This document shows, in pieces, positions 1 through 64,000 of a DNA stretch of 64,000 nt. The stretch is from positions 387,460 to 451,459 of the forward strand of contig JAUIJE010000005.1 in assembly GCA_030431455.1 (NCBI GenBank), written 5' to 3'. The stretch comes from a bacterium (lineage in GTDB: Bacteria > Myxococcota > UBA727 > JAUIJE01). The position numbers were made by a program, and so were the translations under genes. How positions within the stretch are numbered: the stretch's first letter is position 1; every line of letters begins with the position of its first letter. The notes under the pieces are model-generated. The model ran no database searches and was not told the DNA's origin. It was given only the letters and a program-made list of their open reading frames with translations.

Positions 1-294
1 GTGGGCGATGTCGCCCCCGAAGAGGTCGTCGATCTCGGCGAGCGTGGCCAATGTGTCTTCCACGGTGTCGTGGAGAAGCCCGGTGCACACGCTGGCTTCA
101 TCGAGGTGGAGCTCGGCGAGGATGCCCGCTACCGCGAGGGGGTGAATGAGGTACGGCTCACCCGTCTTGCGCACCTGCCCGGCGTGCACCTTCGCCGAGT
201 ACACGTACGCTTTTTTGATCAAGTCGACGTCCGCCTCCGGGTGGTAGGAGGTGACTTGATCGATGATGTCATTCAACCGCGGCGTATTGGGCAT
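1..294 (-). CDS. rel: (p)ppGpp synthetase/hydrolase RelA/SpoT, N-terminal HD-domain fragment (gene runs off the left edge)
   Basis: Manual minus-strand translation from ATG at 292-294 gives MPNTPRLNDIIDQVTSYHPEADVDLIKKAYVYSAKVHAGQVRKTGEPYLIHPLAVAGILAELHLDEASVCTGLLHDTVEDT. This closely matches the SpoT/RelA N-terminus (GQ.R.SGEPY..HP..VA.ILAE..LD....A.LLHDV.EDT). It is absent from the ORF track because no stop lies in the window. Confidence 0.85.
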   Translation of the reverse strand, partial: MPNTPRLNDIIDQVTSYHPEADVDLIKKAYVYSAKVHAGQVRKTGEPYLIHPLAVAGILAELHLDEASVCTGLLHDTVEDTLATLAEIDDLFGGDIAH

Positions 295-394
295 GGCGCT
301 CTGAAGTTCGCTTCCTCAGCATAGCCTCGTTCGGGGGCCAAGGCACAAACAATGGATCGGCGCCCGGCGACCCTGCCCGTCGAGGTCGGCGCGG

Positions 395-1375
395 CTAAGA
401 CTTGGACACCCCGACCAACAGGTCCTTGAGCGCCGACGGCAACAGCGCCTGCGCACCGTCGGACCGGGCCCGGCCCGGCTGGTCATGGATTTCCACCAAT
501 ACGCCCGAGGCCCCGGCCGCGACCCCGGCGCGCAGCAACGGCCCGATGAGGTCACGACGACCGGCCGCGTGACTCGGGTCGACCACCACCGGCAACCGGT
601 GCACGTGGGAGAGCAAGGCGATGGCCCCCACGTCGAGCACGTTGCGCGTCTGGGGGTCGAAGCCGCGCACCCCGCGCTCGCAGAAGATCACCCCCGTGGC
701 CCCGGCGTACAGCAACCGCTCGCCGGCCAGGAGCCACTCCTCGACGGTGGCCGAAAAGCCACGCTTGAGCAGCACCGGGCGCTTCTGGGCCCCGACCGCG
801 TCGAGCAGCGGCCCGTGGTGCATGCTGCGCGCGCCCACCTGCAGCACATCGCACACCGCCCCACACGCGGCCGCCTGGGCGGCGTCGACGACCTCCGTGC
901 ACAGCCCGAGGTCGTGCTCGTCGGCGGCGGCGCGCAACCAGGCCAAGGCTTGCTGTCCGAGGCCGCGAAACGCGTAGGGCGACGTGCGCACCTTGTCCGC
1001 GCCCCCGCGCAAAAAATCGGCCCCCGCCGCCTTGGCCGCGGCCGCGAGGCGAAACACCTGGGCCTCGTCCTCGGCGCTGCACGGCCCGGCGAACACCACC
1101 GGCCGGCCCGCGTCCCCCACCGACAAGCCCCGCACCCGCAGGATCTCGGGGTGGGCATCGAGCAGCGGGTGCGGGCTTTGCGGCACCAAGACGTCGGCCA
1201 CCCCGTCGAGGGCGCGCAACACCGCAGGGTCGAGCGCGGCGGAGTCGGAGCGCACCACGACGCTGGTCCGCGCGGCGCTGGTCAGCACGCGCCCCCACAA
1301 CCCCAGCTCGGTCAGCTGGGCCATGGTGTGTTCGACATCGGCGTCGCGCTCGAGCAAGAGCACGTAAGGAACCAT
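395..1375 (-). CDS. 3-deoxy-7-phosphoheptulonate (DAHP) synthase, KDO8P/DAHPS type I-beta, with an N-terminal ~70 aa regulatory (ferredoxin/ACT-like) extension
   Basis: 326 aa. Motifs RGGADKVRTSPYAFRGLG, FCERGVRGFD and HRLPVVVDPSHAAGRRDL are typical of the NeuB/KdsA/AroG(Ibeta) TIM-barrel family. The N-terminal extension resembles Thermotoga-type regulated DAHPS. Confidence 0.8.
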   Translation of the reverse strand: MVPYVLLLERDADVEHTMAQLTELGLWGRVLTSAARTSVVVRSDSAALDPAVLRALDGVADVLVPQSPHPLLDAHPEILRVRGLSVGDAGRPVVFAGPCSAEDEAQVFRLAAAAKAAGADFLRGGADKVRTSPYAFRGLGQQALAWLRAAADEHDLGLCTEVVDAAQAAACGAVCDVLQVGARSMHHGPLLDAVGAQKRPVLLKRGFSATVEEWLLAGERLLYAGATGVIFCERGVRGFDPQTRNVLDVGAIALLSHVHRLPVVVDPSHAAGRRDLIGPLLRAGVAAGASGVLVEIHDQPGRARSDGAQALLPSALKDLLVGVSKS

Positions 1376-1378
1376 GGC

Positions 1379-2660
1379 CTACCCCGCGTCGCCCCCGTCG
1401 GGCCCGCCGGCGTCGACCCCGCCGGCGTCCGGCCCCCCGTCGGGGGACGCGGCGTCGGGGCTGCCGCCGTCCACCGCGGCGTCGGGCGCGCCCCCGTCGG
1501 TGAGCCCCGCGTCGGGCCCGGCGTCCGGCCCCGGCCCCCCGTCGGGGGAGACCACGTCGCAGCCCCCGTCGGGGATGGCGTTGAGCTCGACCACGGTGTC
1601 ACCGCCCACGCCCCCCTGGGCCTCGACCTGGGCGACGATGGCCTCGGCCGTGCATTGGGACAACGCGTCGTTGTTGGCGATCTCGAGCAGGCCGCCGACC
1701 TCGGCCAAGCTGCCCACGTCGACGCTGGTGAGGCTGTCGTTTTCCCAGAGGGAGAAGTCATCGAGCACGGTGGTGAGCAACGGGGCCGAGAATGAAGCTG
1801 CATTGGAGGCCCACAAGTTCAACGACTCGGCCCGGCGCAGGTTGGGGAACGACACCGTGCCCACGTTGTTGATCATGCTCACCGACCCGAGCAAACAGAC
1901 CTCGTCGGCGATGTCGTCGAGGTCGCCCGCGGTCTGGTAGGTGCCGTCGGCGTCGACGCAACAGTCCTCTTCGCTCTGCTGCGTCCCCCCGCACATCCAC
2001 CCGTTGGCGTCGTCGCAGGTGGCGACCCCGACCACGCTCAGGTTGGTGCAGTTGTCGAAACACGGGGGGGCGGTGCCGGGACACGGGCCACATTGGGCGA
2101 GAGGAAAACCCATCTGGCAGCGCCAGGCGGACCCGGCGCACACCATCGGCATGGTCTGGACCGCTTGGCAGTCGGCCACGCACACGTCGGGGGTCCCTTC
2201 ACAATCGAACGTTTGGCACGCGTCGAGGTCGGGCAGGTACTGGAACTGACACTCCCACTCGCCTTCGTTGCAGATTTGCCCCGGGGCCGGCTCGCCCCAG
2301 CACGTGGTGTCGGGACAGTCGGTGCGCAACACCCCCTCGTCGCACACCTCGCGTCCGTCGACGCACGACGCGGTGCCGATGGTGGTCTCGTCCCCGCAGC
2401 CGACGTAACAGACATTGGGCGTGGCCGGGCACTCGTTGCCCACGTCGATCTCGCAGGCCGCGGGGCGATCGACCGCGCCCGGGGTCTCGCAGGTGCCGCA
2501 CTCGCAGGCCAAGCCCGCGTTGCAGTCGAGGTCGGTGCCGCACGCGCCGCCTTCGGCCACCCCCTCGAGGGGGCCGGGGGCGAGCAAAAAACACCCCGTC
2601 GACAGCGCGACCGCAAACAAGCCGAGGCCCAAGGCCCCCCGAGGCGAAAACGCTTTCATA
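1379..2660 (-). CDS. secreted cysteine-rich protein with a leucine-rich C-terminal module and a Pro/Asp/Gly/Ala low-complexity tail
   Basis: The ORF 1379..3265 is long, but the only plausible start is MKAFSPRGALGLGLFAVALSTGC (ATG at 2658-2660, signal peptide-like). It has more than 40 Cys in CxxC/CxC patterns. The C-terminus is (GGPDAG)-like low complexity. The upstream 200 aa of the ORF are composition artefact. Confidence 0.6.
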
Positions 2661-2733
2661 CGGGGGATGTACCATGAACGACGCGGCGGGGCCGCCCCAA
2701 AGCCGGCCCCGGGGCGCCCGACCGCCGCCGCGT

Positions 2734-4533
2734 TCACAGCGGCATGCGCAACCGGAAGGTCGCGCCCGCGCCGGGCACCGACTCCGCCCGCACCTCGCCG
2801 TGGTGGTCTTTGGCCACCTTGCGCACCACCGCGAGCCCGAGCCCGGTGCCCTCTTCTTTGCCGTGGGTGGCGAACGACTCGAACAGCCGGCCTTGAATCT
2901 CCGGCGCCAGCCCCGGGCCGGTGTCGGCGCAGGCGAACTCGATCTGGTCGCCCACTTGCGAAATCGTCAACGTGAACCGGCCGCCCGCGTCCCCCATCGC
3001 TTCCTTGGCGTTTTTCGCGAGGTTGGCCAGGGCCCGCTTGAGCTTGACCTCGTCGAGGCGCGCCGACCCTTTGTATTGGGTCTCGACCGCCACCGTCACC
3101 GGGCTGTCTTTGAACAACGCGCGGAGCATGTCCTCGAGGTCGCGGGCCAGGTGTTGGCAGTACACCTTGCGCAGGAGCAGATCCGTGTCCCCGCGGGCGA
3201 ACCGCAACAGCTCCTTGGTCATGCTCGTCATCTGCTCGGTCTGTTTGACCACGATCTCGGCGCACCGGGCGCGTTCGGCCTCGTCGTCCTCCGACTCCAT
3301 CAACTGGACATAGCCAGAGATGATCGTCATGGGGGTCTTGAAATCGTGCACAATGCCGCTCAACATGTGGCCGATGGTCTTGAGCTGTTCGTCCTTCTTG
3401 GACTGGTCACGGCGTTTGGCGAGGATGAGCGCCCCCGCCACCCGGCCCGCGACCAGGCTGAGGATGCGCACGTCCTCGTCGGTGAACGGCACCTGTCCCG
3501 GCCCGCGCAACACCTCGAGGGCGCCCATGGCCGCGCCGGTGGTCTTGATCGGCACGCAGGCCACCGGTCCCGCGGGGAAGCCGATCTCGGCGGCCAGCGA
3601 GCGATCGTGCCGCGCGTCCTGCTGGGCGTCGGGGATGTTGATGACCTCCCCGCTCTCCACACACGCCCCGACGAGCCCGTGTTTGGGCGAGAGCGCCCGG
3701 CGGAGCAGCACCTCGCCCGGGGTGGTGGCCGCGGTGAACACCAAGCCAGCGGTCTTGTGGTCGACGACGGCCACGCTGGCCGCGCCCGCGTGGGTGATGC
3801 CCTGGATGCGTTCACAGATGACGTCGAACAGCTCCTGGGGATCTTGGGCCGCGGCCATGTGGTGCTCGAGCTCGACGAGGAAATCGAGCTCACGCACCCG
3901 CCGGGTCAGCCCCGCCTCGGCCTTCTCCAACGAGCGGGCCTTCTCGCGCAGCTCCTCGAACATCAGCGCATCGGTCAGCGCCACCGACACCTGGTGGGAC
4001 ACCGCCTCGAGCAGCCGCTCGTCGGTGGCGGAAAAGCCCCCGCCCCGTTTGTTGAGCGCCTCGACCACGCCCATCGGCTTGTCCCCTTTGCCCGGGATGG
4101 GCACGCACAGAAGATTGCGCGTGCGGTAGCCGGTCTGCTGGTCGACGTCCCGCTTGAACCGCTCGTCGGCGTAAGCGTCCGGCAGGTGCAGGGCCACGCC
4201 GGTCTTGGCCACCGTGCCCGCCACCCCCTGCCCGAGGGGCACGCGGATCTCCTTGGGGCCGTCCTCGGTCTTGTCCAGCCCCTCGGCCACCCGGCTCCAC
4301 AGTTCGCCCCGGTCCTCGTCCACCAAGAACAAGCTGGCCCGCTCACAGTCCACCAACTCGCTCACCTGGGCGATGATGTCGTCGAGCAGGGTGTCGAGTT
4401 CGAGACGACCGAGCAGGGCCTTGGCCGTCTTCTGCATCGACCGCAGACGTTTGCGGGACAGCTCCAGCGCGGCCTCGAGGGCGGCGTTCTCGTCGAGCAG
4501 CTCTTCGCGGGAGGGGGATTCGGCTTCGCTCAT
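2734..4533 (-). CDS. sensor histidine kinase with two GAF domains (GAF-GAF-HisKA-HATPase_c)
   Basis: 599 aa. H-box IVHDFKTPMTIISGY. G-boxes ADTGPGLAPE and GTGLGLAVV. Two GAF-like regions. The start codon overlaps the polA stop by 1 nt (TGATGA). Confidence 0.85.
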   Translation of the reverse strand: MSEAESPSREELLDENAALEAALELSRKRLRSMQKTAKALLGRLELDTLLDDIIAQVSELVDCERASLFLVDEDRGELWSRVAEGLDKTEDGPKEIRVPLGQGVAGTVAKTGVALHLPDAYADERFKRDVDQQTGYRTRNLLCVPIPGKGDKPMGVVEALNKRGGGFSATDERLLEAVSHQVSVALTDALMFEELREKARSLEKAEAGLTRRVRELDFLVELEHHMAAAQDPQELFDVICERIQGITHAGAASVAVVDHKTAGLVFTAATTPGEVLLRRALSPKHGLVGACVESGEVINIPDAQQDARHDRSLAAEIGFPAGPVACVPIKTTGAAMGALEVLRGPGQVPFTDEDVRILSLVAGRVAGALILAKRRDQSKKDEQLKTIGHMLSGIVHDFKTPMTIISGYVQLMESEDDEAERARCAEIVVKQTEQMTSMTKELLRFARGDTDLLLRKVYCQHLARDLEDMLRALFKDSPVTVAVETQYKGSARLDEVKLKRALANLAKNAKEAMGDAGGRFTLTISQVGDQIEFACADTGPGLAPEIQGRLFESFATHGKEEGTGLGLAVVRKVAKDHHGEVRAESVPGAGATFRLRMPL

Positions 4534-7292
4534 CAGTGTACCTCGGCCCAGTTGTCACCAATGCCACTGTCCACGAGAAGGGGCACGTCGAGCTCGGCCG
4601 CGGACAGCATCGCCGCCCCCACCAGGTCGCGGGTGGCGGGCGCGTCCTCTTCGTCGACCTCGAGCAACAGTTCGTCGTGGACCTGCAGCAGCAGCTTGGC
4701 CGCGGGCAGCTCTTTGCGCAGGGCCGCGTCGGCGTTGAGCATGGCGCGTTTGATGATGTCCGCGGCCGAGCCCTGGATGGGGGTGTTGATCGCCAAGCGC
4801 TCGCCCCGGGCGACCTCGCCACGGTTTTTGCTGTACAGCTCGGGCAACAGCCGTCGACGACCAAACAGGGTGGTGACAAACCCGTCCTTTTTCGCCTGCA
4901 CCAGCGCGTCGTCGTGCCATTGGCGAAAGCCGCCGTAGCGCTCGAAGTATTTGTTGATGAACGCCTTGGCCTCGGCGCGTTTGATGCCGAGCTCCCGGGC
5001 GAGCCGGAGCACCCCCATGCCGTAGAGCAAACCGAAGTTGATCGCCTTGGCCGCGGTGCGTTCGTCCTTGCTCACCTCGTCGAGGGCCTTGTCAAAAATC
5101 TCCGCCGCGGTGCGCCGGTGCACGTCCTCACCCTTTTGAAAGGTGTCGAGCATGACCGGGTCTTTTGTCACGTGGGCGAGCAAGCGCAGCTCAATCTGTG
5201 AATAGTCGAGGGACACGAGCTTCTTGCCCGGTGGGGCGATGAACGCCTGGCGAATGCGCCGCCCGAGGGGGGTGCGCGCGGGGATGTTCTGGAGGTTGGG
5301 CTCCGACGACGACAGGCGCCCGGTGGCGGCCACCGTCTGGTTGAACCGGGTGTGCACCCGCCCGGTGTCGGGCCGGATGATGCGCGGCAGCACGTCGATG
5401 TAGGTGTTCTTGAGCTTGGCCAGGACCCGGTGCTCGAGCACGATCTGGGGCAAGGGGTGTTTGTCCGCGAGCTGTTCGAGCACCGACGAGTCGGTGGACG
5501 CGCCGGTCTTGGTGCGCTTGACCACCTTGAGCCCGATTTTGTCGAACAGAAGCTCGGCCAGCTGCGACGGCGATTGCAGGTTGAACTCCTCGCCCGCGGC
5601 GTCGTACGCGCGTTTTTCGAGGTCAGCGAGTTCGGCCTCGAAGTCTTCGCCCACCAGGGCGAGCTTCTCGGTGTCGACGAGCACGCCCGCCGCTTCCATG
5701 CGCGCGAGCACCGGCTCCAGGGGCAGCTCGAGATCGGTGTAGAGGGTCTTGAGCTCGGCCTCGGCCAAGGCCTCGTCCATCTGGGGGGCGAGGTTGGCCA
5801 ATGTGTCTGTGCGCTGGTTGGCGTAGCGGGCGCACTCGTCCTTGTCGGTGAGCGCGTAGGGCTTTTGGCCTTTGCCCTTGCCCCGGATCGCGGTGTCCTC
5901 GAGCAGCTCCACGCCGAGGCGCCGCTTGGCCACCGCCTCGAGGTTGTGCCGGTCTTGGCTCGGGTCGAGCAGGTAGCTGGCCAGGGTCACGTCCGTGACC
6001 AGGCGCAGCTCGGGCCCGTGTTGGTCGAGCACCGCGCGCAGCGCGTCTTTGGCGTCGGCCGCGACCAGGCCCCGGCCCCGGATGCGCTCGAGCACGTCGG
6101 TGAGGGGGATGCGCACATCGGTGATGCGGTCGTCGTGGGCCACGGGCACGTACAGGGGGGACACAAACTCGTGGGCCACGGACAGGCCGATGACCTGGTC
6201 GGGGGCCGCCTCGGTGCGGTCGACGAGCACGTGCACCGCGAGCGGGCCGTCCTTGGGCAGGGCTTTCAGATACTTGTCGACGTCGTCCAGCGAAGTTGCC
6301 ACCGCGTACCCGCTCTCGTCGAGGGTCATCTCGGGGGCCACGGGTTCGCTCGGGCCGAACAGCTCTTGTTGGGGATGGCCCGCGGGCACGGCCGGCTTTT
6401 TGGGCACGTTCGCGCCCGACACGAGGGGGTCATCGAGCAGGCGGGTGAACTCAAACTCCACGAACAGCGCGGTGAGTTCGTCCTTGTTGGGGCCGGTGTA
6501 CTTGAGGTCGTCGAGGCGGAGGTTCAGGTCGAGGTCACACTTGATGCCCACCAACTGCTTGGACAGCCGGGCGTCGTCGGCGTGCTCGATCAGGCGCTCG
6601 CGCCGGGCCTTTTGTTTGATCTCGGGGGCGGCGGCGAGCACCGCCTCCAGGTCTCCATATTCATTGACGAGCTGGGCCGCGGTCTTGACCCCGATGCCCT
6701 TGACCCCAGGCACATTGTCGGAGCTGTCGCCGGCGAGGGCGAGCACATCGACCACCCGGGCGGGGGGCACGCCGAACTTCTCCTCGACCTCCTGGGCCGT
6801 GACCTCGGGCGAATCCGCCCCGCGCCCGGTGCGCATGTCGTCGATGAGGGTGACCTGGTCGTCGACCAGCTGCATCAAGTCCTTGTCCCCGGTGATGATC
6901 TTCACGGGGTGGCCAAGATCCTTGAACCGCAGCGCGGCGGTGCCGAGCACGTCGTCGGCCTCGACCCCAGCCATGGACAGGCGCGGGATCTGAAAGGCGT
7001 CCACCACCTCCTGGATGCGCGGCAATTGGGGCGGCAGCTCCTCGGGCGGTGGCGGCCGATTGGCCTTGTAGGCCGGGTAGAGCTCATGTCGGAACGTCTC
7101 GCCCCCCACGTCGAAGGCGATGGCCAGGTAGGCCGGCTCCCGCTCGCGGATGACCTTGAGCAGCATGTTGGCGAAGCCGTAGATCGCGTTGGTGGGGAAC
7201 CCATCGGTGGTGGACAGACGGCGCAGTGCGTAAAAAGCGCGGTAGATGTAGCCCGAGCCGTCGATGAGGTAGATGGTCGGTTTTTGGGCCAT
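4533..7292 (-). CDS. polA: DNA polymerase I
   Basis: 919 aa. It has a 5'-3' exonuclease N-terminus (IYLIDGSGYIYRAFYA), a 3'-5' exonuclease domain, and a family A polymerase domain (DYSQIELR, QVHDELL). Confidence 0.95.
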   Translation of the reverse strand: MAQKPTIYLIDGSGYIYRAFYALRRLSTTDGFPTNAIYGFANMLLKVIREREPAYLAIAFDVGGETFRHELYPAYKANRPPPPEELPPQLPRIQEVVDAFQIPRLSMAGVEADDVLGTAALRFKDLGHPVKIITGDKDLMQLVDDQVTLIDDMRTGRGADSPEVTAQEVEEKFGVPPARVVDVLALAGDSSDNVPGVKGIGVKTAAQLVNEYGDLEAVLAAAPEIKQKARRERLIEHADDARLSKQLVGIKCDLDLNLRLDDLKYTGPNKDELTALFVEFEFTRLLDDPLVSGANVPKKPAVPAGHPQQELFGPSEPVAPEMTLDESGYAVATSLDDVDKYLKALPKDGPLAVHVLVDRTEAAPDQVIGLSVAHEFVSPLYVPVAHDDRITDVRIPLTDVLERIRGRGLVAADAKDALRAVLDQHGPELRLVTDVTLASYLLDPSQDRHNLEAVAKRRLGVELLEDTAIRGKGKGQKPYALTDKDECARYANQRTDTLANLAPQMDEALAEAELKTLYTDLELPLEPVLARMEAAGVLVDTEKLALVGEDFEAELADLEKRAYDAAGEEFNLQSPSQLAELLFDKIGLKVVKRTKTGASTDSSVLEQLADKHPLPQIVLEHRVLAKLKNTYIDVLPRIIRPDTGRVHTRFNQTVAATGRLSSSEPNLQNIPARTPLGRRIRQAFIAPPGKKLVSLDYSQIELRLLAHVTKDPVMLDTFQKGEDVHRRTAAEIFDKALDEVSKDERTAAKAINFGLLYGMGVLRLARELGIKRAEAKAFINKYFERYGGFRQWHDDALVQAKKDGFVTTLFGRRRLLPELYSKNRGEVARGERLAINTPIQGSAADIIKRAMLNADAALRKELPAAKLLLQVHDELLLEVDEEDAPATRDLVGAAMLSAAELDVPLLVDSGIGDNWAEVH

Positions 7293-7430
7293 GGTGTTTC
7301 CGGGGCAGGACCTGGGGCCGCCCCAGAGGGCCGGCCGCGTTGACGGACAAAGCAGGCCTTATTACGTCGAAAAGGGTCACAGATCGACGGGGCAGTCCCC
7401 TCCGCGCGGTCCTTTTCCCTGAGGTTTTCG

Positions 7431-8624
7431 ATGAAACGGTTCGGCTCCGAAGAAATTGTGTTCCTGTCCGCCAAACGCACCGCGTTCGGCGCGTTCGGTG
7501 GGTCGCTGACCAAGATGAGCGCGACCGATCTCGGGGTCGAAGCGTCCCGCGCCGCGATCACCCAAGCCGGGGTCAAGCCCGACCAGATCGACCACGTCAT
7601 CTTCGGCAACGTGATGCAGACGTCCGCGGACGCCATCTACCTCGCCCGCCACATCGGCCTGCGCTGTGAGGTGCCCGAGAGCGTCGGCGCCCTCACGCTC
7701 AACCGTCTGTGCGGCTCTGGCTTCCAAGCCATCGTCAACGGCGCCCACCAGCTCCTGCTCGGCGACAGCGAGTGCGTGCTCGTCGGGGGCACCGAGTCCA
7801 TGAGCCAGGCCCCGCACGTCATCCGCGGCGCCCGGTGGGGCATCCCCCTCGGCAAAGGCGACCTCGAGGACAGCCTCTGGCAAGCCCTGACCGATTCCTA
7901 CACCGGCATGCCCATGGCGATCACCGCCGAGAACCTCGCCGAGCAATACAAAATCTCGCAAGAAGAGGTCGATGCCTATTCGGTGCGTTCGCAGCAATTG
8001 CACGCCGAAGCGCAGAACAAGGGCCGCTACGACGACGAGATCGTGCCCGTCGAGGTCAAGAGCAAGCGCAAGACCGTGGTGTTCGACAAGGACGAGCACG
8101 GCCGGCCCGAGACCACCGTCGAGGGTCTCAAGAAGTTGCCCAAGGTGTTCAAAAAGGACGGCGTGATTCACGCCGGGGCCGCGTCGGGCATCTGCGACGG
8201 GGCCGCGGCCATGGTCATGACCACCAAGCGCTACGCGGACAAGCACGGGCTCAAGCCCATCGGCCGCCTGGCCAACTGGGGCGTGGCCGGTTGTGACCCC
8301 AAGATCATGGGCATCGGTCCCGTGCCCGCGATGCGCGCCATGCTCGCCCGGGCCGAGTGCACCCTCGACGACGTGGACCTGGTCGACGTCAACGAAGCGT
8401 TCGCGCCCCAGGTGCTCGCGGTGCAAAAAGAGCTCAAGATCCCCGACGAGAAGTTCAACCTCGACGGGGGCGCCATCGCCATCGGCCACCCCCTGGCCGC
8501 GTCGGGGGCGAAGATCACCACCCACCTGCTGTACATGTTGCAGCAACGCAACCTCAAGACCGCCATCGGGTCCGCCTGCATCGGCGGGGGCCAAGGCATC
8601 TCGGTGCTCATCGAAGCGATCTGA
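7431..8624 (+). CDS. acetyl-CoA C-acetyltransferase (thiolase II)
   Basis: 397 aa. Thiolase signatures NRLCGSGFQA, NEAFAPQVLA and the C-terminal GGGQGISVLIE. Confidence 0.9.
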   Translation: MKRFGSEEIVFLSAKRTAFGAFGGSLTKMSATDLGVEASRAAITQAGVKPDQIDHVIFGNVMQTSADAIYLARHIGLRCEVPESVGALTLNRLCGSGFQAIVNGAHQLLLGDSECVLVGGTESMSQAPHVIRGARWGIPLGKGDLEDSLWQALTDSYTGMPMAITAENLAEQYKISQEEVDAYSVRSQQLHAEAQNKGRYDDEIVPVEVKSKRKTVVFDKDEHGRPETTVEGLKKLPKVFKKDGVIHAGAASGICDGAAAMVMTTKRYADKHGLKPIGRLANWGVAGCDPKIMGIGPVPAMRAMLARAECTLDDVDLVDVNEAFAPQVLAVQKELKIPDEKFNLDGGAIAIGHPLAASGAKITTHLLYMLQQRNLKTAIGSACIGGGQGISVLIEAI

Positions 8625-8630
8625 TCGCGC

Positions 8631-9947
8631 GTGTCTCTACCCCGCCGCCGCCCCCGGCGGCGGGCCGGCTCGTCTCTCTCCCCGGAGGCCCAGGTGTCCA
8701 ATAGCATTGCAGACGGCGACATCATCTACGACTGGAACAACGTCAAGCGACGCGGTCGCATCTTCAACAAGAAGATCGAGCTGTGCGACGAGACCCTGCG
8801 CGACGGGATCCAGAGTCCGTCGGTGGTGGACCCGCCCATCGAGACCAAGTTCGAGATGGTGCACCTCATGGACAACCTCGGCATCACCGTGGCCGACATC
8901 GGCCTGCCCGGGGCCGGCCCCCGCGCGGTCGAGGACGTCACCCGCATCGCCACCTACATGCGCGACGAGAAGCTCACCATGCAGGCCACCTGCGCGGCCC
9001 GCACCGTGGTCAAGGACATCGAGCCCATCGTGCGCATCCGCGACGAGGTCGGCATCCCCATCGCCGCGTATTGTTTTTTGGGCACCAGCCCGATTCGCCA
9101 GTACGCCGAGGACTGGAACTTCGACCGCTTGCTCAAGTCCACCGACGAGGCGATCTCGTTCGCGGTGAAAAACGACCTCGAGGTCGCGTTCGTCACCGAG
9201 GACACCATCCGCTCACGTCCACAAACATTGGACAAGCTCTTCCGCCACGCCATCAGCCTCGGCTGTCGCCGGCTCACCCTGTGTGACACCGTGGGCCACG
9301 CCACCCCCGACGGCATCCGCAACCTCGTGGACTGGACCCGCAACATCATCGAAGCCACCGGCGAGGACGTGAAGCTCGACTGGCACGGCCACAACGACCG
9401 CGGGCTCGGGGTGAGCAACGCCATCTTTGCCCTCGAGTACGGCTGCGACCGCGCCCACGGCACCTGCCTCGGCGTGGGCGAACGGGTGGGCAACGCCTCC
9501 CTCGACCAGCTCATCCTCAACCTCAAGCTCATGGGCGTGTACGAGCACGACGTCAGCCACCTGGTACAGTACTGCCGCCTCACCGCCGAGGCGTGTCGCG
9601 TGGCTGTCCCCGAGAACTACCCCCTGGTGGGCCGCGACGCGTTCCGCACCGCCACCGGCGTCCACGCCGCCGCCGTGATCAAGGCCGAGAAGAAGGGCGA
9701 GGACCTGCTCGCGGACATGATCTACTCGGGGGTGCCCGCGGGCTGGTTCGGGCGGGAGCAGGAGATCGAAATCGGCCACATGAGCGGCCTGTCCAACGTG
9801 CGCTACTGGCTCGAAAAGCGCCAGCTGCCCACCGACGAGGGTTTGGTCGAGCGCATCTTCGCCCGGGCCAAGGCGAGCAACCGTGTGCTGCGCGAGGACG
9901 AGGTCTGGGACATCGTCAAACGGTTCCAGGCCGAGACCCAAGCCTGA
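8631..9947 (+). CDS. 2-isopropylmalate synthase/homocitrate synthase family (DRE-TIM metallolyase, HMGL-like) protein, short form lacking the LeuA C-terminal regulatory domain
   Basis: 438 aa. LCDETLRDGIQSP (DRE motif) and LDWHGHNDRGLGVSNA (HxH metal motif). Substrate specificity cannot be assigned from sequence alone. The start could be an internal GTG. Confidence 0.7.
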   Translation: MSLPRRRPRRRAGSSLSPEAQVSNSIADGDIIYDWNNVKRRGRIFNKKIELCDETLRDGIQSPSVVDPPIETKFEMVHLMDNLGITVADIGLPGAGPRAVEDVTRIATYMRDEKLTMQATCAARTVVKDIEPIVRIRDEVGIPIAAYCFLGTSPIRQYAEDWNFDRLLKSTDEAISFAVKNDLEVAFVTEDTIRSRPQTLDKLFRHAISLGCRRLTLCDTVGHATPDGIRNLVDWTRNIIEATGEDVKLDWHGHNDRGLGVSNAIFALEYGCDRAHGTCLGVGERVGNASLDQLILNLKLMGVYEHDVSHLVQYCRLTAEACRVAVPENYPLVGRDAFRTATGVHAAAVIKAEKKGEDLLADMIYSGVPAGWFGREQEIEIGHMSGLSNVRYWLEKRQLPTDEGLVERIFARAKASNRVLREDEVWDIVKRFQAETQA

Positions 9948-10006
9948 CCGCCCGCCGGCGCGCCGCGGGTGACACAACCTAGGCGCGCGCCCCGATCCAA
10001 AGTAGG

Positions 10007-11326
10007 ATGCAGGCCATGTCCAGCGCCGAGTTGATGACGTTGGTGCGCGAACTCAAAGCGCTCAACGCCAAGAAGAAATCCGGCCAGCCGCTGAGCGAAC
10101 ACGAGGCCAAGCGGCGCAAGCAGCTCAAGGCCTACCTGCGCACCAAGCTCGACTCCGGCCAATCCGGCGAAGGCACCGCGGTGACCTCGTCGCCGGTGAG
10201 CATGAGCATGAGTGCGAGCGGCACCGGCCCCGCCGCCCCCGCGCCGCGCCCGGCCGCCCCCGCGCCGGTGGTCACGCCCGCCCCGCTGCAAGCCGCTCCC
10301 GCGCCGGCCCCGGCCCCCGCCCCCGCGCCCGCTGCGGCCCCGGCCCCCAAGAAATACGACCCGCGCAACGCGTTCAAGATCGACGCCGGGGGCCTGCTCG
10401 ACGAAGCCGCGAGCAGCAACGCGGTGGACAAGACCTTCCAGACCACCGCCGGCCCCGGCGGTGCGGGCGCCCCCGCCCGGGCCCCGACCATGAAGGCGGC
10501 GGCCCCGGGCACCGGGCCTTTGGCCAGCGTCGACGTCGAGCCCAAGCACGCCTCGCAGAACCAAATCCAAGAGATGTTCAAGCGGGCCGACGACGCCCTC
10601 GCGGCCCAGGTCACGCGCAAGCGGGTCACGACCCCCGAGGAGGTCGCGGCCCAACTCGCGGAGATCAACTCCCAGTACACCAATGCAGAAACACTGGGCG
10701 ACTTCGAATACTACGGCGAGTACGTCGAGGAAGGCTACGACTTCACCGAGGCCGCGCCCGAAGACCTCAATGTCATTGACCCGCGCGAGATCGAGCTGCA
10801 CAAGGCCGGCCTCGCGGTCGCCGGCCCCCCCAGCGAAGGGGACGTCAACGTGGCCGTACCGGGCGGGCTCGCGTTCCTGGACGACTTTATCGGGCTGTAC
10901 GAGCGCCGCATCCTCCCGCCCCCCAGCGAGGAGTTCGAGCCCGACGAGGAAGACCCCAACCTCCTGGTGCCCGGCCGGCGCAAGGTCACCGTGCATCTGC
11001 TCGACGGCCGCAGCCTGCGCGGGGCGATCAAGAAGCTGGAGCGCGGCGCGCTCGGCTTTACCCTATTGCCCACCGGGCCGGGCCAGAGCCAGGACCTGTC
11101 CATGGCCCAAATCAAGGCGCTGTTTGTGCATCGCCCGCCGCGGGCCGAGCCGAGCCCGGTGCAAGGCCGCTCGATCACCGTGACCTTCCGGGACCGGCGG
11201 CGCATCCAGGGCGCCACCGACGATTACCAGCCGGGGCAGCAGGTGTTCAGCATTGTGCCGTCGGGAAAGATGGCGCAGTTCGAGCGGATTGTGATCAACG
11301 CCCAAGCCGTCACCAACGTGGCCTGA
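10007..11326 (+). CDS. hypothetical protein with a Pro/Ala-rich linker and two PilZ-like beta-barrel repeats at the C-terminus
   Basis: 439 aa. (PA)n tract at aa ~85-115. C-terminal repeats KVTVHLLDGRSLRGAI... and SITVTFRDRRRIQGAT... resemble PilZ halves. Weak call. Confidence 0.4.
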   Translation: MQAMSSAELMTLVRELKALNAKKKSGQPLSEHEAKRRKQLKAYLRTKLDSGQSGEGTAVTSSPVSMSMSASGTGPAAPAPRPAAPAPVVTPAPLQAAPAPAPAPAPAPAAAPAPKKYDPRNAFKIDAGGLLDEAASSNAVDKTFQTTAGPGGAGAPARAPTMKAAAPGTGPLASVDVEPKHASQNQIQEMFKRADDALAAQVTRKRVTTPEEVAAQLAEINSQYTNAETLGDFEYYGEYVEEGYDFTEAAPEDLNVIDPREIELHKAGLAVAGPPSEGDVNVAVPGGLAFLDDFIGLYERRILPPPSEEFEPDEEDPNLLVPGRRKVTVHLLDGRSLRGAIKKLERGALGFTLLPTGPGQSQDLSMAQIKALFVHRPPRAEPSPVQGRSITVTFRDRRRIQGATDDYQPGQQVFSIVPSGKMAQFERIVINAQAVTNVA

Positions 11327-11358
11327 CCGCGCCGCGGCGCTTCATCGAACAAAACGCG

Positions 11359-12612
11359 TCAGGCCCCGGGACGGTCGTTGTCCTCGTCGTCGGTGTCGAC
11401 GTCCACCACCGGGCCGTTCCCGTCGGGGTTCTGGTCGTCCATCGTGAAGTTGCGGCGATACCACTTGCCCACGTCTTTCCAGGCCTTCTGGATGGGGTCG
11501 ACCACCGCGCTCTTGACGTCGGTGCCGCCGGCGTCCTCGTCCTCGGCCTCGTCGCCGAGGGACGCGCCGCACTTGTGGCACACCAAGGCGTCGACCTTGT
11601 TGTCCGCCGAGCACGACGGACAGGGCTTGGTCGCGATGAGCGACCGGGTCTGGTAGTCGCCGTCGAGAATCTCCATGAAGTTGCCGTTGAACACCCAGTC
11701 CAGGACCTCTTTGGTCCGCCAAATGGGGAACGGGTGCGAGCGGAACAGGGTCTGGAAGATCGCGATGTAGCGGCCGAGGGGGCCTTCGTCCTGGAGCCGG
11801 CCGAAGTCGTCGGCTTGCTTGATGAACGCGTCGAGGGACAGCTCGTCGGACAGACGCCGGGTGCCCCCCGCGACCTTCATCAGGGTGCGCATCACCACGT
11901 ACGGATTTTTCATCACCAACAGGGCCGCGCGGTCTGACGACAGCTCGCTGGCCCGGTCCCAGCGCAAGAGCGCGAGCTGGATGGGGTAGACCACGATGGA
12001 GCCGACCCCGAAGGTGGCTTGCACAATGGTACTGGCGACGGTGCCGAACACCCGGGCCGCGGACTTGTACAACACGTGATCCGCGTGCACATGGCCGAGC
12101 TCATGGGCGAGCACGCAGGTGATTTCTTCGTCGTCGAGGAGGTCCAGGCACCCGGTAGAGATGGCCACAAAATAGCGGTCCACGCCGAATGTATACGCAT
12201 TGGGGATGGGGTCTTGGTAGACGTAGAGCTGGGGCAGCTCTTTGATGCCCAGGGTCTCGGCCGCGAACTTGAACTTCTCGTACAGGCTCGGCAGCTGCTC
12301 GTCGGTGACCTCCACAAAGTTGGCGTGGTGGTGGATCCGGGTGGCGAGCTCAAAGCTGTGGCGGATCAAGCTGCGCAACAAGGTGGACACGCCGGGGATG
12401 CGCTTGAGCGCCTCCAGGGTCTCCTTGTCGAGGGGGTGGATGTACGAGCTGGGGTCGAGGTCGTCGAAGTACTTGTCGAACGCCCGGAACAGCGGGGTCT
12501 CGCAACGCCCGCACAGGGGTGAGCTTTTCAGGTGGAGCACCCGCTCCCGGGGGAGCCGATTCTGCGCCCCGCATTCGCCGCAGGTAAAGTCCACCGCCTT
12601 CTCACCGCCCAT
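11359..12612 (-). CDS. M48-family zinc metalloprotease (HtpX-like) with an N-terminal zinc-ribbon and a second C-terminal C4 ribbon
   Basis: 417 aa. HELGH motif. CGECG...CGRC at the N-terminus. CPSC...CHKCG near the C-terminus. Confidence 0.75.
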   Translation of the reverse strand: MGGEKAVDFTCGECGAQNRLPRERVLHLKSSPLCGRCETPLFRAFDKYFDDLDPSSYIHPLDKETLEALKRIPGVSTLLRSLIRHSFELATRIHHHANFVEVTDEQLPSLYEKFKFAAETLGIKELPQLYVYQDPIPNAYTFGVDRYFVAISTGCLDLLDDEEITCVLAHELGHVHADHVLYKSAARVFGTVASTIVQATFGVGSIVVYPIQLALLRWDRASELSSDRAALLVMKNPYVVMRTLMKVAGGTRRLSDELSLDAFIKQADDFGRLQDEGPLGRYIAIFQTLFRSHPFPIWRTKEVLDWVFNGNFMEILDGDYQTRSLIATKPCPSCSADNKVDALVCHKCGASLGDEAEDEDAGGTDVKSAVVDPIQKAWKDVGKWYRRNFTMDDQNPDGNGPVVDVDTDDEDNDRPGA

Positions 12613-12780
12613 ACAACCTCCGCGTCCCTCGTGGGTTTGGCTTGGAATTCAACACCATCCGCACCGGGCTTGTTCCGTCAAGGTACGGGCAACCCCGGGT
12701 GCAGAAAAGGCCTTTTCCCCCGCTTGACGAGGGGCGAGCGGCAGGGATAGTTCTGGGCGGTCGTCGCGGTGCCAAAGTCT

Positions 12781-12867
12781 GCCGGAGTGGTGGAATTGGT
12801 AGACACGACGGATTCAAAATCCGTTGGGGGCGACCCCGTGTCGGTTCGAGTCCGACCTTCGGTACCA
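12781..12867 (+). tRNA. tRNA-Leu (anticodon CAA)
   Basis: 87 nt. Acceptor stem GCCGGAG/CTTCGGT (with G.U pairs). Anticodon stem ACGGA/TCCGT with loop TTCAAAA gives CAA. Long variable arm with a GGGG/CCCC stem. T-loop GGTTCGAGTCC. Discriminator A and encoded CCA. Confidence 0.85.
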
Positions 12868-12876
12868 GACGACAAA

Positions 12877-12904
12877 GAGGAGGCTTCGGCTTCCTCTTTT
12901 TTTT
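12877..12904 (+). terminator. rho-independent terminator after tRNA-Leu
   Basis: GAGGAGGC-TTCG-GCTTCCTC hairpin (8 bp, UUCG tetraloop) followed by TTTTTTTT. Confidence 0.75.
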
Positions 12905-12978
12905 GCGCGCTCGAAGGTTGTGGGACGCGGCACGCCGTCGAGGTGGCCGGGCACGCTACAACGCGGTGGGAGGTGTGT

Positions 12979-14181
12979 ATGTCGCGGCTCGTGTTGGTGG
13001 TGGTGGTGGTGTGTTCGACGTTGGTGTGGGGCACGGGGTGTCCCCCCGCGGAGGGCTGTCTGGAAGATGAGTCGCGCGCCTGCACCTGCACCGACGGCAA
13101 CACCGGGGCCCAGGTGTGCCAGGCCGATGGCACCCTCGGCGAATGTATCTGCACAGGAGACGGGGATGGCGACGGGGATGGAGATGGAGATGGAGACGGT
13201 GACGGGGACGGAGATGGCGACGGAGATGGCGACGGGGATGGCGACGGGGATGGCGACGGGGATGGCCACGGGGATGGCGACGGGGATGGCGACGGGGATG
13301 GCGACGGGGATGGCGACGGGGATGGAGACCTGTGCGGCAACGGGGTGATCGACCCCGGCGAAGACTGCGACGGCGAGGCCCTGGGGGGCGCGGATTGCGG
13401 CAGCCAGGGCTACGACTTCGGGCTGCTCGGCTGCACCGACTGCGCGTTCGACGCGTCCGCGTGTGGGGACGGGTGTGGGCCCTACCCCGCCGCGCTCGAC
13501 GTCAGCGACGTGTGCCGGCAATGCGCCGACGCGCGGTGCTGTGACGAGCTGAGCGCTTGTGTCCCCGGGTCGGCGTGCGATGACTACAACGGCTGCGTCA
13601 CCGCCTGCGCGGACAACCCCGGCTGCGTGCTGCAGTGCGAGAGCGACTTCGCCGCGGGCAAGTTCGACGCGGACGCGCTCGCCGCCTGCGCCCCCTCCTG
13701 CGCGGGCCTGTGCAGTAACAATGGGGTGTGCGCGTCCTCGCTCACCACCACCTTCGACACCGTGGACACGTGCGTCGACGCCAACTGCTGCACGCCGTTT
13801 GACGCCTGCCTCGGCGACGACGCGTGCACCGCCTGCCTCACCGGCGGCACCCTGGCCCCCGGCTGCGACACCAACCCGCTGCTCAGCGACATGACCACCT
13901 GCCAGGAGACCTCGTGTCCCTCCTCGCTGTGCGGCTCACCGCTGAGCGTGAACACCATCGAGGGCGCGCCCCTCGTCGACTGCCACCTGTGCGTCGAGAA
14001 CGCGGGCTGTTGCGCCGACCTCGCGGACTGTTTGGGAGGGGGCACCGAGGACGAAGTCGCGGACTGCATCGCCTGCCTCAACGACGACCCGATCGAGTGT
14101 CCGGTGGGCCCGGTGCAAGACGCGGCCAACGCGTTCCTGGCCTGTCAGATGACCCCGTGCCAAGCCGCGTGCAGCCTTTGA
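12979..14181 (+). CDS. secreted Cys-rich lipoprotein with an (Asp-Gly)29 tract and a Myxococcus cysteine-rich repeat module
   Basis: ATG at 12979 preceded by GGGAGG. Signal [21 protein letters not shown]. Then GDGDGD... followed by [23 protein letters not shown] (TIGR02232-like). About 60 Cys in total. The track ORF 12769..14181 includes the tRNA and is over-extended. Confidence 0.7.
13156..13329 (+). repeat. tandem hexanucleotide repeat (GAYGGN)29 encoding (Gly-Asp)n, in frame inside the CDS
   Basis: Direct reading: gga gac ggg gat ggc gac ggg gat ... with one GHG interruption. Confidence 0.9.
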
Positions 14182-14238
14182 TGCCGCGGGCGGCCAGATC
14201 TGTCCCCCCGCGGACGTCTGCTTGATGCCGTCGCCGTT

Positions 14239-15189
14239 TTGGGCGAGCCTCGGCCCGGAGGGTCCGTGACGCCTGAGAAGTTCGGTGATTTCGAGCTTTT
14301 ATCGCTCCTTGCACAGGGGGGCATGGCCGAGTTGTTCCTCGCCCGGCACCGCCCCACCGAGCAGCTCGTCGTGGTCAAGCGCCTGCTCCCCGAGCTCGAA
14401 GAGCGACCGGACATCATCGACCTGTTCTTGACCGAAGCCGACATCGGCCGCCTCCTCCGCCACGAGAACGTCGTCCAGGTGCTCGACGGGGGCGAGGTCT
14501 CCGGCCGCTACTACCTGGTCATGGAGTACGTCGACGGCGTAGACGCCGAAATCCTGCTCAGCGATGCCACCCGCCGCGGCGATCCCATCGCCCCCCGCAT
14601 CATTGTGCGCCTCGCGGTCGACGCCCTGCGCGGCCTCCACGCCGCGCACATGCTGACCTCCCCGCAAGGGACGAGCTTTGGCCTCGTGCACCGGGATGTC
14701 AGCCCCGACAACATCTTCATCACCCGGGCGGGCGTGCCCAAGGTCGCCGACTTCGGCATCGCCAAGCTCGCGTCCCTCGAGGGGGTCACGTCGACGGGGC
14801 TGCTCAAGGGCAAGCTCACCTATATGTCCCCCGAGCAGGTGCAACAAAAGCCGCTCGATGGCCGCGCCGACGAGTTCGCGGTGGGGCTCATCGTGTACGA
14901 GATGCTCAGCGGCCAGCGCCCGTTTTCGCAAGCCGACGGCGAGACCGAGATCGACGCGCTGCTGCGGGTGCGCAAGGGCAAAGTCCCGCCGTTGCGCAAG
15001 CTCGAACCGGGCCTGCCCCGGGCCCTGTGCAAGGTCGTCGACAAAGCCCTGCGGCCGGGACGGTGGCGCCGGTACAAATCCTGCGGCGCCTTCGCCGACG
15101 CTCTCGAGGAAGTGGGCCAAGCCCACGACTTGCTCGGGTCCCACCAAGAGCTCGCCGCCCTCGTCGAGCGCGTGCAGGTGGGGGAATAA
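14239..15189 (+). CDS. Hanks-type serine/threonine protein kinase
   Basis: Gly-loop LAQGGMAELFLA. VVVKRL Lys. HRDVSPDNIF catalytic loop. DFG as KVADFGIAK. APE as TYMSPE. Alternative start GTG 14266 with GGAGGG SD. Confidence 0.85.
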   Translation: MGEPRPGGSVTPEKFGDFELLSLLAQGGMAELFLARHRPTEQLVVVKRLLPELEERPDIIDLFLTEADIGRLLRHENVVQVLDGGEVSGRYYLVMEYVDGVDAEILLSDATRRGDPIAPRIIVRLAVDALRGLHAAHMLTSPQGTSFGLVHRDVSPDNIFITRAGVPKVADFGIAKLASLEGVTSTGLLKGKLTYMSPEQVQQKPLDGRADEFAVGLIVYEMLSGQRPFSQADGETEIDALLRVRKGKVPPLRKLEPGLPRALCKVVDKALRPGRWRRYKSCGAFADALEEVGQAHDLLGSHQELAALVERVQVGE

Positions 15190-15214
15190 TGCCAATGCAT
15201 GGACGGGGCACGGC

Positions 15215-16795
15215 ATGACCGACGGACAGCTCGGCGGCAGCCTCGAGGACCTCGAGCTCGACGAGGTCGTTCGCGTCATCGGCCTCTCGCGCCGGTCTGG
15301 CATCCTCCTGGTCGAGGGTCCCTGGGGCCGGGCCGAGATGGTGTTCGTGGTGGGCCACATCCGGTCCGTGCGCCACTCCGCGTCGACGGAGACGGTGGCC
15401 GACGTGTTGCTGCGCGCGGGGGTGTTTCATCCCCATGACCTGGTGAGCGACCCCGGCCGCACCGTCGACGACATCCTCCGGGACAAGAGCCGCACCGCGG
15501 TGGACGCGGCCACCCGCGCCGACGATGCGCTCCTCGAGCACATGGAAAAGACCGTGCTCGACGTGTTCGCTTACCGGCAGGGCACGTTCCGCTTTTCCCT
15601 CACCGAGCCGGGCCCCTGCCCCGACCGGTACCCGCGCGACACCACGTACATCGTGGCCGAAGGCCTCGACGCCGAACAGACCTGTGAGCGGGCCAAAAAG
15701 CGCCGCGGCCGCGGCCGCCATTCGCTGACCAAGACCCCGGGGCGCGAGGCCGACCAAGCCCCGGAGATCCTGGTCGTCGACGACGACCCCCGCTTCCTCG
15801 ACCGGTGCGCCCGGGCCCTGGAGGGGGCCGGGGTCCCGTTCCAGACCCTCGACGACGCGCGCCAAGGGTTGGACGCCCTCGACGCCCTCGCCGACAACCC
15901 CCGCGCGGTGTTGATCCTCGACCTGGTCATGCCCCGCCCCAACGGACGGGGCCTGCTCGGGGGCTTGCATCTGTTGCGTTTGGCCAGCCAACAGGGGGTC
16001 GCGGACCGCGTGTACATGGCGTTCGATCGCGCCCACGACGACGCCCATTCGATCTGCCTCGAGCTCGGCGCGGCCCAGGTGCTGAAAAAGCCGTCCGGGG
16101 TGCAACCCATCGGCCTGATGTTCAACCCCGTGCTCGAGCACCTCGGCCGCCCCCCCCTCCTGGCCGAACCCATCGATCTGGTGGGCGAGCTGCGCCAAGA
16201 GCTGGGCGAATCCGCCACCGAGTGGTCGGCCGATCCCGACCTCGACCTCGACGACGCCGCCCGCGGCCTGGAGATCCTGAAGTCGCTCCTCGCCCAGGTC
16301 AACAACCCCACCTACGAAGAAGAGATTCCGCTGTTGCTGTTGCGGTTCTCGTCGGCGTTCTTCTCGCGGGGGGCCCTGTTTGTGCCCCACGAACCCGACA
16401 ACAAACTCATCGGGCTCGGCGGCTACGGCGTCGGGCAGGCCGACCCGGGGCGCACCATTCACGCGCTGCACATCCCCCTCGCCGCCGACACCGTGTTCTC
16501 GCGCGCGATGCGCGAAAACACCGGGGTGCGCCAACCCTTTTTCGAGAGCGAATGGAACCTCCGCCTCACCGAGGCCCTCGGCGGCCCCCGCCCCCGCGAG
16601 GTGTACACCGCGCCGTTGCTCAGCCCGCGCGGGGTCGAAGCCGTGCTCTACGCCGACAACGCCCTCGACGACCACCCGTTCCCCGACATCACCCTGCTGG
16701 AGATTTTTCTCCAGCAGGCCGGGGCCGCGCTGGAGCGTTCGGACCTGGTGCGTGAGGTGCGCAACCTCAGCCAGCCGCCGATGGACGCACGCTGA
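15215..16795 (+). CDS. PATAN (DUF4388) - receiver (REC) - GAF domain regulator
   Basis: N-terminus DLELDEVVRVIGLSRRSGILLVE is PATAN-like. ILVVDDDPRF...VLILDLVMP...KKP is CheY-like REC. A C-terminal GAF-like region follows. Its stop overlaps the next start (TGATG). Confidence 0.7.
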   Translation: MTDGQLGGSLEDLELDEVVRVIGLSRRSGILLVEGPWGRAEMVFVVGHIRSVRHSASTETVADVLLRAGVFHPHDLVSDPGRTVDDILRDKSRTAVDAATRADDALLEHMEKTVLDVFAYRQGTFRFSLTEPGPCPDRYPRDTTYIVAEGLDAEQTCERAKKRRGRGRHSLTKTPGREADQAPEILVVDDDPRFLDRCARALEGAGVPFQTLDDARQGLDALDALADNPRAVLILDLVMPRPNGRGLLGGLHLLRLASQQGVADRVYMAFDRAHDDAHSICLELGAAQVLKKPSGVQPIGLMFNPVLEHLGRPPLLAEPIDLVGELRQELGESATEWSADPDLDLDDAARGLEILKSLLAQVNNPTYEEEIPLLLLRFSSAFFSRGALFVPHEPDNKLIGLGGYGVGQADPGRTIHALHIPLAADTVFSRAMRENTGVRQPFFESEWNLRLTEALGGPRPREVYTAPLLSPRGVEAVLYADNALDDHPFPDITLLEIFLQQAGAALERSDLVREVRNLSQPPMDAR

Positions 16796-17754
16796 TGCGC
16801 GGGGGCCGCCCCGCCGTCACAGTGGCATTGGTCGCGGTCGCCGCCGCCTGCCCCGCCCCCTACCCCGACGTGGACGCCTGGACCGAGCTCGCCCCCCTCG
16901 GCGGCGGGCCTCGCCAGGAGAGCGCGGTGGTCAACCTGCGCGACGAGGTCGTGGTCGTGGGCGGGGTGGACGCGGCCTCCAACACCCTCGCCACCGTCGA
17001 GGCCTACGACGTGGCCGGCGACGCCTGGCGCCGCCTCGCGGACCTGCCGGTGACCGCCCATCACGCGCACGTCGCCAGCTGCGGCGACCGCTTGTTTGTG
17101 CTCGGGTTTCTGCAAGGGCTCTCGTTCACCCCTGACCCCCGCGGCTTCGTGTACGACCCCGACGACGACGCGTGGTCGCCGGTGGCGGCCTTGCCCGCGC
17201 CCCACGACCGCGGCGGCGGCATCGCGTTGTGCGCATCCGACGGCGTGTACGTCATCGGTGGCCTCGCCGGCAACCCCGTGGCCACCGTGCACCGCTACGA
17301 CCCCGACGCGGACAGCTATGCTCAATTGGCCGACCTCCCCGCGGTGACCGACCACCTCGTGGGCGGGGTGATCGACGACGAAATCTTCGTGGCCGGGGGG
17401 CGCAACCGGTCCATCCGCGCCCACCGGGCGGATGTGTGGCGCTACGACCGCGCCGGTGACGCCTGGGTCGCGGGGGCGGACATGCCCACCTCCCGGGCCG
17501 GGGCCGCGGCCGCGGTGTCGGGCGGCGAGCTGTTCGTGTTCGGCGGCGAGGGGGACGCAAACGCCTCGAGCGGGGTGTTCGCCGAGGTCGAGGCCTACGA
17601 CCCGGTCTCCGATACCTGGCGCGAGCTCGATGACATGCCCCGGCCGCGCCACGGCATGGGGGCCGCGGCCGTGGGCAATGCCATTTACATCCCCGGCGGG
17701 GCCGACGTGCAGGGCTTTGCCGCGATCTCGCTACACGACAAATTCACGCCCTAG
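16795..17754 (+). CDS. Kelch-repeat beta-propeller lipoprotein
   Basis: 319 aa. Signal ending AAAC. Six repeats with GG-x-YD/WxxxxxMP motifs. Confidence 0.75.
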   Translation: MRGGRPAVTVALVAVAAACPAPYPDVDAWTELAPLGGGPRQESAVVNLRDEVVVVGGVDAASNTLATVEAYDVAGDAWRRLADLPVTAHHAHVASCGDRLFVLGFLQGLSFTPDPRGFVYDPDDDAWSPVAALPAPHDRGGGIALCASDGVYVIGGLAGNPVATVHRYDPDADSYAQLADLPAVTDHLVGGVIDDEIFVAGGRNRSIRAHRADVWRYDRAGDAWVAGADMPTSRAGAAAAVSGGELFVFGGEGDANASSGVFAEVEAYDPVSDTWRELDDMPRPRHGMGAAAVGNAIYIPGGADVQGFAAISLHDKFTP

Positions 17755-17766
17755 CCCGCGGCGGGC

Positions 17767-19776
17767 TCAGCCGCGCCGGCGCGACCGACCGCGCCCGCCG
17801 CCACCGCCCCCCGAGCGGCCCCCGGAGCGCCCTCCCGAGCGACCACCCGACCGCGACCGCCGCGAACGACGGGGCCGGCTCGCGCGCTGGCCCTTCTTGG
17901 GTTGTTTGTACTTTTTGTTGTGGGCCTCGGCGACGACCTTCCACTTCTGGACCTCGGCGAAGTCGCCGCCCTCGGCCTGGGTCCGGATGATCAGCAGCAG
18001 CAAGGCATCGCGGAACCAGGGCCGGGACACCAACGACTTCGCCGGCGCGCCGTAACGCCAGCCGGGCAACAAGGACTCTTGGGCCCCGAGCAGCAGCCGC
18101 GCCGACTCCCGATCGCGCCGGGTCATGCGGATGCGCTCGGCCCACTTGTCCCCGATGTCGTCGACGAACTGGGCGCCATCGAGCCCGCCGGCCACCGCCG
18201 CGTCGTACGCGGGGGTGAGCAACACCGAGAGCGCGACCGCGCTGTTCACGTCCGCTTCGCGGGCCGCGACCTCGTCGAGGGCGCCGAGCAACTTGTCGAG
18301 CAGCTCCCAGCGGGCCGCGGGCTCGAGCGGCGCCGCGGGCACGGGGAGGCGACCGGGGTCGAGGTCGTCGTCCTGGTCGTCGCGTCGCTTGCCCCCTTTG
18401 TCCCCTTCGCTCCCCTCGGCGTCGCCGGACAGCTGGGCCGCGATCCCGACCACGTCGTCGTCGTCATCGTCGTCGTCCCCGTCATCGAAGCTGTCGATGT
18501 CCACCGTCTTGGGCCGCTCGCCCTCGGCCTGGGCCTCGGCCGCGTCCTCGGCTTTGGTCTCATCGTCGGCGGGGGCCGTGTCTTTCGAACCCGCGTCAGA
18601 CGCCGCCGCCTCCACCACCGGCGCCTGCCGGGCCGCGTCCATCGCCTCCACCAACTCGGGCAGCAACGTCTGGGTCACCCCGAAATCCGCGCACATCGCC
18701 ATCGCCTCGCGGGCGTGGCCCGAGGTCAAAAGCCGGTTGAGCTCTTCGAGCAGGCGGGCCGGCGCGCACCGCAGCAGCTCTTTGGCGTGCTCGCGCATCG
18801 CGCTTTTGACATCCTCGTCGAGGGTGAACCCCATGCGGGTGGCGAACTTGATCGCGCGCAGGATGCGCACCGGATCTTCTTGGAACCGGATGTGGGGGTC
18901 GCCGATGCTGCGCAACAGCCGCTTTTCGAGGTCCTCGCGGCCGTTGACGTAGTCGATGACCTTGCCCGCGATGGGGTCGTAGAACAGCCCGTTGATGGTG
19001 AAGTCGCGGCGCACCGCGTCCTCCTCGACGTTGCCGAACTCGTTGTCCCGCTCGACGAGCAGGTCCTGGTCCCCGGTGTCCTCGGTGGTCTCCTCGTCCC
19101 CGTCGCTGTCCCCGTCGCCGTCGTTGTCGTCCGGGGTCGGATTCTTCCGGAAGGTGGCGGTCTCGATCACCTTGCCCCCCGCGAACAACACGTGGGCCAG
19201 GCGGAAGCGGCGGCCCACCAGCCGGCAGTTGCGGAACACCGACTTGACCTCGTCGGGGTGGGCGGCGGTGGCCACGTCAAAATCCTTCGGTTCGCGCCCG
19301 AGCAACAAGTCGCGCACGCACCCCCCGGTGAGATACGCCTCGTGCCCCTTGGCCCGAAGACGGCGCACCACCCACAGCGCGTCGTTGTCGATCTTCTTGA
19401 GCGGAATCTCGGGGGGGTCGCCGCTCTCCTCGGCGCCTTGTTCGTCGTCGTCGTCGCGGTCGTCGTCCGCGTCGTCCCCTTCGCCGCCCCCTCGACGTCC
19501 CCGGGCCGCGGGGCGGGCGAGGCGCTCGGTGCGTTCGTCGTCGTCCGCATCATCGTCGCCCCCGTCGTCATCGTCGGCGTCATCCTCGTCGTCCGCGCCG
19601 TCGTCATCGTCGGCGGCCGAGGCCTGGGGTTCTTCTTCTTCCTCTTCCTCGTCGCTGTCGTCGCCGGAGGCCGCGGTCACGGGGCCGGACTCGGTGGAGA
19701 CCTCTTCGATCTCCATGGTCTCGGTGTCGTCGTGCTCAGCGTTGGTGTCTTTGTCATCTTGCATGGTCATGGCCAT
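17767..19776 (-). CDS. pcnB: poly(A) polymerase I with a ~250 aa acidic (D/E-rich) N-terminal extension and an Arg/Gly/Ser-rich C-terminal tail
   Basis: Head domain LTGGCVRDLLLGREPKDFDVAT. RRDFTINGLFYD. PcnB-type probe-binding region. Start MAMTMQDD chosen (cat 19774-19776). The track ORF extends to 20601 in frame but overlaps coaX. Tail (SGGR)n. Confidence 0.8.
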   Translation of the reverse strand: MAMTMQDDKDTNAEHDDTETMEIEEVSTESGPVTAASGDDSDEEEEEEEPQASAADDDDGADDEDDADDDDGGDDDADDDERTERLARPAARGRRGGGEGDDADDDRDDDDEQGAEESGDPPEIPLKKIDNDALWVVRRLRAKGHEAYLTGGCVRDLLLGREPKDFDVATAAHPDEVKSVFRNCRLVGRRFRLAHVLFAGGKVIETATFRKNPTPDDNDGDGDSDGDEETTEDTGDQDLLVERDNEFGNVEEDAVRRDFTINGLFYDPIAGKVIDYVNGREDLEKRLLRSIGDPHIRFQEDPVRILRAIKFATRMGFTLDEDVKSAMREHAKELLRCAPARLLEELNRLLTSGHAREAMAMCADFGVTQTLLPELVEAMDAARQAPVVEAAASDAGSKDTAPADDETKAEDAAEAQAEGERPKTVDIDSFDDGDDDDDDDDVVGIAAQLSGDAEGSEGDKGGKRRDDQDDDLDPGRLPVPAAPLEPAARWELLDKLLGALDEVAAREADVNSAVALSVLLTPAYDAAVAGGLDGAQFVDDIGDKWAERIRMTRRDRESARLLLGAQESLLPGWRYGAPAKSLVSRPWFRDALLLLIIRTQAEGGDFAEVQKWKVVAEAHNKKYKQPKKGQRASRPRRSRRSRSGGRSGGRSGGRSGGGGGGRGRSRRRG

Positions 19777-19784
19777 TGGTCCTG

Positions 19785-20585
19785 TTATTTGGCGGAACCG
19801 CCCGGGCCTTTGCGCCGGACATCGCGGTTCATGTCGTAGAGTATGCGGAGGCCGTCGAGGGTCAAAAACTCGTCGACGGTGTCGATGGTTCGACTTTCCT
19901 CCGCGATGAGGTGCGCGAGGCCACCGGTGGCCATCACCTTGGTGCCTTCGCCCAGTTCTTGTTGCATGCGGCCGGCGAGCTCGTCGACCAGACCGACATA
20001 TCCGTAAAAGAGCCCCGACTGGAGGGCCCCGATGGTGTTCTTTCCCACCACCCGCTGCGGCCGGCGAATCTCGACCCGCGGCAGCTTCGCCGCCCGGCGA
20101 AACAGCGCGTCCATCGAGACCACCACCCCGGGGGCGATGGCTCCCCCGAGGTAGGCGCCGTCTTCCCGCACCGCATCGAAGGTGGTCGCGGTCCCGAAGT
20201 CGACGACGATGAGCGCACACTTGAACCGGGTCCAAGCCGCCACCGCGTTGACGATGCGGTCCGCCCCCACCTCGGCCGGTTGGTCGGTGAGGATGGGCAT
20301 TTGGGTTTTGACCCCCGGGCCGACCACAATCGGCTCGAACCCGAAGTACCGCAGGCTCGCTTCTTCGAACGCACGGTTGAGCTGCGGCACGACGCTGGCG
20401 AGGATCACGCCCTCGATTTGCGTGGGCTCGACGCCCTGTCGCTCCAGCAGCGACAAGACGAGCGTCCCGTATTCGTCCGCGGTCCCCGACGCCATGGTCG
20501 AGATGCGGAAATGGTGCGTGAGCTGCTCGCCCTCGTAGAGGCCGAGCACGGTGTTGGTGTTGCCCACGTCGATGACCAGCAGCAT
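19785..20585 (-). CDS. coaX: type III pantothenate kinase
   Basis: MLLVIDVGNTNTVLGL. DFGTATTFD. GGLA. 266 aa. Confidence 0.9.
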   Translation of the reverse strand: MLLVIDVGNTNTVLGLYEGEQLTHHFRISTMASGTADEYGTLVLSLLERQGVEPTQIEGVILASVVPQLNRAFEEASLRYFGFEPIVVGPGVKTQMPILTDQPAEVGADRIVNAVAAWTRFKCALIVVDFGTATTFDAVREDGAYLGGAIAPGVVVSMDALFRRAAKLPRVEIRRPQRVVGKNTIGALQSGLFYGYVGLVDELAGRMQQELGEGTKVMATGGLAHLIAEESRTIDTVDEFLTLDGLRILYDMNRDVRRKGPGGSAK

Positions 20586-20615
20586 CTGCGCCGCTTAGCA
20601 CCCTCTTGGCGGGCG

Positions 20616-21413
20616 CTAAAGGGCGGCGTCGATCGCCCGGGCCACCGCCCAGGCGTCCGCCAGGGGGCCCACCTCGTGGGTGCGCAAAAAATCCACCCCC
20701 CGGGCCGCGCAGTGGATTTCCGCCGCCAGGGTCGCGGCCTGGGCGCTCTGGGCCCCTTTGCCGATGGTGCGCTGCAGAAAGCTCTTGCGCGACACGCTGA
20801 CCAGCACCCGCAAGCCATACCGGGCCCGGAGGTCCTCGATGTGGGCGAGCACGTGCATCGACACCGCGGGGTCGGTCCCGAGAAAAAACCCCATGCCCGG
20901 GTCGAGCACCAACCGCGCCTCGTCGACCCCCGCGCCGGTCAGCGCGCCGAGGCGTTGGTCAAAAAACCGCCACAAGCGGGGCCAAATCTCGTCGGGGCGC
21001 ACATCCGGCCGGGACGCGCGGCCGTCGGCGTCCACCGCGTGCATCACCACCAGGTCGGCGGCGGCGGCGGCCAGCGCGGGGTATAGGGCGGGGTACGGGA
21101 ACCCGCGCACGTCGTTGAGCATGCCCACCCCGCGCGACAGGGCGAAGCGCTGGGTCTCCGGCTCGTGGCTGTCGATGCTCACCCGGGACAGGTCGGGGCC
21201 CAGCGCGTCGAGCACGGGGCCGAGGCGCTCGATTTCGGTGGCGGCCGTGACCTGTTCGGCATCGGGGTGCGTCGACGACGGGCCGAGGTCGACGAAGGCC
21301 GCCCCCTCCGCGAACAGCCGGTGGGCGTGGGCCACCGCGTCGTCGGGCGCGAGGTACCGGCCCCCGTCCGAAAACGAGTCGCGCGTGATGTTGACGATGC
21401 CGAGGATGTCCAT
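20616..21413 (-). CDS. folP: dihydropteroate synthase
   Basis: ILGIVNITRDSFSDGG. Pterin-binding DHPS fold. 265 aa. Confidence 0.9.
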   Translation of the reverse strand: MDILGIVNITRDSFSDGGRYLAPDDAVAHAHRLFAEGAAFVDLGPSSTHPDAEQVTAATEIERLGPVLDALGPDLSRVSIDSHEPETQRFALSRGVGMLNDVRGFPYPALYPALAAAAADLVVMHAVDADGRASRPDVRPDEIWPRLWRFFDQRLGALTGAGVDEARLVLDPGMGFFLGTDPAVSMHVLAHIEDLRARYGLRVLVSVSRKSFLQRTIGKGAQSAQAATLAAEIHCAARGVDFLRTHEVGPLADAWAVARAIDAAL

Positions 21414-21456
21414 CCGCGCGGGTATACGCGCCCCGCGTCCTCGTGGACAGATGGGG

Positions 21457-22086
21457 CTAGACCGGCAAAACCGGCGGAAGCGCGGCGCAGGCCGCGCCGA
21501 CGACCAAGCCGAGCGAGGCCCCGGCGAGCACGTCGAGCGGGTAGTGCACGCCGAGGTACATGCGGGCGTACCCGACGACGACCGCGAGGGAGATGATCAG
21601 GGGGTAGACCGCGGGGGGCAACAGCGGGGCCCAGGCCACCGCCAGGGCGAGCGCGGCCGCGGTGTGGCCGGACGGGAACGAGAACTGGTCGGGCGGGACC
21701 AAGAGCCGCACGTCGAGCGCGGGCCGGGCCCGGCGCACCGCCCGCTTGAGCACGACGACGACCATCGAGCACGCGGTGAGCGTGATGATCGCGCGTTCGC
21801 CCAGGGCGGTGGCCCCGCCGAGGACGAGCACGCCCATCCACAGGGGCGCGACCATGGGGTCGAGCAGGCGGCACAACAGGGTGAGCACAAACGTGATCAC
21901 CGGCTGGCGGCGCCGCACCAGCCGCCGCAGCAAACGGTCGTCGAACGCGGCCAAGCGGGCCAGGCGCCCGACGGGCAACGCGCCCACCCCCGCGCCGTTC
22001 ACCAGGCCCGGGCCCGGCATCGCCAACGACCGCGCGTGGTGGGGCCGGGCGGGGGTGTGGTGGGCGCGGCGGCGCGAGGTCGACAT
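21457..22086 (-). CDS. PAP2-family (phosphatidic acid phosphatase type 2) membrane phosphatase
   Basis: KRAVRRARP...PSGHTAAA...HYPLDVLAG motifs. Several TM segments. The true start may be internal. Confidence 0.7.
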   Translation of the reverse strand: MSTSRRRAHHTPARPHHARSLAMPGPGLVNGAGVGALPVGRLARLAAFDDRLLRRLVRRRQPVITFVLTLLCRLLDPMVAPLWMGVLVLGGATALGERAIITLTACSMVVVVLKRAVRRARPALDVRLLVPPDQFSFPSGHTAAALALAVAWAPLLPPAVYPLIISLAVVVGYARMYLGVHYPLDVLAGASLGLVVGAACAALPPVLPV

Positions 22087-22109
22087 GGTGCTCTCCGTGT
22101 GCGGCCGGT

Positions 22110-23630
22110 GTGCCGCGGGTGGGAGATTCGTTCGCAGCGCGCGCGATTCGCCCTACACTCGCGAAGATGAGCAAGCCGGGTGCCATGTCGGGCGACGAGG
22201 TCACGCATCCCCTGCCCGGGGCCGCCACGCCCCTGTCGTTGCCGCCCGGCCCCCGCGCGGTGGCCGACGCGCTGTTGGCCGCCGGGGGCCGGCCCGTCGC
22301 GGTGGGCGGCTGCGTGCGCGACCACCTGCTCGGCCGGGACGCGCACGACATCGACATCGAGTGTTACGCGCTCGACGAGGCCGCGCTCACCACGGCGCTG
22401 GAGACGGTGGGGAGCGTACACGCGGTGGGGCGTTCGTTCGGGGTGCTCAAGGTCTCGGCCGCCGGCGAGGTCGTCGACGTGGCCCTGCCCCGGACCGAGA
22501 GCAAAGAGGGGCGCGGCCACCGCGGGTTTTTGGCCAGCGCCGACCCCCACTTGCCGTTCGAGGTCGCGGCCGCCCGGCGCGACTTCACCTGCAACGCGAT
22601 GGGCGTGGACCTGACGGACGGCGCCTTGCTCGACCCCCACGGGGGCCAGGCCGACCTGGCCGCGGGCCGTCTGCGCCACGTGTCACCCGCCTTCGCCGAA
22701 GACCCCTTGCGGGTGTTGCGCGCCTGCCAGTTCGCCGCGCGGTTCGCGTTGACCATCCATGATGACACATTGGCATTGTGCAAAAGCCTCGAGCCCGAGC
22801 TCGCCACCCTGCCCGCCGAGCGCCTGTACGAAGAGCTGAAGAAGGTGCTCCGCGCCCCCTGGCCGTCGTTGGGCTTGGCCGCCCTCGGTCCCACCGGCGC
22901 GCTCTCGCTCTTCCCCGAGCTCGCCGCGATGCAGAACGTCCCCCAAGAACCCGAGTGGCACCCCGAGGGCGACGTCTTCACCCACACCCTGCTCGTCGTC
23001 GACGAAGCCGCCCGCCTGTGCCGCCAACAAGCGCTCCCCGAGGACGAAGCCTTGCGCGTGCTGTTTGGCGCGCTGTGCCACGACCTGGGCAAGCCGGCCA
23101 CGACCACCCACGAAGACGGCCGCATCAAGAGCAAGAACCACGAATCGGAGGGCGAGCCCCCCACCCGCTCGTTCATGGCCCGGCTCGGCGCCCCCAAAGA
23201 CCTCGTCGACGACGTGGTCGACCTGGTGCGCGACCACCTCAAGCCCTTCCAGCTCTACAAGGACCGCGACGTCATCAAAGACGGCGCCATCCGACGCCTC
23301 GCGGTCCGCGTGCCCATCGATCGCTTGTGTCGCGTGGCCCGGGCCGACCACTTCGGCCGCACCACCAAAGAAGCCCTCGCCCACGACGACCCCGCCAGCC
23401 CTTGGCTGCAAAAACGCGCCCAAGACCTGCACGCCTACGACCAGCGCCCCCAACCGTTGCTCCAGGGCCGCCACCTCATCGCCCGCGGCCACAAGCCCGG
23501 CCGCGCCTTCCGCCCCGTGCTCGACGCGGCCTTCTCCGCCCAGCTCGACGGGGCCTTCGCCGACCTCGACGAGGCCGAGGCCTGGCTCGACGACCACATC
23601 GACCAACTGTTCGCCGAGGCCGAGGCCTGA
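22110..23630 (+). CDS. cca: CCA-adding tRNA nucleotidyltransferase with a C-terminal HD domain
   Basis: GGCVRDHLLGRDAHDIDIE head. RRDFTCNAM. HD domain HTLLVVDEA...LCHDLGKP. The start may be the internal ATG (MSKPGAMSG). Confidence 0.85.
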   Translation: MPRVGDSFAARAIRPTLAKMSKPGAMSGDEVTHPLPGAATPLSLPPGPRAVADALLAAGGRPVAVGGCVRDHLLGRDAHDIDIECYALDEAALTTALETVGSVHAVGRSFGVLKVSAAGEVVDVALPRTESKEGRGHRGFLASADPHLPFEVAAARRDFTCNAMGVDLTDGALLDPHGGQADLAAGRLRHVSPAFAEDPLRVLRACQFAARFALTIHDDTLALCKSLEPELATLPAERLYEELKKVLRAPWPSLGLAALGPTGALSLFPELAAMQNVPQEPEWHPEGDVFTHTLLVVDEAARLCRQQALPEDEALRVLFGALCHDLGKPATTTHEDGRIKSKNHESEGEPPTRSFMARLGAPKDLVDDVVDLVRDHLKPFQLYKDRDVIKDGAIRRLAVRVPIDRLCRVARADHFGRTTKEALAHDDPASPWLQKRAQDLHAYDQRPQPLLQGRHLIARGHKPGRAFRPVLDAAFSAQLDGAFADLDEAEAWLDDHIDQLFAEAEA

Positions 23631-24082
23631 TGCGCGCCCCCGCGGCTCTGCTCGTCGTGCTCGGCGCGGCCGCCCTCGCGGGTTGCCAGCCGCGGGGCGT
23701 GCTCACCCAAAGCCAGGTGTTCGATTTCGTGCGCGACGACCTCGCCTCCGCCTGCTGCAACTGCTTGGCCAGCAGTCACCAGTCCGTGCCCCACCCCGCG
23801 TTTGTGTGTCCCGGGGCCCTGCCCGACGACATTCACCTCGCCCGGGTCGACGGCGGCTACCTCGACGACGGCACCGAGCCGCCCCCCGACCTCGTGCTCG
23901 ACACCCCCTGCCTGTGCGGCACCGACACCTCGGCGGGCACCTGCCGCGCGCGCCTGTCCCGCGGGGGCGATGAGGATCTCCCCGGCGACGCCGGCCCGGC
24001 GTACATTGACATTGTCGGGCTCTGCGTCGACGTCGCCGGCGTCTGCCACGCCGAGTGCGACGGCGTGCTCGCGTACCCCTAG
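23629..24082 (+). CDS. small Cys-rich lipoprotein
   Basis: MRAPAALLVVLGAAALAGC (perfect lipobox). 11 Cys. The ATG overlaps the cca TGA. Confidence 0.55.
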
Positions 24083-24092
24083 CCGTCGGGCC

Positions 24093-24978
24093 TCAGTCGA
24101 TCCGGAGTTCGACCTTTTCGCGGGCGGCGAAGATCACGAGTTTGCGCTGGTACTTGGCGGCGCGTTCGCGACAGGCGAGGATCTTGGCGTCGACCTCGTC
24201 GTCGGATTGCATCGGGTCGTGGTGGGTGATGGCCAAGCGCTTCACGTCGGCCTCGACCGCGGCGTCGACCAGGGTGGTGGCCCGGGCGTGGCCCCAGCCA
24301 ACCTTCTCCGGGTATTCCTCGTCGGTGTACTGGCCGTCGGCGATGAGCAAGTCGGCCCCGCGCACAAAGTCGATGTACTCCCGCGACACCTTGCGGTGCA
24401 CGCTGGGATTTTTGGCGACCTCATCGCGGTTGTCGAGGGTCATGTCGAGTTCGTTGTCGGTGGCGAACACCACCTTCTTGCCGTGGGCTTCAAAACAATA
24501 GGCCAACGAGCCCCCGGGGTGGGCCTGCACGAACCACGAGACCCGGGCCGGGCCGATGTCCGCCCCGCCGGGCTCGAGGTGGGCGGGCACCAGGTGGGCG
24601 GACAGCTCGGAGAACTCCACCGGGAAATATTCGGACCGCATCTGACCGGACAGCAGGTCAAAATGTGACTGATCGTGTTCGCTCTTGCCGTAAATGTAGA
24701 AGGTGTTGTCGGGCGCGTAGATGGGCGCGAAAAAGGGAAAACCCTGGATGTGGTCCCAATGTGGGTGCGAGAAGAACATGTGGCCGCTGATGGGGCGCTG
24801 CTTCCGCTTGAGCAGGCTTTCGCCGAGCTCCCGCAGGCCCGTCCCGCCGTCGCAAATGTAGAGCGTGTCGTCGATGCGGATTTCGATGCAGGTGGTGTTG
24901 CCGCCGTATTTGCGGGTCTGCCAGCCGGGGGTGGGGATCGAACCGCGCACCCCCCAAAACTTCACGAAGAAGCTCATC
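24093..24978 (-). CDS. MBL-fold metallo-hydrolase
   Basis: The HxHxDH motif is present as SHPHWDHIQG. The start MSFFVKFWGVRGS overlaps the FHA gene stop by 1 nt. The upstream part of the 343 aa track ORF is an extension. Confidence 0.75.
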
Positions 24979-25411
24979 AACCTGCCTCGTTGAAGATGAG
25001 GGTCACGTTGCCGATCTGCACCGCGTCCCCGTGGTGCAACACCGCGGAGTGGACGCGCAGACCGTTGAGATAAATGCCATTGCGGCTGTCGAGGTCCCGC
25101 GCGCAGTATTCGCGCCCGTCGCACTGAATCTCGACGTGCAGGCGCGACAACTCCGGGCTATCCACGGTGAAGTCCGCGGCCTTGCTCCGCCCCACGGTCA
25201 TGCGCTCCCGGGTAAGGACCAAGTCGCGGGGCGCGCCGGGGCCGGTGATCTGCCGCATCGCGGGCGGGCGTTGGGCGTTCTCGGGGAGCAGGAGGCGGAT
25301 GGACGCCTCGGTGGTTTGGCTTTCGCTCCATGACTCCATGGCCTGCTCGGCGGAGATGCCGCTCTCAGGCGCAATCGTCATCGGGTCGTCGGTGTCGTCT
25401 CGCCCCGCCAT
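24977..25411 (-). CDS. FHA domain protein
   Basis: MTVGRSKAADFTVDSPELSRLHVEI...SRNGIYLNG is a canonical FHA fold signature. Confidence 0.8.
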   Translation of the reverse strand: MAGRDDTDDPMTIAPESGISAEQAMESWSESQTTEASIRLLLPENAQRPPAMRQITGPGAPRDLVLTRERMTVGRSKAADFTVDSPELSRLHVEIQCDGREYCARDLDSRNGIYLNGLRVHSAVLHHGDAVQIGNVTLIFNEAG

Positions 25412-25509
25412 GCGGGTTCACCTTAGACCGATCCGCATCAGAAAGGGCAGTCCCCGGCCACGTTTTTGTCCCCGATCACGCTCCCGGAGCGCGACCGGGG
25501 ACACACCGC

Positions 25510-27804
25510 TCAGCGACGGAGGAACGACTTGAGCGCGGCCTCGTCGACCTTGTCCTTGCCCTGGGGCCCGACCACCAGCGTCCGCCCCTTGCCGACGGAG
25601 ACCTTGACCGACCCCCCCAAAGACAGCGCCGCTTTCAGGTCCGGCCGCAACTTGAGCACGAGGAAGTACGCGTCGGAGAACGGCTTGATCACCATTTCGC
25701 GGTCACCGCGTTTGACCTTCCCGTCGACGTACGCCGACCCGTCCCAGGTGAACGAGCGTCCCCCGCGCGCCACCTGTTCGGTCTGGGCGCGTTTTTTCGA
25801 CGCCACCGACCCTTGCCGCAGCGAACCGATCTCCTTGGCCGCCCGCACCGCGGCCTTGCCCGAGTCGGTGCGCAGCGACTCGCCTTTTTTGTCCCGGGAC
25901 CGGCGCCGGGGCGCGGCGGCGCTCGCCGGCGGGGGCGCGGCCCAGTCGTCGGCGGGCGCGGCCTCCTCGGCGTCCCCGTCGAACCCGCGCCCCAAGCCGC
26001 CGCTGCCTTCGCCCCCCCGGGGGGCGTTGCGGAACACGGGTTCGGGCAGGGGGCGGCCGGGCCCGGCGATGGGCGCGTTGGGCTCGACCACGAGGTAGCT
26101 GGTGTACGGGGTCACAATGCCAAAGCGCGTCGCGAGCTGCGTGACCTCGTCGACCAACCCCCGCTGCTCCCCCTTGTCACGGATTTCCGCCAACAGCATG
26201 CCCACCTGGCGCTGGGCCCACAGCCGCGGGATGAACTCCAGGTCGGTCGACAGCTTGGCGAAGGCGACATTGTGGGCAAACGTGCGCGGGCCTTTTTTCA
26301 TCGTGCCCGACAGCGTGACCTTGGCCTTGCCCCCGTCGCGGTACCGGCCGAGCACGACCAGCTGCCCCCCGCGGAACAGGTGGCCGAGCTTGCGCGGGTG
26401 GGTGCCGAACACGCGCACCCCCGACACCGCGAGCGACAGGTCGCTGAGCACCGGGTGGCTGATGCGATCGTAAAACCCCTGCACGTCGTTCTTGAGCGTC
26501 GCGTCCCCCGACGTGTAGAGGGCCATGCCCCCGGCCTCGTCCGCCATCTTGTCGAGGAGCACGGTGTTCACGTCGTCGCCCACCCCGAACACGAACAGGC
26601 GGGCGCCGTCCTTGTTGAAGCCGCCGATTTTCGACAGGAGCGCCTTGGTCTCGGTCTCGCCCACGGTGGGCCGCCCGTCGGTCAAAAACACCACCATGTG
26701 CGGCACCTTGCTCGATCCTGTGACATTGGCGAAGGTCAGCTGCATCGCCTCGTCGATGTTGGTGCCCCCGAGGGGCTCCATCTTGTCCACGAACGCCTTG
26801 GCCTTGTTCACGTTGCCGCGGCTGGCGGACAACATCTTGTCGGAGAACGCCTCCGCGAACCCGCCAAAGGACACGATGTTGAACAGGTCATCGTGGCCCA
26901 GGCGTCCCAGGCAGTAGCTCAGGGCCTCTTTGGTCGCGTCCATCTTCTCGCCCGCCATCGAGCCCGAGGTGTCGACCACGAAGCTCACCCGCTTGCCGAT
27001 GATCTCGCGGTCCCGCATCGCGTCCGAGGGCGAGGCCAACAACATGAAGTACCCGGGCTCGTCCCCGTCGTTGTAGGTGAGCAGGGTCATGCCCACGTCT
27101 TTGTCGTCGACCGACCACAGGAGGACGAAGTCCTCCGCCAATGAAAATGCACCTTTTTCGAAGCTGAGCACCCCGTGGTTGCCGTTGACGCGGGCCGCGG
27201 CTTTGTGGGTCGGGCTGTAGAGGTTCTTGATCGGGAGCTTGGAGTTGACCTTCACCGTGAACGTAAAGTCGTCGAGGGTCCGGCTCGCCATCGCGTCGGT
27301 CTTCATCGGGTAGATGTATTTGTGCGTCCCCGCGTCGTAGTCGACGAGGTGGCTGTACACGAGCTCGACCTTCTGGGTGCCGTTGGCGGGCACGGGAAAC
27401 ACCCGGGCTTGAAACAGCTGGGCGTCGACGTACTCGATGAGGCCCGGGTCCTGCGCGCGCCGCACAATCGACTCGTAGATTTGGCGGGCCTTTTGGCGTT
27501 CGAGGACTTCGCCTTTGACCTTCTTGCCGTTCATCCAGAGGGCGAAGCTGTCGATGCTCGCGCCCTGGGGCAGCGGGAACAGGTAGGTCGCCTCCAGCTG
27601 CCGCCCGGTGGGATTTTTGAACTCCTGGGTGACCTTGGTCTTGGCCCCCCGCTCATTGACCGTGACCTCGACGCGGTGGTGGGTGAGCTCCATCGGGAGG
27701 TGCTGGCTGCCGTTCGCGACCAGGATGCCGATGGCCTTCGCCGGGGTGGCGGCAAAGCAGACCGCGCACGCGGCGGCGATGAAGAGGGGGGCAAGGCGCG
27801 TCAT
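25510..27804 (-). CDS. secreted VIT (vault/inter-alpha-trypsin) + von Willebrand factor A domain protein
   Basis: Start MTRLAPLFIAAACAVCFA (cat 27802-27804, GGGAGGA SD). N-terminal VIT region. vWA MIDAS DTSGSM...TDG. Long C-terminus. Confidence 0.8.
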   Translation of the reverse strand: MTRLAPLFIAAACAVCFAATPAKAIGILVANGSQHLPMELTHHRVEVTVNERGAKTKVTQEFKNPTGRQLEATYLFPLPQGASIDSFALWMNGKKVKGEVLERQKARQIYESIVRRAQDPGLIEYVDAQLFQARVFPVPANGTQKVELVYSHLVDYDAGTHKYIYPMKTDAMASRTLDDFTFTVKVNSKLPIKNLYSPTHKAAARVNGNHGVLSFEKGAFSLAEDFVLLWSVDDKDVGMTLLTYNDGDEPGYFMLLASPSDAMRDREIIGKRVSFVVDTSGSMAGEKMDATKEALSYCLGRLGHDDLFNIVSFGGFAEAFSDKMLSASRGNVNKAKAFVDKMEPLGGTNIDEAMQLTFANVTGSSKVPHMVVFLTDGRPTVGETETKALLSKIGGFNKDGARLFVFGVGDDVNTVLLDKMADEAGGMALYTSGDATLKNDVQGFYDRISHPVLSDLSLAVSGVRVFGTHPRKLGHLFRGGQLVVLGRYRDGGKAKVTLSGTMKKGPRTFAHNVAFAKLSTDLEFIPRLWAQRQVGMLLAEIRDKGEQRGLVDEVTQLATRFGIVTPYTSYLVVEPNAPIAGPGRPLPEPVFRNAPRGGEGSGGLGRGFDGDAEEAAPADDWAAPPPASAAAPRRRSRDKKGESLRTDSGKAAVRAAKEIGSLRQGSVASKKRAQTEQVARGGRSFTWDGSAYVDGKVKRGDREMVIKPFSDAYFLVLKLRPDLKAALSLGGSVKVSVGKGRTLVVGPQGKDKVDEAALKSFLRR

Positions 27805-27892
27805 AAATCCTCCCGGTCGGGGCAAGGCCGACGAGATTGATAACGCATTGATGACCGAAACGATCTGCCCGCGGGCGCGGCCCGCGACGGCT

Positions 27893-28375
27893 TCAGCGGC
27901 GGTGGGCCTCGCGGGCTGTGATCGCGAACAAGATTTTCCCGCCGTCGGTGTTGGGCCCGCCCACCACGAGGGTCCCGCCGTCTTTCACCGCGACCCGGGT
28001 CTTGAACTTCAACGCCTTGATCGTGAGCTCAAACCCGATCATCCCGCCCTTCTGCGGACCGCGGGCTTTGACCACCAAGAACCGCTTGTCGCTCTTTTTG
28101 GGCCCGGGAAACTGGATGCTGACCTGCTCGCCCGCCTTCATCATCGTGTGGTGGTTCTCGAGGAGCTCGAACCGCCGAAACGGCAGCCCGCTCTGCAGGT
28201 CTTTTTTCAGAGGGAGCAGCGCGGGGTCCATGAACGGCGCCCCGTGCACCGCGCCTTTGATCACCCGGACCTCGACGATGACCAGCTCTTTGGCTTTCGC
28301 CTCGGCCTTGCCCGCGAACGCCAGCAGCATCGCGCCGGCACACAACGACAGGGCAAAGCCGCGGCGGGTGGTCAT
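27893..28375 (-). CDS. small secreted hypothetical protein
   Basis: 160 aa. Signal MTTRRGFALSLCAGAMLLAFAGKAEA. Its start overlaps the anti-sigma stop. Confidence 0.5.
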   Translation of the reverse strand: MTTRRGFALSLCAGAMLLAFAGKAEAKAKELVIVEVRVIKGAVHGAPFMDPALLPLKKDLQSGLPFRRFELLENHHTMMKAGEQVSIQFPGPKKSDKRFLVVKARGPQKGGMIGFELTIKALKFKTRVAVKDGGTLVVGGPNTDGGKILFAITAREAHRR

Positions 28376-28377
28376 GG

Positions 28378-29385
28378 TCAGGTGTCCTGCTCCTCGGGTT
28401 CTCCCACCCAGATGATGGTGATGTTGGACGCGTCGGTCTCGAAGACCGCGGTCGTGGGCACACCGGCCTGAATGCTTTGTACATCACTGTGGTTGTCGCG
28501 CAGAAGGGTCAAATCCGTCGCCACCGCCAAGGTGCGCACATCGGCGCTCGGCTCCCACGACTCGGGGGCCGGCTCGCCGCCGACAAAAAAGAACGCCGCG
28601 GCCGCCGCCGAGGCGAACGCGAGGGGGATGCCCACCGGCCGCAACCCCCCGAATAGACGGGAGAACCAGCCGCCCGTGGGGGCGGCCGGGCGCGCGTGGG
28701 CCGACGCCCGGGCCTCGTTTTGGGTGTGCTTTTCGATCGCCGACAGCGCCGCGGCGGCCGCTTTTTGGGCCTCGGGGGCACGGGCGTAGGCCGCGCCGAG
28801 GGCGGCCACGAGATCGGACTGCGCCACCAGCGACAAGAACGCCTCTTGCCGGGCGGCGGCGTGGGTCTCGTCGGTGAGCAGCTGGACCAAGGCCGGCCGA
28901 TCGACCGCTTCCCCGTCGAGCAAGGCCGCGGCCAGCTCTTGGGCGGCTTTGTCGTCGGCGAGCACGGCCGCGACCTGAGCGGCCACGTCCACGCCAGAGA
29001 CCAGGGCCGCGGTCTCCAGGGTGGCGCGGGCGGCGAGCGCGAGGTGGGCAAAATCTTCCGCCCCGTCCCCGCCGCGCATGAGCTCGACGAGCCGGGCGGT
29101 GCCCGCGTCGGTCAACGCCCCGTCGAGGGCTTGGGACATCAGGACCCGGCCGTCGTCGACCCCGGCGGGGGCGATCTGGGCCATGACCGCGTCGGCGACG
29201 TCAATGTCGCCCGCCGTCGCCCAGGACACCGCGCCCATCGCGGCGAGCTCGTCGACCAACGCGGGGTGCTCCTCGAGCGCGGCCATCAGCAACGCCTCGG
29301 TGTCGCGGTCGAGTTCACCGTCGACGAACGCACTCATCCACATGCGGAGGGTGTCGAGCTCGGTTTTTCCGTTTTCGCCTGTCAT
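28378..29385 (-). CDS. putative anti-sigma factor (membrane-anchored)
   Basis: It lies immediately downstream of the ECF sigma gene. The N-terminal cytoplasmic region is followed by a central hydrophobic segment (PVGIPLAFASAAAAAFFFV). No strong family motif, so this is assigned by position and topology. Confidence 0.5.
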   Translation of the reverse strand: MTGENGKTELDTLRMWMSAFVDGELDRDTEALLMAALEEHPALVDELAAMGAVSWATAGDIDVADAVMAQIAPAGVDDGRVLMSQALDGALTDAGTARLVELMRGGDGAEDFAHLALAARATLETAALVSGVDVAAQVAAVLADDKAAQELAAALLDGEAVDRPALVQLLTDETHAAARQEAFLSLVAQSDLVAALGAAYARAPEAQKAAAAALSAIEKHTQNEARASAHARPAAPTGGWFSRLFGGLRPVGIPLAFASAAAAAFFFVGGEPAPESWEPSADVRTLAVATDLTLLRDNHSDVQSIQAGVPTTAVFETDASNITIIWVGEPEEQDT

Positions 29386-29426
29386 CGTGCATCCCCAAGG
29401 AGGACCCTCCTCCTCGTACCAAGACG

Positions 29427-30242
29427 TTACGACCCGCCGTTGCCTTCACCATCCGCGGCCCCAGATCCGCTTTCTGATGCGGTTTGACCCACATGGTCGC
29501 CCTTGCCGATGTCGGCCAATGTCTGCCCTTCGGTGAGCCCGAGGTACGGGCGCAGGGCGGCCTGGAGATTTTTGCGGGCGTGGAACAGCCGGCTCATGAC
29601 CGTTCCCTTCGGAATTTCAAGACTTTGGGAGATTTCTTCGTAGCTCATGCCCTCGATTTCGCGCAGCAAAATCACCGCTTTGTGGTCATCGGACAGGGTG
29701 GCCATCGCTTTTTCGATCTGGCCGGCCAGCTCCTGGTTCTTCACGTTCTGCAGCGGGTTGGCCCCGCCGAGCTTGGGCGCGATGTCGGCCTGGGCAAAGA
29801 TGCTGTCCTCGGTGAGCTCGAACCCTTTGACCTCTTCGAAATCGACCTTTTTCCGGCGCGCCTGGGAGCGCTTCTTGTCGATGCAGAGGTTCACGCAGAT
29901 GCGGTAGAGCCAGGTCGAAAACGCGCTGTTGCCCTCGAACGCGTCGAGCTTGCGGTGCGCCTTGATGAACGCGTCCTGGACGACGTCCATCGCCTCGTCC
30001 CGGTCGCGCAGCATGCCCACCGCCACCGCGAACAAGCGGCCCTGGTTCATTTCCACCAGCTTGCGGAACGCGCGCGCGTCCCCCGCCTTGGCCTCGTCGA
30101 CGAGGGTGCCCTCGATCTCCCGGGCCCGGGTGCGCTTTTGGTCCTTCTCGGCCGCGCGCTCTTTGACCTTGTCGACGACCGACTCGACGTCCTTTTCGGA
30201 GAGGGGCGCTTGCTGCTCGGGCTGCGCCGCGGTCTTGGTCAT
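29427..30242 (-). CDS. ECF-family RNA polymerase sigma factor (sigma-70 regions 2 and 4)
   Basis: Region 2 DVVQDAFIKAHRKLDAF...FSTWLYRICVN. Region 4 LREIEGMSYEEISQSLEIPKGTVMSRLFHARKNL. Start MTKTAAQ with AGGAGG SD. Confidence 0.85.
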   Translation of the reverse strand: MTKTAAQPEQQAPLSEKDVESVVDKVKERAAEKDQKRTRAREIEGTLVDEAKAGDARAFRKLVEMNQGRLFAVAVGMLRDRDEAMDVVQDAFIKAHRKLDAFEGNSAFSTWLYRICVNLCIDKKRSQARRKKVDFEEVKGFELTEDSIFAQADIAPKLGGANPLQNVKNQELAGQIEKAMATLSDDHKAVILLREIEGMSYEEISQSLEIPKGTVMSRLFHARKNLQAALRPYLGLTEGQTLADIGKGDHVGQTASESGSGAADGEGNGGS

Positions 30243-30361
30243 CGAGCCTCCTGGGCACTGCGCCCGCCCCCTTGTAGCACCTGACCCCACAGCGATTCAA
30301 AGGCCCCAGGTCACGCCGCGACCGATGCCTGCCGGCGCGGAAGAGACGTTAGAGTGCCCCC

Positions 30362-33300
30362 ATGGCCGCCCGCCCTTCGTCTTTGGGTCATCAAATCGAC
30401 CGCGCCCGGCGCAGCCTGCGTCTGTTCGGCGCGGTCGAGACCGCGCTTGCGGGGTTGCTCGCGGGGGCGTTTTTTCTCGTCATCGCCCTGGTGCTCGTCG
30501 ACGTGCTGCCGTTTTCGTACGGGACCCGGGCGGTGCTGTGGGCGCTCGGTCCGGTCGCGTTTGTGCTCACCGGCGCGGGCCTGTTTGTGCGCCGCCTGCT
30601 GCCCCTGCGCGACGACGAGGCGGTGGCGGGGGCGCTCGAGCGGGGCGCGGCCCGGCGCGGGACCACGTTGTGGGGCGAAGCGGTCAGCGCGGCCGAGCTG
30701 TTGCGCGGCCAGGGCACAGGTTCGCCGACGATGAAGAACGCGTTCATCGCCGACGTGGCCGCCCGGTTGAGCCGGGCCGGGGCCCACCGCGGGCTCGTCG
30801 AGCTGTCCTGGCGCAGCGCGCGGGTGGTGGTGGCGATCGCGGTGCTCGCCGCCGGGGCGTTCTATGCCGCGTCGACCACCGCGGTGTTTCAGGATCGGTG
30901 GGCGCAGTTGTTCGACGACGAGGTCGCGGAAAAGCGCATCGCCGAGCGGGCCCTGTTGCGGGTGCCGCTGGTGACCAACCTGACGGTGACGCTGTCGTTC
31001 CCCGCGTACATGGAGCGTGGGCCGGAGACCGTCGAGGGCAGCTCGGGCGACGTGGCCGCCCCGCGGGGCACCTTCGTCGACCTCAGTGGGCTGTCCGACC
31101 GGCCCATCGGCCGGGCCGCGCTGCTGTACGGGGACGCCGAAATCGCGCTCACCGTCGAGGACCAGCGACGGGTGTCGGGGCGTTTTGTGCTCGAGGAGGC
31201 CGGCACCTACCGGTTTGTGGTCCACGAGCTCGACGGGGACAAGGTGCTCGACCCCGTGGCCCACAAAGTCACATTGGTGGCGGACCGGGTCCCGGAGGTG
31301 GTGCTCGCCGCCCCCCCCGAGGACCGGGTGGTGCAACTCGACGAGGACATCGAGGTGTTGTTCTCGGGCACGGACGACTTCGGCCTGACCGGTTTTCGCC
31401 TCGTGGTGCGGCGGCAACAAAGCGGCGGCCAGGGCTTCGAGAAGTCCCTGATGGAGCTGTCCCCCGCGCTGGCCAAAGCCGGGGGCCGGGGCACGTTCAC
31501 CCCCGCCGAAGCCGGCGCCAAAGCCGGGGACAAGTTGAGCGTGTACGTCGAGGCGCTCGACAACGACACCATCGCCGGGCCCAAGGTGGGCCGCAGCGAG
31601 ACCCGGGTGCTCACGGTGTTCTCCGCCGCGTTGCACCACCGGGAGTTGATCGACCTGCAGCAGGCCCTGCTCGACGCCATGCTCGAGTCGCTGGCCGACG
31701 AGCTCGAACACCCCGTCGACGCGGCCGCCGCCGAGCGCGCCGACCCCGCGCAGGGCCAGGCCCTCGACGAGCACGAACGCATCGGCAACCGCCACGCGGC
31801 CATGCTCGAAGCCTTCGGCCGGGTGCTGACCCACCTGCGCACCGACGAGCTCGCCCCCGACGACATCAAAGCCGCGCTCACCAAAATGAGCCGCGAGCTG
31901 AGCGGGGTGGTGGACAAGTCGCGGGAGTTGGTGAGCGCGGCCAAAAAGACCCTGCAGAGCGGGCGTGCCCTCCCCGCCTACTTCTGGCGCGATTTGGGCA
32001 AAGCCAACAAGAAGCTCGTGGCCGCGCTCGAAAAAGACGTGCTCTACCTCGACGACCTCTTGACCCGGCAGCGGCTGGAAGAGGTCGAGACGCTGACCGC
32101 GGAGATGCGCGACGCCCAAAAGAACCTCAAGGAGCTGATCGAGCAGTACAAAAAGAGCCCCGACGACCAGACCCGCGAGGCCATCCTCGAGGAGATCCGG
32201 GCCCTGCGGGAGCAGATGCAAAAAATCGCCGAGCGCCTCGCCGAGCTGCGCCGGGACATCCCCGACGAGCACATCAACAAAGAGGCCATGCACCAAGCCG
32301 AGCAGATGCAGGACGCGCAGAGCATCGATGAGCTCATCGAGCAGGGCAAGGTCGACGAGGCCTTGCAGCAGCTCGAACAGATGATGCAACAGACCGAGCA
32401 GCTGCTCGACGGGCTGTCGGAGAGCCGGCAAGAGTTCGGCGATGAGAGCTACCGGGAGCTGGCGGAGAAGATGGAAAAGTTCGGGGCCGAGCTGCAAGCG
32501 GTGCAGGCCGAGCAAGAGCAGCTCCTCGACCAGAGCCAGCGCATGCTCGATGCGGCCCAGAAGCGCGCCCTCGAAAAGACGATGAAACAAATGCAGGAGG
32601 TTTGGCCCGACCTTTTGGAAAAGGCCAAACAAGCGCAAAAGGACCTCCAGGGCATCGACGACTCACGGCTGTTTCCGCACGAACGGGAGGACCTCGCCGG
32701 GGCCCAGTCGCGGGTCGATGACCTGGTGCGGGCGCTCGAAGCCGAAGACGTGGCCGACGCCCAGCAGAGCGCGGAGGACGCCGAGCGCATGGTGCGCACC
32801 AGCGAGCAGGACGTGGCCGACCGGGTGCGGGGCCGGTTCGGCAGCCGTGACCCGTCGATGAAGGACGCGGCCGCCCGGCTCAAAAAGGCGCGCCCCCGGG
32901 TCGAGGACGTGCGGGACGAACTCGACAAGCTCTTGCCCGACCCCCGCAAGTTCCTCGACGAGGGCCAACGACAGCTGATGAAAAAGAACGCCGAACGCCA
33001 GCAGCAGCTCAAGAAGAGGACGCAGCAGCTGCAAAAACAGATGCGCGACATCGACAAGGAGGCGCCCATCTTCGGGGAAGAGCCGCAACAAATGTTGCAG
33101 CGTGCCGGCGAACAAATGGGCATGGCCCAGAACCGGCTGCGCAGCCAGCGCCTGCGGGAGGGCAAGTCTTCGCAGGGCCGCGCGTCCCAAGAGCTCAAGG
33201 CCCTGGGCGAGCGCATGCAGCAGATGGCGCAACAGCAAGGCCAGTCGGGGGGGGTGCCGATTCCTCTGCCCGGCGGCGGCAGCGACGGGGGCGGCGACCA

Positions 33301-33469
33301 GGAGGGCAACGGCCGCCACACCGGCAAAGAGGACGTGAAGATCCCCGGGGCGGAGCAGTACCGGGTCCCGGACGCCTTCCGCAAGGACATCCTCGACGCC
33401 ATGCGCGAGGACGCGCCGGAGAATTACCAGCGCGAGGTGAAAAAATACTACGAGGAGTTGGTCAAATGA
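30362..33469 (+). CDS. large membrane-anchored coiled-coil protein (DUF4175-like)
   Basis: 1035 aa. Two N-terminal TM helices, a beta-rich middle, and ~500 aa of Q/E/K-rich coiled coil. C-terminal motif PENYQREVKKYYEEL. Confidence 0.6.
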   Translation: MAARPSSLGHQIDRARRSLRLFGAVETALAGLLAGAFFLVIALVLVDVLPFSYGTRAVLWALGPVAFVLTGAGLFVRRLLPLRDDEAVAGALERGAARRGTTLWGEAVSAAELLRGQGTGSPTMKNAFIADVAARLSRAGAHRGLVELSWRSARVVVAIAVLAAGAFYAASTTAVFQDRWAQLFDDEVAEKRIAERALLRVPLVTNLTVTLSFPAYMERGPETVEGSSGDVAAPRGTFVDLSGLSDRPIGRAALLYGDAEIALTVEDQRRVSGRFVLEEAGTYRFVVHELDGDKVLDPVAHKVTLVADRVPEVVLAAPPEDRVVQLDEDIEVLFSGTDDFGLTGFRLVVRRQQSGGQGFEKSLMELSPALAKAGGRGTFTPAEAGAKAGDKLSVYVEALDNDTIAGPKVGRSETRVLTVFSAALHHRELIDLQQALLDAMLESLADELEHPVDAAAAERADPAQGQALDEHERIGNRHAAMLEAFGRVLTHLRTDELAPDDIKAALTKMSRELSGVVDKSRELVSAAKKTLQSGRALPAYFWRDLGKANKKLVAALEKDVLYLDDLLTRQRLEEVETLTAEMRDAQKNLKELIEQYKKSPDDQTREAILEEIRALREQMQKIAERLAELRRDIPDEHINKEAMHQAEQMQDAQSIDELIEQGKVDEALQQLEQMMQQTEQLLDGLSESRQEFGDESYRELAEKMEKFGAELQAVQAEQEQLLDQSQRMLDAAQKRALEKTMKQMQEVWPDLLEKAKQAQKDLQGIDDSRLFPHEREDLAGAQSRVDDLVRALEAEDVADAQQSAEDAERMVRTSEQDVADRVRGRFGSRDPSMKDAAARLKKARPRVEDVRDELDKLLPDPRKFLDEGQRQLMKKNAERQQQLKKRTQQLQKQMRDIDKEAPIFGEEPQQMLQRAGEQMGMAQNRLRSQRLREGKSSQGRASQELKALGERMQQMAQQQGQSGGVPIPLPGGGSDGGGDQEGNGRHTGKEDVKIPGAEQYRVPDAFRKDILDAMREDAPENYQREVKKYYEELVK

Positions 33470-35430
33470 CGCGCTCCTTGGTGTTCGCCTGTGCAGTGGC
33501 ATGCGGGCTTGCCTTTGCCGGGCCCGCGGCGGCCCAAGACGCGGCCGGCCTCGGCGACAAGCTCGAACGGGTCCAGCGCCTGCTCGACGACTGGCAGCTG
33601 GTGGAGGCCGCGGCCATCGCCGCCGAGCTCGAGCGCACGTTGCCCGACGTGCCCCCGGTGCAGGCGGTGCTCGGGGAGGTGAAGTTCCACCAGGGGGATT
33701 ACGAAGGCGCGCGCCGGCTGCTGCGCCGGGCCTCGGAGGGGGGCAGCGCCGACCCCCTGCTGCTTCAGCTCGCCGAGAGCACCTACGAGGAGACCGCGGG
33801 GTTTGTGAGCGTCGAGAGCGAACACTTCGTGCTGCGCACCCCCGCGGGCAAAGACGAGATCCTGGCCGACACCGCGCTGTGGGCTTTGGAGAAGGCCTAC
33901 GCGGCCCTGACCCAGGCGTTCGATTACGAGGTCCCGCACAAGATCCCCGTCGACGTGCTGCACGACGCGCGGGGCTTGGCCGCGGTGAGCACCCTGACCG
34001 TGCAAGAGATCGAGACCTCGGGCACGATTGCGCTCTGCAAGTTCAACCGGTTGATGATCACCAGCCCCAAGGCCCTGGCCCGGGGCTATGCCTGGTTGGA
34101 CACGCTGTCGCATGAGCTCATCCACCTCATCATCAGCGAGAAGTCGCGCAACACCGTGCCCATCTGGCTGCACGAGGGGCTCGCCAAATACATGCAGTCG
34201 CTTTGGCGTGGACAGCGGGGCCTCGCCCTCACCCCCGCGTCCGAACAGTTGCTGGCCCAGGCGGTGAAGAAAAACGAGCTCATCACCTTCGAGCAGATGC
34301 ACCCGTCCATGGCCAAGCTCCCGTCGCAGGAAGCCACCGCCCTCGCCTTCGCTGAGGTGTTCACCGTCATCGAGTACCTGATGAGCGATGCCGTCACCCA
34401 AGGCAAAAAGAGCCCCTACGCGGTGACCAACACCCTGCTCGACACCCTGGCCACGGGCAAAAACATGGACCGCTCGCTCCAAGCCTCGGCCGGCACCAAC
34501 CTCGCCGGCCTGCAGAAACGTTGGAAGCGATACTTGAAGAAACGCCCGTTCAAACTCAAGGCCGACGACAAGCCGCGCCCCCTGCGTTTTGTGCACAACG
34601 CCCGCAAGGGCAACGCGTCCGTGGACGAGGAAGAGGACGAGGCCGCGCTGTTCGAGACCACCGACGACAAAGCCAAAAAGTTCGTGCGGCTGGGCAATCT
34701 TCTGCGCGGCCGGGCCCGGCTCAAGGCGGCCACGGTGGAATATGAAAAAGCCCGCGGCCGGCTCAAATCGATGAGCCCCAGCTTGAACAACCGGGTGGCC
34801 GGCATCTACCTCCGGCTCGACGACACCGCCGGGGCCGCGCGCATCCTCGACGAGACGGTCAAGGTCTACCCCGACGACCCCCAGACCCGGGTGTTGCGCG
34901 GCCGGCTCTTTTTGGCCGAGAAAAAGTACAAACAAGCCCGCGGCGAATACGAGCGCGCCCTCTGGGAAAACCCCTTCCACCCCGAGGTGCACGCGGGGCT
35001 GTACCAAATCGCGGACAAGACCAACGACGCTTCGCTCAAAAAGAAGGCCGAACGGAATCTCGGCCTGCTCTCGGGCCACGCCAAAGAAAACCCCACCGCG
35101 CGCTTCGCCCTCGCCGAGGACGGCGAGCCCTTCGGGACCTTGTCGCTCTCGAGCGACCCGTGGGGCGAGCTGTTCATCGATGGGCGGCCCACGGGCATGA
35201 TCACCCCGGTCACCGACCTCCCGCTGCGGCCCGGGACCTATCTCATCCGGGTCGAGGACCGCGTGAGCGGCCAGGTGCAGGCGCGCTCGATCACGGTGCA
35301 AGCAGGCCAAGCGGTGCGCGAGCGCTTCACCCTGCAAGACCTCGACGACGCCGCCCGCCAAGACATCGCCGCCCGGGAGGACAAGGCCCAGGGCGCGACC
35401 TTGCCCGACGCGGGCCCCGCCCACCCGTGA
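33466..35430 (+). CDS. secreted TPR-repeat protein with an HExxH (peptidase MA-like) motif and a C-terminal PEGA domain
   Basis: Signal peptide present. SHELIHLIISE. TPR-like helices. C-terminal FGTLSLSSDPWGELFIDGRPTG is PEGA-like. ATGA overlap with the upstream gene. Confidence 0.65.
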   Translation: MTRSLVFACAVACGLAFAGPAAAQDAAGLGDKLERVQRLLDDWQLVEAAAIAAELERTLPDVPPVQAVLGEVKFHQGDYEGARRLLRRASEGGSADPLLLQLAESTYEETAGFVSVESEHFVLRTPAGKDEILADTALWALEKAYAALTQAFDYEVPHKIPVDVLHDARGLAAVSTLTVQEIETSGTIALCKFNRLMITSPKALARGYAWLDTLSHELIHLIISEKSRNTVPIWLHEGLAKYMQSLWRGQRGLALTPASEQLLAQAVKKNELITFEQMHPSMAKLPSQEATALAFAEVFTVIEYLMSDAVTQGKKSPYAVTNTLLDTLATGKNMDRSLQASAGTNLAGLQKRWKRYLKKRPFKLKADDKPRPLRFVHNARKGNASVDEEEDEAALFETTDDKAKKFVRLGNLLRGRARLKAATVEYEKARGRLKSMSPSLNNRVAGIYLRLDDTAGAARILDETVKVYPDDPQTRVLRGRLFLAEKKYKQARGEYERALWENPFHPEVHAGLYQIADKTNDASLKKKAERNLGLLSGHAKENPTARFALAEDGEPFGTLSLSSDPWGELFIDGRPTGMITPVTDLPLRPGTYLIRVEDRVSGQVQARSITVQAGQAVRERFTLQDLDDAARQDIAAREDKAQGATLPDAGPAHP

Positions 35431-35448
35431 GCGCCCCCCAGACCGCGG

Positions 35449-36564
35449 TCACCGCATCGTGATGCGCAACGTCTCGCGGGCGGTGGCGAGGGCCTCGTCG
35501 AGCCCGGCCCGGGTCTCGGCAAAAAACTGGGCATAGCCAACGTCCTGGCCGACCCCCACCCGCCGGGCCACGTCGTCGCCGACCGCGACCTTGAGCTTGA
35601 GCTTTTTCACCGCCGGGAGCGCGCGGACCGCGTCCTCGCCCTCGATGCGCGCGACCTGGCCCGCGCCCGGGTGCAGCACCCAGCCCGCGGCGAAGCCTTG
35701 GCGCGCTTCAGGGAACGAGACCGCGCGGCCGAGCTCGACGAGGGCGAAGGTGTGCCAGGCGTTGAACCCCCAGGCGTTCGACATCGTGTCCATGATGTAG
35801 CCGCCGGGGGGCCGAAGCGCGACCTCGCCGAGCAAGGGCCCCTCCGCGGTCAGATACACCTCGAGATGGGTCAAGCCCCAGGTGATGTGCATCGCGCGCA
35901 GCACCTGGCGATTCAGCGCCCGGACCTGCGCCAGCACCGCGTCGTCGAGCGCGGGGGGGATGACATTGAGCGCGCCCTTGACCGCGTAGCCGGTGAAGCT
36001 CTCGAACCGCACGGCGCCGTCCACCACGAAGGACTCCACGGACATCTCCGGCGCGTCCACGAACCGCTCCAGCATCATTGTGCCACGGGGCGCGCCGGCC
36101 AAAGCCTCCTCGAGCTCTTGCGCGGTCTTGGCGAAGCGAATGCCCCGGCCGCCGCTCGACGCGCGGGCCTTGACCACCACCGGGCTCTTCAGCGCGGCCA
36201 TGACCTCTTGGGCATCGCGCATGTCGGCCGCGTCCAGGAACGCGGTCATGGGCACCCCGCGTTCGGCGAGGTGACGCTTCATGGTCAGCTTGTCGTGGCA
36301 GCGCAGCGAGATGGTCATCGGCGCGGCCCGGGCCGAGAGCGCCCGCCGGGCATACGCCGCGGGCACCACCGCGCTCTCCCCGCCCGCGATGACGTGGCTG
36401 AACCGCCCGGCGAGACCGGGCGCGGCCTCGGCCCATTTTTCGCGCGTGCGCGGCAGCGGCTGGTCCTTGGGCCAGACCGTGACCTCGACGTGGTCGAGCT
36501 TTTTCAGGGCCCGCAGCAGCCCCTGCCGCGGCCCGAGCACCAGGACGCGGTCGGGCTGGTTCAC
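35449..36564 (-). CDS. ATP-grasp domain protein
   Basis: 371 aa. SPVVVKARASSGGRGIRF, ERFVDAPEMSVESFV and a Mg-binding E..N region are ATP-grasp-like. Substrate unknown. Confidence 0.7.
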   Translation of the reverse strand: MNQPDRVLVLGPRQGLLRALKKLDHVEVTVWPKDQPLPRTREKWAEAAPGLAGRFSHVIAGGESAVVPAAYARRALSARAAPMTISLRCHDKLTMKRHLAERGVPMTAFLDAADMRDAQEVMAALKSPVVVKARASSGGRGIRFAKTAQELEEALAGAPRGTMMLERFVDAPEMSVESFVVDGAVRFESFTGYAVKGALNVIPPALDDAVLAQVRALNRQVLRAMHITWGLTHLEVYLTAEGPLLGEVALRPPGGYIMDTMSNAWGFNAWHTFALVELGRAVSFPEARQGFAAGWVLHPGAGQVARIEGEDAVRALPAVKKLKLKVAVGDDVARRVGVGQDVGYAQFFAETRAGLDEALATARETLRITMR

Positions 36565-36908
36565 CCCGGGGGCCAGGACAGGTCCCGCCCGCCGATGACG
36601 TGCAAGTGGATGTGAAACACGGACTGGCCCGCGCCGGCCCCGACGTTCATCACCAGGCGGTAGCCGGACTCGACCACGCCCTTTTTCTCCGCCACCTGTT
36701 GCGCGGCGAGGTAGAGGCGCCCGACCAGCTCCTGGTCTTGGGCCCCGAGGTCGTGGGCCGTGGCAATGTGTCTGCGTGGGATGACGAGCACGTGACAGGG
36801 CGCGCCGGGGTTGATGTCCTCGAACGCGTACACGTGCTCGTCGCTGTACACCTCGGCGGAGGGAATTTGGCCATCTAGGATTTTGCAGAACAAACAGTCG
36901 CTCATCAT
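36561..36908 (-). CDS. HIT (histidine triad) family nucleotide hydrolase
   Basis: Start MMSDCLFCKI. Histidine triad HIHLHVIGG. The track ORF extends upstream but lacks a signal there. Confidence 0.85.
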   Translation of the reverse strand: MMSDCLFCKILDGQIPSAEVYSDEHVYAFEDINPGAPCHVLVIPRRHIATAHDLGAQDQELVGRLYLAAQQVAEKKGVVESGYRLVMNVGAGAGQSVFHIHLHVIGGRDLSWPPG

Positions 36909-38368
36909 GTCCCCTGGGGTCGCTTCTCGAGGAGGTTCACGCCTTGTTCGACGAGGGTCCCGGCCCGCAGGATGCTCGCCTCGCCCATGGCCGGGCCCAC
37001 CAGCTGCACCCCCAGGGGCAAGCCCGCGTCGGTGAACGCGACGTTGACGGACAGGCCGCACACCCCGGCCAGGCTGACCCCGATGGTGAACACATCGGAC
37101 AGGTACATTTTCACGGGGTCGTCGGTCTTTTCCCCGATGCCGAACGCGGCGGTGGGCGCCACCGGCGTGAGCAGCACGTCGACGTCGGCGAAGGCCTGGT
37201 CGTAGTCGCGCCGGATCAGGGTGCGCACCTTTTGCGCCCGCAGGTAGTAGGCGTCGTAATAGCCCGTGGACAGCACGTAGGTGCCGAGCAGGATGCGCCG
37301 CTTGACCTCGGGGCCGAACAGCTCGCCGCGGGTTTTGCGGTAGAGCGACTCGAGGCCGCCCTCTTCGCCGCGGCGGGGCCCGTAGCGCACGCCGTCGTAG
37401 CGGGCGAGATTGGACGAGGCCTCGGCGGTGGCCGCGATGTAGTACGTGGGCACCGCGAGGTGGGCGTGGGGGAGCGAGACCTCGACCACGGTGGCGCCAG
37501 CCTCGCGCAAGGTCTGCTCGGCCTTGTGCTGGGCCGCGAGCACGTCGTCGTCGCAGCCGTCTTGATTTTGGTATTCGCGGACCACGCCGACCTTGAGCGG
37601 GCGGTCCTGGTCACAGGCCGCGGCGTAGTCTTCGACCGGGGCGTGGCTCGAGGTCGCGTCCCGCCCGTCGGGACCCGCCAACGCCGCGAGCAAATGGGCA
37701 CAGCCTTTGACGTCCCGCGCGAATGGACCGACCTGGTCGAGGGAGGACGCAAAGGCCACTGCCCCAAAGCGCGACACCCGGCCGTAGCTCGGCTTCAGCC
37801 CGGCCACGCCACAGAACGCCGCGGGCTGGCGCACCGAGCCGCCGGTGTCGGTGCCGAGCGCCCCGTAACATTGGGTCGCGGCCACCGCGGCGGCGCTGCC
37901 CCCCGACGAGCCCCCCGGGGTCCGGCTCTTGTCCCAGGGGTTGGTGGTGCCGCCGTAGGCGGAATGTTCGGTCGAGCTGCCCATGCCGAACTCGTCGAGG
38001 TTGGTCTTGCCCACCACCACCGCCCCCGCCGCGCGCAGCTTGTGCACCACGGTGGCGTCGAACGGCGAGGTGTAGCCCTCGAGGATGCGGCTGCCCGCGG
38101 TGGTGGGGCCGGTGACGTCGACGATGTTGTCCTTCACCGCCACGGGCACGCCGTCGAGCGGTCCGCGGGGTTGCCCGTTTGCCCGGCGCGCGTCGGCGGC
38201 GGCGGCGGCCTCTTCGGCCGCGGCGCGGTCTACGCGCAAAAACGCGCGCAAGGCGTCGTTGCCCTGGTCGATGCGGTCGAGGCATTGCCCGGTGAGCGCC
38301 ACCGAGGTGGTGGCGCCCTCGTCGAGCGCGGCGGCGGCAGCGGCCAGGGTGTAAGGGCCCGCGCTCAT
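36905..38368 (-). CDS. gatA: Asp-tRNA(Asn)/Glu-tRNA(Gln) amidotransferase subunit A
   Basis: Amidase signature GGSSGGSAAAVA and the KDN triad region. Start MSAGPYT (cat 38366-38368) overlaps the gatC stop (ATGA). The upstream 170 aa of the track ORF are spurious. Confidence 0.9.
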   Translation of the reverse strand: MSAGPYTLAAAAAALDEGATTSVALTGQCLDRIDQGNDALRAFLRVDRAAAEEAAAAADARRANGQPRGPLDGVPVAVKDNIVDVTGPTTAGSRILEGYTSPFDATVVHKLRAAGAVVVGKTNLDEFGMGSSTEHSAYGGTTNPWDKSRTPGGSSGGSAAAVAATQCYGALGTDTGGSVRQPAAFCGVAGLKPSYGRVSRFGAVAFASSLDQVGPFARDVKGCAHLLAALAGPDGRDATSSHAPVEDYAAACDQDRPLKVGVVREYQNQDGCDDDVLAAQHKAEQTLREAGATVVEVSLPHAHLAVPTYYIAATAEASSNLARYDGVRYGPRRGEEGGLESLYRKTRGELFGPEVKRRILLGTYVLSTGYYDAYYLRAQKVRTLIRRDYDQAFADVDVLLTPVAPTAAFGIGEKTDDPVKMYLSDVFTIGVSLAGVCGLSVNVAFTDAGLPLGVQLVGPAMGEASILRAGTLVEQGVNLLEKRPQGT

Positions 38369-38649
38369 TCGACCACCTGGGGCACGCGCACGTATTCCCC
38401 GGTGAAGCCGGCGGAGCCTTGCACCGCGGCCTTGCCGAGCACGTCGTGGGCCTCGTCGGAGCGCAGGGGGTCGCCGGCGGTGGTCATGTGCACCAAGGGC
38501 TCGACCCCGTCGGTGTCGACCTCGGAGATGGCCTCGACGAAGGTGAGGATGCGCAGCAGGTCGTCGCGCAGACGATCGTGCTCGGCCGCGTCCACCTCGA
38601 GGCGGGCGAGCTTGAGCAGGTCGTCGATGGTTTGATCGGTGACCGTCAT
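38365..38649 (-). CDS. gatC: Asp-tRNA(Asn)/Glu-tRNA(Gln) amidotransferase subunit C
   Basis: 94 aa. Typical GatC length and the LARLEV motif. Confidence 0.85.
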   Translation of the reverse strand: MTVTDQTIDDLLKLARLEVDAAEHDRLRDDLLRILTFVEAISEVDTDGVEPLVHMTTAGDPLRSDEAHDVLGKAAVQGSAGFTGEYVRVPQVVE

Positions 38650-38685
38650 GGGGGCCTGATAGCCGACCTTGTGCGGAGGCGAAAC

Positions 38686-40284
38686 TCAGCCCTCGGCGAG
38701 CTTTTGTTTGGCTTGGTCGGCGTCGCTGCCGCCCCGGTAGCTCTTTTTGCGGCGGGACGCGCGCCGCCCGCGGATGATCAACGTGACCAGGCCCCCGAGG
38801 AGCATGAGCGGGAAGAGCACCTTTTTGGCCTGACCGAAGGGGCCGCCGTCGGGCAGCGCCTGCTGACAACCGCACATCATGTCGTCCCCGACGCCGGGCT
38901 CGGGCTCGGGGCTCGGCTCGGGCTCGGGCACGCCCGCGTCGGTGACGGGGCGGTTGGCGTCGGTGACCCGCACCTCGATGGGGCTCAACACGAGCTCGTC
39001 ATCGGCGTCGGCGTCGGACAGGTCGCAGGTCACGAACGTGACCTGCTCCGCGGGGCCCACCGCCACCGCCAAGGACAGGTCCGGGCCGCGCTGGTCGTGC
39101 AATGTGCGGGTGGTGTCCGCCCCCTGCCCGGTGACGAAGGCCAGGCCCAACCGCCGCGGGGGCTCGGCGATGCTGCGCACGTCGACGAGCACATCGAGCC
39201 CCCGGGCCGCGGGCGCGGTGGTGGAGAACGCGAAACAGCCCAGGGCATAGGGCGCGGCGTCGTCGGCCAGCCCCGCGAGCAGGGCCCCGTTGAGGCTCGC
39301 CGGGGCCAGGGCCCGCGTGCGCAAGAAGTGCTCGGCGTTGAGCTCGTCGGCGATGACCGGTCCGTCGCCGGGCACCGCTTTGGGCCCCACCAAGGTGCGC
39401 CAGGTCGCGAAATCGAGCAGGATGTCGGGCACGGTGCGGCCCGTTTCCGCCGCGAAGGCGTCCATCCAGTCGGGCTCGTTGGCCATGACCTCGTCCCCCT
39501 GAACGCTGCCGTCCCACAACCGGCGGATGAAGGTCCCGTCCCCGTCGCCGTGCACCTCGTCGAGATAGTGAATGAACAGCCCGGCCCCGTACTCGGGGAG
39601 CAGCCCGAACTCGCCCTGCTCGATCGCCCAGGCAATGCCATTGCTAAAAATCGACAGCGCGGGGACAGACTGAAAGTCCTCGATGTTCTGTTTGTACCCG
39701 ATGGTCTCGGGGTAGGCGGAGAACTCCTGAAACACCGCCCCGGCCTCGAAGAACATCAGGCTCTCGCGGCCATCGATGCCGAACTGCAGGGCGTGCTGAA
39801 ACTCGTGGGCCACGAACGCTTCGATCTCGTTCACGTTGGGATCGATCTGCATGTGGCTCGGCCGCGAGACCCGACCGTCGGCATCGTCCTCGTCGTCGTC
39901 GGCCACGGTGACCGCCCCCGCCCCCGCCAGGCCCGCGAAGTAGACATCGTAGGCGTCGCTGCCCCCGCGGCCGTCGTCGCTCGGCGGGGGCGAAAACCCC
40001 ATGCCCACCACCTGGGCGGTCCACGCCTGCTCCAACAGGTCGAGCACCTCGCCCGCGCGGACCGCCGCTGCCTCCGCCGAGTAGTGCACCCGAAGCGGGT
40101 AGCTCGCCGAGTCGACAAACAGATTCGGCTCGTAGGGCCGGTCTTGGACCGCGAGCCAAGGCAGGGCCTGCGTCCGCCGGCTATTCTCCAGTGCCATTGT
40201 GGCGCAAGGCCGGGCCCCGGCGGGGACGGCCGCGCTCACCAAGGCGACCAACACCGCGCCCGTGAGCCAGGCCGGGGTCTTCAC
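38686..40284 (-). CDS. secreted HExxH-motif protein (putative metalloprotease) with a MYXO-CTERM-like sorting tail
   Basis: Signal peptide present. HEFQHALQ. Acidic D-rich insert. C-terminus CGCQQALPDGGPFGQAKKVLFPLMLLGGLVTLIIRGRRASRRKK (Cys motif + TM + basic tail). Confidence 0.6.
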   Translation of the reverse strand: MKTPAWLTGAVLVALVSAAVPAGARPCATMALENSRRTQALPWLAVQDRPYEPNLFVDSASYPLRVHYSAEAAAVRAGEVLDLLEQAWTAQVVGMGFSPPPSDDGRGGSDAYDVYFAGLAGAGAVTVADDDEDDADGRVSRPSHMQIDPNVNEIEAFVAHEFQHALQFGIDGRESLMFFEAGAVFQEFSAYPETIGYKQNIEDFQSVPALSIFSNGIAWAIEQGEFGLLPEYGAGLFIHYLDEVHGDGDGTFIRRLWDGSVQGDEVMANEPDWMDAFAAETGRTVPDILLDFATWRTLVGPKAVPGDGPVIADELNAEHFLRTRALAPASLNGALLAGLADDAAPYALGCFAFSTTAPAARGLDVLVDVRSIAEPPRRLGLAFVTGQGADTTRTLHDQRGPDLSLAVAVGPAEQVTFVTCDLSDADADDELVLSPIEVRVTDANRPVTDAGVPEPEPSPEPEPGVGDDMMCGCQQALPDGGPFGQAKKVLFPLMLLGGLVTLIIRGRRASRRKKSYRGGSDADQAKQKLAEG

Positions 40285-40775
40285 AACGTCTCCCGAAAGG
40301 ACCGCCCCGCGAACGCCAGGTCGGTGATCTCAAACTCGGTCTCGCCTTTGGGGCGCACCACCGTCACCAGGTCCCCGACCTGTTTGCCCAGCAGCGCCTT
40401 GGCCACCGGCGCGCGCTCGGAGATCGTGCCCTGTTTGCTGTCCGCCTCGCCTTCGCCCACGATGGTCCACACTTTGACCTCGCCCTCTTCGTCCTCGACC
40501 GTGACCGTGGCCCCGAACTGCACCCGGTCGCCGGTGAGGCTCGCGGGGTCGACCACGGTGACGTTCTTCAGCAAACCAGAAAGGTACGAAAGCCGCTTGT
40601 CGATCTCCCGCAGCTTCTTTTTGCCGTAGATGTACTCGGCGTTCTCCGAGCGGTCTCCCTCGGCCGCGGCGTCGGCGACACCTTTGACCACTTTGGGGCG
40701 CTCTTTGGTCAACAGCTCCTCCGCCTCTTGGGAGAGGCGGGCGTATCCGTCCTTGGTCATGTTCTTTGCGGCCAT
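40281..40775 (-). CDS. greA: transcription elongation factor GreA
   Basis: Start MAAKNMTKDGYARL. GreA coiled-coil plus FKBP-like C-terminus (VTVVRPKGETEFEI). The rest of the 428 aa track ORF is spurious. Confidence 0.85.
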   Translation of the reverse strand: MAAKNMTKDGYARLSQEAEELLTKERPKVVKGVADAAAEGDRSENAEYIYGKKKLREIDKRLSYLSGLLKNVTVVDPASLTGDRVQFGATVTVEDEEGEVKVWTIVGEGEADSKQGTISERAPVAKALLGKQVGDLVTVVRPKGETEFEITDLAFAGRSFRETL

Positions 40776-40789
40776 GCCGCGGCCTACCG

Positions 40790-41578
40790 CTATTGGGGCA
40801 AGAGCGAAACGCCCAGCGACGGCAGTGTATAGAACACCACCGTCATCACCAGGCCGAACAACACCGCGGCCAGGACCCACCCATTGCCGAACGAGCCGGC
40901 CACGGCCTCGGCGACCTCGTCGGCGTCGAACGCGTCCGCGGGCAGCGGCGGGGGCGCGGACAACGCGTGCGGGATCTCGATGGCGACGACCCCCATCGCC
41001 TCGCGGGCCCGGCGGGCGGCGTCCTTCTCCCACTGTTTGCGGGCGAGCACCTCGTCGCGCAGCCAGGCCAAGGTCGCGTCTTCCCCGTCGTGGGCGCGCA
41101 CCCGGAGCCACTGGGCAAAGCCCGGCGTCCACACCAGCGTGCTGCCCCGCACTTTGCCTTCGCGGGCGAGCTGGCACATCTCGGCGCGGGTGTAGGGACC
41201 GCGCGGGCGCCCGGCGATGCCGGCGAACCAACACGCCTTCTTGCTCCGCCGCCGCACCTTCGGCAGGTGCACCCCGGTGATCTCCCGGACCACGTGGGGC
41301 AACGGATCGATCGCGCCCGACGCTTTGACCGCGGCGGGGATGGGATCGTTGACCGCGGCGGCGGCGTGCACGTCGGTGAGCTCCACCGAAGCCCGGCGCA
41401 AATGGGGCAAAGCGGGTGAGGTGTCGTCGTGTTTTCCGTCGGTCTGCCGGTCCTCGGACCACACCATGATCGCGCGGCACTTTTTGCATCGCACGCGCAA
41501 CCCCGAGGGGCCCGCATCGGCCACGCGGGAGGTGGGAACGCGGTAGCCCGCGCCACAGGTATGACAATCGAAATGCAT
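40790..41578 (-). CDS. zinc-ribbon (MJ0042-type) + DUF4339/GYF-like + C-terminal TM protein
   Basis: Start MHFDCHTCGAGYRV...RVRCKKC. WFAGIAGRPRGPYTRAEMCQLAREGKVRGSTLVWTPGFAQW is DUF4339-like. Hydrophobic C-terminus. Confidence 0.55.
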   Translation of the reverse strand: MHFDCHTCGAGYRVPTSRVADAGPSGLRVRCKKCRAIMVWSEDRQTDGKHDDTSPALPHLRRASVELTDVHAAAAVNDPIPAAVKASGAIDPLPHVVREITGVHLPKVRRRSKKACWFAGIAGRPRGPYTRAEMCQLAREGKVRGSTLVWTPGFAQWLRVRAHDGEDATLAWLRDEVLARKQWEKDAARRAREAMGVVAIEIPHALSAPPPLPADAFDADEVAEAVAGSFGNGWVLAAVLFGLVMTVVFYTLPSLGVSLLPQ

Positions 41579-41683
41579 GCGCCTCAATTGGGGAAAAGAG
41601 TTCGACCCAAAAATGCTACGCGCGGCGCCGGGAAGCGCAAGTCCGTACATGTAGGTTCGTGTCGGAGATCAACCCGCTGGTCG

Positions 41684-42487
41684 TCAGGGCGGGGCCACTT
41701 TGTAGAGGTCGCGGTACACCCCTTGTTGCACTGGCGCGAACTCCTCGACAAAAAACACGTGGCGCAACAGGTCCGGTGCGCGCCGGTGCAACGTGAGGAG
41801 CTTGGCTGAAAGTCTTTTACTTTCAACGGCTTGCGGGTCTCTGACCACCACCCCATCCGCGGGCACCACCTGGGTCATCGCCACCGTGCTCAGTTGCGGT
41901 CCCGCGCCGTCGAGGTGGGCGTCGGCCGCCGCGGCCACCGAGTCCTCGTCCTGGCCGATGGCGTGGACGCAGGTGAGGTCGACGGTGCCGTCGAGCAACG
42001 CCCGGAGCGCGTTTTTGTAGGAGCCGGCGAAGGCCTGTCGCTTGAACGTGCGCTCGGGGAACATGCCCAGCTGCTTGAGGTGCAACAGGGGCAACAGGTG
42101 CCCGGCCACCGAGTGGGGGTCGACCCAGGCGATGGTCTTGCCCACGTACGACGACAGCTGGGTGCTGTCCCCCCGGCGGGCGACGAACGCCGAGGCGTAG
42201 CTGGTCTGGCCGAAGCGTTTGGACTGCACGATGACCCGGGCACCCGCCGCCTCGCTCTGCGCGCACACGAACGGGGGCGCCCACGCGGCGTCCACCGCGC
42301 CGGACACGATGTTGCGGCTGAGCACTTCGTAGTTCTGCGAGACGGTGACGTCACACGGCACCTGCAGCACCGTCTCCAGCCAGGTGCGCAACCGCTCGGC
42401 CGAGGTGGTCAGCTGGTCGGGTCCGATCGACGGGGGCAGCGCAAAGCGAAACACATCCCGAGCATATCCCGGACCCGGCTTTGCCAA
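41684..42487 (-). CDS. PhnD/SsuA-like substrate-binding-fold protein (no signal peptide)
   Basis: FRFALPPSIGP... resembles the phosphonate-binding family. It lacks a leader and has no adjacent ABC components. Confidence 0.45.
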   Translation of the reverse strand: MAKPGPGYARDVFRFALPPSIGPDQLTTSAERLRTWLETVLQVPCDVTVSQNYEVLSRNIVSGAVDAAWAPPFVCAQSEAAGARVIVQSKRFGQTSYASAFVARRGDSTQLSSYVGKTIAWVDPHSVAGHLLPLLHLKQLGMFPERTFKRQAFAGSYKNALRALLDGTVDLTCVHAIGQDEDSVAAAADAHLDGAGPQLSTVAMTQVVPADGVVVRDPQAVESKRLSAKLLTLHRRAPDLLRHVFFVEEFAPVQQGVYRDLYKVAPP

Positions 42488-42548
42488 ACCGCCCTGGGTC
42501 CTGCGAACATGCCCCCGCCGGCCAGACCGACGCCGGCGAGGAGGACAA

Positions 42549-43203
42549 TGTGCTGAGCCACTTGGTGTTGATGACCGCCATCGCCTCGGGCGCGCCCCAA
42601 GCCAAAACGGTCGATGAGCCCCAGCGCATCGCGGTCGCCTACCTCAAAGCCTTGGCCGGCAACGGCGACGACAACGCCCGCAGCTACCTGCTCGGGGGGC
42701 TGACGCTGACCGCGGAAGACTTCACCATCCCCAACTGGAAGATCAAAAAGCGCGAGCCGGTGCAGAAGGAAAAGGGCGCGATCAAAGCCGCGGTCGCGGA
42801 GATGAACGCCCTCGACCGCTCCGGCCGGATGACCCTGAGCGGGGTGGTCAACCTCGACTCCGAAGAAGCGGTGATGTCCCTGACCCAGGAGCAGGCCGAG
42901 AAGATGCTCGCGCCCACCCGGGCCCGGGCGGAAAAGTTCAAAAAGCGGTTCCCGGTGTTCGCCTACGTCGCGCGGGTGGGCAAAGACGTGTTTTGGCACC
43001 CGAGCAACCCCTGGCGCAATGTCACAGACAAGCTGGGCGACAAGGGCGACTACGAGCTCGAGCTGCACATGTTCCGCATCGAAGAGAAACAAGCCGACGG
43101 CAAATCCCGGGTTTGGCCCCTGCGGGTGCTTCGCATCAAGACCGCCGCCTACGACTCGGGTTGGAAGATCCTCCCCGCGTCGGATTGGGATCCGGAGTTC
43201 TAG
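42549..43203 (+). CDS. hypothetical protein
   Basis: GTG 42549 preceded by GAGGAGGA. The upstream part of the track ORF overlaps the divergent gene start. No recognisable domain. Confidence 0.35.
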
Positions 43204-43234
43204 GGCCCGCAGAGCCCGTCCCACAAAAGGAACG

Positions 43235-44293
43235 ATGAGCGTCACCCTCGACGACCTGTTGCGGCACCCGTTCTGGCTCGCGCCGATGGAGGGCGTCACC
43301 CACCCGGCGTTCCGGGACATCATGGCCGCGCAGGGCGGCATCCAGGTGGTGTGCACCGAGTTTGTGCGGGTGACGAGCACGCCCCACCGGGCTTCGCGGC
43401 TGCAAAAGGTCGTGCACCGGTCAAAGGGCGCGTACCTCTCGGTGCAGGTGATGGGCAAAGACCTCGCGCAGATGAAGAGCGCGGCCGACATCATCGCGCG
43501 GGCCGGGGCGGACGTGGTCGACATCAATCTCGGCTGCCCGTCGCCCAAGGCCGTGCGCGGCGGGGTCGGCTCGGCCATGCTCCAGGACCCGGACCTTTTG
43601 TACGACGTGGTGTGCACCCTGCGGGAGGTGGTCCCGGGGGTGCTCACGGCCAAGATGCGCGCGGGGGTGCACCGCGCGGACGGGGTGTTCGACACCGCGT
43701 CGCTCCTCGAGAAAGCCGGCGTTGACCTCATCGCCGTCCACCCCCGCCGGACCTGTGATGCCTACGAGGGGGTCGCGGACTGGAAGGTGGTGCGCGCCCT
43801 CGCCCGCCACTGCACGGTGCCGATCATCGGCAACGGCGACGTCTGGTACGCCGAGGATGCATGGGCATTGCTGAAGCGCACCGGCGCGGCCGGGGTCATG
43901 ATCGGGCGCGGGGCGCTGCGCAACCCCTGGCTGTTCACCCAGATCGAACAGCTCGGGGCCGGCCGCGCGGTCATGCACCCCGACGGCGACGACGTGCTCG
44001 GTTTTTTCGACCATGTGGTCGAGACCTTCGGCGCGCGGTTTCAGCACGGCCCGCCGATGGGCAAGCTCAAGGAGCTGGTGCGCTGGCTGTCGCGCACCGT
44101 CGACGACCAGGGCGCGAGCAAGGGGCGGCTGCTGCGCCACACGACCTTGGGCCCGCTGCGCGACGAGCTCGCGCGCACCTTCGCGGGCCGGCCCGCGGCC
44201 GACCTCGACCTCGGTCCCGCGGGGCGGTTGCGCCTGGAGCGCTCCGCGCTCACCTCCCTGGACCGCGCCGACGGCCTGCTGTCCGCGGCCTGA
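43235..44293 (+). CDS. dus: tRNA-dihydrouridine synthase
   Basis: LAPMEGVTHPAFR. DINLGCPSPKAVRGGVGSAML. FMN-binding TIM barrel. ATG 43235 with AAAAGGAA SD. Confidence 0.85.
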   Translation: MSVTLDDLLRHPFWLAPMEGVTHPAFRDIMAAQGGIQVVCTEFVRVTSTPHRASRLQKVVHRSKGAYLSVQVMGKDLAQMKSAADIIARAGADVVDINLGCPSPKAVRGGVGSAMLQDPDLLYDVVCTLREVVPGVLTAKMRAGVHRADGVFDTASLLEKAGVDLIAVHPRRTCDAYEGVADWKVVRALARHCTVPIIGNGDVWYAEDAWALLKRTGAAGVMIGRGALRNPWLFTQIEQLGAGRAVMHPDGDDVLGFFDHVVETFGARFQHGPPMGKLKELVRWLSRTVDDQGASKGRLLRHTTLGPLRDELARTFAGRPAADLDLGPAGRLRLERSALTSLDRADGLLSAA

Positions 44294-44316
44294 ACCGCGC
44301 CCGGCCCCGACCGGAT

Positions 44317-44904
44317 ATGGTCGTCGTCGTGAGCGGTCCGACCTTCGAACAGACCCTGGCCAAAAGCCGCGCCGACGCCCGGCCCGCGCCCCCCGACGAG
44401 GGCGTGCCCGCCCAGCGGCTGCCGGGCTTTGTGCGGCGGGGGATCCAGCTCGTGGTCGTGCCCTACCTTTGGCTCGACGACGCGGTGGCCTGGCTGCTGC
44501 GCGGGGTGCTGCCCCCGCCGTACCGGCTGGAGGGGGCCTGTCACGGGACCGGGGCCTGCTGCCGGTACGTGCTCGTGCACTTCCCGCGGGTGGTGGCGAG
44601 GTCGCGGGTCCTGTCCGGCCTGTTGTGGTGGTGGACCACCGAGGTGAACGGCTTTTTTCCCCGGGAGTTCGAACTCGACGAGGTCGAGCCGGGGGCGCGC
44701 ACCTGGGTGATGTCGTGCCGGCACCTGCAAGCCGACGGGCGCTGCGCGACCTACCGGTTTCGGCCGCAGCTGTGCCGGCGGTGGCCGCGGCAGTCGCACG
44801 TGGCGCGCCCGTTTGTGCTCAAGGGATGCGGCTACCGGGTGGTGGCGCGCGACGGCCAAGCGCTCCCCGAGCGCGCGACCAAGCTGCCCATCGTCGACGA
44901 GTAG
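44317..44904 (+). CDS. YkgJ/UPF0153-family zinc/Fe-S-binding protein
   Basis: CHGTGACCRY...CRHLQADGRCATYRFRPQLCRRWP is the CxxCxxCC cluster typical of the family. Confidence 0.6.
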   Translation: MVVVVSGPTFEQTLAKSRADARPAPPDEGVPAQRLPGFVRRGIQLVVVPYLWLDDAVAWLLRGVLPPPYRLEGACHGTGACCRYVLVHFPRVVARSRVLSGLLWWWTTEVNGFFPREFELDEVEPGARTWVMSCRHLQADGRCATYRFRPQLCRRWPRQSHVARPFVLKGCGYRVVARDGQALPERATKLPIVDE

Positions 44905-44932
44905 CGCGGCGGGCGACCGCCCCCCTCAACAC

Positions 44933-44970
44933 AAAAGAAAAACGCACCCTCCACGGGTGCGTTTTTGCTT
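44933..44970. terminator. bidirectional rho-independent terminator between convergent genes
   Basis: AAAAGAAAA-ACGCACCC-tccac-GGGTGCGT-TTTTGCTT. Perfect 8 bp stem flanked by A- and T-runs. Confidence 0.7.
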
Positions 44971-44986
44971 GGGGGCCAAAAGCCGC

Positions 44987-46006
44987 TCAGCGGGCCAGCG
45001 ACCGCTTGAGCAGACGCTGCGCGTAGGTCGCGTCGCTCGCCACCCGGGCGTTGCTCGAGTGCGCGAGCTGCTCGACGCCGGCGAGGGACGCCGGGTGGCC
45101 GATGGTGGCCAGGCTTTGCGCGGCCGATTTCGCGGCCGAGGTGCCGGCGACTTGCGGCAGGACCTCGACGAGGAGCAACGCGGCCTTTTTGCGCAGCTCA
45201 TCGCCCCCGCCGGTGGACTGGTGGGCCCACTTGCTGCCGAGGTTGCCCAGGGCGCGGATCGCGGTCTCGCGGCGGGCCGCGTCCCCGCTCTTCACGGTGC
45301 GGGCGAGCACCGCCAGCGACGCGTCGGTGCGCACCTTGCCGAGGCCGACCAGGGCCCCGTGGTGCACCATCACCGGCGCGGTCTTGTCGGCCAAGGTCGC
45401 GTCGAGGACCGACACCGCGAAGGGCGCGCCGCTCTCCCCGAGCAGCTTGGCCGCGAGGGCCCGCTCGGTCACGGTGCCGGCGCTGCGGATGTCCGCGGCG
45501 AGCACGTGCCCGACCACCGGGTGCTGGCTTTTGGCCAGGGCCACGAGCACGCCCACCCGAAAGGCCTCGGCCTCTTTTTGCATCCAGGCCGGGGCGTTGG
45601 CGCGGGCGTGCGCGGGGTAGTCGGCCGCGGTCCGGGCCTTGAGGAAGTGACCGGGGAAGCGGTGGGCGAACAGGAGCGCGCCCGGGTGCAGCTTCATTTT
45701 GGTGAGGTCACCGGACACCACCGGATCGGGCCGGCGGAACCGGAGGTAGTTCTCCGGGTTGAGCCCGGCGAGGTCGGACAGGTGGGCGAGGTCGTCGCCA
45801 TGTTGCTGGATGGCCTCGAGGACCAAAGCGGTGGACACCTCGTCGAAGTTGGCGTCGGTCACCGCCGCGACCTGGGCCGGCGCGGACAAGGATTGGAGCG
45901 CCTCGGCGCTCTGCACCTGGGACAGCCCGGGCAGGCCCGCGGCCAGCGCGGTGGTGGACAAGGTGGCCACGCAGAGGCCGAGGAGGAAGGAGACGTTGCG
46001 ATTCAT
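44987..46006 (-). CDS. secreted HEAT/ARM-repeat protein
   Basis: Start MNRNVSFLLGLCVATLSTTALAAG (cat 46004-46006). Helical-repeat composition. No catalytic motif. Confidence 0.5.
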   Translation of the reverse strand: MNRNVSFLLGLCVATLSTTALAAGLPGLSQVQSAEALQSLSAPAQVAAVTDANFDEVSTALVLEAIQQHGDDLAHLSDLAGLNPENYLRFRRPDPVVSGDLTKMKLHPGALLFAHRFPGHFLKARTAADYPAHARANAPAWMQKEAEAFRVGVLVALAKSQHPVVGHVLAADIRSAGTVTERALAAKLLGESGAPFAVSVLDATLADKTAPVMVHHGALVGLGKVRTDASLAVLARTVKSGDAARRETAIRALGNLGSKWAHQSTGGGDELRKKAALLLVEVLPQVAGTSAAKSAAQSLATIGHPASLAGVEQLAHSSNARVASDATYAQRLLKRSLAR

Positions 46007-46062
46007 GTCGTTGTTCCTGTCAGAGCGATGCTTCAAAGAAAGAGTCTGGACCAGCCGGTTCA

Positions 46063-48452
<2,390 letters not shown>

Positions 48453-48642
48453 TCAGAACGTGTACCCAGAACGGGCCCCAACGCAAACTGGGCCTGCCGT
48501 CCGATGCGTCGCAGAAAGCCCTGATTTTCGACACAATTTTGTCAATTGAAGATGTACTTACATAAGTACGTTTCCAGCCCCGCCCGGGATCCTTCCGTCC
48601 CCCCCGCGCCGCAACCGCGCCCGCCGCAGCTAACATCGCGCC

Positions 48643-49341
48643 ATGGACCGGCTCTTCGCCCACCACCCCGCCGCGCTCGCGCCCGCCGCCGCCGCCGCGC
48701 TCGCGGCCTGGGTGCGCCACAGTGGCCACCTCGGCCAGAGCCAACTGCGGGGCACGTTTCGCGCGTCGCGCGGCTTCGGCCTGACGTTCACCGACGACAA
48801 CCGCGCGGATCTGCTCGAACGATTCCCCCGCTTGGCCCTCTTCTTGTCGCTGTGCCCGGCCAAGAGCCCGTTTTTGCCCCACCGCCGGCCCAACGCGTTT
48901 TACCTCAACGCCCTGTTCTTGGAGGCGGGCGCGGGGGTGGGCCTGCACGTCGACAGCACCCTCGGCGAGCCCGTCGGCGACGAACAAAAGAGCCCCGAGG
49001 TGGTCACGGTGCTGTACCTCGAGACCCCGGCCGCCGGGGGCCGGCTCGACCTTTTTCTCGGCCGGCGGCCGGTGCTCGACCTCACCCCCGGGGCCGGCGA
49101 CCTCCTGCATTTCCGCGGGGACCTCGGCCACCGGGTCACGCCCGTGACCGCCGGCGCCCGGTTGTCGCTCGTGCTCGAGCAGTATGACCTCACGCCCGCC
49201 GAGCGCGCGGGCCTCCCCGGCTTGGTGCTGCATTCGCGGGGGGACCGCGTGTACCCCCCCACGCCCCCGGGGCCGGGCTTTGACCGGGTGCTCGCCCGCA
49301 AACGGAAAACTGGCGTCCCGGGCGGCGCAAAAGCAGAATAG
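48643..49341 (+). CDS. 2OG-Fe(II) oxygenase superfamily protein
   Basis: GVGLHVDST (HxD), ...HFRGDLGHRVTPV (distal His), ...RLSL. Divergent from the PAD-like gene. Confidence 0.6.
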   Translation: MDRLFAHHPAALAPAAAAALAAWVRHSGHLGQSQLRGTFRASRGFGLTFTDDNRADLLERFPRLALFLSLCPAKSPFLPHRRPNAFYLNALFLEAGAGVGLHVDSTLGEPVGDEQKSPEVVTVLYLETPAAGGRLDLFLGRRPVLDLTPGAGDLLHFRGDLGHRVTPVTAGARLSLVLEQYDLTPAERAGLPGLVLHSRGDRVYPPTPPGPGFDRVLARKRKTGVPGGAKAE

Positions 49342-49346
49342 GCGCG

Positions 49347-51431
49347 GTGAGCCGGCCCCGCGGAGTCCCCGAAGGTGCATCCTTTTCTGAAGAGGAAAAG
49401 GCCTGGATCATCGGTTCGCAAAAAGGCGGCCAGCCGCACGGCCCGCACACCAAATGGAACGACGCGGGCAAGAAGGTCGAGGAGCTGCGGTACCGCGAGG
49501 GCGTGCTGCACGGACCCTTCCGGCGCTTTTTCGACAACGGCGAGCTGCGCGAAGAGGGCAACTACCGCAACGGCGAAATCAACGGGCTGTGCACCACCCA
49601 CCGGAACCCCAAAGGCGACGGGCCCCCGCCGCACGAAGACGTGGCCGACGTGGTGGTCACCACCGAGGTCGAATACAACATGGGGCGCCCCCTCACGGTG
49701 CGGCACTTCGACAAGAAGAAGCGCCGGGTGCTCGCCGACGGCACCCCCCTGCCCGAGCATCCCAAAGGCGTGCCCTCGGTGGCCGACTACGACGGGGACC
49801 AAGAGCGGTGGTTCCACGGGCAGACCACCAAAGACGGCCAGCGCACCGGCTTTTGGATGGCCTGGACCAAAGACGGCACCCTCGTCGAAGAGACCGAGTA
49901 CCACGAGGGTGAGCTTGACGGGGTCAGCCGCCTCTACGCCGACAACGGCACCCTCATCGAGGAGGGGACCTACGTCGAGGGCAAGCGCACCGGCACGTGG
50001 TCCACCTTCGACCCCAAGGACGGCCGGCTGCTCACCAAGGCCGATTACGACGACGGCCAGTACCATGGTTCGGTGATCGAGTACGGGCCCGACGGCCGAT
50101 CCCGGGTCCGCATCGAGTACGACTTCGGCAAAAAGAGCGGCCAGTACCTCGCCCGCATCGGGAAGGACAAATACAAAGGCGGCCGCATCCGGGTCGAGAA
50201 CGGCACCTTCAAGGACGACCAACCGGTGGGCCGCTGGAAGCTGCTCAACAAGAAGCTCGAGCCCGTGGTCACCATCGACTTCGGGGTGCCCAAGACCGAC
50301 GAGGAAGAGCTCAAGGGCTCGCCGGTGTTCGAGGACCGGCCGCACACCCAACAGCATTGGCAAGAGCTCTACGATCAGCTCCAAGGCGCCCGGAGCGTGG
50401 GGGAGTCGCTCCTCGCCGCGGCCCGGCGCTACGCGGTCACCGACGACGGGGCCGCGTTGCAGGTGCTGTTCGAGGAGGCCTGTGCCCCCCTCACCGACAA
50501 GGGCGCACAGACATTGGCGGAAGAGGTCATCGCGGCCGAAGGCGGCCGCTATTGTTCGCTCACCAACGCCCTGGTGCGCGGGGCGCGGCCGGACACCATC
50601 CTCCAGCAGGTGGCCAAGAACCTCGACCGCGAAGGCAAAAGCCGGGTCGCCTACGATTTTGCCAAAGCCGCGGTCCTGCTCCGCGACCAAGAGCCCTCGC
50701 TCTATTTCACCCGCGCCCTCATCGCCATCAACCTCGGCGAGCAACGGGCGGCCGAGGCCGACGCCCGGGTGCTCGAGAACAACGACGCGGACAACGCGGC
50801 GTTCTTGCTGCAGCTGGTGCGGGTGCTGTTCCCCGATTTTGATTTCTGGCCCGAGCGGCTGCTCATCGACGGGGACGAGCGCGAGGTGCGCTGCGTGCGC
50901 GACGCCGCCGCCATCGGCGAACAGATCCGAATCCTGGCCACGCGTTTTCAGCATCTCCGCCGGGCGGTGCTCGCGCGCATGGACTCGGTGCAGCCGTGGC
51001 TGCCCCCCGACGTGACCCCGTTGATCAAAGACGGCGAGGTCGCGGTCCCCGACGACGCCGCGGCCCTGCCCGACGGCGACGGCATGCTCACCACGTTGCT
51101 GGTCGCGGTCCGCGCTCACTGGGCCGCGATCTGTTGGCTGTGCTGGGCCGCGGGCGAACACCGCCCCGCCCTGCCCCTCGACGTGCGCCCCCCGCTCGAC
51201 CTCGGGGCGCTGTGCACCATGCTCGAACAGCGCCTGGCCGCGACCCGGGCCATGGAACGCGGCGACGAGCCGGACGACGCCTTCACCTGGGAGCGCATCG
51301 CCTCGGCGGACATGAACCCGCACATCGCGGGCATCGCCCGCCAGGAGTTCGAAGAGGCCCTGGCCCACATCCGCTGGTTGGTCGACGACAACATCCCGTC
51401 GCCCCATCACGAGAGCGCGCGCGGGGCCTGA
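49347..51431 (+). CDS. MORN-repeat protein with a large C-terminal helical domain
   Basis: N-terminal ~270 aa of repeated GxxxGxWxxxxxxGxxxxExxY MORN/YwqK-like units. C-terminal 400 aa uncharacterised. Confidence 0.55.
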   Translation: MSRPRGVPEGASFSEEEKAWIIGSQKGGQPHGPHTKWNDAGKKVEELRYREGVLHGPFRRFFDNGELREEGNYRNGEINGLCTTHRNPKGDGPPPHEDVADVVVTTEVEYNMGRPLTVRHFDKKKRRVLADGTPLPEHPKGVPSVADYDGDQERWFHGQTTKDGQRTGFWMAWTKDGTLVEETEYHEGELDGVSRLYADNGTLIEEGTYVEGKRTGTWSTFDPKDGRLLTKADYDDGQYHGSVIEYGPDGRSRVRIEYDFGKKSGQYLARIGKDKYKGGRIRVENGTFKDDQPVGRWKLLNKKLEPVVTIDFGVPKTDEEELKGSPVFEDRPHTQQHWQELYDQLQGARSVGESLLAAARRYAVTDDGAALQVLFEEACAPLTDKGAQTLAEEVIAAEGGRYCSLTNALVRGARPDTILQQVAKNLDREGKSRVAYDFAKAAVLLRDQEPSLYFTRALIAINLGEQRAAEADARVLENNDADNAAFLLQLVRVLFPDFDFWPERLLIDGDEREVRCVRDAAAIGEQIRILATRFQHLRRAVLARMDSVQPWLPPDVTPLIKDGEVAVPDDAAALPDGDGMLTTLLVAVRAHWAAICWLCWAAGEHRPALPLDVRPPLDLGALCTMLEQRLAATRAMERGDEPDDAFTWERIASADMNPHIAGIARQEFEEALAHIRWLVDDNIPSPHHESARGA

Positions 51432-51452
51432 GCCTTCGCGGCCAAAACGCGC

Positions 51453-52097
51453 TCAGAGCCCGGGAGTGCCGGTGAGTTTGCTCCGGGCCGCGACCCCGGC
51501 GAGCTTGGCCACGATGAGGTCCAACGCCACGGTGTTGTCCCCGCCCTCGGGCACGATCAAATCCGCCCAGCGTTTGCTCGGCTCGACGAACTCGAGGTGC
51601 ATGGGGCGCACGGTGCTGTAGTACTGCTCGCGCACCGCCGCGAAGGTGCGGCCCCGGTGCTCGATGTCGCGCCGGATGCGGCGGAACACGCGAATGTCCG
51701 CGTCGGTGTCGACGAAGATTTTGATGTCCATCAGCTTTCGCAGCGCGGGGATGGCGAACACCAAGATGCCCTCGATGATGATGAGGGGCTTGGGGTCGAT
51801 GCGGTGGGTCTCGCTCGACCGGGCGTGTTTGGTGAAGTCGTAGACCGGGACGAGGGCTGGAAAACCTTGTTTGAGCGCCTTGAGGTGCTCGACGAGCAGC
51901 TCGTTGTCCAGGCTCTCTGGGTGATCAAAGTTGAGCTCGCAGCGCTCGTCGTAGGTCAGGTCCGAGCGGTCGCGGTAGTAGCTGTCGTGTTCGATCTTGG
52001 CCACGCTGTCGTCGGGCAACGCCGCGGCGAGCTTGTTCGCGATGGTGGTCTTGCCCGAACCGGTGCCCCCGGCGATGCCGACGATCAGTACGCCCAT
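51453..52097 (-). CDS. udk: uridine kinase
   Basis: GIAGGTGSGKTT P-loop. Udk family length 214 aa. Confidence 0.9.
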   Translation of the reverse strand: MGVLIVGIAGGTGSGKTTIANKLAAALPDDSVAKIEHDSYYRDRSDLTYDERCELNFDHPESLDNELLVEHLKALKQGFPALVPVYDFTKHARSSETHRIDPKPLIIIEGILVFAIPALRKLMDIKIFVDTDADIRVFRRIRRDIEHRGRTFAAVREQYYSTVRPMHLEFVEPSKRWADLIVPEGGDNTVALDLIVAKLAGVAARSKLTGTPGL

Positions 52098-52135
52098 CCC
52101 GCTCGTTTAGCGTGCTGGCCGCAGGTGGAAAGGGC

Positions 52136-52606
52136 CTAGGCCTCGTCCCAGGCCCGGACGGTGTCGGCGAGCTCGTCGCAGAGGGCGTCGGTGGGGGCGA
52201 AGGGATTTTTGTGCCGGGCTTTGCGCTCGGCCCGGGTGAGCACGAGCATGGCCGCGGTCCGGGACAGGCCGTTGCGCTTGGCCTCGGCCAAGAAGAGCTG
52301 GCGCACGCAGATCGACCCGATGCCCAGGGTGGGAAAACCGAACGTGAGCGCGAGGGTGAGGTGCATGAGCACGTCGTAGAGCACGTTGCCGGTGGAGAGC
52401 AGCCCGAAGGAAAAGGCCCCGCCCACCGCCGCGAGCCCGGCGAGCACGAACTTGAACCGGCGCTGCTGGACCAAGGTCCGCAGCAACGAATCGAGGGTGG
52501 CGTCGTCGACGTTGACCGGTCGCGGCAGCCAGGGCTCCAAGAACGCGGCCCGGCTCTGGGCGTCCACCGGGGCGGGCAACAGGTCGGGGGGGCGGAGCGG
52601 GTCCAT
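52136..52606 (-). CDS. hypothetical membrane protein
   Basis: Two predicted TM helices. No known domain. Confidence 0.4.
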   Translation of the reverse strand: MDPLRPPDLLPAPVDAQSRAAFLEPWLPRPVNVDDATLDSLLRTLVQQRRFKFVLAGLAAVGGAFSFGLLSTGNVLYDVLMHLTLALTFGFPTLGIGSICVRQLFLAEAKRNGLSRTAAMLVLTRAERKARHKNPFAPTDALCDELADTVRAWDEA

Positions 52607-52639
52607 GGCGGTCAGGGTATCAACCGCGCCCGGGCGCGC

Positions 52640-53362
52640 TCAACGCGGGGCCCCGGTGGCGGGATCGAGGATGCGGTACGTGCTCTCGCCGGGGGGCCCG
52701 GGGGTGGCCTCGAGGTGTTCGCGTCCGTCTTGGTGCCGGACGTACAGGCCGCTCATGCGCGTGCCGTAGGGCCCGAGGTGAAAACACGGCCCGGTCTCGC
52801 CGTGTCCCGACAAGGCCTGCTTGGCGGTGCGCAACACCGCGGGGAGCGCGGCCGGGGCCGCGTCGAGCCGGGCTTTGACCTCGGCGGTGCGCGGGTCCGC
52901 GGTCACGTTGAGCCCCTTGTTGGCGAGCACGTGCCGGCCGGGGCCGACGTCATCGACGCGCAATGGCCCTGCATGGTTGGTGACGTAAAGCGCCCGGTGG
53001 TGATCGGTGACCAGCAGGTGAAACGGTCCGTAGGCGGGCCCTTGCTCGCGGGACAGCCGGGCCCGCGCCTCGTCGAGGGAACGCGCGGTGGCGGCCATGA
53101 GCACGAGGTCGCCGCGGGTCTTTTCGCCGGGACCGGGGGGGGTCTCGCCGTGGTGGTTGGTGAGGGCCGCGGTCACCGCAGGCCCGATGGCAAACCAGGT
53201 GCCCCCCGACACCAAGTCCCGCCCCCCGACGACGAAGACCTCGCCCCAGGGGGCGTAGCGGTGAAAGCCCCGGGTGGGCCGGGCCAAAAACTCGTCGCGG
53301 TTGAACGCGAACAAGGTCGAGACCCCGGGCACCGCTTGGTGCCAAAAAATCACCGTACACAT
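52640..53362 (-). CDS. NRDE-family (TANGO2-like, DUF833) protein
   Basis: MCTVIFWHQ...LFAFNRDEF N-terminus with Ntn-like Cys2. Confidence 0.7.
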   Translation of the reverse strand: MCTVIFWHQAVPGVSTLFAFNRDEFLARPTRGFHRYAPWGEVFVVGGRDLVSGGTWFAIGPAVTAALTNHHGETPPGPGEKTRGDLVLMAATARSLDEARARLSREQGPAYGPFHLLVTDHHRALYVTNHAGPLRVDDVGPGRHVLANKGLNVTADPRTAEVKARLDAAPAALPAVLRTAKQALSGHGETGPCFHLGPYGTRMSGLYVRHQDGREHLEATPGPPGESTYRILDPATGAPR

Positions 53363-54067
53363 TCAGGCCGCCCCATCCCAATGTCGATGCACCGCGTGGG
53401 CGGTGGACAAAAAATAGTCGGTGTTGTCCGGGGCCCGGACACAATCCCACTGCAAAGTCACCTGCTCGGGCGCGTGGCCCTCCTTGAGCAAGAAGCGCAC
53501 CGTGGCGGTGCCGTCGTCCTGGGGCTGGACCTCGACCTCGTGAAACCCCACGTAGCGGCGGAGCACGGGGTCGAGCACCTTGTACAGGGCCTCTTTCAGG
53601 GAAAAACGCAGCAGGAGTTCTTCCTCCGCGGGGTGCGCGGACAGCCCGCCCAGGGCGGCGCGCTCGTCGTCGGTGAGCACAAACCGGGAGATGTCGGTGC
53701 GGCTGTCGCGCCGGCGGTGCTCGACGTCGATGCCCACGAAGCCTTTGTCCACGGTGGCGGCGATGGCCGCGGCCACGTCGTCCTTGTGGCTGACCGAGCC
53801 CACGGTGGGGGCGATGAGCAGCGGGGCCCCGCGGACGTTGGGCGGGACCGGACCGGGATCGGTGCACGCGGCGTCGGCGAGGGCCCGGCGCAAAGCGTGC
53901 CGCCCGCCGAAGAAGGTGCGCTTGCGGCGGGGATGAAAGGACGACGCCCACGCGCGCTCGGCCTCGTGCTCGCCGGCTTCGAGCAAGGACGCCGGGAGCG
54001 CTCGCAGGTCCAGGGCCACGATGCAGCCGAGGTCACTTTTTCGTCGGAAAAAGACCGCGCGGTCCAT
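53363..54067 (-). CDS. 4'-phosphopantetheinyl transferase (Sfp/EntD type)
   Basis: FFGGRHALRRAL, VGIDVEHRR and FSLKEALYKVL motifs. Only this C-terminal 235 aa of the 961 aa track ORF is supported. Confidence 0.8.
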   Translation of the reverse strand: MDRAVFFRRKSDLGCIVALDLRALPASLLEAGEHEAERAWASSFHPRRKRTFFGGRHALRRALADAACTDPGPVPPNVRGAPLLIAPTVGSVSHKDDVAAAIAATVDKGFVGIDVEHRRRDSRTDISRFVLTDDERAALGGLSAHPAEEELLLRFSLKEALYKVLDPVLRRYVGFHEVEVQPQDDGTATVRFLLKEGHAPEQVTLQWDCVRAPDNTDYFLSTAHAVHRHWDGAA

Positions 54068-54148
54068 AGGGTGAACCTTGCATCGCCGCCGACAAGCGGC
54101 AATCGCGGAGCAAGTGCGATGGCGACCTTGAGCATCCAAGAACGACGC

Positions 54149-55639
54149 GCGACCACCGCGGCGCTGTTGGTGGTGACGTTTTTGGCCAGTCTCGACGTGA
54201 CGGTGGTGAGCGTGGCCATGCCCTCGATCATCGCCGAGCTCCAGGGCTTGTCCCTGTACGGCTGGGTGTTCTCCGCGTACCTGTTGACCTCGTCGGCGAG
54301 CGTGCCGGTGTACGGCAAGCTCGCGGACCGGTTCGGGCGCAAGCCGATGTTTGTCGTCGGGGCGTCGCTGTTTTTGATCGGCAGCTTGCTGTGCGGCATC
54401 GCCCCCTCGATGTGGGTGCTGGTGTTGGCCCGCTTGGTCCAAGGCGCGGGGGCGGGGGCGCTGATTCCGATCAGCTTGACCATCCTCGGCGACATCTACG
54501 CGGTGCATGAGCGCGCGCGGGTGCAGGCGGTGTTCTCGCTGGTGTGGGGGGTCTCGAGCATGGTCGGGCCCCCGCTGGGCGCGTTGTTGCTCGCCTACCT
54601 CGACTGGCCTTGGGTGTTCTACGTGAACCTCCCGGTGGGGCTGTTGGCCATGGCCGCGTTGCTGTTCACCTTTCGCGAGGAGGTGCGCGGGGAGGCCGCC
54701 CCCATCGACTGGACCGGCGCGGGCCTGCTCGTGCTCGGGACCTCGGCCCTGCTGGTGTGGGTCACGTCGCTGTCCGCGCTCGGGCAAGCGGGGGCGGTGC
54801 TGTGGCCGGCCCTGCTCGTGGCCGTGCTCGCCTACGCGGGGCTGTTCGTGGTCGAAAAGCGCGCGCCCGCCCCGGTGGTCCCCTACGCCCTGATGGGCCA
54901 GCGGGCCATCGCGGTGAGCACGGCCATGGGGCTGTTCATCGGGGCCTACCTGTTCGGCTCCATCGCGTTTGTGCCCACGGTGGTGCTCGGGGTGATGGGC
55001 AAGAGCGCGTTTTACGTCGGGGTCGCGCTCATTCCCATGTCCTTCGGGTGGTCGTTGGGCTCGGCCCTGTCCGGCCGGGTATACATGCGCATTGGCTACC
55101 GCCCGAGCACGCTCATCGGCACGTCGGTGGTGTGCGCGGGGGCCTGGCTGTTGCCGCTCGCCCTGTATCTCGACCTCGACTGGCTCTTCTTCGTCGGGGT
55201 CGGCAGCACCGGGGTGGGCTTTGGCTTTGCCATCACCTCGACCAACGTGATGGCCCACGACCTCACCCCCTGGCGATCGCGGGGGGCGGTGACCGGGCTG
55301 TTGCAGTTCGCGCGCAACATGGGGGGCGCGGTGTTTGTGGCTGGACTCGGCGCGCTGTTGTTCTTCACCGTCACCGCCGCCCTCGACGGGGCGATCGCCG
55401 CCGACCAGGTCTCGCTCATCGTCGACCCCGAGCGCTGGACCGACCTGCCCGCGGGCCTGCGCGACGACGCGCCGGGGGCCCTGCGCGCGGGCATGCGGGT
55501 GGTGTTTTTGGTGCTGGCGGGGTTCGCCTCCGCCGCGTGGTTGGTCACGTTGTTTTTGCCCCCGGTCAACGCCGGGGAAGGCGAAGGCGAGCAAGAGCGC
55601 CGGGCTCAGACCGCGGCCACCCCCACCGGCGAGCCTTGA
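54149..55639 (+). CDS. MFS transporter (DHA2-like drug:H+ antiporter family)
   Basis: 14 predicted TM. Motif GKLADRFGRKPMF. Start MATLSIQERR. The upstream 680 aa of the track ORF are spurious. Confidence 0.8.
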   Translation, partial: ATTAALLVVTFLASLDVTVVSVAMPSIIAELQGLSLYGWVFSAYLLTSSASVPVYGKLADRFGRKPMFVVGASLFLIGSLLCGIAPSMWVLVLARLVQGAGAGALIPISLTILGDIYAVHERARVQAVFSLVWGVSSMVGPPLGALLLAYLDWPWVFYVNLPVGLLAMAALLFTFREEVRGEAAPIDWTGAGLLVLGTSALLVWVTSLSALGQAGAVLWPALLVAVLAYAGLFVVEKRAPAPVVPYALMGQRAIAVSTAMGLFIGAYLFGSIAFVPTVVLGVMGKSAFYVGVALIPMSFGWSLGSALSGRVYMRIGYRPSTLIGTSVVCAGAWLLPLALYLDLDWLFFVGVGSTGVGFGFAITSTNVMAHDLTPWRSRGAVTGLLQFARNMGGAVFVAGLGALLFFTVTAALDGAIAADQVSLIVDPERWTDLPAGLRDDAPGALRAGMRVVFLVLAGFASAAWLVTLFLPPVNAGEGEGEQERRAQTAATPTGEP

Positions 55640-56280
55640 TGCCCGGCCCCCGTGCGGTGGGGCAGCAGCGCCATCGCCCCCGTGGGCTCGGGGGGCGGCC
55701 CGTCGAGGGCGGTCACCGCTTGGGCGGCTTTGTGCAGCCAAGGCACCGCGTCCTCGGCGGACAGGCCCGCGCGTTCGACCTGCAGAGTCAGGGCGTGGTC
55801 CTCGACCAACAGCTCGGTCACGCGCTCGTCGGCGGCCCACTCGTCGAGCATGGTGCGCAGGGCCACCGCCGGCTCGATCCCGGGTTGGTCGTCGGGCGAC
55901 AGCCAGGCCCGGCCGTCCGTTTGGTGCCGCAGACGCCAGGCCGCGGGGGCCCTGGTGGCGGGCAGCCAATCGGTGCGCACCATCGCGAACGCCCCCGGGG
56001 CGGTCGGGGTGCGCTCGACCACGATGCGCCACAGAGACGCTTGGCCGCGCACTTGAGCCTGGAGCAACACGCGGCGGCCGAGGGCGGCGACCTCGACGTT
56101 GAGCGGGGTCTGGGCCGAGCTGGGCAACATCGCGAGCACCGCGCAGCGACGGTGGTGCAACGTCTCGAGCAACACGCGCTGCTTTTTGGTCAGCCACAGG
56201 GCCCAGCCCGCGACGGGAATGACGATGCCCACGGCCATGGAGACGCACACGAGCACACCGACGAGAATCTCGATGCCCAT
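55606..56280 (-). CDS. hypothetical membrane-anchored protein
   Basis: Start MGIEILVGVLVCVSMAVGIVIPV (TM). No domain recognised. Confidence 0.4.
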   Translation of the reverse strand: MGIEILVGVLVCVSMAVGIVIPVAGWALWLTKKQRVLLETLHHRRCAVLAMLPSSAQTPLNVEVAALGRRVLLQAQVRGQASLWRIVVERTPTAPGAFAMVRTDWLPATRAPAAWRLRHQTDGRAWLSPDDQPGIEPAVALRTMLDEWAADERVTELLVEDHALTLQVERAGLSAEDAVPWLHKAAQAVTALDGPPPEPTGAMALLPHRTGAGHQGSPVGVAAV

Positions 56281-56353
56281 GGCGAAAAGTCTACCAGCCG
56301 GCCGCGCCCCCCGCACCCCGGCCGAGACAACCTGCGGCCCGGCCGGGCCCGGG

Positions 56354-57148
56354 TCAATGCTGGGTATCTGGACACCAGCAAGTGGTCCGGCCGCCCACCT
56401 CGTCGAACCGCAAGGGGTACCCGTCGGGGCTCCGCTGGGTCTGGTCTTTGCCCCAGCGCCGGTGAAAGAGCCACTTGCCCGGGAACCGGTCCGCGTCGGC
56501 GTCGACCGCGCACGCCTTCTTGAGCACCCGCGACAGCACCCGCCGCAGGGTGCGCACCTCGTCGAGGCTCAAGGTCTCCGCGCGGCGGGTGGGGGCGATG
56601 CCGGACTGGAAGAGCACCTCGTCCGCGATCCAGTTGCCCACCCCCGCGAAGAACTTCTGGTCGAGGAGCATGGCCTTGATCGGGACCTTCTTTTTTCCCA
56701 TCTGGGCCGCGAGCACCGCGGCCTTCGGCAACTGCAACAGCGCGTCGGGGCCGAGCTTTTGCACCGGCGGCTCGTGGTACACGTCGTCGACCACGGTGAC
56801 CCGGCCGAGCCGTCGCTTGTTCACAAACGACAGGTGCGGGCCCTTGGCGGGGGCGAACGTCAGCTTCCAAAACGCCGGCTTTTCACCTTTGGCGTGGGGC
56901 ACGAACGAGCCGGTCATCCCGAGGTGAAAAACCACGCTGGGCCCCCGTTTGGTCTCGAGCCACAAGTACTTGCCGTGCCGGCCGCTGCCGGTGATCACGG
57001 TCTTTTGCAGGGCCTTTTGCGCCCGCTCCGGCCCCCCGGGGCCAAACACGATGGTGTCGCCCACGACGTCGACGCGGGTGAGCGGTCGGCCCTCCAGGGC
57101 CTCGAACACCTGGCGGCGGGCGGTCTCGACTTCGGGCAACTCCGGCAT
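56354..57148 (-). CDS. mutM: formamidopyrimidine-DNA glycosylase (Fpg/Nei family)
   Basis: MPELPEVE N-terminus with catalytic Pro2/Glu3. H2TH. C-terminal zinc finger CxxC...CxxC. Confidence 0.9.
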   Translation of the reverse strand: MPELPEVETARRQVFEALEGRPLTRVDVVGDTIVFGPGGPERAQKALQKTVITGSGRHGKYLWLETKRGPSVVFHLGMTGSFVPHAKGEKPAFWKLTFAPAKGPHLSFVNKRRLGRVTVVDDVYHEPPVQKLGPDALLQLPKAAVLAAQMGKKKVPIKAMLLDQKFFAGVGNWIADEVLFQSGIAPTRRAETLSLDEVRTLRRVLSRVLKKACAVDADADRFPGKWLFHRRWGKDQTQRSPDGYPLRFDEVGGRTTCWCPDTQH

Positions 57149-57163
57149 GGCTTGGTCCTCGGT

Positions 57164-59590
57164 TCAGCGGATGCGCACCCGTTTGGATGCTTTCTTGAAA
57201 AATAGGGCATAGCCGCGCACCCGGGGGCACAGCTGGGCCGGGGGGGGCTGTTTTTTCTTTTTCGCCTGGGCGTCATCGGGCACCAGCCACGCCTCCTGGC
57301 GGGCGGGGAACACCTCCAGGCGGTAGCCGCCCCCGTCGAGGCGCAGGGTGCGCGGGAAGTCGGCCGCGACCTTCTCCGCGGCATCGAACAGGCCGGTCAC
57401 GGTGGGCACATCGGGCAGCAGGTCCGCCGCGTCCACCAGCTTGAGGTCCTCTTCGGTCTCGACCCCCAAGGCGGTCAGCCGCTCGACGAGGAATGGCTCG
57501 ATCTCGGTGGTGGACGGCCCCGCCACCCCCTCGTGCAGGGCCGCGCACAAGGCCCAATGAAAGAGCGCCTCGTCGAGGCGCGGGGCGAGCTTTTTGAAGC
57601 GCCGGCCCGCGGCGATGTCGCGGGCCACCGCCTCGAGCAAGGTCTCGCCCGCGACCTTCTCCTCGCCGACCTCGAGCACCACCCCGGCATAGACCCGTTC
57701 GGTGGCGCCGTCGGGCCGCACCCGCACGGTGCCGAGCCCGGCCTCGACCAGGGCCCGCCGCGTACAGGGGAACATCAAGCGCACGCTCTCGAACACCCGC
57801 CCCTTGTCGTCGACGAGCACCCCGCTCGACAGCACGATGCCGGCCTCGGGCCGGATTCCCTCCCCGGCCGCGTCCCCCGGCGGCTGGTAGGCCCGCGCGC
57901 TGACCTCGTCGTTGTCGTTGCCGTAGGGGGCCCGGTCCGCGTCGCGTTTTTTCGCGGCCCGGGCCCGCAGGGCGTAGGCGCGCAACGGCGCGCGGGTGGC
58001 GAGAAACACCGCCAGCTCGTGCGCGCGGCGGTCGGTCAAGCGCAGGTCGTTCTCGTCGGGGGGCCGCCCGGCCAAGCGCTGGTACAGCCGCCGGGCGTCG
58101 GCGAACGTGCGGGGGTGCAGGCCGAGCCGGTCGGGGCCGGCTTCGCACAGAGCGCGCAGGCACTCTTCAGCCTCGGAGCCGCAGCCCCGCCAGGCGTCGC
58201 GTCGCTCGTCGGCCACGTCGTCGCGGCGCCCCGCGGGGACCGCGGACAACGGGACCACCAGCCGATCGCCGGTCTCGACCAGGGTGGCCATCGCCGCGCA
58301 CAGCGGCAACAGCCCCGCGGGGGGATCGACGAGCCAGGGCCCGACGTCGGCCGACACCGGGCGCTCGGCCGCGGCCCGGCCGAGGGCGGTGATCGCGCCC
58401 TGGTCGTCGAGCAGCCCGAGGGCGGCGAGCTTTTCCTGGGCCCGCTCGAGGGCAAAGTCGGGGGGCGGGGTCGGCCAACGAAGGGCCGCGGCCGCGGCTT
58501 TGTCGTAGCCCACCGCGGCGAGCTGGAGCGCGAGGTCGTCGAGCGGCACCCGCTCGATCTCCGGGGGCTTGGTCGGTTTGGGCACGTAACGCGACGAGAA
58601 CAGCCGGATGCAAAGGCCCGGCGCCACCCGCCCGGCCCGGCCTTTGCGCTGCTCGAGCGAACTCTCCGCGCAGGGCATCAGCGCGAGCGCGCTGCGCTTT
58701 TTGATGTGCAACACCCCGCGCTCCAGCCCGCTGTCGACGACCACGCGCACCCCGGGCAGGGTCAGCGAGGTCTCGGCCACATTGGTGGCGAGGTACACGC
58801 GCCGGCGCTGGTGCTGTTCGAACGCGCGGGCGAGCTTTTGTACGTCTTTGCCCCCGTGCACCTCGATGAGCTCGACCCCGCGCGGCAGGGTGGGCGAGAG
58901 CGCGCGGGCCACGTCGCGGATTTCGCCCCGGCCGGGCAAGAACACGAGCACGTCCCCGTCGTGCTCGTCGAGCGCGCGCCGGGTGACGGCCGCGGCCCGG
59001 CGGTCGAGATCGCGCCGGCTGGGGCCAAAGGGGGCGTCCTCGTGGCGGAGCGCGACCGGGAACTGCCGGCCGGGGGCGGCGATGTGGTGCGCGCCGAGGG
59101 CATCGACCAATGCCGCTGCATCCAGCGTCGCCGAGGTGTACACCAAGCGCAGGGCCGGGTCGTGTTCTTGGCGGGCCCGGGCGAAGGTCGCGGCGAGGTC
59201 GGCCTCCGTCCCCCGCTCATGAAACTCGTCGAACAGGATCGCCCCAGGGGCGAACGAAGGGTCGCGAAACATCCGCACCAACACCCCGGGGGTCACGAAC
59301 AGCACGCGGGTGTCGGGCCCGCTCTGGTCGTCGAAGCGGACCCGGTACCCGATGCGGGCCCCGACCCGGCTTCCGTCCTGTGATGCCAAAAACCGCGCCA
59401 AGGCCACACACGCGAGGCGGCGTGGCTCGAGCACGATCACCCGCCGGTCGGTGAGCGCGGCCAGCCACAGGGGCAGCCGGGTGGACTTGCCCGACCCGGT
59501 GGGCGCCTCGAGCACCACCCGCGCGTGGGCCTGCACCGCCTGGTCAAAGGCCGGGCGATGGGCATCGACGGGGAGGGTCAGGTTTGGCAT
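57164..59590 (-). CDS. hrpB: ATP-dependent DEAH-box helicase HrpB
   Basis: VLEAPTGSGKSTRLP. FDEFHERG. HA2 and HrpB C-terminal domains. Start MPNLTLPV. The upstream extension of the track ORF overlaps the ABC gene. Confidence 0.9.
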   Translation of the reverse strand: MPNLTLPVDAHRPAFDQAVQAHARVVLEAPTGSGKSTRLPLWLAALTDRRVIVLEPRRLACVALARFLASQDGSRVGARIGYRVRFDDQSGPDTRVLFVTPGVLVRMFRDPSFAPGAILFDEFHERGTEADLAATFARARQEHDPALRLVYTSATLDAAALVDALGAHHIAAPGRQFPVALRHEDAPFGPSRRDLDRRAAAVTRRALDEHDGDVLVFLPGRGEIRDVARALSPTLPRGVELIEVHGGKDVQKLARAFEQHQRRRVYLATNVAETSLTLPGVRVVVDSGLERGVLHIKKRSALALMPCAESSLEQRKGRAGRVAPGLCIRLFSSRYVPKPTKPPEIERVPLDDLALQLAAVGYDKAAAAALRWPTPPPDFALERAQEKLAALGLLDDQGAITALGRAAAERPVSADVGPWLVDPPAGLLPLCAAMATLVETGDRLVVPLSAVPAGRRDDVADERRDAWRGCGSEAEECLRALCEAGPDRLGLHPRTFADARRLYQRLAGRPPDENDLRLTDRRAHELAVFLATRAPLRAYALRARAAKKRDADRAPYGNDNDEVSARAYQPPGDAAGEGIRPEAGIVLSSGVLVDDKGRVFESVRLMFPCTRRALVEAGLGTVRVRPDGATERVYAGVVLEVGEEKVAGETLLEAVARDIAAGRRFKKLAPRLDEALFHWALCAALHEGVAGPSTTEIEPFLVERLTALGVETEEDLKLVDAADLLPDVPTVTGLFDAAEKVAADFPRTLRLDGGGYRLEVFPARQEAWLVPDDAQAKKKKQPPPAQLCPRVRGYALFFKKASKRVRIR

Positions 59591-59612
59591 GGACAACGTC
59601 GTGGGAGGCCCC

Positions 59613-60608
59613 GTGATCGTCGAGGCGGACGGCTTGTGCAAGACCTTTCGGGTGGCCGACAAGGCGCCGGGCTTCGCGGCCACGGTGCGGCACCTGGTGC
59701 GGCGGAGGACCAAGGACGTGCACGCGGTCCGCGACGTGTCGTTTGCCCTCGAGGCGGGCGAGGTCGTCGGCTTCCTCGGCGAAAACGGCGCGGGCAAGAC
59801 CACCACCCTCAAGATGCTCACCGGCCTGGTCAAACCCTCGGCCGGTCGGGCCACCGTCGTCGGACACACCCCCTTCGCCCGCCGGCGTGACTTCTTGTCC
59901 GCGATTACCCTGGTGATGGGCAACAAGCAGCAGCTGGTCTGGGACCTGCCCGCGGGCGATTCGTTCCGCATCCACGCCGCGGTCTACCGGCTCGATGACC
60001 GCGACGTGCAGCGCCGGGTGACGGAGCTGTCCGAGATGCTCGACATCACCGACAAGCTGACCACCCCGGTGCGCAAACTCTCCCTCGGCGAGCGCATGAA
60101 GCTCGAGCTCGTGGCGTCCTTGCTGCACCAACCCAAGGTCCTGTTCCTGGACGAGCCCACCCTCGGCCTCGACGTGAACGCGCAGCAGACCATCCGCGCC
60201 TTCATCCGGGACTACAACGCCCAGCACGGGGCCACGGTCCTGCTCACGTCGCACTACATGGCGGACATCACCGCCCTCACCGAGCGGGTGGTGGTGCTGC
60301 ACCAGGGGGGGTTGGTCTACGACGGGTCTTTGTCGTCGTTGGTCTCTTCGTTCGTCACCACCCGCCAGGTGGTGATCAAGCTGCGCACGCCCGTCGACGG
60401 CGCGGACCTGGCGGGGCTCGGGGCGGTGGACTTTCACGGCCCCGCCGAGCTCAAGCTCCGCGTCGAGCGGGACGCGCTCCAGCCCACCTTGGCCCAGATT
60501 CTCGAGCGGCTCCCGGTGGTGGACCTCACCGTCACCGCCCCCCCGGTGGAGGACACCATCGGCCACATTTTGAAAACTGGGCAATCGTCGAAGCGAGTGG
60601 ACGCGTGA
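59613..60608 (+). CDS. ABC transporter ATP-binding protein
   Basis: Walker A GENGAGKTT. Signature LSLGERMKL. Walker B LLFLDEPT. GTG 59613 with GGGAGG SD preferred; ATG 59589 is possible but would overlap the hrpB start. Confidence 0.85.
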   Translation: MIVEADGLCKTFRVADKAPGFAATVRHLVRRRTKDVHAVRDVSFALEAGEVVGFLGENGAGKTTTLKMLTGLVKPSAGRATVVGHTPFARRRDFLSAITLVMGNKQQLVWDLPAGDSFRIHAAVYRLDDRDVQRRVTELSEMLDITDKLTTPVRKLSLGERMKLELVASLLHQPKVLFLDEPTLGLDVNAQQTIRAFIRDYNAQHGATVLLTSHYMADITALTERVVVLHQGGLVYDGSLSSLVSSFVTTRQVVIKLRTPVDGADLAGLGAVDFHGPAELKLRVERDALQPTLAQILERLPVVDLTVTAPPVEDTIGHILKTGQSSKRVDA

Positions 60609-61387
60609 CCTTTCTGCGCCGGGCCCGGGCGTTCCTCGAGGTCTATTACGCCTACATGCTCGTGTACCGGTCGGAGCTTCTGCTCTGGGCCCTGGCCATG
60701 TCCCTGCCCTTCATCAGCATGGGGGCCTGGATCAAGGCGGCGGACACCGGGGCCTTTCCCCTCGCCCCGGTGGAGTTCGGCCGGTACTTCCTCGTCGTGT
60801 ACCTCGTGCGCCAACTCACCGTGGTGTGGGTGGTCTGGGAGTTCGAGTACGACATCGTGCAAGGGCGGCTCAGCCCGCGCCTGCTCCAACCCGCGGACCC
60901 GGTGTGGCACTACGTCGGGGGGCACGTGGCCGAGCGGGCGGCGCGGCTGCCGTTCACTGTCGTCATCGTGGCGTTCTTTTTCATGCTCTACCCCGAGGCG
61001 TGGTTTGTGCCGTCGTGGACCGAGACGGTGGCGTGCCTGGCCTTGAGCCTGTTGGCCTGGGTCCTGCGGTTTGTGCTCCAGTACGCGTTCGCGATGGCGG
61101 CGTTTTGGACCGAGAAGGCCTCGTCCATCGAGGGGCTCTGGCAGATCGGTTTTCTGTTCCTCTCGGGGGTGGTCGCGCCGTTGGCGGTGTTCCCCGAGGC
61201 CGTGCGCGAGGTGGTGCTCTACACCCCGTTCCCCTACCTCATCGACGTGCCGGTGCGCGCGCTCCTCGGGGCGCCGATCACCCTGCGCGACGTGCTCATC
61301 CCCGGGGCGTGGTTGCTGGTCGCCCTCGTGGCCCAACGCCTCGCCTGGCGCGCCGGCCTCGCCCGGTACTCGTCGATGGGGGCCTGA
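60605..61387 (+). CDS. ABC-2 family transporter permease
   Basis: 6 TM. ATGA overlap with the ATPase gene. Confidence 0.75.
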   Translation: MTFLRRARAFLEVYYAYMLVYRSELLLWALAMSLPFISMGAWIKAADTGAFPLAPVEFGRYFLVVYLVRQLTVVWVVWEFEYDIVQGRLSPRLLQPADPVWHYVGGHVAERAARLPFTVVIVAFFFMLYPEAWFVPSWTETVACLALSLLAWVLRFVLQYAFAMAAFWTEKASSIEGLWQIGFLFLSGVVAPLAVFPEAVREVVLYTPFPYLIDVPVRALLGAPITLRDVLIPGAWLLVALVAQRLAWRAGLARYSSMGA

Positions 61388-62169
61388 TGCGCGACCTCCT
61401 GCGCATCCTGTCCCGCTTCTGGCGCGCCTCGTTGGCGGCCGAACTCGAGTACCGGGTGAACTTCGTGTTCTCGACGCTGAACGCCGCCCTCGGCCTCGTG
61501 CTCGGCCTGTTCGCCTTGTCCCTGTTTTTTCAGAACGGCCACGCCTTCGACGGCTGGAGCTTTGACGCGAGTTTGGTCGTGTACGGGTTGTTCACGACGT
61601 TCAGCGGGATCTCGTCGGTGCTGTTTGTCCCCAACCTCTCGCGGGTGGTCGAGCATGTGGACAAAGGCACCATGGACTTCGTGTTGCTCAAGCCGGTGGA
61701 CAGCCAGCTGTTCGTCAGCACCCGCAACTTTTCGCCCTGGGGTCTGCCCGACATCGCCCTCGGCCTCGGGGTCATCGGGTACGCGGCGAGGCGGCTCGAC
61801 GTCGACCCCGGGCACGTCCCCGCCGCGCTGCTCGCGGCGTTGTTGTCGTTGATCATCCTGTACAGCCTGTGGTTCGCCCTCGCGTCGACGAGCATCTGGT
61901 TTGTGAAGGTCTACAATGCCACTGAAGTGTTGCGCGGTCTGCTCGATGCCGGGCGGCTGCCCATCGCCGCGTACCCCGCCGGCTACCGGGTGTTCTTCAC
62001 CTATGTGGTGCCGGTGGCGTTTTTGACCAGCGTGCCCGCGGACGTCCTGCGCGGCGCCGACGCCACCTCGTGGCTCGCCATCGAGGTCGTGGTCGCGGTG
62101 CTCGCCTTCGGCCTGTCGCGCGCCTTTTGGCGCCTGTCCCTGCGCTCGTACACCAGCGCCTCCAGCTGA
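61387..62169 (+). CDS. ABC-2 family transporter permease (second subunit)
   Basis: 6 TM. TGATG overlap with the previous gene. Confidence 0.75.
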   Translation: MRDLLRILSRFWRASLAAELEYRVNFVFSTLNAALGLVLGLFALSLFFQNGHAFDGWSFDASLVVYGLFTTFSGISSVLFVPNLSRVVEHVDKGTMDFVLLKPVDSQLFVSTRNFSPWGLPDIALGLGVIGYAARRLDVDPGHVPAALLAALLSLIILYSLWFALASTSIWFVKVYNATEVLRGLLDAGRLPIAAYPAGYRVFFTYVVPVAFLTSVPADVLRGADATSWLAIEVVVAVLAFGLSRAFWRLSLRSYTSASS

Positions 62170-62316
62170 GCCGGCGGCCGCAGCCCCAGTCTGAGCCACC
62201 CCGCGGCGCCGCTTGCCGGGTCCCGGGCCGGCGCCCGACACTGGGCATTCGGCCGCGAAAAACCCGGCCGGGAGGCATTCATGAACGTGCGACGCTCCGC
62301 CGGTTGGAGCCCAAGC

Positions 62317-62325
62317 TGCTACAAT
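62317..62325 (+). promoter_or_regulatory. putative extended -10 promoter element (TGcTACAAT) in an AT-rich island upstream of the HAD hydrolase gene
   Basis: tgctacaattacatttgcgtgcagaactgacATG. This is the only clearly AT-rich stretch in the 180 nt intergenic region. No good -35 element. Confidence 0.3.
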
Positions 62326-62347
62326 TACATTTGCGTGCAGAACTGAC

Positions 62348-63163
62348 ATGGCCGCCGAACCCCGCACCCTCGCCTCCCTCGTCGACGCCTACGACGCGTT
62401 CTTCTTCGACGCCTACGGCGTGCTCTGCGACCACCAGGGCCCCCTGCCCGGGGCCCACGAAGCCATCGCCGGGCTGCGCGCGGCGGGCAAGACCACCCTG
62501 GTGGTCACCAACGACGCGAGCAAACCCCCCGCCGCGATCGCGGACCGCTTCTCCCGTTGGGGCTTTTCCTTCACCGAACGGGACATCGTCTCGTCGGGGG
62601 GCCTGCTGCATTCCTTCTGCGCCGCCCATGGCCTCGACGGGGAGCCCGCGCTGGTCCTCGGCCCCAAGGCCGCCCTCGACCTCGCCACCTCCGCGGGCTT
62701 ACACCCCGTCGGCCCCGACGCCGCCCCCGCGCGGGTCTTTATCCTCGACGAGATGGGCTACGACTTTGTGCCCACCGTCGAGGCCGCCACCCACCACATC
62801 GTCGAACGCGTGGGCCGCCCCGGTCCCCAGCTCATCGTGGTCAACCCCGACGTCATCTATCCCCAAGGCAACGGCCGCTTCGGGCTCGCCGCGGGGGGCA
62901 TCGCGCGCTTGATCATGGACATGGCCGCCGCGCGTGGCGTCGACATCACCCCCGCCACCACCTTCCTGGGCAAACCCCACGCCCCGATCTTCGACGCCGC
63001 GGTGACCCGGGCCAACACCCGCAACGCGCTCATGCTCGGCGACCAGGTCGCCACCGACATCCTCGGGGCCCGGGCGTTCGGGCTCGACGCCGCGTTGGTG
63101 TGCACCGGCATCAGCGCCCGGGCCGACGAGGCCAACTACGTGCTCGCCTCGCTCACGGACTGA
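62348..63163 (+). CDS. HAD-superfamily hydrolase, subfamily IIA (NagD-like)
   Basis: FFFDAYGVL (motif I DxxG). VVTND. GKP...LMLGDQVATDI (motif IV). Confidence 0.8.
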   Translation: MAAEPRTLASLVDAYDAFFFDAYGVLCDHQGPLPGAHEAIAGLRAAGKTTLVVTNDASKPPAAIADRFSRWGFSFTERDIVSSGGLLHSFCAAHGLDGEPALVLGPKAALDLATSAGLHPVGPDAAPARVFILDEMGYDFVPTVEAATHHIVERVGRPGPQLIVVNPDVIYPQGNGRFGLAAGGIARLIMDMAAARGVDITPATTFLGKPHAPIFDAAVTRANTRNALMLGDQVATDILGARAFGLDAALVCTGISARADEANYVLASLTD

Positions 63164-63192
63164 GGCGCTCGGGGCCTGGCGACCCCGCGCGC

Positions 63193-63783
63193 TCACAGCC
63201 CTTCGCGCTTCATGCTGTGCACAAAATCCACAAACGACGCGCGGTCAAAATACTGCGCGTCGAGACTGCCAAAGCGCACCACGTGCCGGCCCTGCAACCG
63301 CACCGGCTCGCCCTCGTCGCGGTGGGGCACCGGCGTGCCATCGAGAAACGTCCCGTTGCGGCTCTTGGCGTCTTGCAGCGTGACCCGGCCATCGCGGAAC
63401 CGAAACATCGCGTGAAACTTCGAGACCGTGTCGTGCCCGAGCACCACGTCGTTGTTGCCCGCGCGCCCCACCGCCACGAAGGGGAACGCACACCGCGGCG
63501 TCTTTTGCACCGGGGTCGCGAACAGCCCGAGGTCCATGGTGGTCTCCGCCTCGAACCCGGTCGGCTCCGGGCCCTTGGTGACCTGGCCCGTGGTCGGCCC
63601 GGGCAACGCCCCGTAGAACACCAGAAACGACCCCGAGAACCGATCCGCAAAACCGTCCGGACCAAGGTCGGTGAGGGCGCGGCTAAACAGGCTCAATGGC
63701 TCGGGCACGACCCCATCGCCGACGAACACGCTCATGCCGGGATCGTCATCAGCCACCCCCGGGGTGTCAACCACGCTGGGCAC
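63193..63783 (-). CDS. FHA domain protein
   Basis: [47 protein letters not shown] is a canonical FHA signature. Confidence 0.8.
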
Positions 63784-63836
63784 GATTGACGACGGGCGGC
63801 CGACGCCGCAGTCTCGGCCCGACGAGAGGAGCCGCG

Positions 63837-64000
63837 ATGGAATACCGCAACCTCGGCCACAGCGGGGTCAAGGTCTCCCCCCTCTGCCTCGGGGCGATGA
63901 CCTTCGGCGAAGCCGACCAAGACAGCTTTATGCACAAGGTGAGCGCGGACGAGTCGACGTCGTTTCGCCTCATCGACCGCGCCCTCGACGCCGGGGTCAA
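63837..64000 (+). CDS. aldo/keto reductase, N-terminal fragment (runs off the right edge)
   Basis: [24 protein letters not shown] is a typical AKR start. GAGAGGA SD. Confidence 0.7.

Follow-up and report, generated by a model that had tools for sequence, protein, structure and literature searches.

The window, that is, the whole stretch of 64,000 nucleotides of myxococcotal DNA that was analysed, carries two genes on opposite strands, p1 and p2, each of which encodes a long tract of alternating Gly and Asp, here written (GD)n. The features are as follows, with the basis of each in brackets where one applies.

12979..14181, plus strand: p1 gene, encoding a secreted Cys-rich protein of 400 aa with 50 Cys (ORF, translation)
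12979..13041, plus strand: putative p1 signal peptide; its lipobox, W-G-T-G-C (Cys21), is atypical (translation)
13039..13155, plus strand: p1 N-terminal Cys-rich mini-module (CPPAEGC...CTCTDG...), residues 21-59, before the tract (match to P0037)
13156..13329, plus strand: p1 tract, (GD)18-GH-(GD)10, residues 60-117, with the 12-nt unit GGCGACGGGGAT
13333..13467, plus strand: p1 Cys repeat immediately 3' of the tract (matches in P0024-P0031 and L073)
13468..14178, plus strand: p1 C-terminal region of three related Cys-rich modules (read from the sequence)
46063..48435, minus strand: p2 gene, encoding a lipoprotein of 790 aa with a protein-arginine deiminase (PAD) domain (translation, Pfam PF03068)
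48373..48435, minus strand: p2 signal peptide; its lipobox, L-A-G-C (Cys21), is canonical (translation)
48166..48357, minus strand: p2 tract, (GD)32, residues 27-90, six residues past the lipobox Cys
47791..48165, minus strand: two copies of a p2 Cys-rich module, W-x-C-...-C-D-C-G-C-G-x-x-D-x-D-C (read from the sequence)
46066..47748, minus strand: p2 folded C-terminal region, residues 230-790, including the PAD catalytic domain (AlphaFold2, Pfam)

Both tracts are in frame and lie where the initial annotation of this DNA had placed them. It had described 29-32 perfect GD repeats in each gene, directly after the signal. This was accurate for p2, in which (GD)32 is uninterrupted and only CPMDTA lies between signal and tract. 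In p1 one unit is Gly-His (CAC replacing GAC), which interrupts the tract, and a 38-residue Cys-rich module intervenes between signal and tract. No further run of four or more GD units was present in the six frames of the window outside these two tracts. A pattern of five GAYGGN units matched 46 times in the window and all 46 matches fell within the tracts; the number expected by chance from dinucleotide-preserving shuffles was 0.00.

The p1 gene has a ribosome-binding site (GGGAGG) 6 nt 5' of the ATG and a GC3 of 0.83. Its product matched no Pfam or NCBIfam family above the cut-off. The lipobox has Gly at -3, where L, V or I is usual. It fits the looser PROSITE-style pattern {DERK}(6)-[LIVMFWSTAG](2)-[LIVMFYSTAGCQ]-[AGS]-C. 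P0037 reads F-I-P-G-C at this site and shares the G-C-P-x-x-E-G-C junction with p1. The p1 protein is probably a lipoprotein, its status being less certain than that of p2 because of the missing L, V or I. The N-terminus of p1 was 55% identical to that of P0037 over 53 residues (E=1e-16). In P0037 this module is followed by a non-GD linker and there is no GD tract, and in L073 a similar module is followed by (GD)13. Copies of the Cys repeat that follows the p1 tract were found in P0024-P0031 and L073, likewise preceded by GD-rich linkers, and a module similar to the C-terminal ones of p1 follows (GD)27 in L031. A homologue search with p1 gave module-level matches only.

The p2 protein begins as a signal peptidase II substrate does, with a positively charged n-region, a hydrophobic h-region and a lipobox of the form [LVI][ASTVI][GAS]-C, whose Cys21 falls in the usual range of approximately 15-35 residues from the start. 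Seventy residues (CPMDTA and (GD)32) precede the first Cys module, a module of which many copies were found in P0007, P0008, P0013 and P0015-21. No Pfam match was obtained for the Cys modules of p1 and p2 at E<=10. Residues 390-786 of p2 matched PF03068 with a score of 227.8 bits, the cut-off being 25 (E=2.9e-67). D458, H587, D589 and C772 were invariant in alignment A1, which included vertebrate PADs, and are taken here to be the counterparts of the catalytic residues of human PAD4. Residues 230-790 were modelled confidently by AlphaFold2. The GD tract had a pLDDT of 32-43 and no secondary structure in this model. The low pLDDT is weak evidence of disorder, as residues 1-229 were not covered by any homologue in the alignment and the Cys modules of this part also had low values. 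A homologue search with p2 found no relative above 45% identity, and the GD tract is absent from the PAD homologues at approximately 45% identity. A neighbouring 2OG-Fe(II) oxygenase (48643-49341) was considered as a modifier of p2 and rejected, having no signal peptide and no link to p2.

Repeat structure, codon usage and assembly support

The DNA of both tracts had initially been annotated as near-perfect 6-nt arrays and as prime substrates for slipped-strand length variation. TRF gave a period of 12 for both, with 91% matches in p1 and 82% in p2. In p1 the longest perfect run was 20 nt at period 6 and 58 nt at period 12; in p2 the two values were 17 nt and 50 nt. Each array is instead a repeat of a 12-nt unit that synonymous changes have scrambled, and its description as a prime substrate was overstated. 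Changes in tract length stay in frame, so slippage may alter the length but cannot act as an on/off switch.

Adjacent GD units of p1 hardly ever have codons in common (at a lag of two codons, 6 matches compared to 20.9 expected) and units 12 nt apart share them more often than expected (39 matches compared to 20.1, p<5e-5). GAT makes up 50% of the Asp codons in the p1 tract compared to 10.3% across the window genes (p=1.5e-7), and GGA 24% of the Gly codons compared to 3.4%. Codon avoidance between adjacent units was rejected as a general rule, the median z-score being approximately 0 over 126 tracts; it is a feature of p1 and is weaker in p2. A role for RNA structure was also rejected, as the tracts folded more poorly than shuffles (z +1.8 and +3.2). 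The p1 and p2 tracts differ in both codon pattern and context.

Tract length varied in homologous genes, with (GD)24, (GD)10-PGT-(GD)13 and (GD)20 in one set and (GD)30 and at least 14 units in a second. These differences and the period-12 codon correlation of p1 are taken as a signature of expansion. The tracts most likely arose, and are resized, by the gain and loss in frame of duplicated units of 12 nt (or of 6 or 18 nt), with synonymous drift then scrambling the units. Homologues would therefore vary in tract length while keeping its presence and position, and slippage would be the origin of the tracts.

Two Logan short-read contigs (L116 and L117), whose neighbouring gene product is identical to that of the window, begin at 48329, inside the p2 tract, and the Logan contig adjoining p1 ends at 12823. 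Other proteins encoded in the window were found in the Logan assemblies ERR3428548, ERR3420974, SRR24442552 and SRR33155361 and in one NCBI contig. Because short-read contigs break inside the p2 tract, the exact copy numbers of p1 and p2 hinge on the method used for the source assembly. An exact look-up in a protein database returned no record of p1 or p2; several other window proteins were on record. JGI metagenome contigs, scanned twice for the exact flanks, yielded 0 matches. When the window was compared by blastn to the fetched GD loci (at least 109, none from the source genome) only the tract region matched.

The tracts were also considered as an assembly artefact or as non-coding simple sequence resembling coding DNA. 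In favour of this, the p2 tract is interrupted by short-read contig ends, 24 of 80 sampled Myxococcota tracts adjoin a contig end, and p1 and p2 are missing from the protein database that holds several of their neighbours. Such an origin is nevertheless scarcely credible for tracts through which the frame is kept from a signal peptide to well-supported downstream domains (PAD, E=2.9e-67), whose architecture recurs in dozens of independent genomes and of which zero are expected by chance. The same breaks count in favour of a reading of the tracts as contingency loci, in which slipped-strand mispairing would change their length rapidly, so that surface proteins would vary adaptively in size or antigenicity from one cell or strain to the next. 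Length does vary among homologous genes and perfect 12-nt runs reach 58 nt in p1 and 50 nt in p2, but the perfect period-6 runs of at most 20 nt, within arrays of 82-91% matches, are not those of a contingency locus, in which a change in the length of a long perfect repeat shifts the frame or alters promoter spacing. Members of the staphylococcal SD-repeat family differ widely in the length of their repeat regions, which have between 25 and 275 dipeptides (PMC3794999). In the GD tracts the units of 6, 12 and 18 nt are multiples of 3, which makes on/off switching impossible, and the mixed synonymous codons, enriched in the rare GAT and GGA, would slow slippage and point to old, drifting arrays. 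Coding arrays were mostly heterogeneous in DNA over the 126 tracts. Contingency loci are thus a very improbable explanation. The tracts are real, with the corrections given above.

Distribution of GD tracts in Myxococcota and comparison with known systems

When 185,579 species genomes were scanned for (GAYGGN)12, i.e., (GD)>=12, at least 109 loci were found. Among the matches listed, in which Nannocystaceae and Polyangia predominated, 68 were from Myxococcota (Nannocystaceae, Polyangia and Enhygromyxa), a taxonomic proportion which is that of a sample and not of a census. The usual layout in the Myxococcota matches listed was a lipobox, an acidic spacer of D, G, S, T and E, a tract of (GD)10-82 and then unrelated domains. 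The initial annotation had offered an extended spacer as one role for the tract, and this fits the layout: a lipobox-like motif was present in 45 of the 63 in-frame Myxococcota GD ORFs listed that had an intact 5' end, with many unrelated domains behind the tract. In the Myxococcota ORFs listed the median distance from Cys to tract was 29 residues, and the tracts ranged in size from 10 to 82 units with a median of 19. Spacers in the 48 lipobox-bearing frames listed, a few of them non-Myxococcota, were composed of 20% D, 19% G, 15% S, 14% T and 8% E, and hydrophobic residues were nearly absent. Downstream of the tracts were a 5'-nucleotidase, Cys-rich repeats, domains of unknown function and, by eye, apparent phosphatase- and protease-like domains. 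The tract is independent of the domain attached to it. In L037, L038 and L051 it is an internal linker far from any lipobox.

A shared surface-display scaffold had also been proposed for p1 and p2. The part that stands is the layout, which recurs before many unrelated domains. The differing codon patterns and contexts of p1 and p2 argue for convergent use of a clade-wide linker type and not for a duplicated scaffold. Nannocystaceae, Polyangia and related Myxococcota use the GD composition as a habit of their lineage, and the design of p1 and p2 is common in marine myxobacteria and fairly ordinary. No description of such tracts was found in the literature on GD/DG repeats or Enhygromyxa lipoproteins.

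Homologues of one Enhygromyxa 5'-nucleotidase lipoprotein (57-68% identity) carry differing elements at the position of the GD tract. These were (GD)22, (TDPDA)n, (PEPEPDM)n, (DDSAT)n, a collagen-like GxY repeat, a coiled coil, or only about 8 residues, (GD)n being the variant in the Enhygromyxa salina protein. All are flanked by the lipobox on one side and by a shared catalytic domain on the other. The collagen-like, (TDPDA)n, (PEPEPDM)n and coiled-coil tethers resemble (GD)n in being acidic and/or extended and of variable length; they differ from it in sequence and probably in stiffness. With non-GD linkers at the same position in the homologues of this lipoprotein, a function that depends on the GD sequence itself is less likely.

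About half of the outer-membrane lipoproteins of E. coli have a disordered N-terminal linker of more than 22 residues, which is necessary for normal Lol-dependent sorting and can be replaced by a Gly-Ser repeat of similar length, shorter repeats working less well (El Rayes et al., bioRxiv 10.1101/2021.01.05.425367). The linkers of RcsF, NlpD and Pal resemble the p2 tract in following directly on the lipidated Cys, in exceeding 22 residues, in being disordered and in separating anchor from domain. They tolerate changes in composition, length and disorder being what matters, and unlike the GD tracts they are neither dipeptide repeats nor strongly acidic. As in the linkers defined by El Rayes et al., more than 22 predicted-unstructured residues directly follow the +1 Cys of p2. 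In p1 the Cys module comes first and the tract is an interdomain linker. By analogy, a tract of the p2 type may have a role in Lol sorting in Myxococcota.

The SDR region of the staphylococcal Clf/Sdr MSCRAMM proteins is also a long X-Asp dipeptide repeat between an anchor and a functional domain, encoded like the GD tracts by an imperfect higher-order DNA repeat. It has 25-275 units and is a proposed spacer projecting the functional domain (PMC3794999). It differs in being SD and not GD, in its C-terminal position beside an LPXTG sortase anchor, in its Gram-positive hosts and in the GlcNAc glycosylation of its Ser residues by SdgA/SdgB, which is impossible on GD. SD-repeat regions were the only NCBIfam matches to the GD tracts, covering the low-complexity region only, and at 21-28 bits against cut-offs of 999-2500 they therefore indicate no homology to the MSCRAMM SD-repeat proteins. 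Membership of this family was rejected on these scores, the GD composition and the absence of an LPXTG motif from p1 and p2. Pfam TrAA12-like matches (19-20 bits, cut-off 30.9) were likewise attributed to low complexity and not homology. A PDB search with (GD)32 found no solved structure with such a tract, the only matches being other dipeptide repeats at E>0.02.

Proposed function of the tracts

The tract is best explained as a disordered polyanionic tether in p2 and as an interdomain linker in p1 (probability approximately 0.7), by analogy with the E. coli lipoprotein linkers and the staphylococcal Ser-Asp stalks. In p2 it would be an N-terminal tether running from the lipidated Cys21 to the folded part of the protein, namely two Cys modules and the PAD enzyme. 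In p1 it would join the small N-terminal Cys module to the remaining protein. A sequence-specific activity is probably absent, and what would count is length, flexibility, solubility and freedom from hydrophobic and basic residues. Such a tract would keep the functional domains at a distance from the membrane and, by analogy with the E. coli lipoprotein linkers, probably also aid trafficking from the inner membrane.

The strict alternation of Gly and Asp is more regular than a generic spacer requires, and the spacers upstream are compositionally loose. This difference suggests that the exact dipeptide may be under selection. Cation binding, protease resistance and a sorting receptor are candidates for the force that may select it.

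The DGDGDG hexamer is present throughout both tracts, and each six-residue segment starting with D fits the pattern of DxDxDG loops when read from the sequence. EF-hand, Excalibur, thrombospondin type 3 and RTX (GGxGxDxUx) elements are similarly Gly/Asp-rich and extracellular and work where Ca2+ is plentiful. Ca2+ binding by the tract is plausible. That the tract is a divalent-cation (Ca2+/Mg2+) element, whose units bind seawater Ca2+ and thereby stiffen the tether into a rod, buffer Ca2+ for a Ca2+-dependent PAD or nucleate mineral, is rather unlikely. Asp-rich disordered proteins bind Ca2+ at about 100 uM with a preference for Asp over Glu, but a highly negative Starmaker peptide without hydrophobic residues bound none (PMC8391695). 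Vertebrate PADs are regulated by Ca2+ (PMC8826395), yet no tract is present in the PAD homologues of p2. A marine genus, Enhygromyxa, belongs to the clade, and window proteins carry acidic insertions; many unrelated domains follow GD tracts, however, and the homologues of one lipoprotein use PEPEPDM, a collagen-like repeat, a coiled coil or almost no linker, without DxDxDG. Canonical loops depend on structure at their flanks and on a bidentate Glu close to position 12. Position 12 of each DxDxDG segment in the tracts is Gly. The bidentate Glu (or Cys-Glu) that follows such loops, the helices or strands that flank them and the hydrophobic position of RTX repeats are all absent from the tracts. 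Neither p1 nor p2 matched the EF-hand, Excalibur, thrombospondin type 3 or RTX families of Pfam and NCBIfam.

The acidic leader as a whole (Cys-x-D-D, acidic spacer and (GD)n) was also considered as a clade-specific signal for sorting to the cell surface or to outer-membrane vesicles. In Bacteroidota an acidic lipoprotein export signal directs lipoproteins to the cell surface. Among the GD lipoproteins listed D was present at +3 in 24 of 48 and at +4 in 25 of 48, but the x-D-D motif also occurs in homologues without GD tracts, so motif and tract are separable. The attached domains that can be recognised are hydrolase-like or disulfide-rich, as is typical of extracellular proteins. In M. xanthus lipoproteins are sorted by residues near the +1 Cys, and Lys at +2 is associated with the inner membrane (PMC3222651); p1 and p2 both lack Lys at +2. 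In p1, however, there is no x-D-D motif and a folded module precedes the tract, and the internal linkers of L037, L038 and L051 are distant from any lipobox. A sorting signal is therefore quite unlikely.

These ideas can be combined in a lineage-specific display device of marine Myxococcota, in which the leader would be a polyanionic stalk of DxDxDG pattern, recognised for surface or vesicle export and stiffened by seawater Ca2+/Mg2+. Toward prey or substrate it would project hydrolytic or protein-modifying enzymes, the PAD among them. This combination is unlikely. The 31 consecutive Asp-Gly bonds are presumably the sequence most prone to isoaspartate formation. Chemical ageing would thus set in within days in such a stalk, and the protein on display might be short-lived as a result.

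The tether and linker reading reveals no new kind of system. It carries a warning for assembly, as genes with GD tracts are likely to be truncated in short-read assemblies, given the proportion of sampled Myxococcota tracts at contig ends, and copy numbers there are untrustworthy. If the reading is correct, a GD tract could be annotated as a boundary between anchor and domain or between two domains. (GD)n would be a linker provided by nature that is highly soluble, protease-poor and simple in genetic terms. The tracts also offer a test case of whether linkers need only disorder and length, as in E. coli, or composition as well. One bacterial clade would repeatedly tether its secreted enzymes and Cys-rich modules by (GD)n.

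Position and repeat structure of the Gly-Asp tracts

Two runs of Gly-Asp dipeptides (GD tracts; DNA pattern GAYGGN) were present in genes p1 and p2 at the positions reported in the initial annotation.

12979-14181 (+): p1, 400 residues with 50 cysteines
13156-13329 (+): p1 tract, (GD)18-GH-(GD)10, residues 60-117
13468-14178 (+): three related Cys-rich modules (C-x2-C-x6-CC-x5-C...), C-terminal two thirds of p1
46063-48435 (-): p2, 790 residues
46066-47748 (-): protein-arginine deiminase (PAD) region of p2
47791-48165 (-): two copies of a Cys-rich module in p2, between the tract and the PAD-containing folded region
48166-48357 (-): p2 tract, (GD)32, residues 27-90

Both tracts are genuine features. 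A five-unit GAYGGN pattern gave 46 matches, all within the two tracts, against 0.00 expected from shuffles, and no GD run of four or more units was found elsewhere in any frame of the window. The repeats had been described as perfect in both genes and as directly following the signal. Perfection holds for p2. In p1 one unit is GH, its His being a G-to-C change in a single unit, and a 38-residue Cys-rich module separates signal and tract. The lipobox is canonical in p2 (L-A-G-C) and atypical in p1 (W-G-T-G-C).

The arrays were not near-perfect hexanucleotide repeats as had been proposed. Tandem Repeats Finder assigned both arrays a period of 12 (matches: 91% for p1, 82% for p2). Perfect period-6 stretches reached at most 20 nt (p1) and 17 nt (p2), compared to 58 nt and 50 nt for period 12. 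Neighbouring GD units of p1 had identical codons in 6 cases versus 20.9 expected, and units 12 nt apart in 39 cases versus 20.1 expected (p<5e-5). The repeating unit of p1 is GGC-GAC-GGG-GAT, as codons matched at 12 nt and not between adjacent units. This period-12 signature indicates that the p1 tract grew by duplication of a 12-nt unit. Rare codons were enriched in the p1 tract, with GAT making up 50% of Asp codons (10.3% in window genes, p=1.5e-7) and GGA at 24% (3.4% in window genes, p=4e-5). The enrichment was far weaker in p2.

Synonymous scrambling was seen in most of 126 tracts examined, not only in p1 and p2, and contradicts the suggestion that such arrays are prime slippage substrates. 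Tract length is nonetheless labile over evolutionary time, as homologous genes differ in it. Enhygromyxa salina SWB007 carries (GD)24 in one gene and (GD)10-PGT-(GD)13 in another that is 66% identical downstream, a 52%-identical homologue in Enhygromyxa salina DSM 15201 has (GD)20, and another homologous pair (63% identical) has (GD)30 versus at least 14 units. The tracts are not phase-variable switches, as every length change keeps the frame. Eleven GGGG runs spaced every 12 nt lie on the sense strand of the p1 tract, and p2 has comparable runs. Such runs would allow G-quadruplexes to form, either on the non-template DNA strand or in the mRNA. Shuffled sequences gave stronger ordinary RNA folding than the tract sequence.

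Protein modules and neighbouring genes

Neither p1 nor p2 had an entry in the protein collection searched. The 38-residue module of p1 shares 55% identity with the N-terminus of P0037, an unrelated protein without a GD tract. One Cys repeat of a type common to proteins P0024-P0031 follows the p1 tract. Relaxing the threshold to E<=10 gave no family for the C-terminal Cys-rich modules. Locus L031 of the genome scan has a similar module behind its (GD)27.

p2 has a C-terminal PAD (Pfam PF03068, E=2.9e-67). Residues D458, H587, D589, and C772 were invariant in an alignment including vertebrate PADs, and residues 230-790 were modelled confidently by AlphaFold2. p2 is a predicted lipid-anchored bacterial member of the family of vertebrate PADs, and a survey of Proteobacteria found PF03068-type PADs in only 0.43% of species (PMC8826395). 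The closest relatives of p2 (~45% identity) have PKD domains and no Cys modules. The p2 Cys-rich module (~50-60 residues, P-x-G-W-x-C...Y/F...G-x-C-D-C-G-C-G-x-x-D-x-D-C) had no model in Pfam or NCBIfam. It occurs in many tandem copies in Myxococcota proteins (P0007, P0008, P0013, P0015-P0021) and may represent a family of extracellular repeats not described before. The p2 stop overlaps the ATG (TGATG, 46061-46065, -) of a downstream HEAT-repeat ORF (44987-46063), in which a second possible start, MNRNVSFLLGLCVATL..., resembles a signal peptide. The two genes may form one translationally coupled operon.

The window has a G+C content of 69% and also encodes a Ser/Thr kinase, a DUF4388/PatA_N response regulator, and Kelch and MORN proteins. 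Named homologues belong to Myxococcota or 'Deltaproteobacteria', so the DNA very probably comes from a member of Myxococcota. The Kelch-repeat protein (16795-17754, +) has a lipoprotein-like N-terminus, MRGGRPAVTVALVAVAAAC-PAPYPD, with the folded domain almost immediately after it, so a long acidic tether is not universal among the lipoproteins of this genome. A homologue of the poly(A) polymerase PcnB (17767-20601, -) contains long Asp/Glu-rich insertions, including DGDGDSDGD and a nine-Asp run, and has an Arg/Gly/Ser-rich tail; the GTG start listed for it probably lies too far upstream. Acidic low-complexity insertions in this genome are therefore not limited to secreted proteins.

Distribution and assembly of GD tracts

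At least 109 loci with at least 12 GAYGGN units were found in a scan of one genome per species across 185,579 species. Among the matches listed, 68 of 109 were Myxococcota (29 Nannocystaceae, 14 Polyangia, 14 'Myxococcales', 8 Enhygromyxa, and 3 Polyangiaceae). A lipobox-like motif lay upstream in 45 of the 63 listed Myxococcota in-frame GD ORFs with an intact 5' end. In the listed Myxococcota GD ORFs the median distance from Cys to tract was 29 residues, and tracts ranged from 10 to 82 units (median 19). Composition of this segment was taken from 48 GD reading frames with a lipobox, including a few from outside Myxococcota, and was 20% D, 19% G, 15% S, 14% T, and 8% E with hydrophobic residues nearly absent. 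Asp occupied +3 in 24 and +4 in 25 of the 48. The lipobox Cys is the first residue of a C-G/A/T-D-D motif in about half of GD lipoproteins (e.g., L009, L011, L024, L046, L103), and x-D-D is likewise found in gammaproteobacterial 5'-nucleotidase lipoproteins without GD tracts. The motif could be a sorting determinant.

Domains following the tract were diverse, comprising a 5'-nucleotidase (L011), Cys-rich repeats, domains of unknown function and, judged by eye, apparent metallophosphatase-like (L012) and subtilase-like (L049) domains. An uncultured Nannocystaceae locus (L073) has the order seen in p1, namely lipobox, small Cys module, (GD)13, and CGDG...E.CDG repeats. In some loci the tract is an internal linker remote from any lipobox. 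A shared scaffold had been proposed for p1 and p2. The layout recurs clade-wide, but the two genes use it independently, as their codon patterns and flanks differ.

The longest pure runs among the matches listed were outside Myxococcota (L002, L056, L092, L088, L075, L070), mostly without a preceding lipobox. They included a run of 112 units in Pseudogemmobacter; Alphaproteobacteria MAGs had runs of 84 and 54 units, and single MAGs of Vicinamibacteria and Bacteroidetes had 124 and 88 units, respectively. Contigs binned as 'Metamycoplasmataceae' (L026, L062, L066, L082) carried back-to-back perfect (GR)n, (GQ)n, (GV)n, (GE)n, (GD)n, and (TL)n arrays, which are odd for the family and look like mis-binned simple-sequence DNA.

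GD tracts are assembly breakpoints. Two Logan short-read contigs (L116 and L117, position 1 at window position 48329) end inside the p2 tract and a third (L115) ends at 12823; all three carry neighbouring gene products identical to those of the window. Exact-flank scans of metagenome contigs gave no matches. A true contig end was abutted by 24 of 80 Myxococcota tracts sampled. Genes with GD tracts are likely to be truncated in short-read assemblies. Assembled copy numbers, possibly including those of the window, need caution because contigs stop at the tracts.

Function of the GD tracts

The strongest evidence on function came from sequence comparison of Enhygromyxa 5'-nucleotidase lipoprotein homologues (57-68% identical in the catalytic domain). 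All have a lipobox, and between it and the start of the 'LTILH-NDHHSH' domain they carry (GD)22, (TDPDA)n, (PEPEPDM)n, or (DDSAT)n. At the same position other homologues have a coiled coil, collagen-like repeats of the GxY type, or no more than ~8 residues. Among PAD homologues of p2, GD tracts were absent, and PKD domains or plain linkers were seen. The tract appears to behave as a spacer, as position is kept and sequence is free among homologues, and these exchangeable elements fit the earlier suggestion of an extended spacer. AlphaFold2 gave the p2 tract a pLDDT of 32-43 and no secondary structure, but the empty alignment over the tract makes this weak evidence. No solved structure containing a GD tract was found. 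In Escherichia coli about half of outer-membrane lipoproteins have a disordered N-terminal linker of >22 residues, and the protein is misrouted when this linker is deleted. Targeting is rescued by a Gly-Ser repeat of about the same length, and less effectively by shorter linkers (bioRxiv 10.1101/2021.01.05.425367). Linker exchange among homologues, the predicted disorder, and this precedent together suggest that the p2 tract would be a tether next to the anchor and that the p1 tract would link domains. Each would be a disordered polyanion of very high solubility. The tracts contain no Lys, Arg, or hydrophobic residues and for this reason may be poor protease substrates. Pro occupies +2 in both p1 and p2. 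A +2 Lys marks inner-membrane lipoproteins in M. xanthus (PMC3222651), and Pro in its place may point to an outer-membrane or more external location.

A specific Ca2+-dependent function of the tracts is unlikely. Each DGDGDG window matches the DxDxDG pattern, and Asp-rich disordered proteins bind Ca2+ at ~100 uM with Asp preferred to Glu (PMC8391695). However, the tracts lack the canonical bidentate Glu, EF-hand, Excalibur, TSP3, and RTX models did not match p1 or p2, and the 5'-nucleotidase lipoprotein homologues have linkers without DxDxDG. A highly negative peptide without hydrophobic residues also showed no Ca2+ binding (PMC8391695). Given the DxDxDG fit and the binding by Asp-rich disordered proteins, the tracts would almost certainly bind counter-ions in seawater.

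As tether or linker, the GD tract would act in the manner of the disordered E. coli lipoprotein linkers and of the Ser-Asp stalks of staphylococcal Clf/Sdr adhesins; these stalks, of 25-275 SD units, have been proposed to reach across the cell wall (PMC3794999). The Clf/Sdr proteins differ in anchor type and cell envelope, and their stalks have Ser to glycosylate whereas the GD tract has none. Membership in the Clf/Sdr family was rejected (NCBIfam scores of 21-28 bits versus cut-offs of 999-2500). A literature search found no description of GD tracts in myxobacterial lipoproteins, although they are plain in public genomes. The strict use of GD, rather than merely acidic sequence, could have a neutral cause (slippage and drift) or a functional one (cation binding, protease resistance, or sorting). 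Low-complexity tethers and linkers are well known from proteins that are secreted or lipid-anchored, and the GD tract is a lineage-specific form of such elements.

What the first reader, a model, noticed from the sequence alone, without database searches (positions are those of the whole stretch)
14239..17754. Ser/Thr kinase - PATAN/REC/GAF regulator - Kelch lipoprotein operon
A Hanks kinase sits 26 nt upstream of a protein combining a PATAN (DUF4388) domain, a CheY-like receiver and a GAF domain. The regulator's stop overlaps the start of a 6-bladed Kelch lipoprotein. PATAN-REC proteins (the PatA type) partner small GTPase polarity modules in cyanobacteria and myxobacteria. An STK directly coupled to one suggests Ser/Thr phosphorylation input into a PATAN-type polarity or motility regulator, with an extracytoplasmic beta-propeller as a possible output or receptor.
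Basis: partly seen in the sequence, partly recalled or inferred. Interest (0 to 1): 0.55.

Follow-up and report, generated by a model that had tools for sequence, protein, structure and literature searches.

The report
Soluble kinase paired with PATAN-REC-GAF regulator
A small soluble Ser/Thr kinase gene sits next to a three-domain signalling protein (PATAN, receiver, GAF) in almost every relative found in one uncultured Myxococcota lineage, whereas the more distant relatives in Geobacter-type bacteria lead a chemotaxis-like gene cluster instead; the Kelch lipoprotein gene next door is an optional neighbour.

Summary

The conserved unit is the kinase-regulator pair, found in 16 of 17 related Myxococcota loci. 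The kinase (62-71% identity) is better conserved than the regulator (37-49%). Kelch occurs in only 5 of 14 loci and is not core.

The 25-31%-identical relatives in Desulfuromonadales/Geobacteraceae have no kinase. In nearly all of 68 loci they are the first gene of a che cluster (CheY-CheA-CheW...CheR-CheB) with no mcp in the one locus with domain calls. This resembles cyanobacterial PixG.

In the kinase-linked clade the receiver keeps its Asp pocket but has lost the Ser/Thr switch residue. It has also gained a linker insertion with a near-invariant Trp.

Best reading: a Hanks kinase has taken over, or supplements, CheA as input to a PatA-like regulator. No GTPase, pilus or che genes lie in the window, so a polarity or motility role is analogy only. 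This is a new variant of a known kind, of moderate interest.

The parts
12781..12867 (+). tRNA-Leu(CAA). It is followed by a strong intrinsic terminator at 12874-12899, which marks the upstream boundary of the transcription unit.
   Evidence: ARAGORN; Rfam tRNA, 56 bits; terminator and promoter-like site at 12724-12751.
12979..14181 (+). Cys-rich lipoprotein with a long (GD)n linker. It is found only in this window and may be co-transcribed with the kinase, but it is not part of the conserved module.
   Evidence: ATG 12979 follows GGGAGG. The signal is [21 protein letters not shown]. No Pfam family. No homologue in any related locus. The longer ORF from 12769 overlaps the tRNA and is spurious.
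14266..15189 (+). Soluble kinase made of a Hanks kinase domain only (307 aa, PknB-like).
   Evidence: Pfam Pkinase E 1.8e-34. PknB E 3e-35, with the activation-loop VTST aligned to the VTQT stretch of the PknB activation loop. VVVKRL, HRDVSPDN, DFG and SPE are conserved in orthologues.
15215..16795 (+). PATAN-REC-GAF regulator (526 aa).
15236..15670 (+). PATAN/DUF4388 domain (residues 8-152), with a helical insertion at about residues 61-118.
   Evidence: Pfam E 1.5e-12; secondary structure of the model.
15767..16102 (+). Receiver domain (residues 185-296). D190, D191, D236 and K292 are present. The Ser/Thr switch position is Phe270.
16205..16249 (+). Disordered REC-GAF linker insertion (residues 331-345) carrying the near-invariant Trp337. 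This is a candidate docking motif (inference).
   Evidence: pLDDT below 50. W is present in 73 of 77 kinase-linked sequences, and this position is a gap in all 73 che-linked sequences. The EW motif is also present in the PATAN-less L090 partner.
16250..16771 (+). GAF-fold domain (residues about 346-519). It is the most conserved part of the protein.
16795..17754 (+). Six-bladed Kelch lipoprotein, translationally coupled to the regulator. It is an accessory gene, not core.
   Evidence: Kelch_1 E 3.5e-45; ATG overlaps the TGA; orthologues and signal peptides; present in 5 of 14 loci.

Best explanation
The kinase and the PATAN-REC-GAF protein form a two-gene cytoplasmic signalling module.

The regulator belongs to a large uncharacterised family. 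In Desulfuromonadales its members head che clusters, and there they are presumably phosphorylated on the receiver Asp by CheA, as cyanobacterial PixG is. In this Myxococcota lineage a dedicated, sensor-less PknB-like kinase is the partner instead. I infer the following steps:
1. The kinase binds the regulator, possibly through the clade-specific Trp-containing linker insertion.
2. It phosphorylates the regulator on Thr or Ser.
3. This changes how the REC-GAF part holds the PATAN domain, which is the protein-binding output.

The GAF domain would add a small-ligand or dimerisation input.

Shown: the domain architecture, the conserved adjacency, the che-linked relatives, the intact kinase motifs, and the altered receiver. 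Inferred: the direction of signalling, the phosphosites, the target of PATAN, and any role in motility. The Kelch lipoprotein is co-expressed here but is not part of the module.
For: - The kinase lies directly upstream of the regulator in 16 of 17 Myxococcota-clade loci with enough upstream sequence. The flanking genes vary (tRNA, lipoprotein, DUF4139, ribF), and in the P0073 lineage the two genes overlap by 4 nt.
- Kinase orthologues are 62-71% identical in the same loci, against 37-49% for the regulator. This indicates strong purifying selection on the kinase.
- By my hand comparison of the two hit tables, about 34 kinase clusters share a contig length with a regulator cluster.
- The catalytic motifs and an activation-loop Thr are conserved in about 100 kinase orthologues.
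- In nearly all of 68 Desulfuromonadales loci the homologue is followed by CheY-CheA-AAA-CheW-CheY-CheW-ZnR/REC-HEAT-CheR-REC-CheB, and none has a kinase hit.
- The receiver differs between clades. The switch position is Leu or Phe (52 of 77) in the kinase-linked clade, against Ser (40) or Ala (18) of 73 in the che-linked clade. The Lys is K64/R12 against K73. The Asp residues are kept in both.
- The W337 insertion is specific to the kinase-linked clade and is retained in the PATAN-less partner of a distant kinase.
- In cyanobacteria the PATAN domain is the output domain and binds PilB1 and PilC (PMC11181946; bioRxiv 10.1101/2021.06.11.447907).
Against: - There is no biochemical evidence, and gene adjacency does not give the direction of signalling.
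- The receiver's acidic pocket (D190, D191, D236, K292) is intact in the window, so a histidine kinase could still be the real input.
- The catalytic-loop Lys of HRDxKxxN is Ser in the whole kinase family, so activity cannot be assumed.
- The clade-specific Thr residues T60 and T83 sit at helix N-caps and may be structural only.
- L010 lacks the kinase in the 795 nt upstream of its regulator.
- A distant kinase homologue (P0190) stands alone with no partner.
- Nothing in the window links the module to pili, gliding or polarity.
Confidence: 0.5

Rival explanations
1. Signalling runs the other way. The regulator is the sensory subunit of the kinase. It would sense through its GAF domain (ligand) and its receiver (phosphorylation by an orphan histidine kinase), bind the sensor-less kinase and switch it on or off. 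The kinase would then phosphorylate other cellular targets.
For: - The kinase is a bare catalytic domain with no sensor, transmembrane or docking domain, so it needs an external regulator.
- The receiver's Asp pocket is conserved.
- GAF is the most conserved part of the regulator.
- The kinase tracks the REC-GAF part even where PATAN is absent.
Against: - The che-linked relatives are positioned as the first gene of the cluster next to CheY and CheA, like the output regulator PixG. This suggests the family's ancestral role is as a receiver of signals.
- The Ser/Thr switch residue needed for normal receiver signalling is lost in this clade.
Confidence: 0.27
2. Kinase, regulator and Kelch lipoprotein act together as one pathway. 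The extracytoplasmic propeller is the receptor or output of a PATAN-type polarity or motility regulator that partners a small GTPase.
For: - The regulator's stop codon overlaps the Kelch start in the window, and the two genes overlap in L084 and L088.
- Kelch orthologues stay within the same conserved block in L005 and L087.
- The literature notes that MglA/MglB genes often lie near PATAN genes.
Against: - Kelch is present in only 5 of 14 loci with enough downstream sequence. In two of those five, two PmbA/TldD genes lie between it and the regulator.
- No membrane component connects a lipoprotein to the two cytoplasmic proteins.
- No GTPase, Roadblock or pilus genes are in the 64-kb window.
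Confidence: 0.08
3. The adjacency is inherited synteny without a direct functional link. The kinase and the regulator simply sit in a stable chromosomal block (M48 peptidase ... kinase, regulator ... AidB-like acyl-CoA dehydrogenase).
For: - All kinase-linked loci come from one lineage of uncultured Myxococcota.
- The M48 peptidase and the AidB-like dehydrogenase are also recurrent neighbours. The dehydrogenase lies downstream in 13 of 14 loci.
Against: - Genes are inserted or lost on both sides (lipoprotein, PmbA/TldD pair, Kelch, methyltransferase), yet the pair is separated only once, by a 1.9-kb insertion next to an integrase gene in L087.
- The two genes overlap by 4 nt in one lineage.
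- The regulator acquired clade-specific features that coincide with the kinase partnership.
- The partnership persists at 45% kinase identity with a remodelled partner.
Confidence: 0.12

Closest known systems
Cyanobacterial PatA-type response regulators (PixG, PixE, LsiR, PatA; PATAN-REC)
   Same: - An N-terminal PATAN/DUF4388 domain with a helical insertion, followed by a receiver with the phospho-acceptor Asp.
- The Desulfuromonadales relatives are the first gene of a che-like operon and are followed by a single-domain CheY and a CheA. In the Tax1 system, likewise, the histidine kinase PixL phosphorylates both the PATAN-REC protein PixG and the single-domain receiver PixH.
   Different: - An extra C-terminal GAF domain.
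- A different phylum.
- In the window's clade the neighbour is a Hanks kinase, not CheA.
- The receiver lacks the Ser/Thr switch residue.
- No pilus genes are nearby, and binding to PilB or PilC is untested.
che clusters of Geobacter and other delta-proteobacteria that lack an mcp gene (the 'beta group' of Tran et al. 2008, PMC2577667)
   Same: The 25-31%-identical homologues head a conserved che cluster with cheA, cheW, cheR and cheB. No mcp appears in the one locus with domain calls (L086). This matches the published description of the beta group.
   Different: - The identity of the two clusters is inferred from the description, not checked gene by gene.
- The window has no che genes at all.
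Hanks kinase to response regulator cross-talk (for example PknH-DosR, Stk1-CovR, StkP-RitR; recalled from general knowledge)
   Same: A Ser/Thr kinase acts on a receiver-containing regulator and so bypasses or supplements His-Asp signalling.
   Different: - Those kinases are membrane sensors, and their regulators are DNA-binding proteins encoded elsewhere.
- Here the kinase is soluble and minimal, its gene is fused into an operon with its presumed partner, and that partner has a protein-binding PATAN output.
M. tuberculosis PknB kinase domain
   Same: - It is the best solved-structure relative (E 3e-35).
- The VAIK Lys, HRD Asp, Asn, DFG and SPE motifs are conserved.
- The activation-loop VTST aligns with the VTQT stretch of the PknB activation loop. 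By recall, that stretch holds the PknB autophosphorylation sites T171 and T173.
   Different: - No transmembrane segment and no PASTA domains.
- The catalytic-loop Lys is replaced by Ser (HRDVSPDN).
- An 8-residue insertion lies before the HRD motif.

Membership tests
PatA-type response regulator (PATAN-REC) | N-terminal PATAN/DUF4388 domain with an alpha-helical insertion | tested here: met
   Pfam PF14332 E 1.5e-12, 48 bits against a cutoff of 25, residues 8-152. The model shows helices 61-118 inserted between beta strands.
PatA-type response regulator (PATAN-REC) | Receiver domain after PATAN, with a phospho-acceptor Asp | tested here: met
   PF00072 scores 36.4 bits against a cutoff of 30.2. 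D236 is invariant in 29 sequences and present in 74 of 77 and 73 of 73 sequences in the two clades.
PatA-type response regulator (PATAN-REC) | Two-domain architecture that ends with the receiver | tested here: not met
   A 180-residue GAF-fold domain follows the receiver.
PatA-type response regulator (PATAN-REC) | Encoded in a che-like (Tax) operon with a CheA-type kinase | tested here: not met
   There are no che genes in the window. The feature is met only by the Desulfuromonadales relatives.
PatA-type response regulator (PATAN-REC) | PATAN binds the type IV pilus motor (PilB or PilC) | not testable with these tools
   This needs an interaction assay. Pilus genes lie near the pair in only one related locus.
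Canonical phosphorylatable receiver domain | Acidic pair, phospho-acceptor Asp and conserved Lys | tested here: met
   D190, D191, D236 and K292 are present. The acidic pair is lost in L010 and in the L090 partner.
Canonical phosphorylatable receiver domain | Ser/Thr switch residue at the end of beta-4 (CheY T87) | tested here: not met
   The position is Phe270 in the window and Leu or Phe in 52 of 77 kinase-linked sequences. It is Ser (40) or Ala (18) of 73 in che-linked homologues.
Active Hanks-type Ser/Thr kinase | Beta-3 Lys, alpha-C Glu, HRD Asp, catalytic Asn, DFG and APE motifs | tested here: met
   VVVKRL, TEAD, HRD, N, DFG and SPE are present and conserved in orthologues.
Active Hanks-type Ser/Thr kinase | Catalytic-loop Lys of HRDxKxxN | tested here: not met
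   The motif is HRD(V/I)SPDN in 98 of 101 orthologues. PknB has HRDVKPAN.
Active Hanks-type Ser/Thr kinase | Phosphotransfer activity | not testable with these tools
   This needs an in vitro kinase assay.
GAF domain | GAF fold | tested here: met
GAF domain | Match to the Pfam GAF sequence models | tested here: not met
   The window protein gives no GAF hit at E<=10. A homologue scores 24.6 bits against a cutoff of 28.6.
Kelch beta-propeller lipoprotein | Kelch repeats forming a six-bladed propeller | tested here: met
   Kelch_1 E 3.5e-45 and NANM 85 bits against a cutoff of 45. Six GG blade motifs are visible in the sequence. The structure was not modelled.
Kelch beta-propeller lipoprotein | Lipoprotein signal peptide with a lipobox Cys | tested here: inconclusive
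   VAVAAAC fits the general lipobox pattern, and the L084 orthologue has LATAC. No dedicated predictor was available.
PATAN with MglA/MglB polarity module | A small Ras-like GTPase and a Roadblock gene in the neighbourhood | tested here: not met
   No such Pfam hit appears among about 50 window ORFs or in the gene tables of related loci.

The most novel reading that the evidence does not exclude
In this Myxococcota lineage a dedicated minimal Hanks kinase has replaced CheA as the input to a PatA-like regulator. It would dock on a newly acquired Trp-containing linker motif and phosphorylate Thr residues. The receiver would then be a structural pseudo-receiver. This would be a documented evolutionary swap of the phosphorylation chemistry (His-Asp to Ser/Thr) that feeds one and the same output protein.
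Probability: 0.3. Interest if true: 0.6.

Novelty: new variant of a known kind. Interest (0 to 1): 0.42.

Why it matters
PATAN proteins are common in environmental bacteria but are understood only in cyanobacteria, where CheA-type kinases drive them to steer type IV pili. This work defines a large uncharacterised PATAN-REC-GAF family, with 672 representatives (one per 50%-identity cluster) at E<=1e-30. The family has two alternative wirings: che clusters in Desulfuromonadales, and a dedicated soluble Hanks kinase in a Myxococcota lineage.

If the kinase does phosphorylate the regulator, the pair is a compact and testable example of one signalling output being rewired from His-Asp to Ser/Thr phosphorylation. 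The sequence changes that go with the rewiring can already be named: the lost receiver switch residue, the gained Trp linker motif, and the clade-specific Thr residues.

It is not a new kind of system, and the organisms involved are uncultured.

Tried and rejected
- **Pfam GAF detection.** A scan of the window's C-terminal 226 residues at E<=10 gave no GAF hit. The fold search settled the question.
- **Curated families.** No NCBIfam model reaches its cutoff for any of the three proteins or the upstream lipoprotein.
- **The 470-aa upstream ORF (12769-14181).** It was first treated as a gene. It overlaps tRNA-Leu and its terminator, so the gene was re-called from ATG 12979.
- **Clade-specific Ser/Thr as phosphosites.** T60, T83, T143 and T465 are specific to the kinase-linked clade. 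T60 and T83 sit at helix N-caps, and T60 is Asn (also an N-cap residue) in the other clade. They remain weak candidates only.
- **Polarity or motility context.** About 50 ORFs across the 64-kb window were scanned and none is a GTPase, Roadblock, pilus or che gene.
- **Names for distant family members.** Only generic labels were found, such as 'response regulator' and 'DUF4388 domain-containing protein'.
- **Literature.** The listed results included only three papers that contain DUF4388, and none describes a kinase partner.
- **Rfam scan of the window.** It found only the tRNA.
Full report
**What is in the window**

The window is about 69% GC. True genes show high GC1, low GC2 and very high GC3. 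Three co-directional genes fill the reported interval.

- **Kinase.** It has Pfam Pkinase at E 1.8e-34. Its best solved relative is the M. tuberculosis PknB kinase domain at E 3e-35. The most likely start is GTG 14266, four bases after GGAGG. Independent gene calls on identical metagenomic contigs use the same start and give 307 aa.
- **Regulator.** After a 25-nt spacer it begins at ATG 15215 and runs for 526 aa. Pfam finds DUF4388/PatA_N (E 1.5e-12, residues 8-152) and Response_reg (E 6.4e-9, residues 185-296).
- **Kelch.** The regulator's TGA shares one base with the ATG of a 319-aa Kelch protein. That protein has Kelch_1 at E 3.5e-45, six blade motifs and a lipobox-like N-terminus.
- **Boundaries.** Kelch ends 12 nt from the stop of a convergent poly(A) polymerase gene. 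Upstream lie a tRNA-Leu (12781-12867) with a strong terminator and then a Cys-rich (GD)n lipoprotein (12979-14181). That lipoprotein occurs in no related locus.

**Which genes belong together**

The regulator has about 80 full-length homologues in the word-indexed search, all 527-572 aa. A scan of species-representative genomes returned 80 loci.

In the Myxococcota clade (37-49% identity in the locus scan, 37-54% among the protein hits) an orthologous kinase lies directly upstream in 16 of 17 loci that have enough upstream sequence.
- In 14 of those loci the gap is under about 200 nt.
- In the P0073 lineage the two genes overlap by 4 nt.
- In L087 a 1.9-kb insertion next to an integrase gene separates them.
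- The exception is L010, where tRNA-like sequence abuts the regulator.

In these same loci the kinase is 62-71% identical while the regulator is only 37-49% identical. A kinase search found about 100 orthologues of 52-75% identity, nearly all 290-340 aa. By my hand comparison of the two hit tables, about 34 of them share a contig length with a regulator cluster.

The surrounding genes vary. Upstream there is a tRNA, the lipoprotein, DUF4139 proteins or ribF. Downstream there is a PmbA/TldD pair in eight loci. Kelch occurs in five loci: directly downstream in the window, L084 and L088, and after PmbA/TldD in L005 and L087. An AidB-like acyl-CoA dehydrogenase follows in 13 of 14 loci. The conserved unit is thus kinase plus regulator. 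Kelch is an accessory neighbour in one subclade.

**The relatives that change the picture**

Homologues of 25-31% identity, aligned over their full length, occur in Desulfuromonadales and Geobacteraceae, including cultured Geobacter, Geomonas and Geothermobacter. None has an adjacent kinase.

In nearly all of 68 loci the homologue follows der. It is the first gene of a conserved cluster: CheY, CheA, an AAA protein, CheW, CheY, CheW, a Zn-ribbon receiver, a HEAT-repeat protein, CheR, a receiver and CheB. The one locus with domain calls (L086) has no mcp gene.

This fits the published description of the delta-proteobacterial 'beta group' che clusters, which also lack an mcp gene and have no known function (PMC2577667). 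I did not check that equivalence gene by gene.

The arrangement recalls the cyanobacterial Tax1 system. There the histidine kinase PixL phosphorylates the PATAN-REC protein PixG and the single-domain receiver PixH, only phosphorylated PixG binds the pilus motor PilB1, and the PATAN domain is regarded as the output (PMC11181946).

An exhaustive profile search shows that the family is large. It returns 672 representatives (one per 50%-identity cluster) at E<=1e-30, including REC-GAF variants and probable PATAN-GAF variants. Public records label the members only generically, and no NCBIfam model covers them.

**Sequence changes that accompany the kinase partnership**

I compared 77 kinase-linked sequences with 73 che-linked sequences.
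- Both clades keep the receiver's acidic pair and phospho-acceptor Asp.
- The Ser/Thr switch residue is Ser or Ala in the che-linked clade, but Leu or Phe in the kinase-linked clade (Phe270 in the window).
- The conserved Lys is Arg in 12 of the 77 kinase-linked sequences.
- The acidic pair is lost outright in L010 and in the L090 partner.
- The kinase-linked clade has an insertion in the disordered REC-GAF linker (pLDDT below 50, residues 331-345). It carries a Trp in 73 of 77 sequences and is a gap in all 73 che-linked sequences.
- Four Thr positions (60, 83, 143, 465) are also clade-specific. Two of them are helix N-caps and may be structural.

A more distant kinase (45% identity, locus L090) lies in the same M48 ... 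poly(A) polymerase synteny. It is followed by a 375-aa homologue that has the receiver, the EW linker motif and GAF, but no PATAN (hhalign probability 100%, E 2.5e-53). The kinase therefore tracks the REC-linker-GAF part, not PATAN.

**The kinase**

It is a bare catalytic domain. The beta-3 Lys, alpha-C Glu, HRD Asp, Asn, DFG and SPE motifs are all conserved. The activation-loop VTST aligns with the VTQT stretch of the PknB activation loop. By recall, that stretch holds the PknB autophosphorylation sites T171 and T173.

One atypical feature runs through the whole family. The catalytic-loop Lys is Ser (HRD(V/I)SPDN in 98 of 101 sequences). Activity is likely, given the strong conservation, but it is not certain.

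**Mechanism**

The best-supported reading (confidence about 0.5) is a two-gene module. The soluble kinase would bind and phosphorylate the regulator on Ser or Thr, supplementing or replacing the CheA-to-Asp input used by the che-linked relatives. PATAN would be the protein-binding output, and GAF a ligand or dimerisation input.

The main rival (about 0.27) reverses the direction, so that the regulator is the sensory subunit of a kinase that has no sensor of its own.

Pure synteny (about 0.12) is unlikely. The pair persists through local rearrangements, and the regulator changed in step with the partnership.

Kelch is sporadic. About 50 ORFs across the window include no GTPase, Roadblock, pilus or che gene. 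Only one related locus has pilBTC/pilSR nearby.

**Verdict**

This is a new variant of a known kind: a PatA-like regulator with an added GAF domain and a dedicated Hanks kinase partner. The apparent swap of input between CheA and a Ser/Thr kinase is a clean, testable hypothesis. It is not a new class of system, and its cellular role is unknown.

Noticed in passing
window 46066-49407 (-): A 1114-aa protein with a full-length eukaryote-type protein-arginine deiminase domain (Pfam PAD, E 5.7e-67, residues 714-1110). By recall, this family is uncommon in bacteria. It is flanked by a 2OG-Fe(II) oxygenase ORF and a MORN-repeat protein.
   Followed up: no
window 12979-14181 (+): A lipoprotein with a run of about 35 Gly-Asp dipeptides followed by a Cys-rich domain. 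It has no Pfam family and no homologue in any related locus. It has been inserted between tRNA-Leu and the kinase.
   Followed up: partly
window 12724-12899 (+): tRNA-Leu(CAA) with a promoter-like site and a textbook terminator. tRNA-like sequence also lies just upstream of the kinase, or of the regulator in L010, in loci L003, L084 and L010. The tRNA may therefore be an old boundary of this module.
   Followed up: partly
loci L001-L005, L007, L008, L087; and L001-L005, L008, L010-L012, L084, L087-L089: A PmbA/TldD gene pair directly follows the regulator in eight loci. An AidB-like acyl-CoA dehydrogenase follows in 13 of 14 loci. Both are absent from the window. The dehydrogenase is a steadier neighbour of the pair than Kelch is.
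   Followed up: partly
locus L086 10001-21591 and 67 similar loci: A conserved che cluster in Desulfuromonadales, with no mcp in L086. It is headed by the PATAN-REC-GAF homologue and contains an AAA protein, a Zn-ribbon receiver and a 670-aa HEAT-repeat protein. By recall, the HEAT protein resembles the Cpc7 partner of the M. xanthus Che7 system.
   Followed up: partly
window 17767-20601 (-) and 21897-23630 (+): Two PolyA_pol-family genes lie within 4 kb of each other. One is a pcnB-like ORF of 944 aa whose domain starts only at residue 422, so the ORF start is probably over-called (orthologues are about 670 aa). The other is a CCA-adding type with an HD domain.
   Followed up: no
window 2737-4554 (-): A GAF-GAF-HisKA-HATPase histidine kinase about 10 kb upstream of the pair. 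A GAF-containing histidine kinase also lies about 3 kb upstream of the kinase gene in L087. It is a possible, untested phosphodonor for the regulator's intact Asp pocket.
   Followed up: no
window 24980-25417 (-) and 63196-63867 (-); window 52643-53362 (-): Two small FHA-domain proteins, which are phospho-Thr readers that could belong to Ser/Thr kinase signalling, and a TANGO2-family protein.
   Followed up: no

What the first reader, a model, noticed from the sequence alone, without database searches (positions are those of the whole stretch)
17767..23630. Unusual PcnB: ~250 aa poly-acidic N-terminal extension and (SGGR)n tail; second NTase (cca) 2.3 kb away
The poly(A) polymerase ORF is open for ~270 codons upstream of the catalytic head. 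It encodes runs such as EEEEEEE, DDDDGADDEDDADDDDGGDDDADDDE and DDGDDDDDDDD. The only 8 nt gap to coaX supports the long form. The C-terminus ends in RSGGRSGGRSGGRSGGGGGGRGRSRRRG, encoded by a 12-nt DNA repeat at 17770-17850. Such intrinsically disordered acidic and RGG-like segments are typical of eukaryotic RNA-binding or condensate proteins, not bacterial PcnB. The CCA-adding enzyme, coaX, folP and a PAP2 phosphatase are interleaved.
Basis: seen in the sequence. Interest (0 to 1): 0.5.

Follow-up and report, generated by a model that had tools for sequence, protein, structure and literature searches.

The report
Poly(A) polymerase with charged disordered appendages
This is a genuine bacterial poly(A) polymerase (PcnB) whose normal enzyme core carries a 122-residue acidic head extension, a second acidic insert and a glycine-arginine tail; the extension is half as long as first reported and is shared by a whole clade of related bacteria, so it is an uncharacterised lineage trait, not a one-off oddity.

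Summary
The gene is real: window 19776..17767 (-), 669 aa. It passes the PcnB subfamily model, carries the PAP I signature LVGRRFRLAHV, and its model best matches E. coli PAP I. All the quoted acidic and RSGG runs exist.

Two corrections:
- The N-terminal extension is 122 aa, not about 250. The further 275 open codons upstream overlap coaX and are not coding in this frame (GC3 0.43).
- The DDGDDDDDDDD run lies in a separate 110-aa acidic insert between the neck and leg domains.

The long form is supported. There is no ATG/GTG/TTG between codons 33 and 135, codon usage is gene-like, and coaX-pcnB abutment is conserved in five relatives.

The architecture is not unique. 74 of the 120 closest homologues have an acidic N-extension (62-173 aa, 33% D/E), a long insert and an RG-rich tail. 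Myxococcus and Corallococcus PcnB also have acidic N-extensions.

AlphaFold2 predicts all three appendages disordered. The protein's pI is 4.4, against 7.6-8.8 for short forms.

The nearby cca is an ordinary HD-domain CCA enzyme, and its proximity is not conserved.

Function of the appendages is inferred only; electrostatic tuning of RNA binding is my preferred reading. Verdict: an undescribed variant of a known enzyme, of moderate interest.

The parts
17767..19776 (-). pcnB coding sequence, 669 aa plus stop: poly(A) polymerase I homologue
   Evidence: ORF and start. TIGR01942 pcnB 330 bits against cutoff 305.65. Pfam PolyA_pol, PolyA_pol_RNAbd and PolyA_pol_arg_C. PAP I signature LVGRRFRLAHV at residue 186. 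Foldseek top hit is E. coli PAP I 3AQL, TM 0.78.
19411..19776 (-). Acidic N-terminal extension, residues 1-122 (36 D, 20 E, 1 K, 7 R; net charge -48)
   Evidence: Composition and GC1/2/3 of 0.84/0.43/0.82. GAC:GAT is 30:6, as in real genes. pLDDT about 37-51 over residues 1-110. No canonical in-frame start between codons 33 and 135. Period-3 and longer tandem arrays at 19442-19619.
18622..19410 (-). Folded head and neck domains, residues 123-385 (catalytic GGCVRD...DFD, RRD, EDPVR motifs)
   Evidence: Aligns to E. coli PAP I 3AQM residues 12-259. pLDDT above 90 except in the loop. Invariant columns.
19066..19140 (-). Acidified flexible loop of the head domain, residues 213-237 (PTPDDNDGDGDSDGDEETTEDTGDQ), about 11 residues longer than in close relatives
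   Evidence: Alignment gap in relatives. pLDDT 53-64. Tandem repeats at 19069-19128.
18292..18621 (-). Second acidic disordered insert between the neck and leg domains, residues 386-495 (26 D, 10 E; net -25). Contains DDGDDDDDDDD.
   Evidence: Composition. E. coli spans this gap with about 92 residues against 187 here. pLDDT 41-57 over about residues 390-470. The insert is present in long-form relatives and absent in short forms.
17917..18291 (-). Folded C-terminal (leg) domain, residues 496-620
   Evidence: PF12626 match to residues 538-642. pLDDT 95-98.
17770..17916 (-). Basic glycine/arginine-rich tail, residues 621-669 (15 R, 5 K, 15 G, no D/E; net +20), ending (RSGG)4-G6-RGRSRRRG
   Evidence: Composition. 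pLDDT falls from 70 to 43 after about residue 635. Homologous RG-rich tails in 74 relatives.
17806..17850 (.). 12-nt tandem DNA repeat encoding the RSGG units (3.8 copies, 81% match)
   Evidence: Tandem Repeats Finder. Sequence read directly; the copies differ at synonymous Gly positions.
19785..20585 (-). coaX (type III pantothenate kinase), immediately upstream; its stop lies 8 nt before the pcnB ATG
   Evidence: Pfam Pan_kinase, E 3e-76. The same adjacency occurs in five relatives, with a 4-nt overlap in two of them.
20616..21413 (-). folP-like pterin-binding enzyme, same strand
   Evidence: Pfam Pterin_bind, E 1.3e-55. Not a conserved neighbour in relatives.
21457..22086 (-). PAP2-family phosphatase, same strand
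   Evidence: Pfam PAP2, E 5.4e-20.
22110..23630 (+). cca-like class II nucleotidyltransferase with HD domain, divergently transcribed. The likely start is ATG 22167 or 22185 rather than GTG 22110.
   Evidence: Pfam PolyA_pol, PolyA_pol_RNAbd and HD. Best NCBIfam hit is the multifunctional CCA addition/repair protein, below its cutoff. No PAP I signature; it has AVGRSFGVLKV instead.

Best explanation
Shown. The gene encodes a true PAP I (PcnB) orthologue. It comes from a high-GC lineage that looks like Myxococcota. It is translated from the ATG that abuts coaX. Its folded head, neck and leg domains are conventional. Three low-complexity segments predicted to be disordered are attached:
- a 122-aa acidic N-terminal extension (net -48);
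- a 110-aa acidic insert between neck and leg (net -25);
- a roughly 35-49-aa Gly/Arg-rich basic tail (net +20).
The three appendages occur together in a whole clade of relatives. Their charge density is kept while their sequence drifts.

Inferred. The RG-rich tail is a lineage-specific elaboration of the arginine-rich, RNA-binding C-terminus known from E. coli PAP I, and it serves to capture RNA 3' ends. The acidic segments act as built-in polyanionic competitors. They would shield the basic tail and the RNA path, lower non-specific RNA binding, and so restrain a potentially harmful polyadenylation activity. This is the logic of the acidic C-terminal tips of Hfq. They may also offer docking sites for partners, because most relatives carry conserved short motifs inside the extension.

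The neighbouring cca is the cell's ordinary CCA-adding/repair enzyme and is not functionally coupled to pcnB.
For: Identity:
- TIGR01942 scores above its cutoff.
- Three PAP Pfam domains match.
- The PAP I signature is present in PcnB and absent from Cca.
- The sequence match to E. coli PAP I has E 4e-62.
- The top fold match is 3AQL.

Long form is real:
- The start codon map shows no canonical start between codons 33 and 135.
- GC3 is 0.82-0.95 in frame, against 0.43 for the open frame upstream of the ATG.
- GAC is preferred over GAT, as in neighbouring genes.
- coaX abuts or overlaps the long-form start in L081 and L084-L087.

Lineage trait:
- 74 of 121 aligned proteins have an N-extension of 62-173 aa with D/E 0.33 +/- 0.05 and K/R 0.045.
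- Their median insert is 92 aa, against 28 aa in short forms.
- Their tails have a median of 13 Gly, against 2 in short forms.
- N-extension length and insert length correlate (Spearman rho 0.80).
- The closest relative, P0003, has an extension of 122 aa, like the window protein. Of 51 identical aligned positions, only 17 are not D or E. Core identity is 182 of 263.
- Myxococcus and Corallococcus have acidic extensions: 32-36 D/E and 3-4 K/R in the 100 aa before the head domain.

Disorder: pLDDT is about 37-57 in all three appendages and above 95 in the core.

Charge: pI is 4.44 for the full protein and 12 for the tail. Short-form homologues have pI 7.6-8.8.

Conserved motifs in relatives: [VIL][VIL]DE[SA]x[FW] occurs in 51 of 74 long forms and xPxHFxxV in 47 of 74.

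Precedent for acidic-tail autoregulation of a bacterial RNA-binding protein: Hfq (PMC5606850).
Against: - No experiment or computation here shows any contact between the acidic segments and the tail or the RNA path.
- AlphaFold2 gives no confident docking of the extension, either in the window protein or in P0017, a relative that carries both motifs.
- The window protein lacks the two conserved motifs. It has only ...DDDERTERLARP..., a low-confidence helix at residues 81-87.
- Within the long forms alone, N-extension charge does not track tail charge (rho 0.06). N-extension plus insert against tail gives only rho -0.34. Neither value is corrected for phylogeny.
- The total acidic charge (-73 in the two segments) far exceeds what is needed to neutralise a +20 tail.
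- The tandem DNA repeats in these segments fit simple slippage expansion.
- An ATT codon encodes I124 at the domain boundary. E. coli pcnB is known to start at AUU (established knowledge), so a short isoform cannot be excluded, although no Shine-Dalgarno-like sequence precedes the ATT.
Confidence: 0.55

Rival explanations
1. The appendages are functionally neutral low-complexity expansions. Replication slippage of GAC/GAG-rich and GGN/CGN-rich repeats has inflated permissive termini and an inter-domain linker. The clade tolerates them, and the enzyme works like any PAP I.
For: - Tandem arrays of period 3-36 cover the acidic segments and the tail.
- Lengths vary from 62 to 173 aa, and the sequence is barely alignable even with the closest relative.
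- AlphaFold2 finds no structure or docking.
- The window protein lacks the conserved motifs.
- Other proteins in the window also carry long dipeptide (GD)n repeats, so this genome tolerates such expansions.
Against: - The trait persists across relatives with only about 45-55% identity to the window protein.
- Acidic fraction stays in a narrow band (0.33 +/- 0.05) and K/R is nearly excluded.
- The three appendages co-occur (rho 0.80 for N-extension against insert length).
- Most relatives keep two short hydrophobic motifs inside the extension.
- Extension length is identical (122 aa) in the closest relative despite sequence turnover.
- No other ORF in the window (GC3 above 0.8) exceeds 15 D/E in 30 residues, and the two at 15 are (GD)n runs. 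PcnB reaches 21 of 30.
Confidence: 0.28
2. The acidic blocks plus the RG-rich tail make the enzyme a polyampholyte. It would partition into, or help to build, RNA-protein condensates (degradosome or BR-body-like assemblies). The layout resembles nucleolin: acidic stretches, an RNA-handling core, and a GAR tail.
For: - Blocks of opposite charge are segregated: net -48, -25 and +20.
- All three are predicted disordered.
- RG-rich tails with true RGG repeats occur in relatives.
The resemblance to nucleolin and to the charge-patterned C-terminal domain of RNase E rests on general knowledge, not on a test made here.
Against: - The protein as a whole is strongly acidic (net -68, pI 4.4). That favours self-repulsion over self-association.
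- The window tail has no strict RGG triplet.
- There are no data on localisation or partners.
Confidence: 0.12
3. The long ORF is an annotation artefact. The real protein would start at a non-canonical codon next to the head domain (for example ATT encoding I124), and the acidic region would be a 5' leader.
For: - I124 is encoded by ATT.
- E. coli pcnB uses an AUU start (established knowledge).
- The Shine-Dalgarno match before ATG1 is weak.
Against: - No Shine-Dalgarno-like sequence precedes ATT124.
- Codon-position GC and GAC preference in the extension are those of coding sequence.
- The frame is kept open, acidic and of similar length in dozens of relatives.
- Most of those relatives keep peptide motifs in the extension.
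- coaX-pcnB overlaps of 4 nt at the long-form start in two relatives indicate coupled translation.
Confidence: 0.05

Closest known systems
Escherichia coli poly(A) polymerase I (PcnB; PDB 3AQK/3AQL/3AQM)
   Same: - Class II nucleotidyltransferase head, neck and leg domains.
- The PAP I signature motif.
- An arginine-rich C-terminus.
- The best sequence match (E 4e-62) and the best fold match (TM 0.78).
   Different: - The E. coli-type equivalog model NF008634 is not reached (238 against 702 bits).
- The window protein has a 122-aa acidic N-extension, an extra insert of about 95 aa between neck and leg, and a Gly-rich rather than purely Arg/Lys-rich tail.
- Its overall pI is 4.4. I did not compute the pI of the E. 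coli enzyme; short-form homologues in this search have pI 7.6-8.8.
PcnB of Myxococcus and Corallococcus (loci L007, L010, L013)
   Same: - The PAP I signature.
- An acidic N-terminal extension of about 110-140 aa, with 32-36 D/E and 3-4 K/R in the 100 aa before the head domain.
   Different: - Only 54-57% identity in the core.
- The tail is a poly-Arg run (8-9 R) followed by an acidic Ser/Gly/Glu tip, not an RG repeat.
- There is no long neck-leg insert.
- coaX is not adjacent.
Uncultured 'Deltaproteobacteria/Myxococcales' PcnB clade (for example P0001-P0057 and P0111)
   Same: The same three-appendage design and coaX-pcnB synteny. These are the closest relatives, at 45-55% overall identity and up to 72% in the core.
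   Different: - Most carry two conserved short motifs around the poly-D run that the window protein lacks.
- Many have strict RGG repeats in the tail.
- The window protein is at the acidic extreme: net -68 against a median of -27.5.
Hfq acidic C-terminal domain (autoregulation of RNA binding)
   Same: A disordered acidic segment attached to a bacterial RNA-binding protein that competes with RNA for basic surfaces (PMC5606850). This is the mechanistic model adopted here.
   Different: It is an unrelated protein. The acidic tip of Hfq is short, and nothing was tested here for PcnB.
Eukaryotic nucleolin-type acidic-stretch plus GAR/RGG proteins
   Same: Long Asp/Glu runs at one end and a Gly/Arg-rich tail at the other end of an RNA-handling protein. 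This resemblance is recalled from general knowledge.
   Different: - There is no homology.
- The core is a nucleotidyltransferase, not RRM domains.
- The window tail is RSGG/RG and has no strict RGG motif.

Membership tests
Bacterial poly(A) polymerase I (PcnB, class II nucleotidyltransferase) | Head domain with GGxVRD and the DxD catalytic carboxylates | tested here: met
   PF01743, E 9.6e-35. GGCVRD at residues 151-156. D165, D167 and E205 are invariant across 121 homologues.
Bacterial poly(A) polymerase I (PcnB, class II nucleotidyltransferase) | PAP I signature [LIV][LIV]G[RK][RK]Fx[LIV]h[HLQ][LIV] (Martin and Keller, as quoted in PMC13514080) | tested here: met
   LVGRRFRLAHV at residue 186. 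It is absent from the neighbouring Cca.
Bacterial poly(A) polymerase I (PcnB, class II nucleotidyltransferase) | Curated family model score above threshold | tested here: met
   TIGR01942 pcnB subfamily scores 330 bits against a cutoff of 305.65. The E. coli-type equivalog NF008634 is not reached, at 238 against 702 bits.
Bacterial poly(A) polymerase I (PcnB, class II nucleotidyltransferase) | Neck RNA-binding domain and arginine-rich C-terminal region | tested here: met
   PF12627, E 5.4e-16. PF12626 scores 24.5 bits against a cutoff of 22, which is marginal.
Bacterial poly(A) polymerase I (PcnB, class II nucleotidyltransferase) | Overall fold like solved PAP I | tested here: met
   The AF2 core has pLDDT above 95. 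Foldseek's best hit is 3AQL_A, E 5e-22, TM (target) 0.78, ahead of all CCA enzymes.
Bacterial poly(A) polymerase I (PcnB, class II nucleotidyltransferase) | Template-independent poly(A) synthesis on RNA 3' ends | not testable with these tools
   This needs an enzyme assay. No PAP from this clade has been assayed, to my knowledge. PMC13514080 lists only a pcnB transcript for Myxococcus xanthus.
CCA-adding enzyme with HD domain (the neighbouring gene at 22110-23630) | Class II head domain plus a C-terminal HD phosphohydrolase domain, with no PAP signature | tested here: met
   PF01743, PF12627 and PF01966 all match. The PAP signature is absent.
CCA-adding enzyme with HD domain (the neighbouring gene at 22110-23630) | Curated equivalog score | tested here: inconclusive
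   The best model, NF008137 (multifunctional CCA addition/repair protein), scores 222.6 bits against a cutoff of 451.
RGG/GAR-motif RNA-binding tails (eukaryotic definition: repeated RGG or RG closely spaced) | At least two or three RGG triplets separated by 0-4 residues | tested here: not met
   The tail reads RSGGRSGGRSGGRSGGGGGGRGRSRRRG. It has no RGG triplet, only GGR/RSGG units and a few RG dipeptides. Several relatives do have strict RGG repeats.

The most novel reading that the evidence does not exclude
The acidic N-extension, the acidic insert and the RG tail together form a conserved regulatory module of PAP I that is specific to this Myxococcota-like clade. In this reading the polyanionic segments mimic RNA and gate the basic tail and active-site cleft. 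The short motifs found in most relatives ([VIL][VIL]DE[SA]x[FW] ... poly-D ... xPxHFxxVA) recruit a partner such as a ribonuclease, a helicase or Hfq. That would give bacteria a nucleolin-like, charge-patterned way of controlling RNA polyadenylation, possibly through condensates.
Probability: 0.2. Interest if true: 0.55.

Novelty: new variant of a known kind. Interest (0 to 1): 0.35.

Why it matters
PAP I activity must be kept low and selective, because uncontrolled polyadenylation destabilises RNA. How bacteria other than E. coli regulate it is almost unknown. A clade-wide design would be a testable example of regulation by disordered regions in a bacterial RNA-decay enzyme. That design is a conserved catalytic core wrapped in a strongly acidic head extension, an acidic linker and a Gly/Arg tail, giving pI 4.4 against about 8 in short forms. 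It would parallel the acidic tail of Hfq. The most recent survey of PAP I distribution (PMC13514080) does not mention these extensions.

If the segments prove to be neutral slippage products, the case is still useful. It warns against reading eukaryote-like low-complexity sequence in high-GC bacteria as functional.

Tried and rejected
1. Rejected: the extra 275 open codons overlap coaX and have non-coding GC3.

2. An internal canonical start. None exists between codons 33 and 135. The near-cognate ATT124 has no Shine-Dalgarno-like sequence.

3. Misannotated CCA or A-adding enzyme. Rejected by the PAP signature, the TIGR01942 score and the fold ranking.

4. Functional coupling of pcnB with cca, folP or PAP2. 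Only coaX is a conserved neighbour.

5. A genome-wide acidic (halophile-like) proteome. Neighbouring genes have 12% D/E. No other ORF in the window (GC3 above 0.8) exceeds 15 D/E in 30 residues, and the two at 15 are (GD)n runs; PcnB reaches 21.

6. Intramolecular docking of the extension. AlphaFold2 gave low confidence for the extension in both the window protein and the motif-bearing relative P0017.

7. Identifying the source organism.
The best named hits were only 54-58% identical: Anaeromyxobacteraceae, Myxococcus, Corallococcus and Archangium.
   - The cluster look-up gave no organism names.
   - The taxon therefore remains 'Myxococcota-like'. This rests on named MAG hits (Deltaproteobacteria/Myxococcales) and on synteny with L081.

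8. Rfam and the promoter scan found nothing relevant in the region. Rfam's only match is the tRNA at 12781. There were no sigma-70-like sites. The eight terminator-like hits all lie inside coding sequence.

9. A link between the protein-arginine deiminase homologue in the window and the Arg-rich tail. Rejected as unlikely, because that protein has a lipoprotein signal and is probably extracytoplasmic.

Full report
**What is there.** The minus-strand ORF listed as 17767..20601 is open for 944 codons. The gene proper starts at ATG 19776, giving 669 aa. That ATG lies 8 nt after the TAA of coaX; two more ATGs follow at codons 3 and 5. The 275 codons upstream of this ATG overlap coaX in another frame. 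They have GC at codon positions 1/2/3 of 0.86/0.69/0.43, which is not coding in this frame. The five segments of the 669-aa gene have GC3 of 0.80-0.95.

The conserved head domain begins at PEIPLKKIDNDALWVV. Residue 124 aligns with residue 12 of the E. coli PAP I crystal construct. The extension is 122 aa.

**Identity.**
- Pfam finds the PolyA_pol head domain (E 9.6e-35), the PolyA_pol_RNAbd neck (E 5.4e-16) and, marginally, the arginine-rich C-terminus PF12626 (24.5 against 22 bits).
- NCBIfam TIGR01942 (pcnB subfamily) scores 330 bits against a cutoff of 305.65. The E. coli-type equivalog model is not reached.
- The diagnostic PAP I signature is present as LVGRRFRLAHV at residue 186.
- The best PDB sequence match is E. 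coli PAP I (E 4e-62).
- The AlphaFold2 model's best fold match is also E. coli PAP I, 3AQL, with TM 0.78 normalised to the target. It ranks ahead of every CCA-adding enzyme.

I file the protein as a PcnB-family member. Its enzyme activity is untested.

**The appendages** (unless stated):

| Segment | Residues | Composition | Net charge |
|---|---|---|---|
| N-terminal extension | 1-122 | 36 D, 20 E, 8 K/R | -48 |
| Neck-leg insert | 386-495 | 26 D, 10 E | -25 |
| C-terminal tail | 621-669 | 15 R, 5 K, 15 G, no D/E | +20 |

It roughly doubles the neck-to-leg spacing relative to E. coli.
- The tail ends (RSGG)4-G6-RGRSRRRG.
- The flexible loop of the head domain (residues 213-237) is also acidified and is about 11 residues longer than in relatives.
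- Against neighbouring genes (12% D/E, 17% R+G) the enrichments have binomial P of about 4e-20, 2e-8 and 3e-12.
- Tandem Repeats Finder confirms the 12-nt repeat at 17806-17850. It also finds period-3 to period-36 arrays throughout the acidic parts.
- The whole protein has pI 4.44. Short-form homologues have pI 7.6-8.8.
- AlphaFold2, run with 121 sequences, gives pLDDT above 95 for the folded domains. It gives 37-51 for residues 1-110, 41-57 for about residues 390-470, and 43-52 beyond residue 640. All three appendages are therefore predicted disordered.

**Is the extension translated?**
- There is no ATG, GTG or TTG in frame between codon 33 and codon 135. Codon 136 is already inside the first helix of the head domain.
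- Asp codons in the extension are 30 GAC to 6 GAT, similar to the core (24:4) and to neighbouring genes (152:12).
- In five independent relatives coaX sits directly upstream of the long-form start. In two of them the genes overlap by 4 nt.
- One caveat remains. I124 is encoded by ATT, and E. coli pcnB famously starts at AUU (established knowledge). No Shine-Dalgarno-like sequence precedes the ATT here. A minor short isoform cannot be excluded without experiment.

**Relatives.**
- No near-identical protein exists in the 5.8-billion-cluster collection. The best hits are 45-55% identical overall, and up to 72% in the core.
- Of 121 aligned sequences, 74 have an N-extension of 62-173 aa. Their D/E fraction is 0.33 +/- 0.05 and their K/R fraction 0.045.
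- These long forms have a median insert of 92 aa, against 28 aa in short forms. Their tails have a median of 13 Gly, against 2.
- N-extension length and insert length correlate (Spearman rho 0.80), so the appendages travel together. This figure is not corrected for phylogeny.
- The closest relative is P0003 (CoaX 70% identical; Kelch and DUF4388/response-regulator genes lie downstream of pcnB as in the window). Its extension is 122 aa, the same length as the window protein's. Only 17 identical aligned positions in the extension are not D or E. The core is 182/263 identical.
- In cultured Myxococcaceae (Myxococcus eversor, Corallococcus coralloides, Myxococcus sp. 1LA) PcnB also has an acidic extension, with 32-36 D/E and 3-4 K/R in the 100 residues before the head. 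Their tail is poly-Arg followed by an acidic Ser/Gly/Glu tip, and coaX is not adjacent.
- Anaeromyxobacteraceae, Acidobacteriota and gammaproteobacterial PcnB lack the acidic extension.
- The design is therefore a lineage trait, not a peculiarity of this genome. The window protein sits at the acidic extreme, with net -68 against a clade median of -27.5.

**An unexpected detail in the relatives.** Most long forms keep two short hydrophobic motifs flanking the poly-Asp run. [VIL][VIL]DE[SA]x[FW] occurs in 51 of 74, and xPxHFxxV(A) in 47 of 74. A smaller group has poly-D followed by xHLAR. This argues that the extension is more than filler in the clade. The window protein has only DDDERTERLARP at that place, modelled as a low-confidence helix at residues 81-87. 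AlphaFold2 did not dock the motifs of relative P0017 onto its core; pLDDT there is 43-49. If they are functional, they more likely bind a partner or act as fuzzy contacts.

**How it most likely works.**
- Shown: a conventional PAP I core with three conserved-in-kind disordered charged appendages.
- Inferred: the Gly/Arg tail extends the known arginine-rich RNA-binding C-terminus of PAP I.
- Inferred: the acidic extension and insert act as intramolecular polyanions that compete with RNA for the tail and the basic RNA path. This would lower non-specific binding and restrain polyadenylation, as shown for the acidic C-terminal domain of Hfq (PMC5606850).
- The weak points are listed under evidence against. 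There is no predicted contact, far more negative charge than a +20 tail requires, and no correlation within the clade between N-extension charge and tail charge.
- Rivals: neutral slippage expansion (about 0.28), a condensate-forming polyampholyte (about 0.12) and a mis-called start (about 0.05).

**The rest of the finding.**
- The second nucleotidyltransferase (22110/22167-23630, plus strand) has head, neck and HD domains. It has no PAP signature (AVGRSFGVLKV instead). Its best match is the multifunctional CCA addition/repair model.
- Having both PcnB and Cca is the normal complement in E. coli (established knowledge).
- No second NTase gene lies within 8 kb of pcnB in the five relatives examined.
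- PAP2, folP, coaX and pcnB lie on one strand and may be co-transcribed. Only coaX-pcnB is conserved.

**Literature.** A 2026 survey of PAP I distribution lists PAP I in Myxococcota (Enhygromyxa salina) and a pcnB transcript in Myxococcus xanthus. It contains neither 'acidic' nor 'extension' (PMC13514080). I found no paper describing these appendages.

**Verdict.** The gene, the runs, the repeat and the neighbours are right. The extension length is about twice overstated, and one run is misplaced. This is a new variant of a known kind: a clade-wide, undescribed set of disordered decorations on PAP I. Interest is moderate (0.35).

Noticed in passing
window 46066-49407 (-); likely start at [21 protein letters not shown]; (GD)n at 48166-48357: A large predicted lipoprotein. 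It has a run of about 64 aa of Gly-Asp dipeptide repeats, then Cys-rich modules, then a C-terminal protein-arginine deiminase (PAD, PF03068) domain with E 5.7e-67. This is the PAD family best known from vertebrates (general knowledge), so a strong bacterial match stood out.
   Followed up: partly
window 12979-14181 (+); (GD)n at 13156-13329: A second predicted lipoprotein (signal [21 protein letters not shown]). It has about 58 aa of Gly-Asp repeats followed by a Cys-rich region, with no significant Pfam domain. The same repeat-linker design recurs in this genome.
   Followed up: partly
relatives P0010-P0111 (N-terminal extensions); window residues 78-90 (about 19507-19545): Two conserved short motifs flank the poly-Asp run in most long-form PcnB relatives: [VIL][VIL]DE[SA]x[FW] and xPxHFxxVA. 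A subgroup has xHLAR instead. The window protein keeps only ...ERTERLARP... These could be partner-docking motifs.
   Followed up: partly
window 17767-22086 (-): pcnB lies downstream of a folate gene (folP) and a CoA/pantothenate gene (coaX). In E. coli, pcnB is followed by folK and the pan genes (established knowledge). The recurrence of this metabolic neighbourhood in a distant lineage is curious. Only coaX-pcnB is conserved in the relatives examined.
   Followed up: partly
window 12781-12867 (+): tRNA-Leu(CAA) with an encoded 3' CCA. It is the only Rfam or ARAGORN hit in the 64-kb window.
   Followed up: yes
window 14678-17754 (+) and locus L081 12422-15036: A DUF4388/PatA_N response-regulator protein and a Kelch-repeat protein lie downstream of pcnB, convergent with it. 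The same two gene types follow pcnB in the closest relative's contig (GCA_046766335.1), separated from it there by two extra genes. So synteny extends beyond coaX-pcnB.
   Followed up: partly
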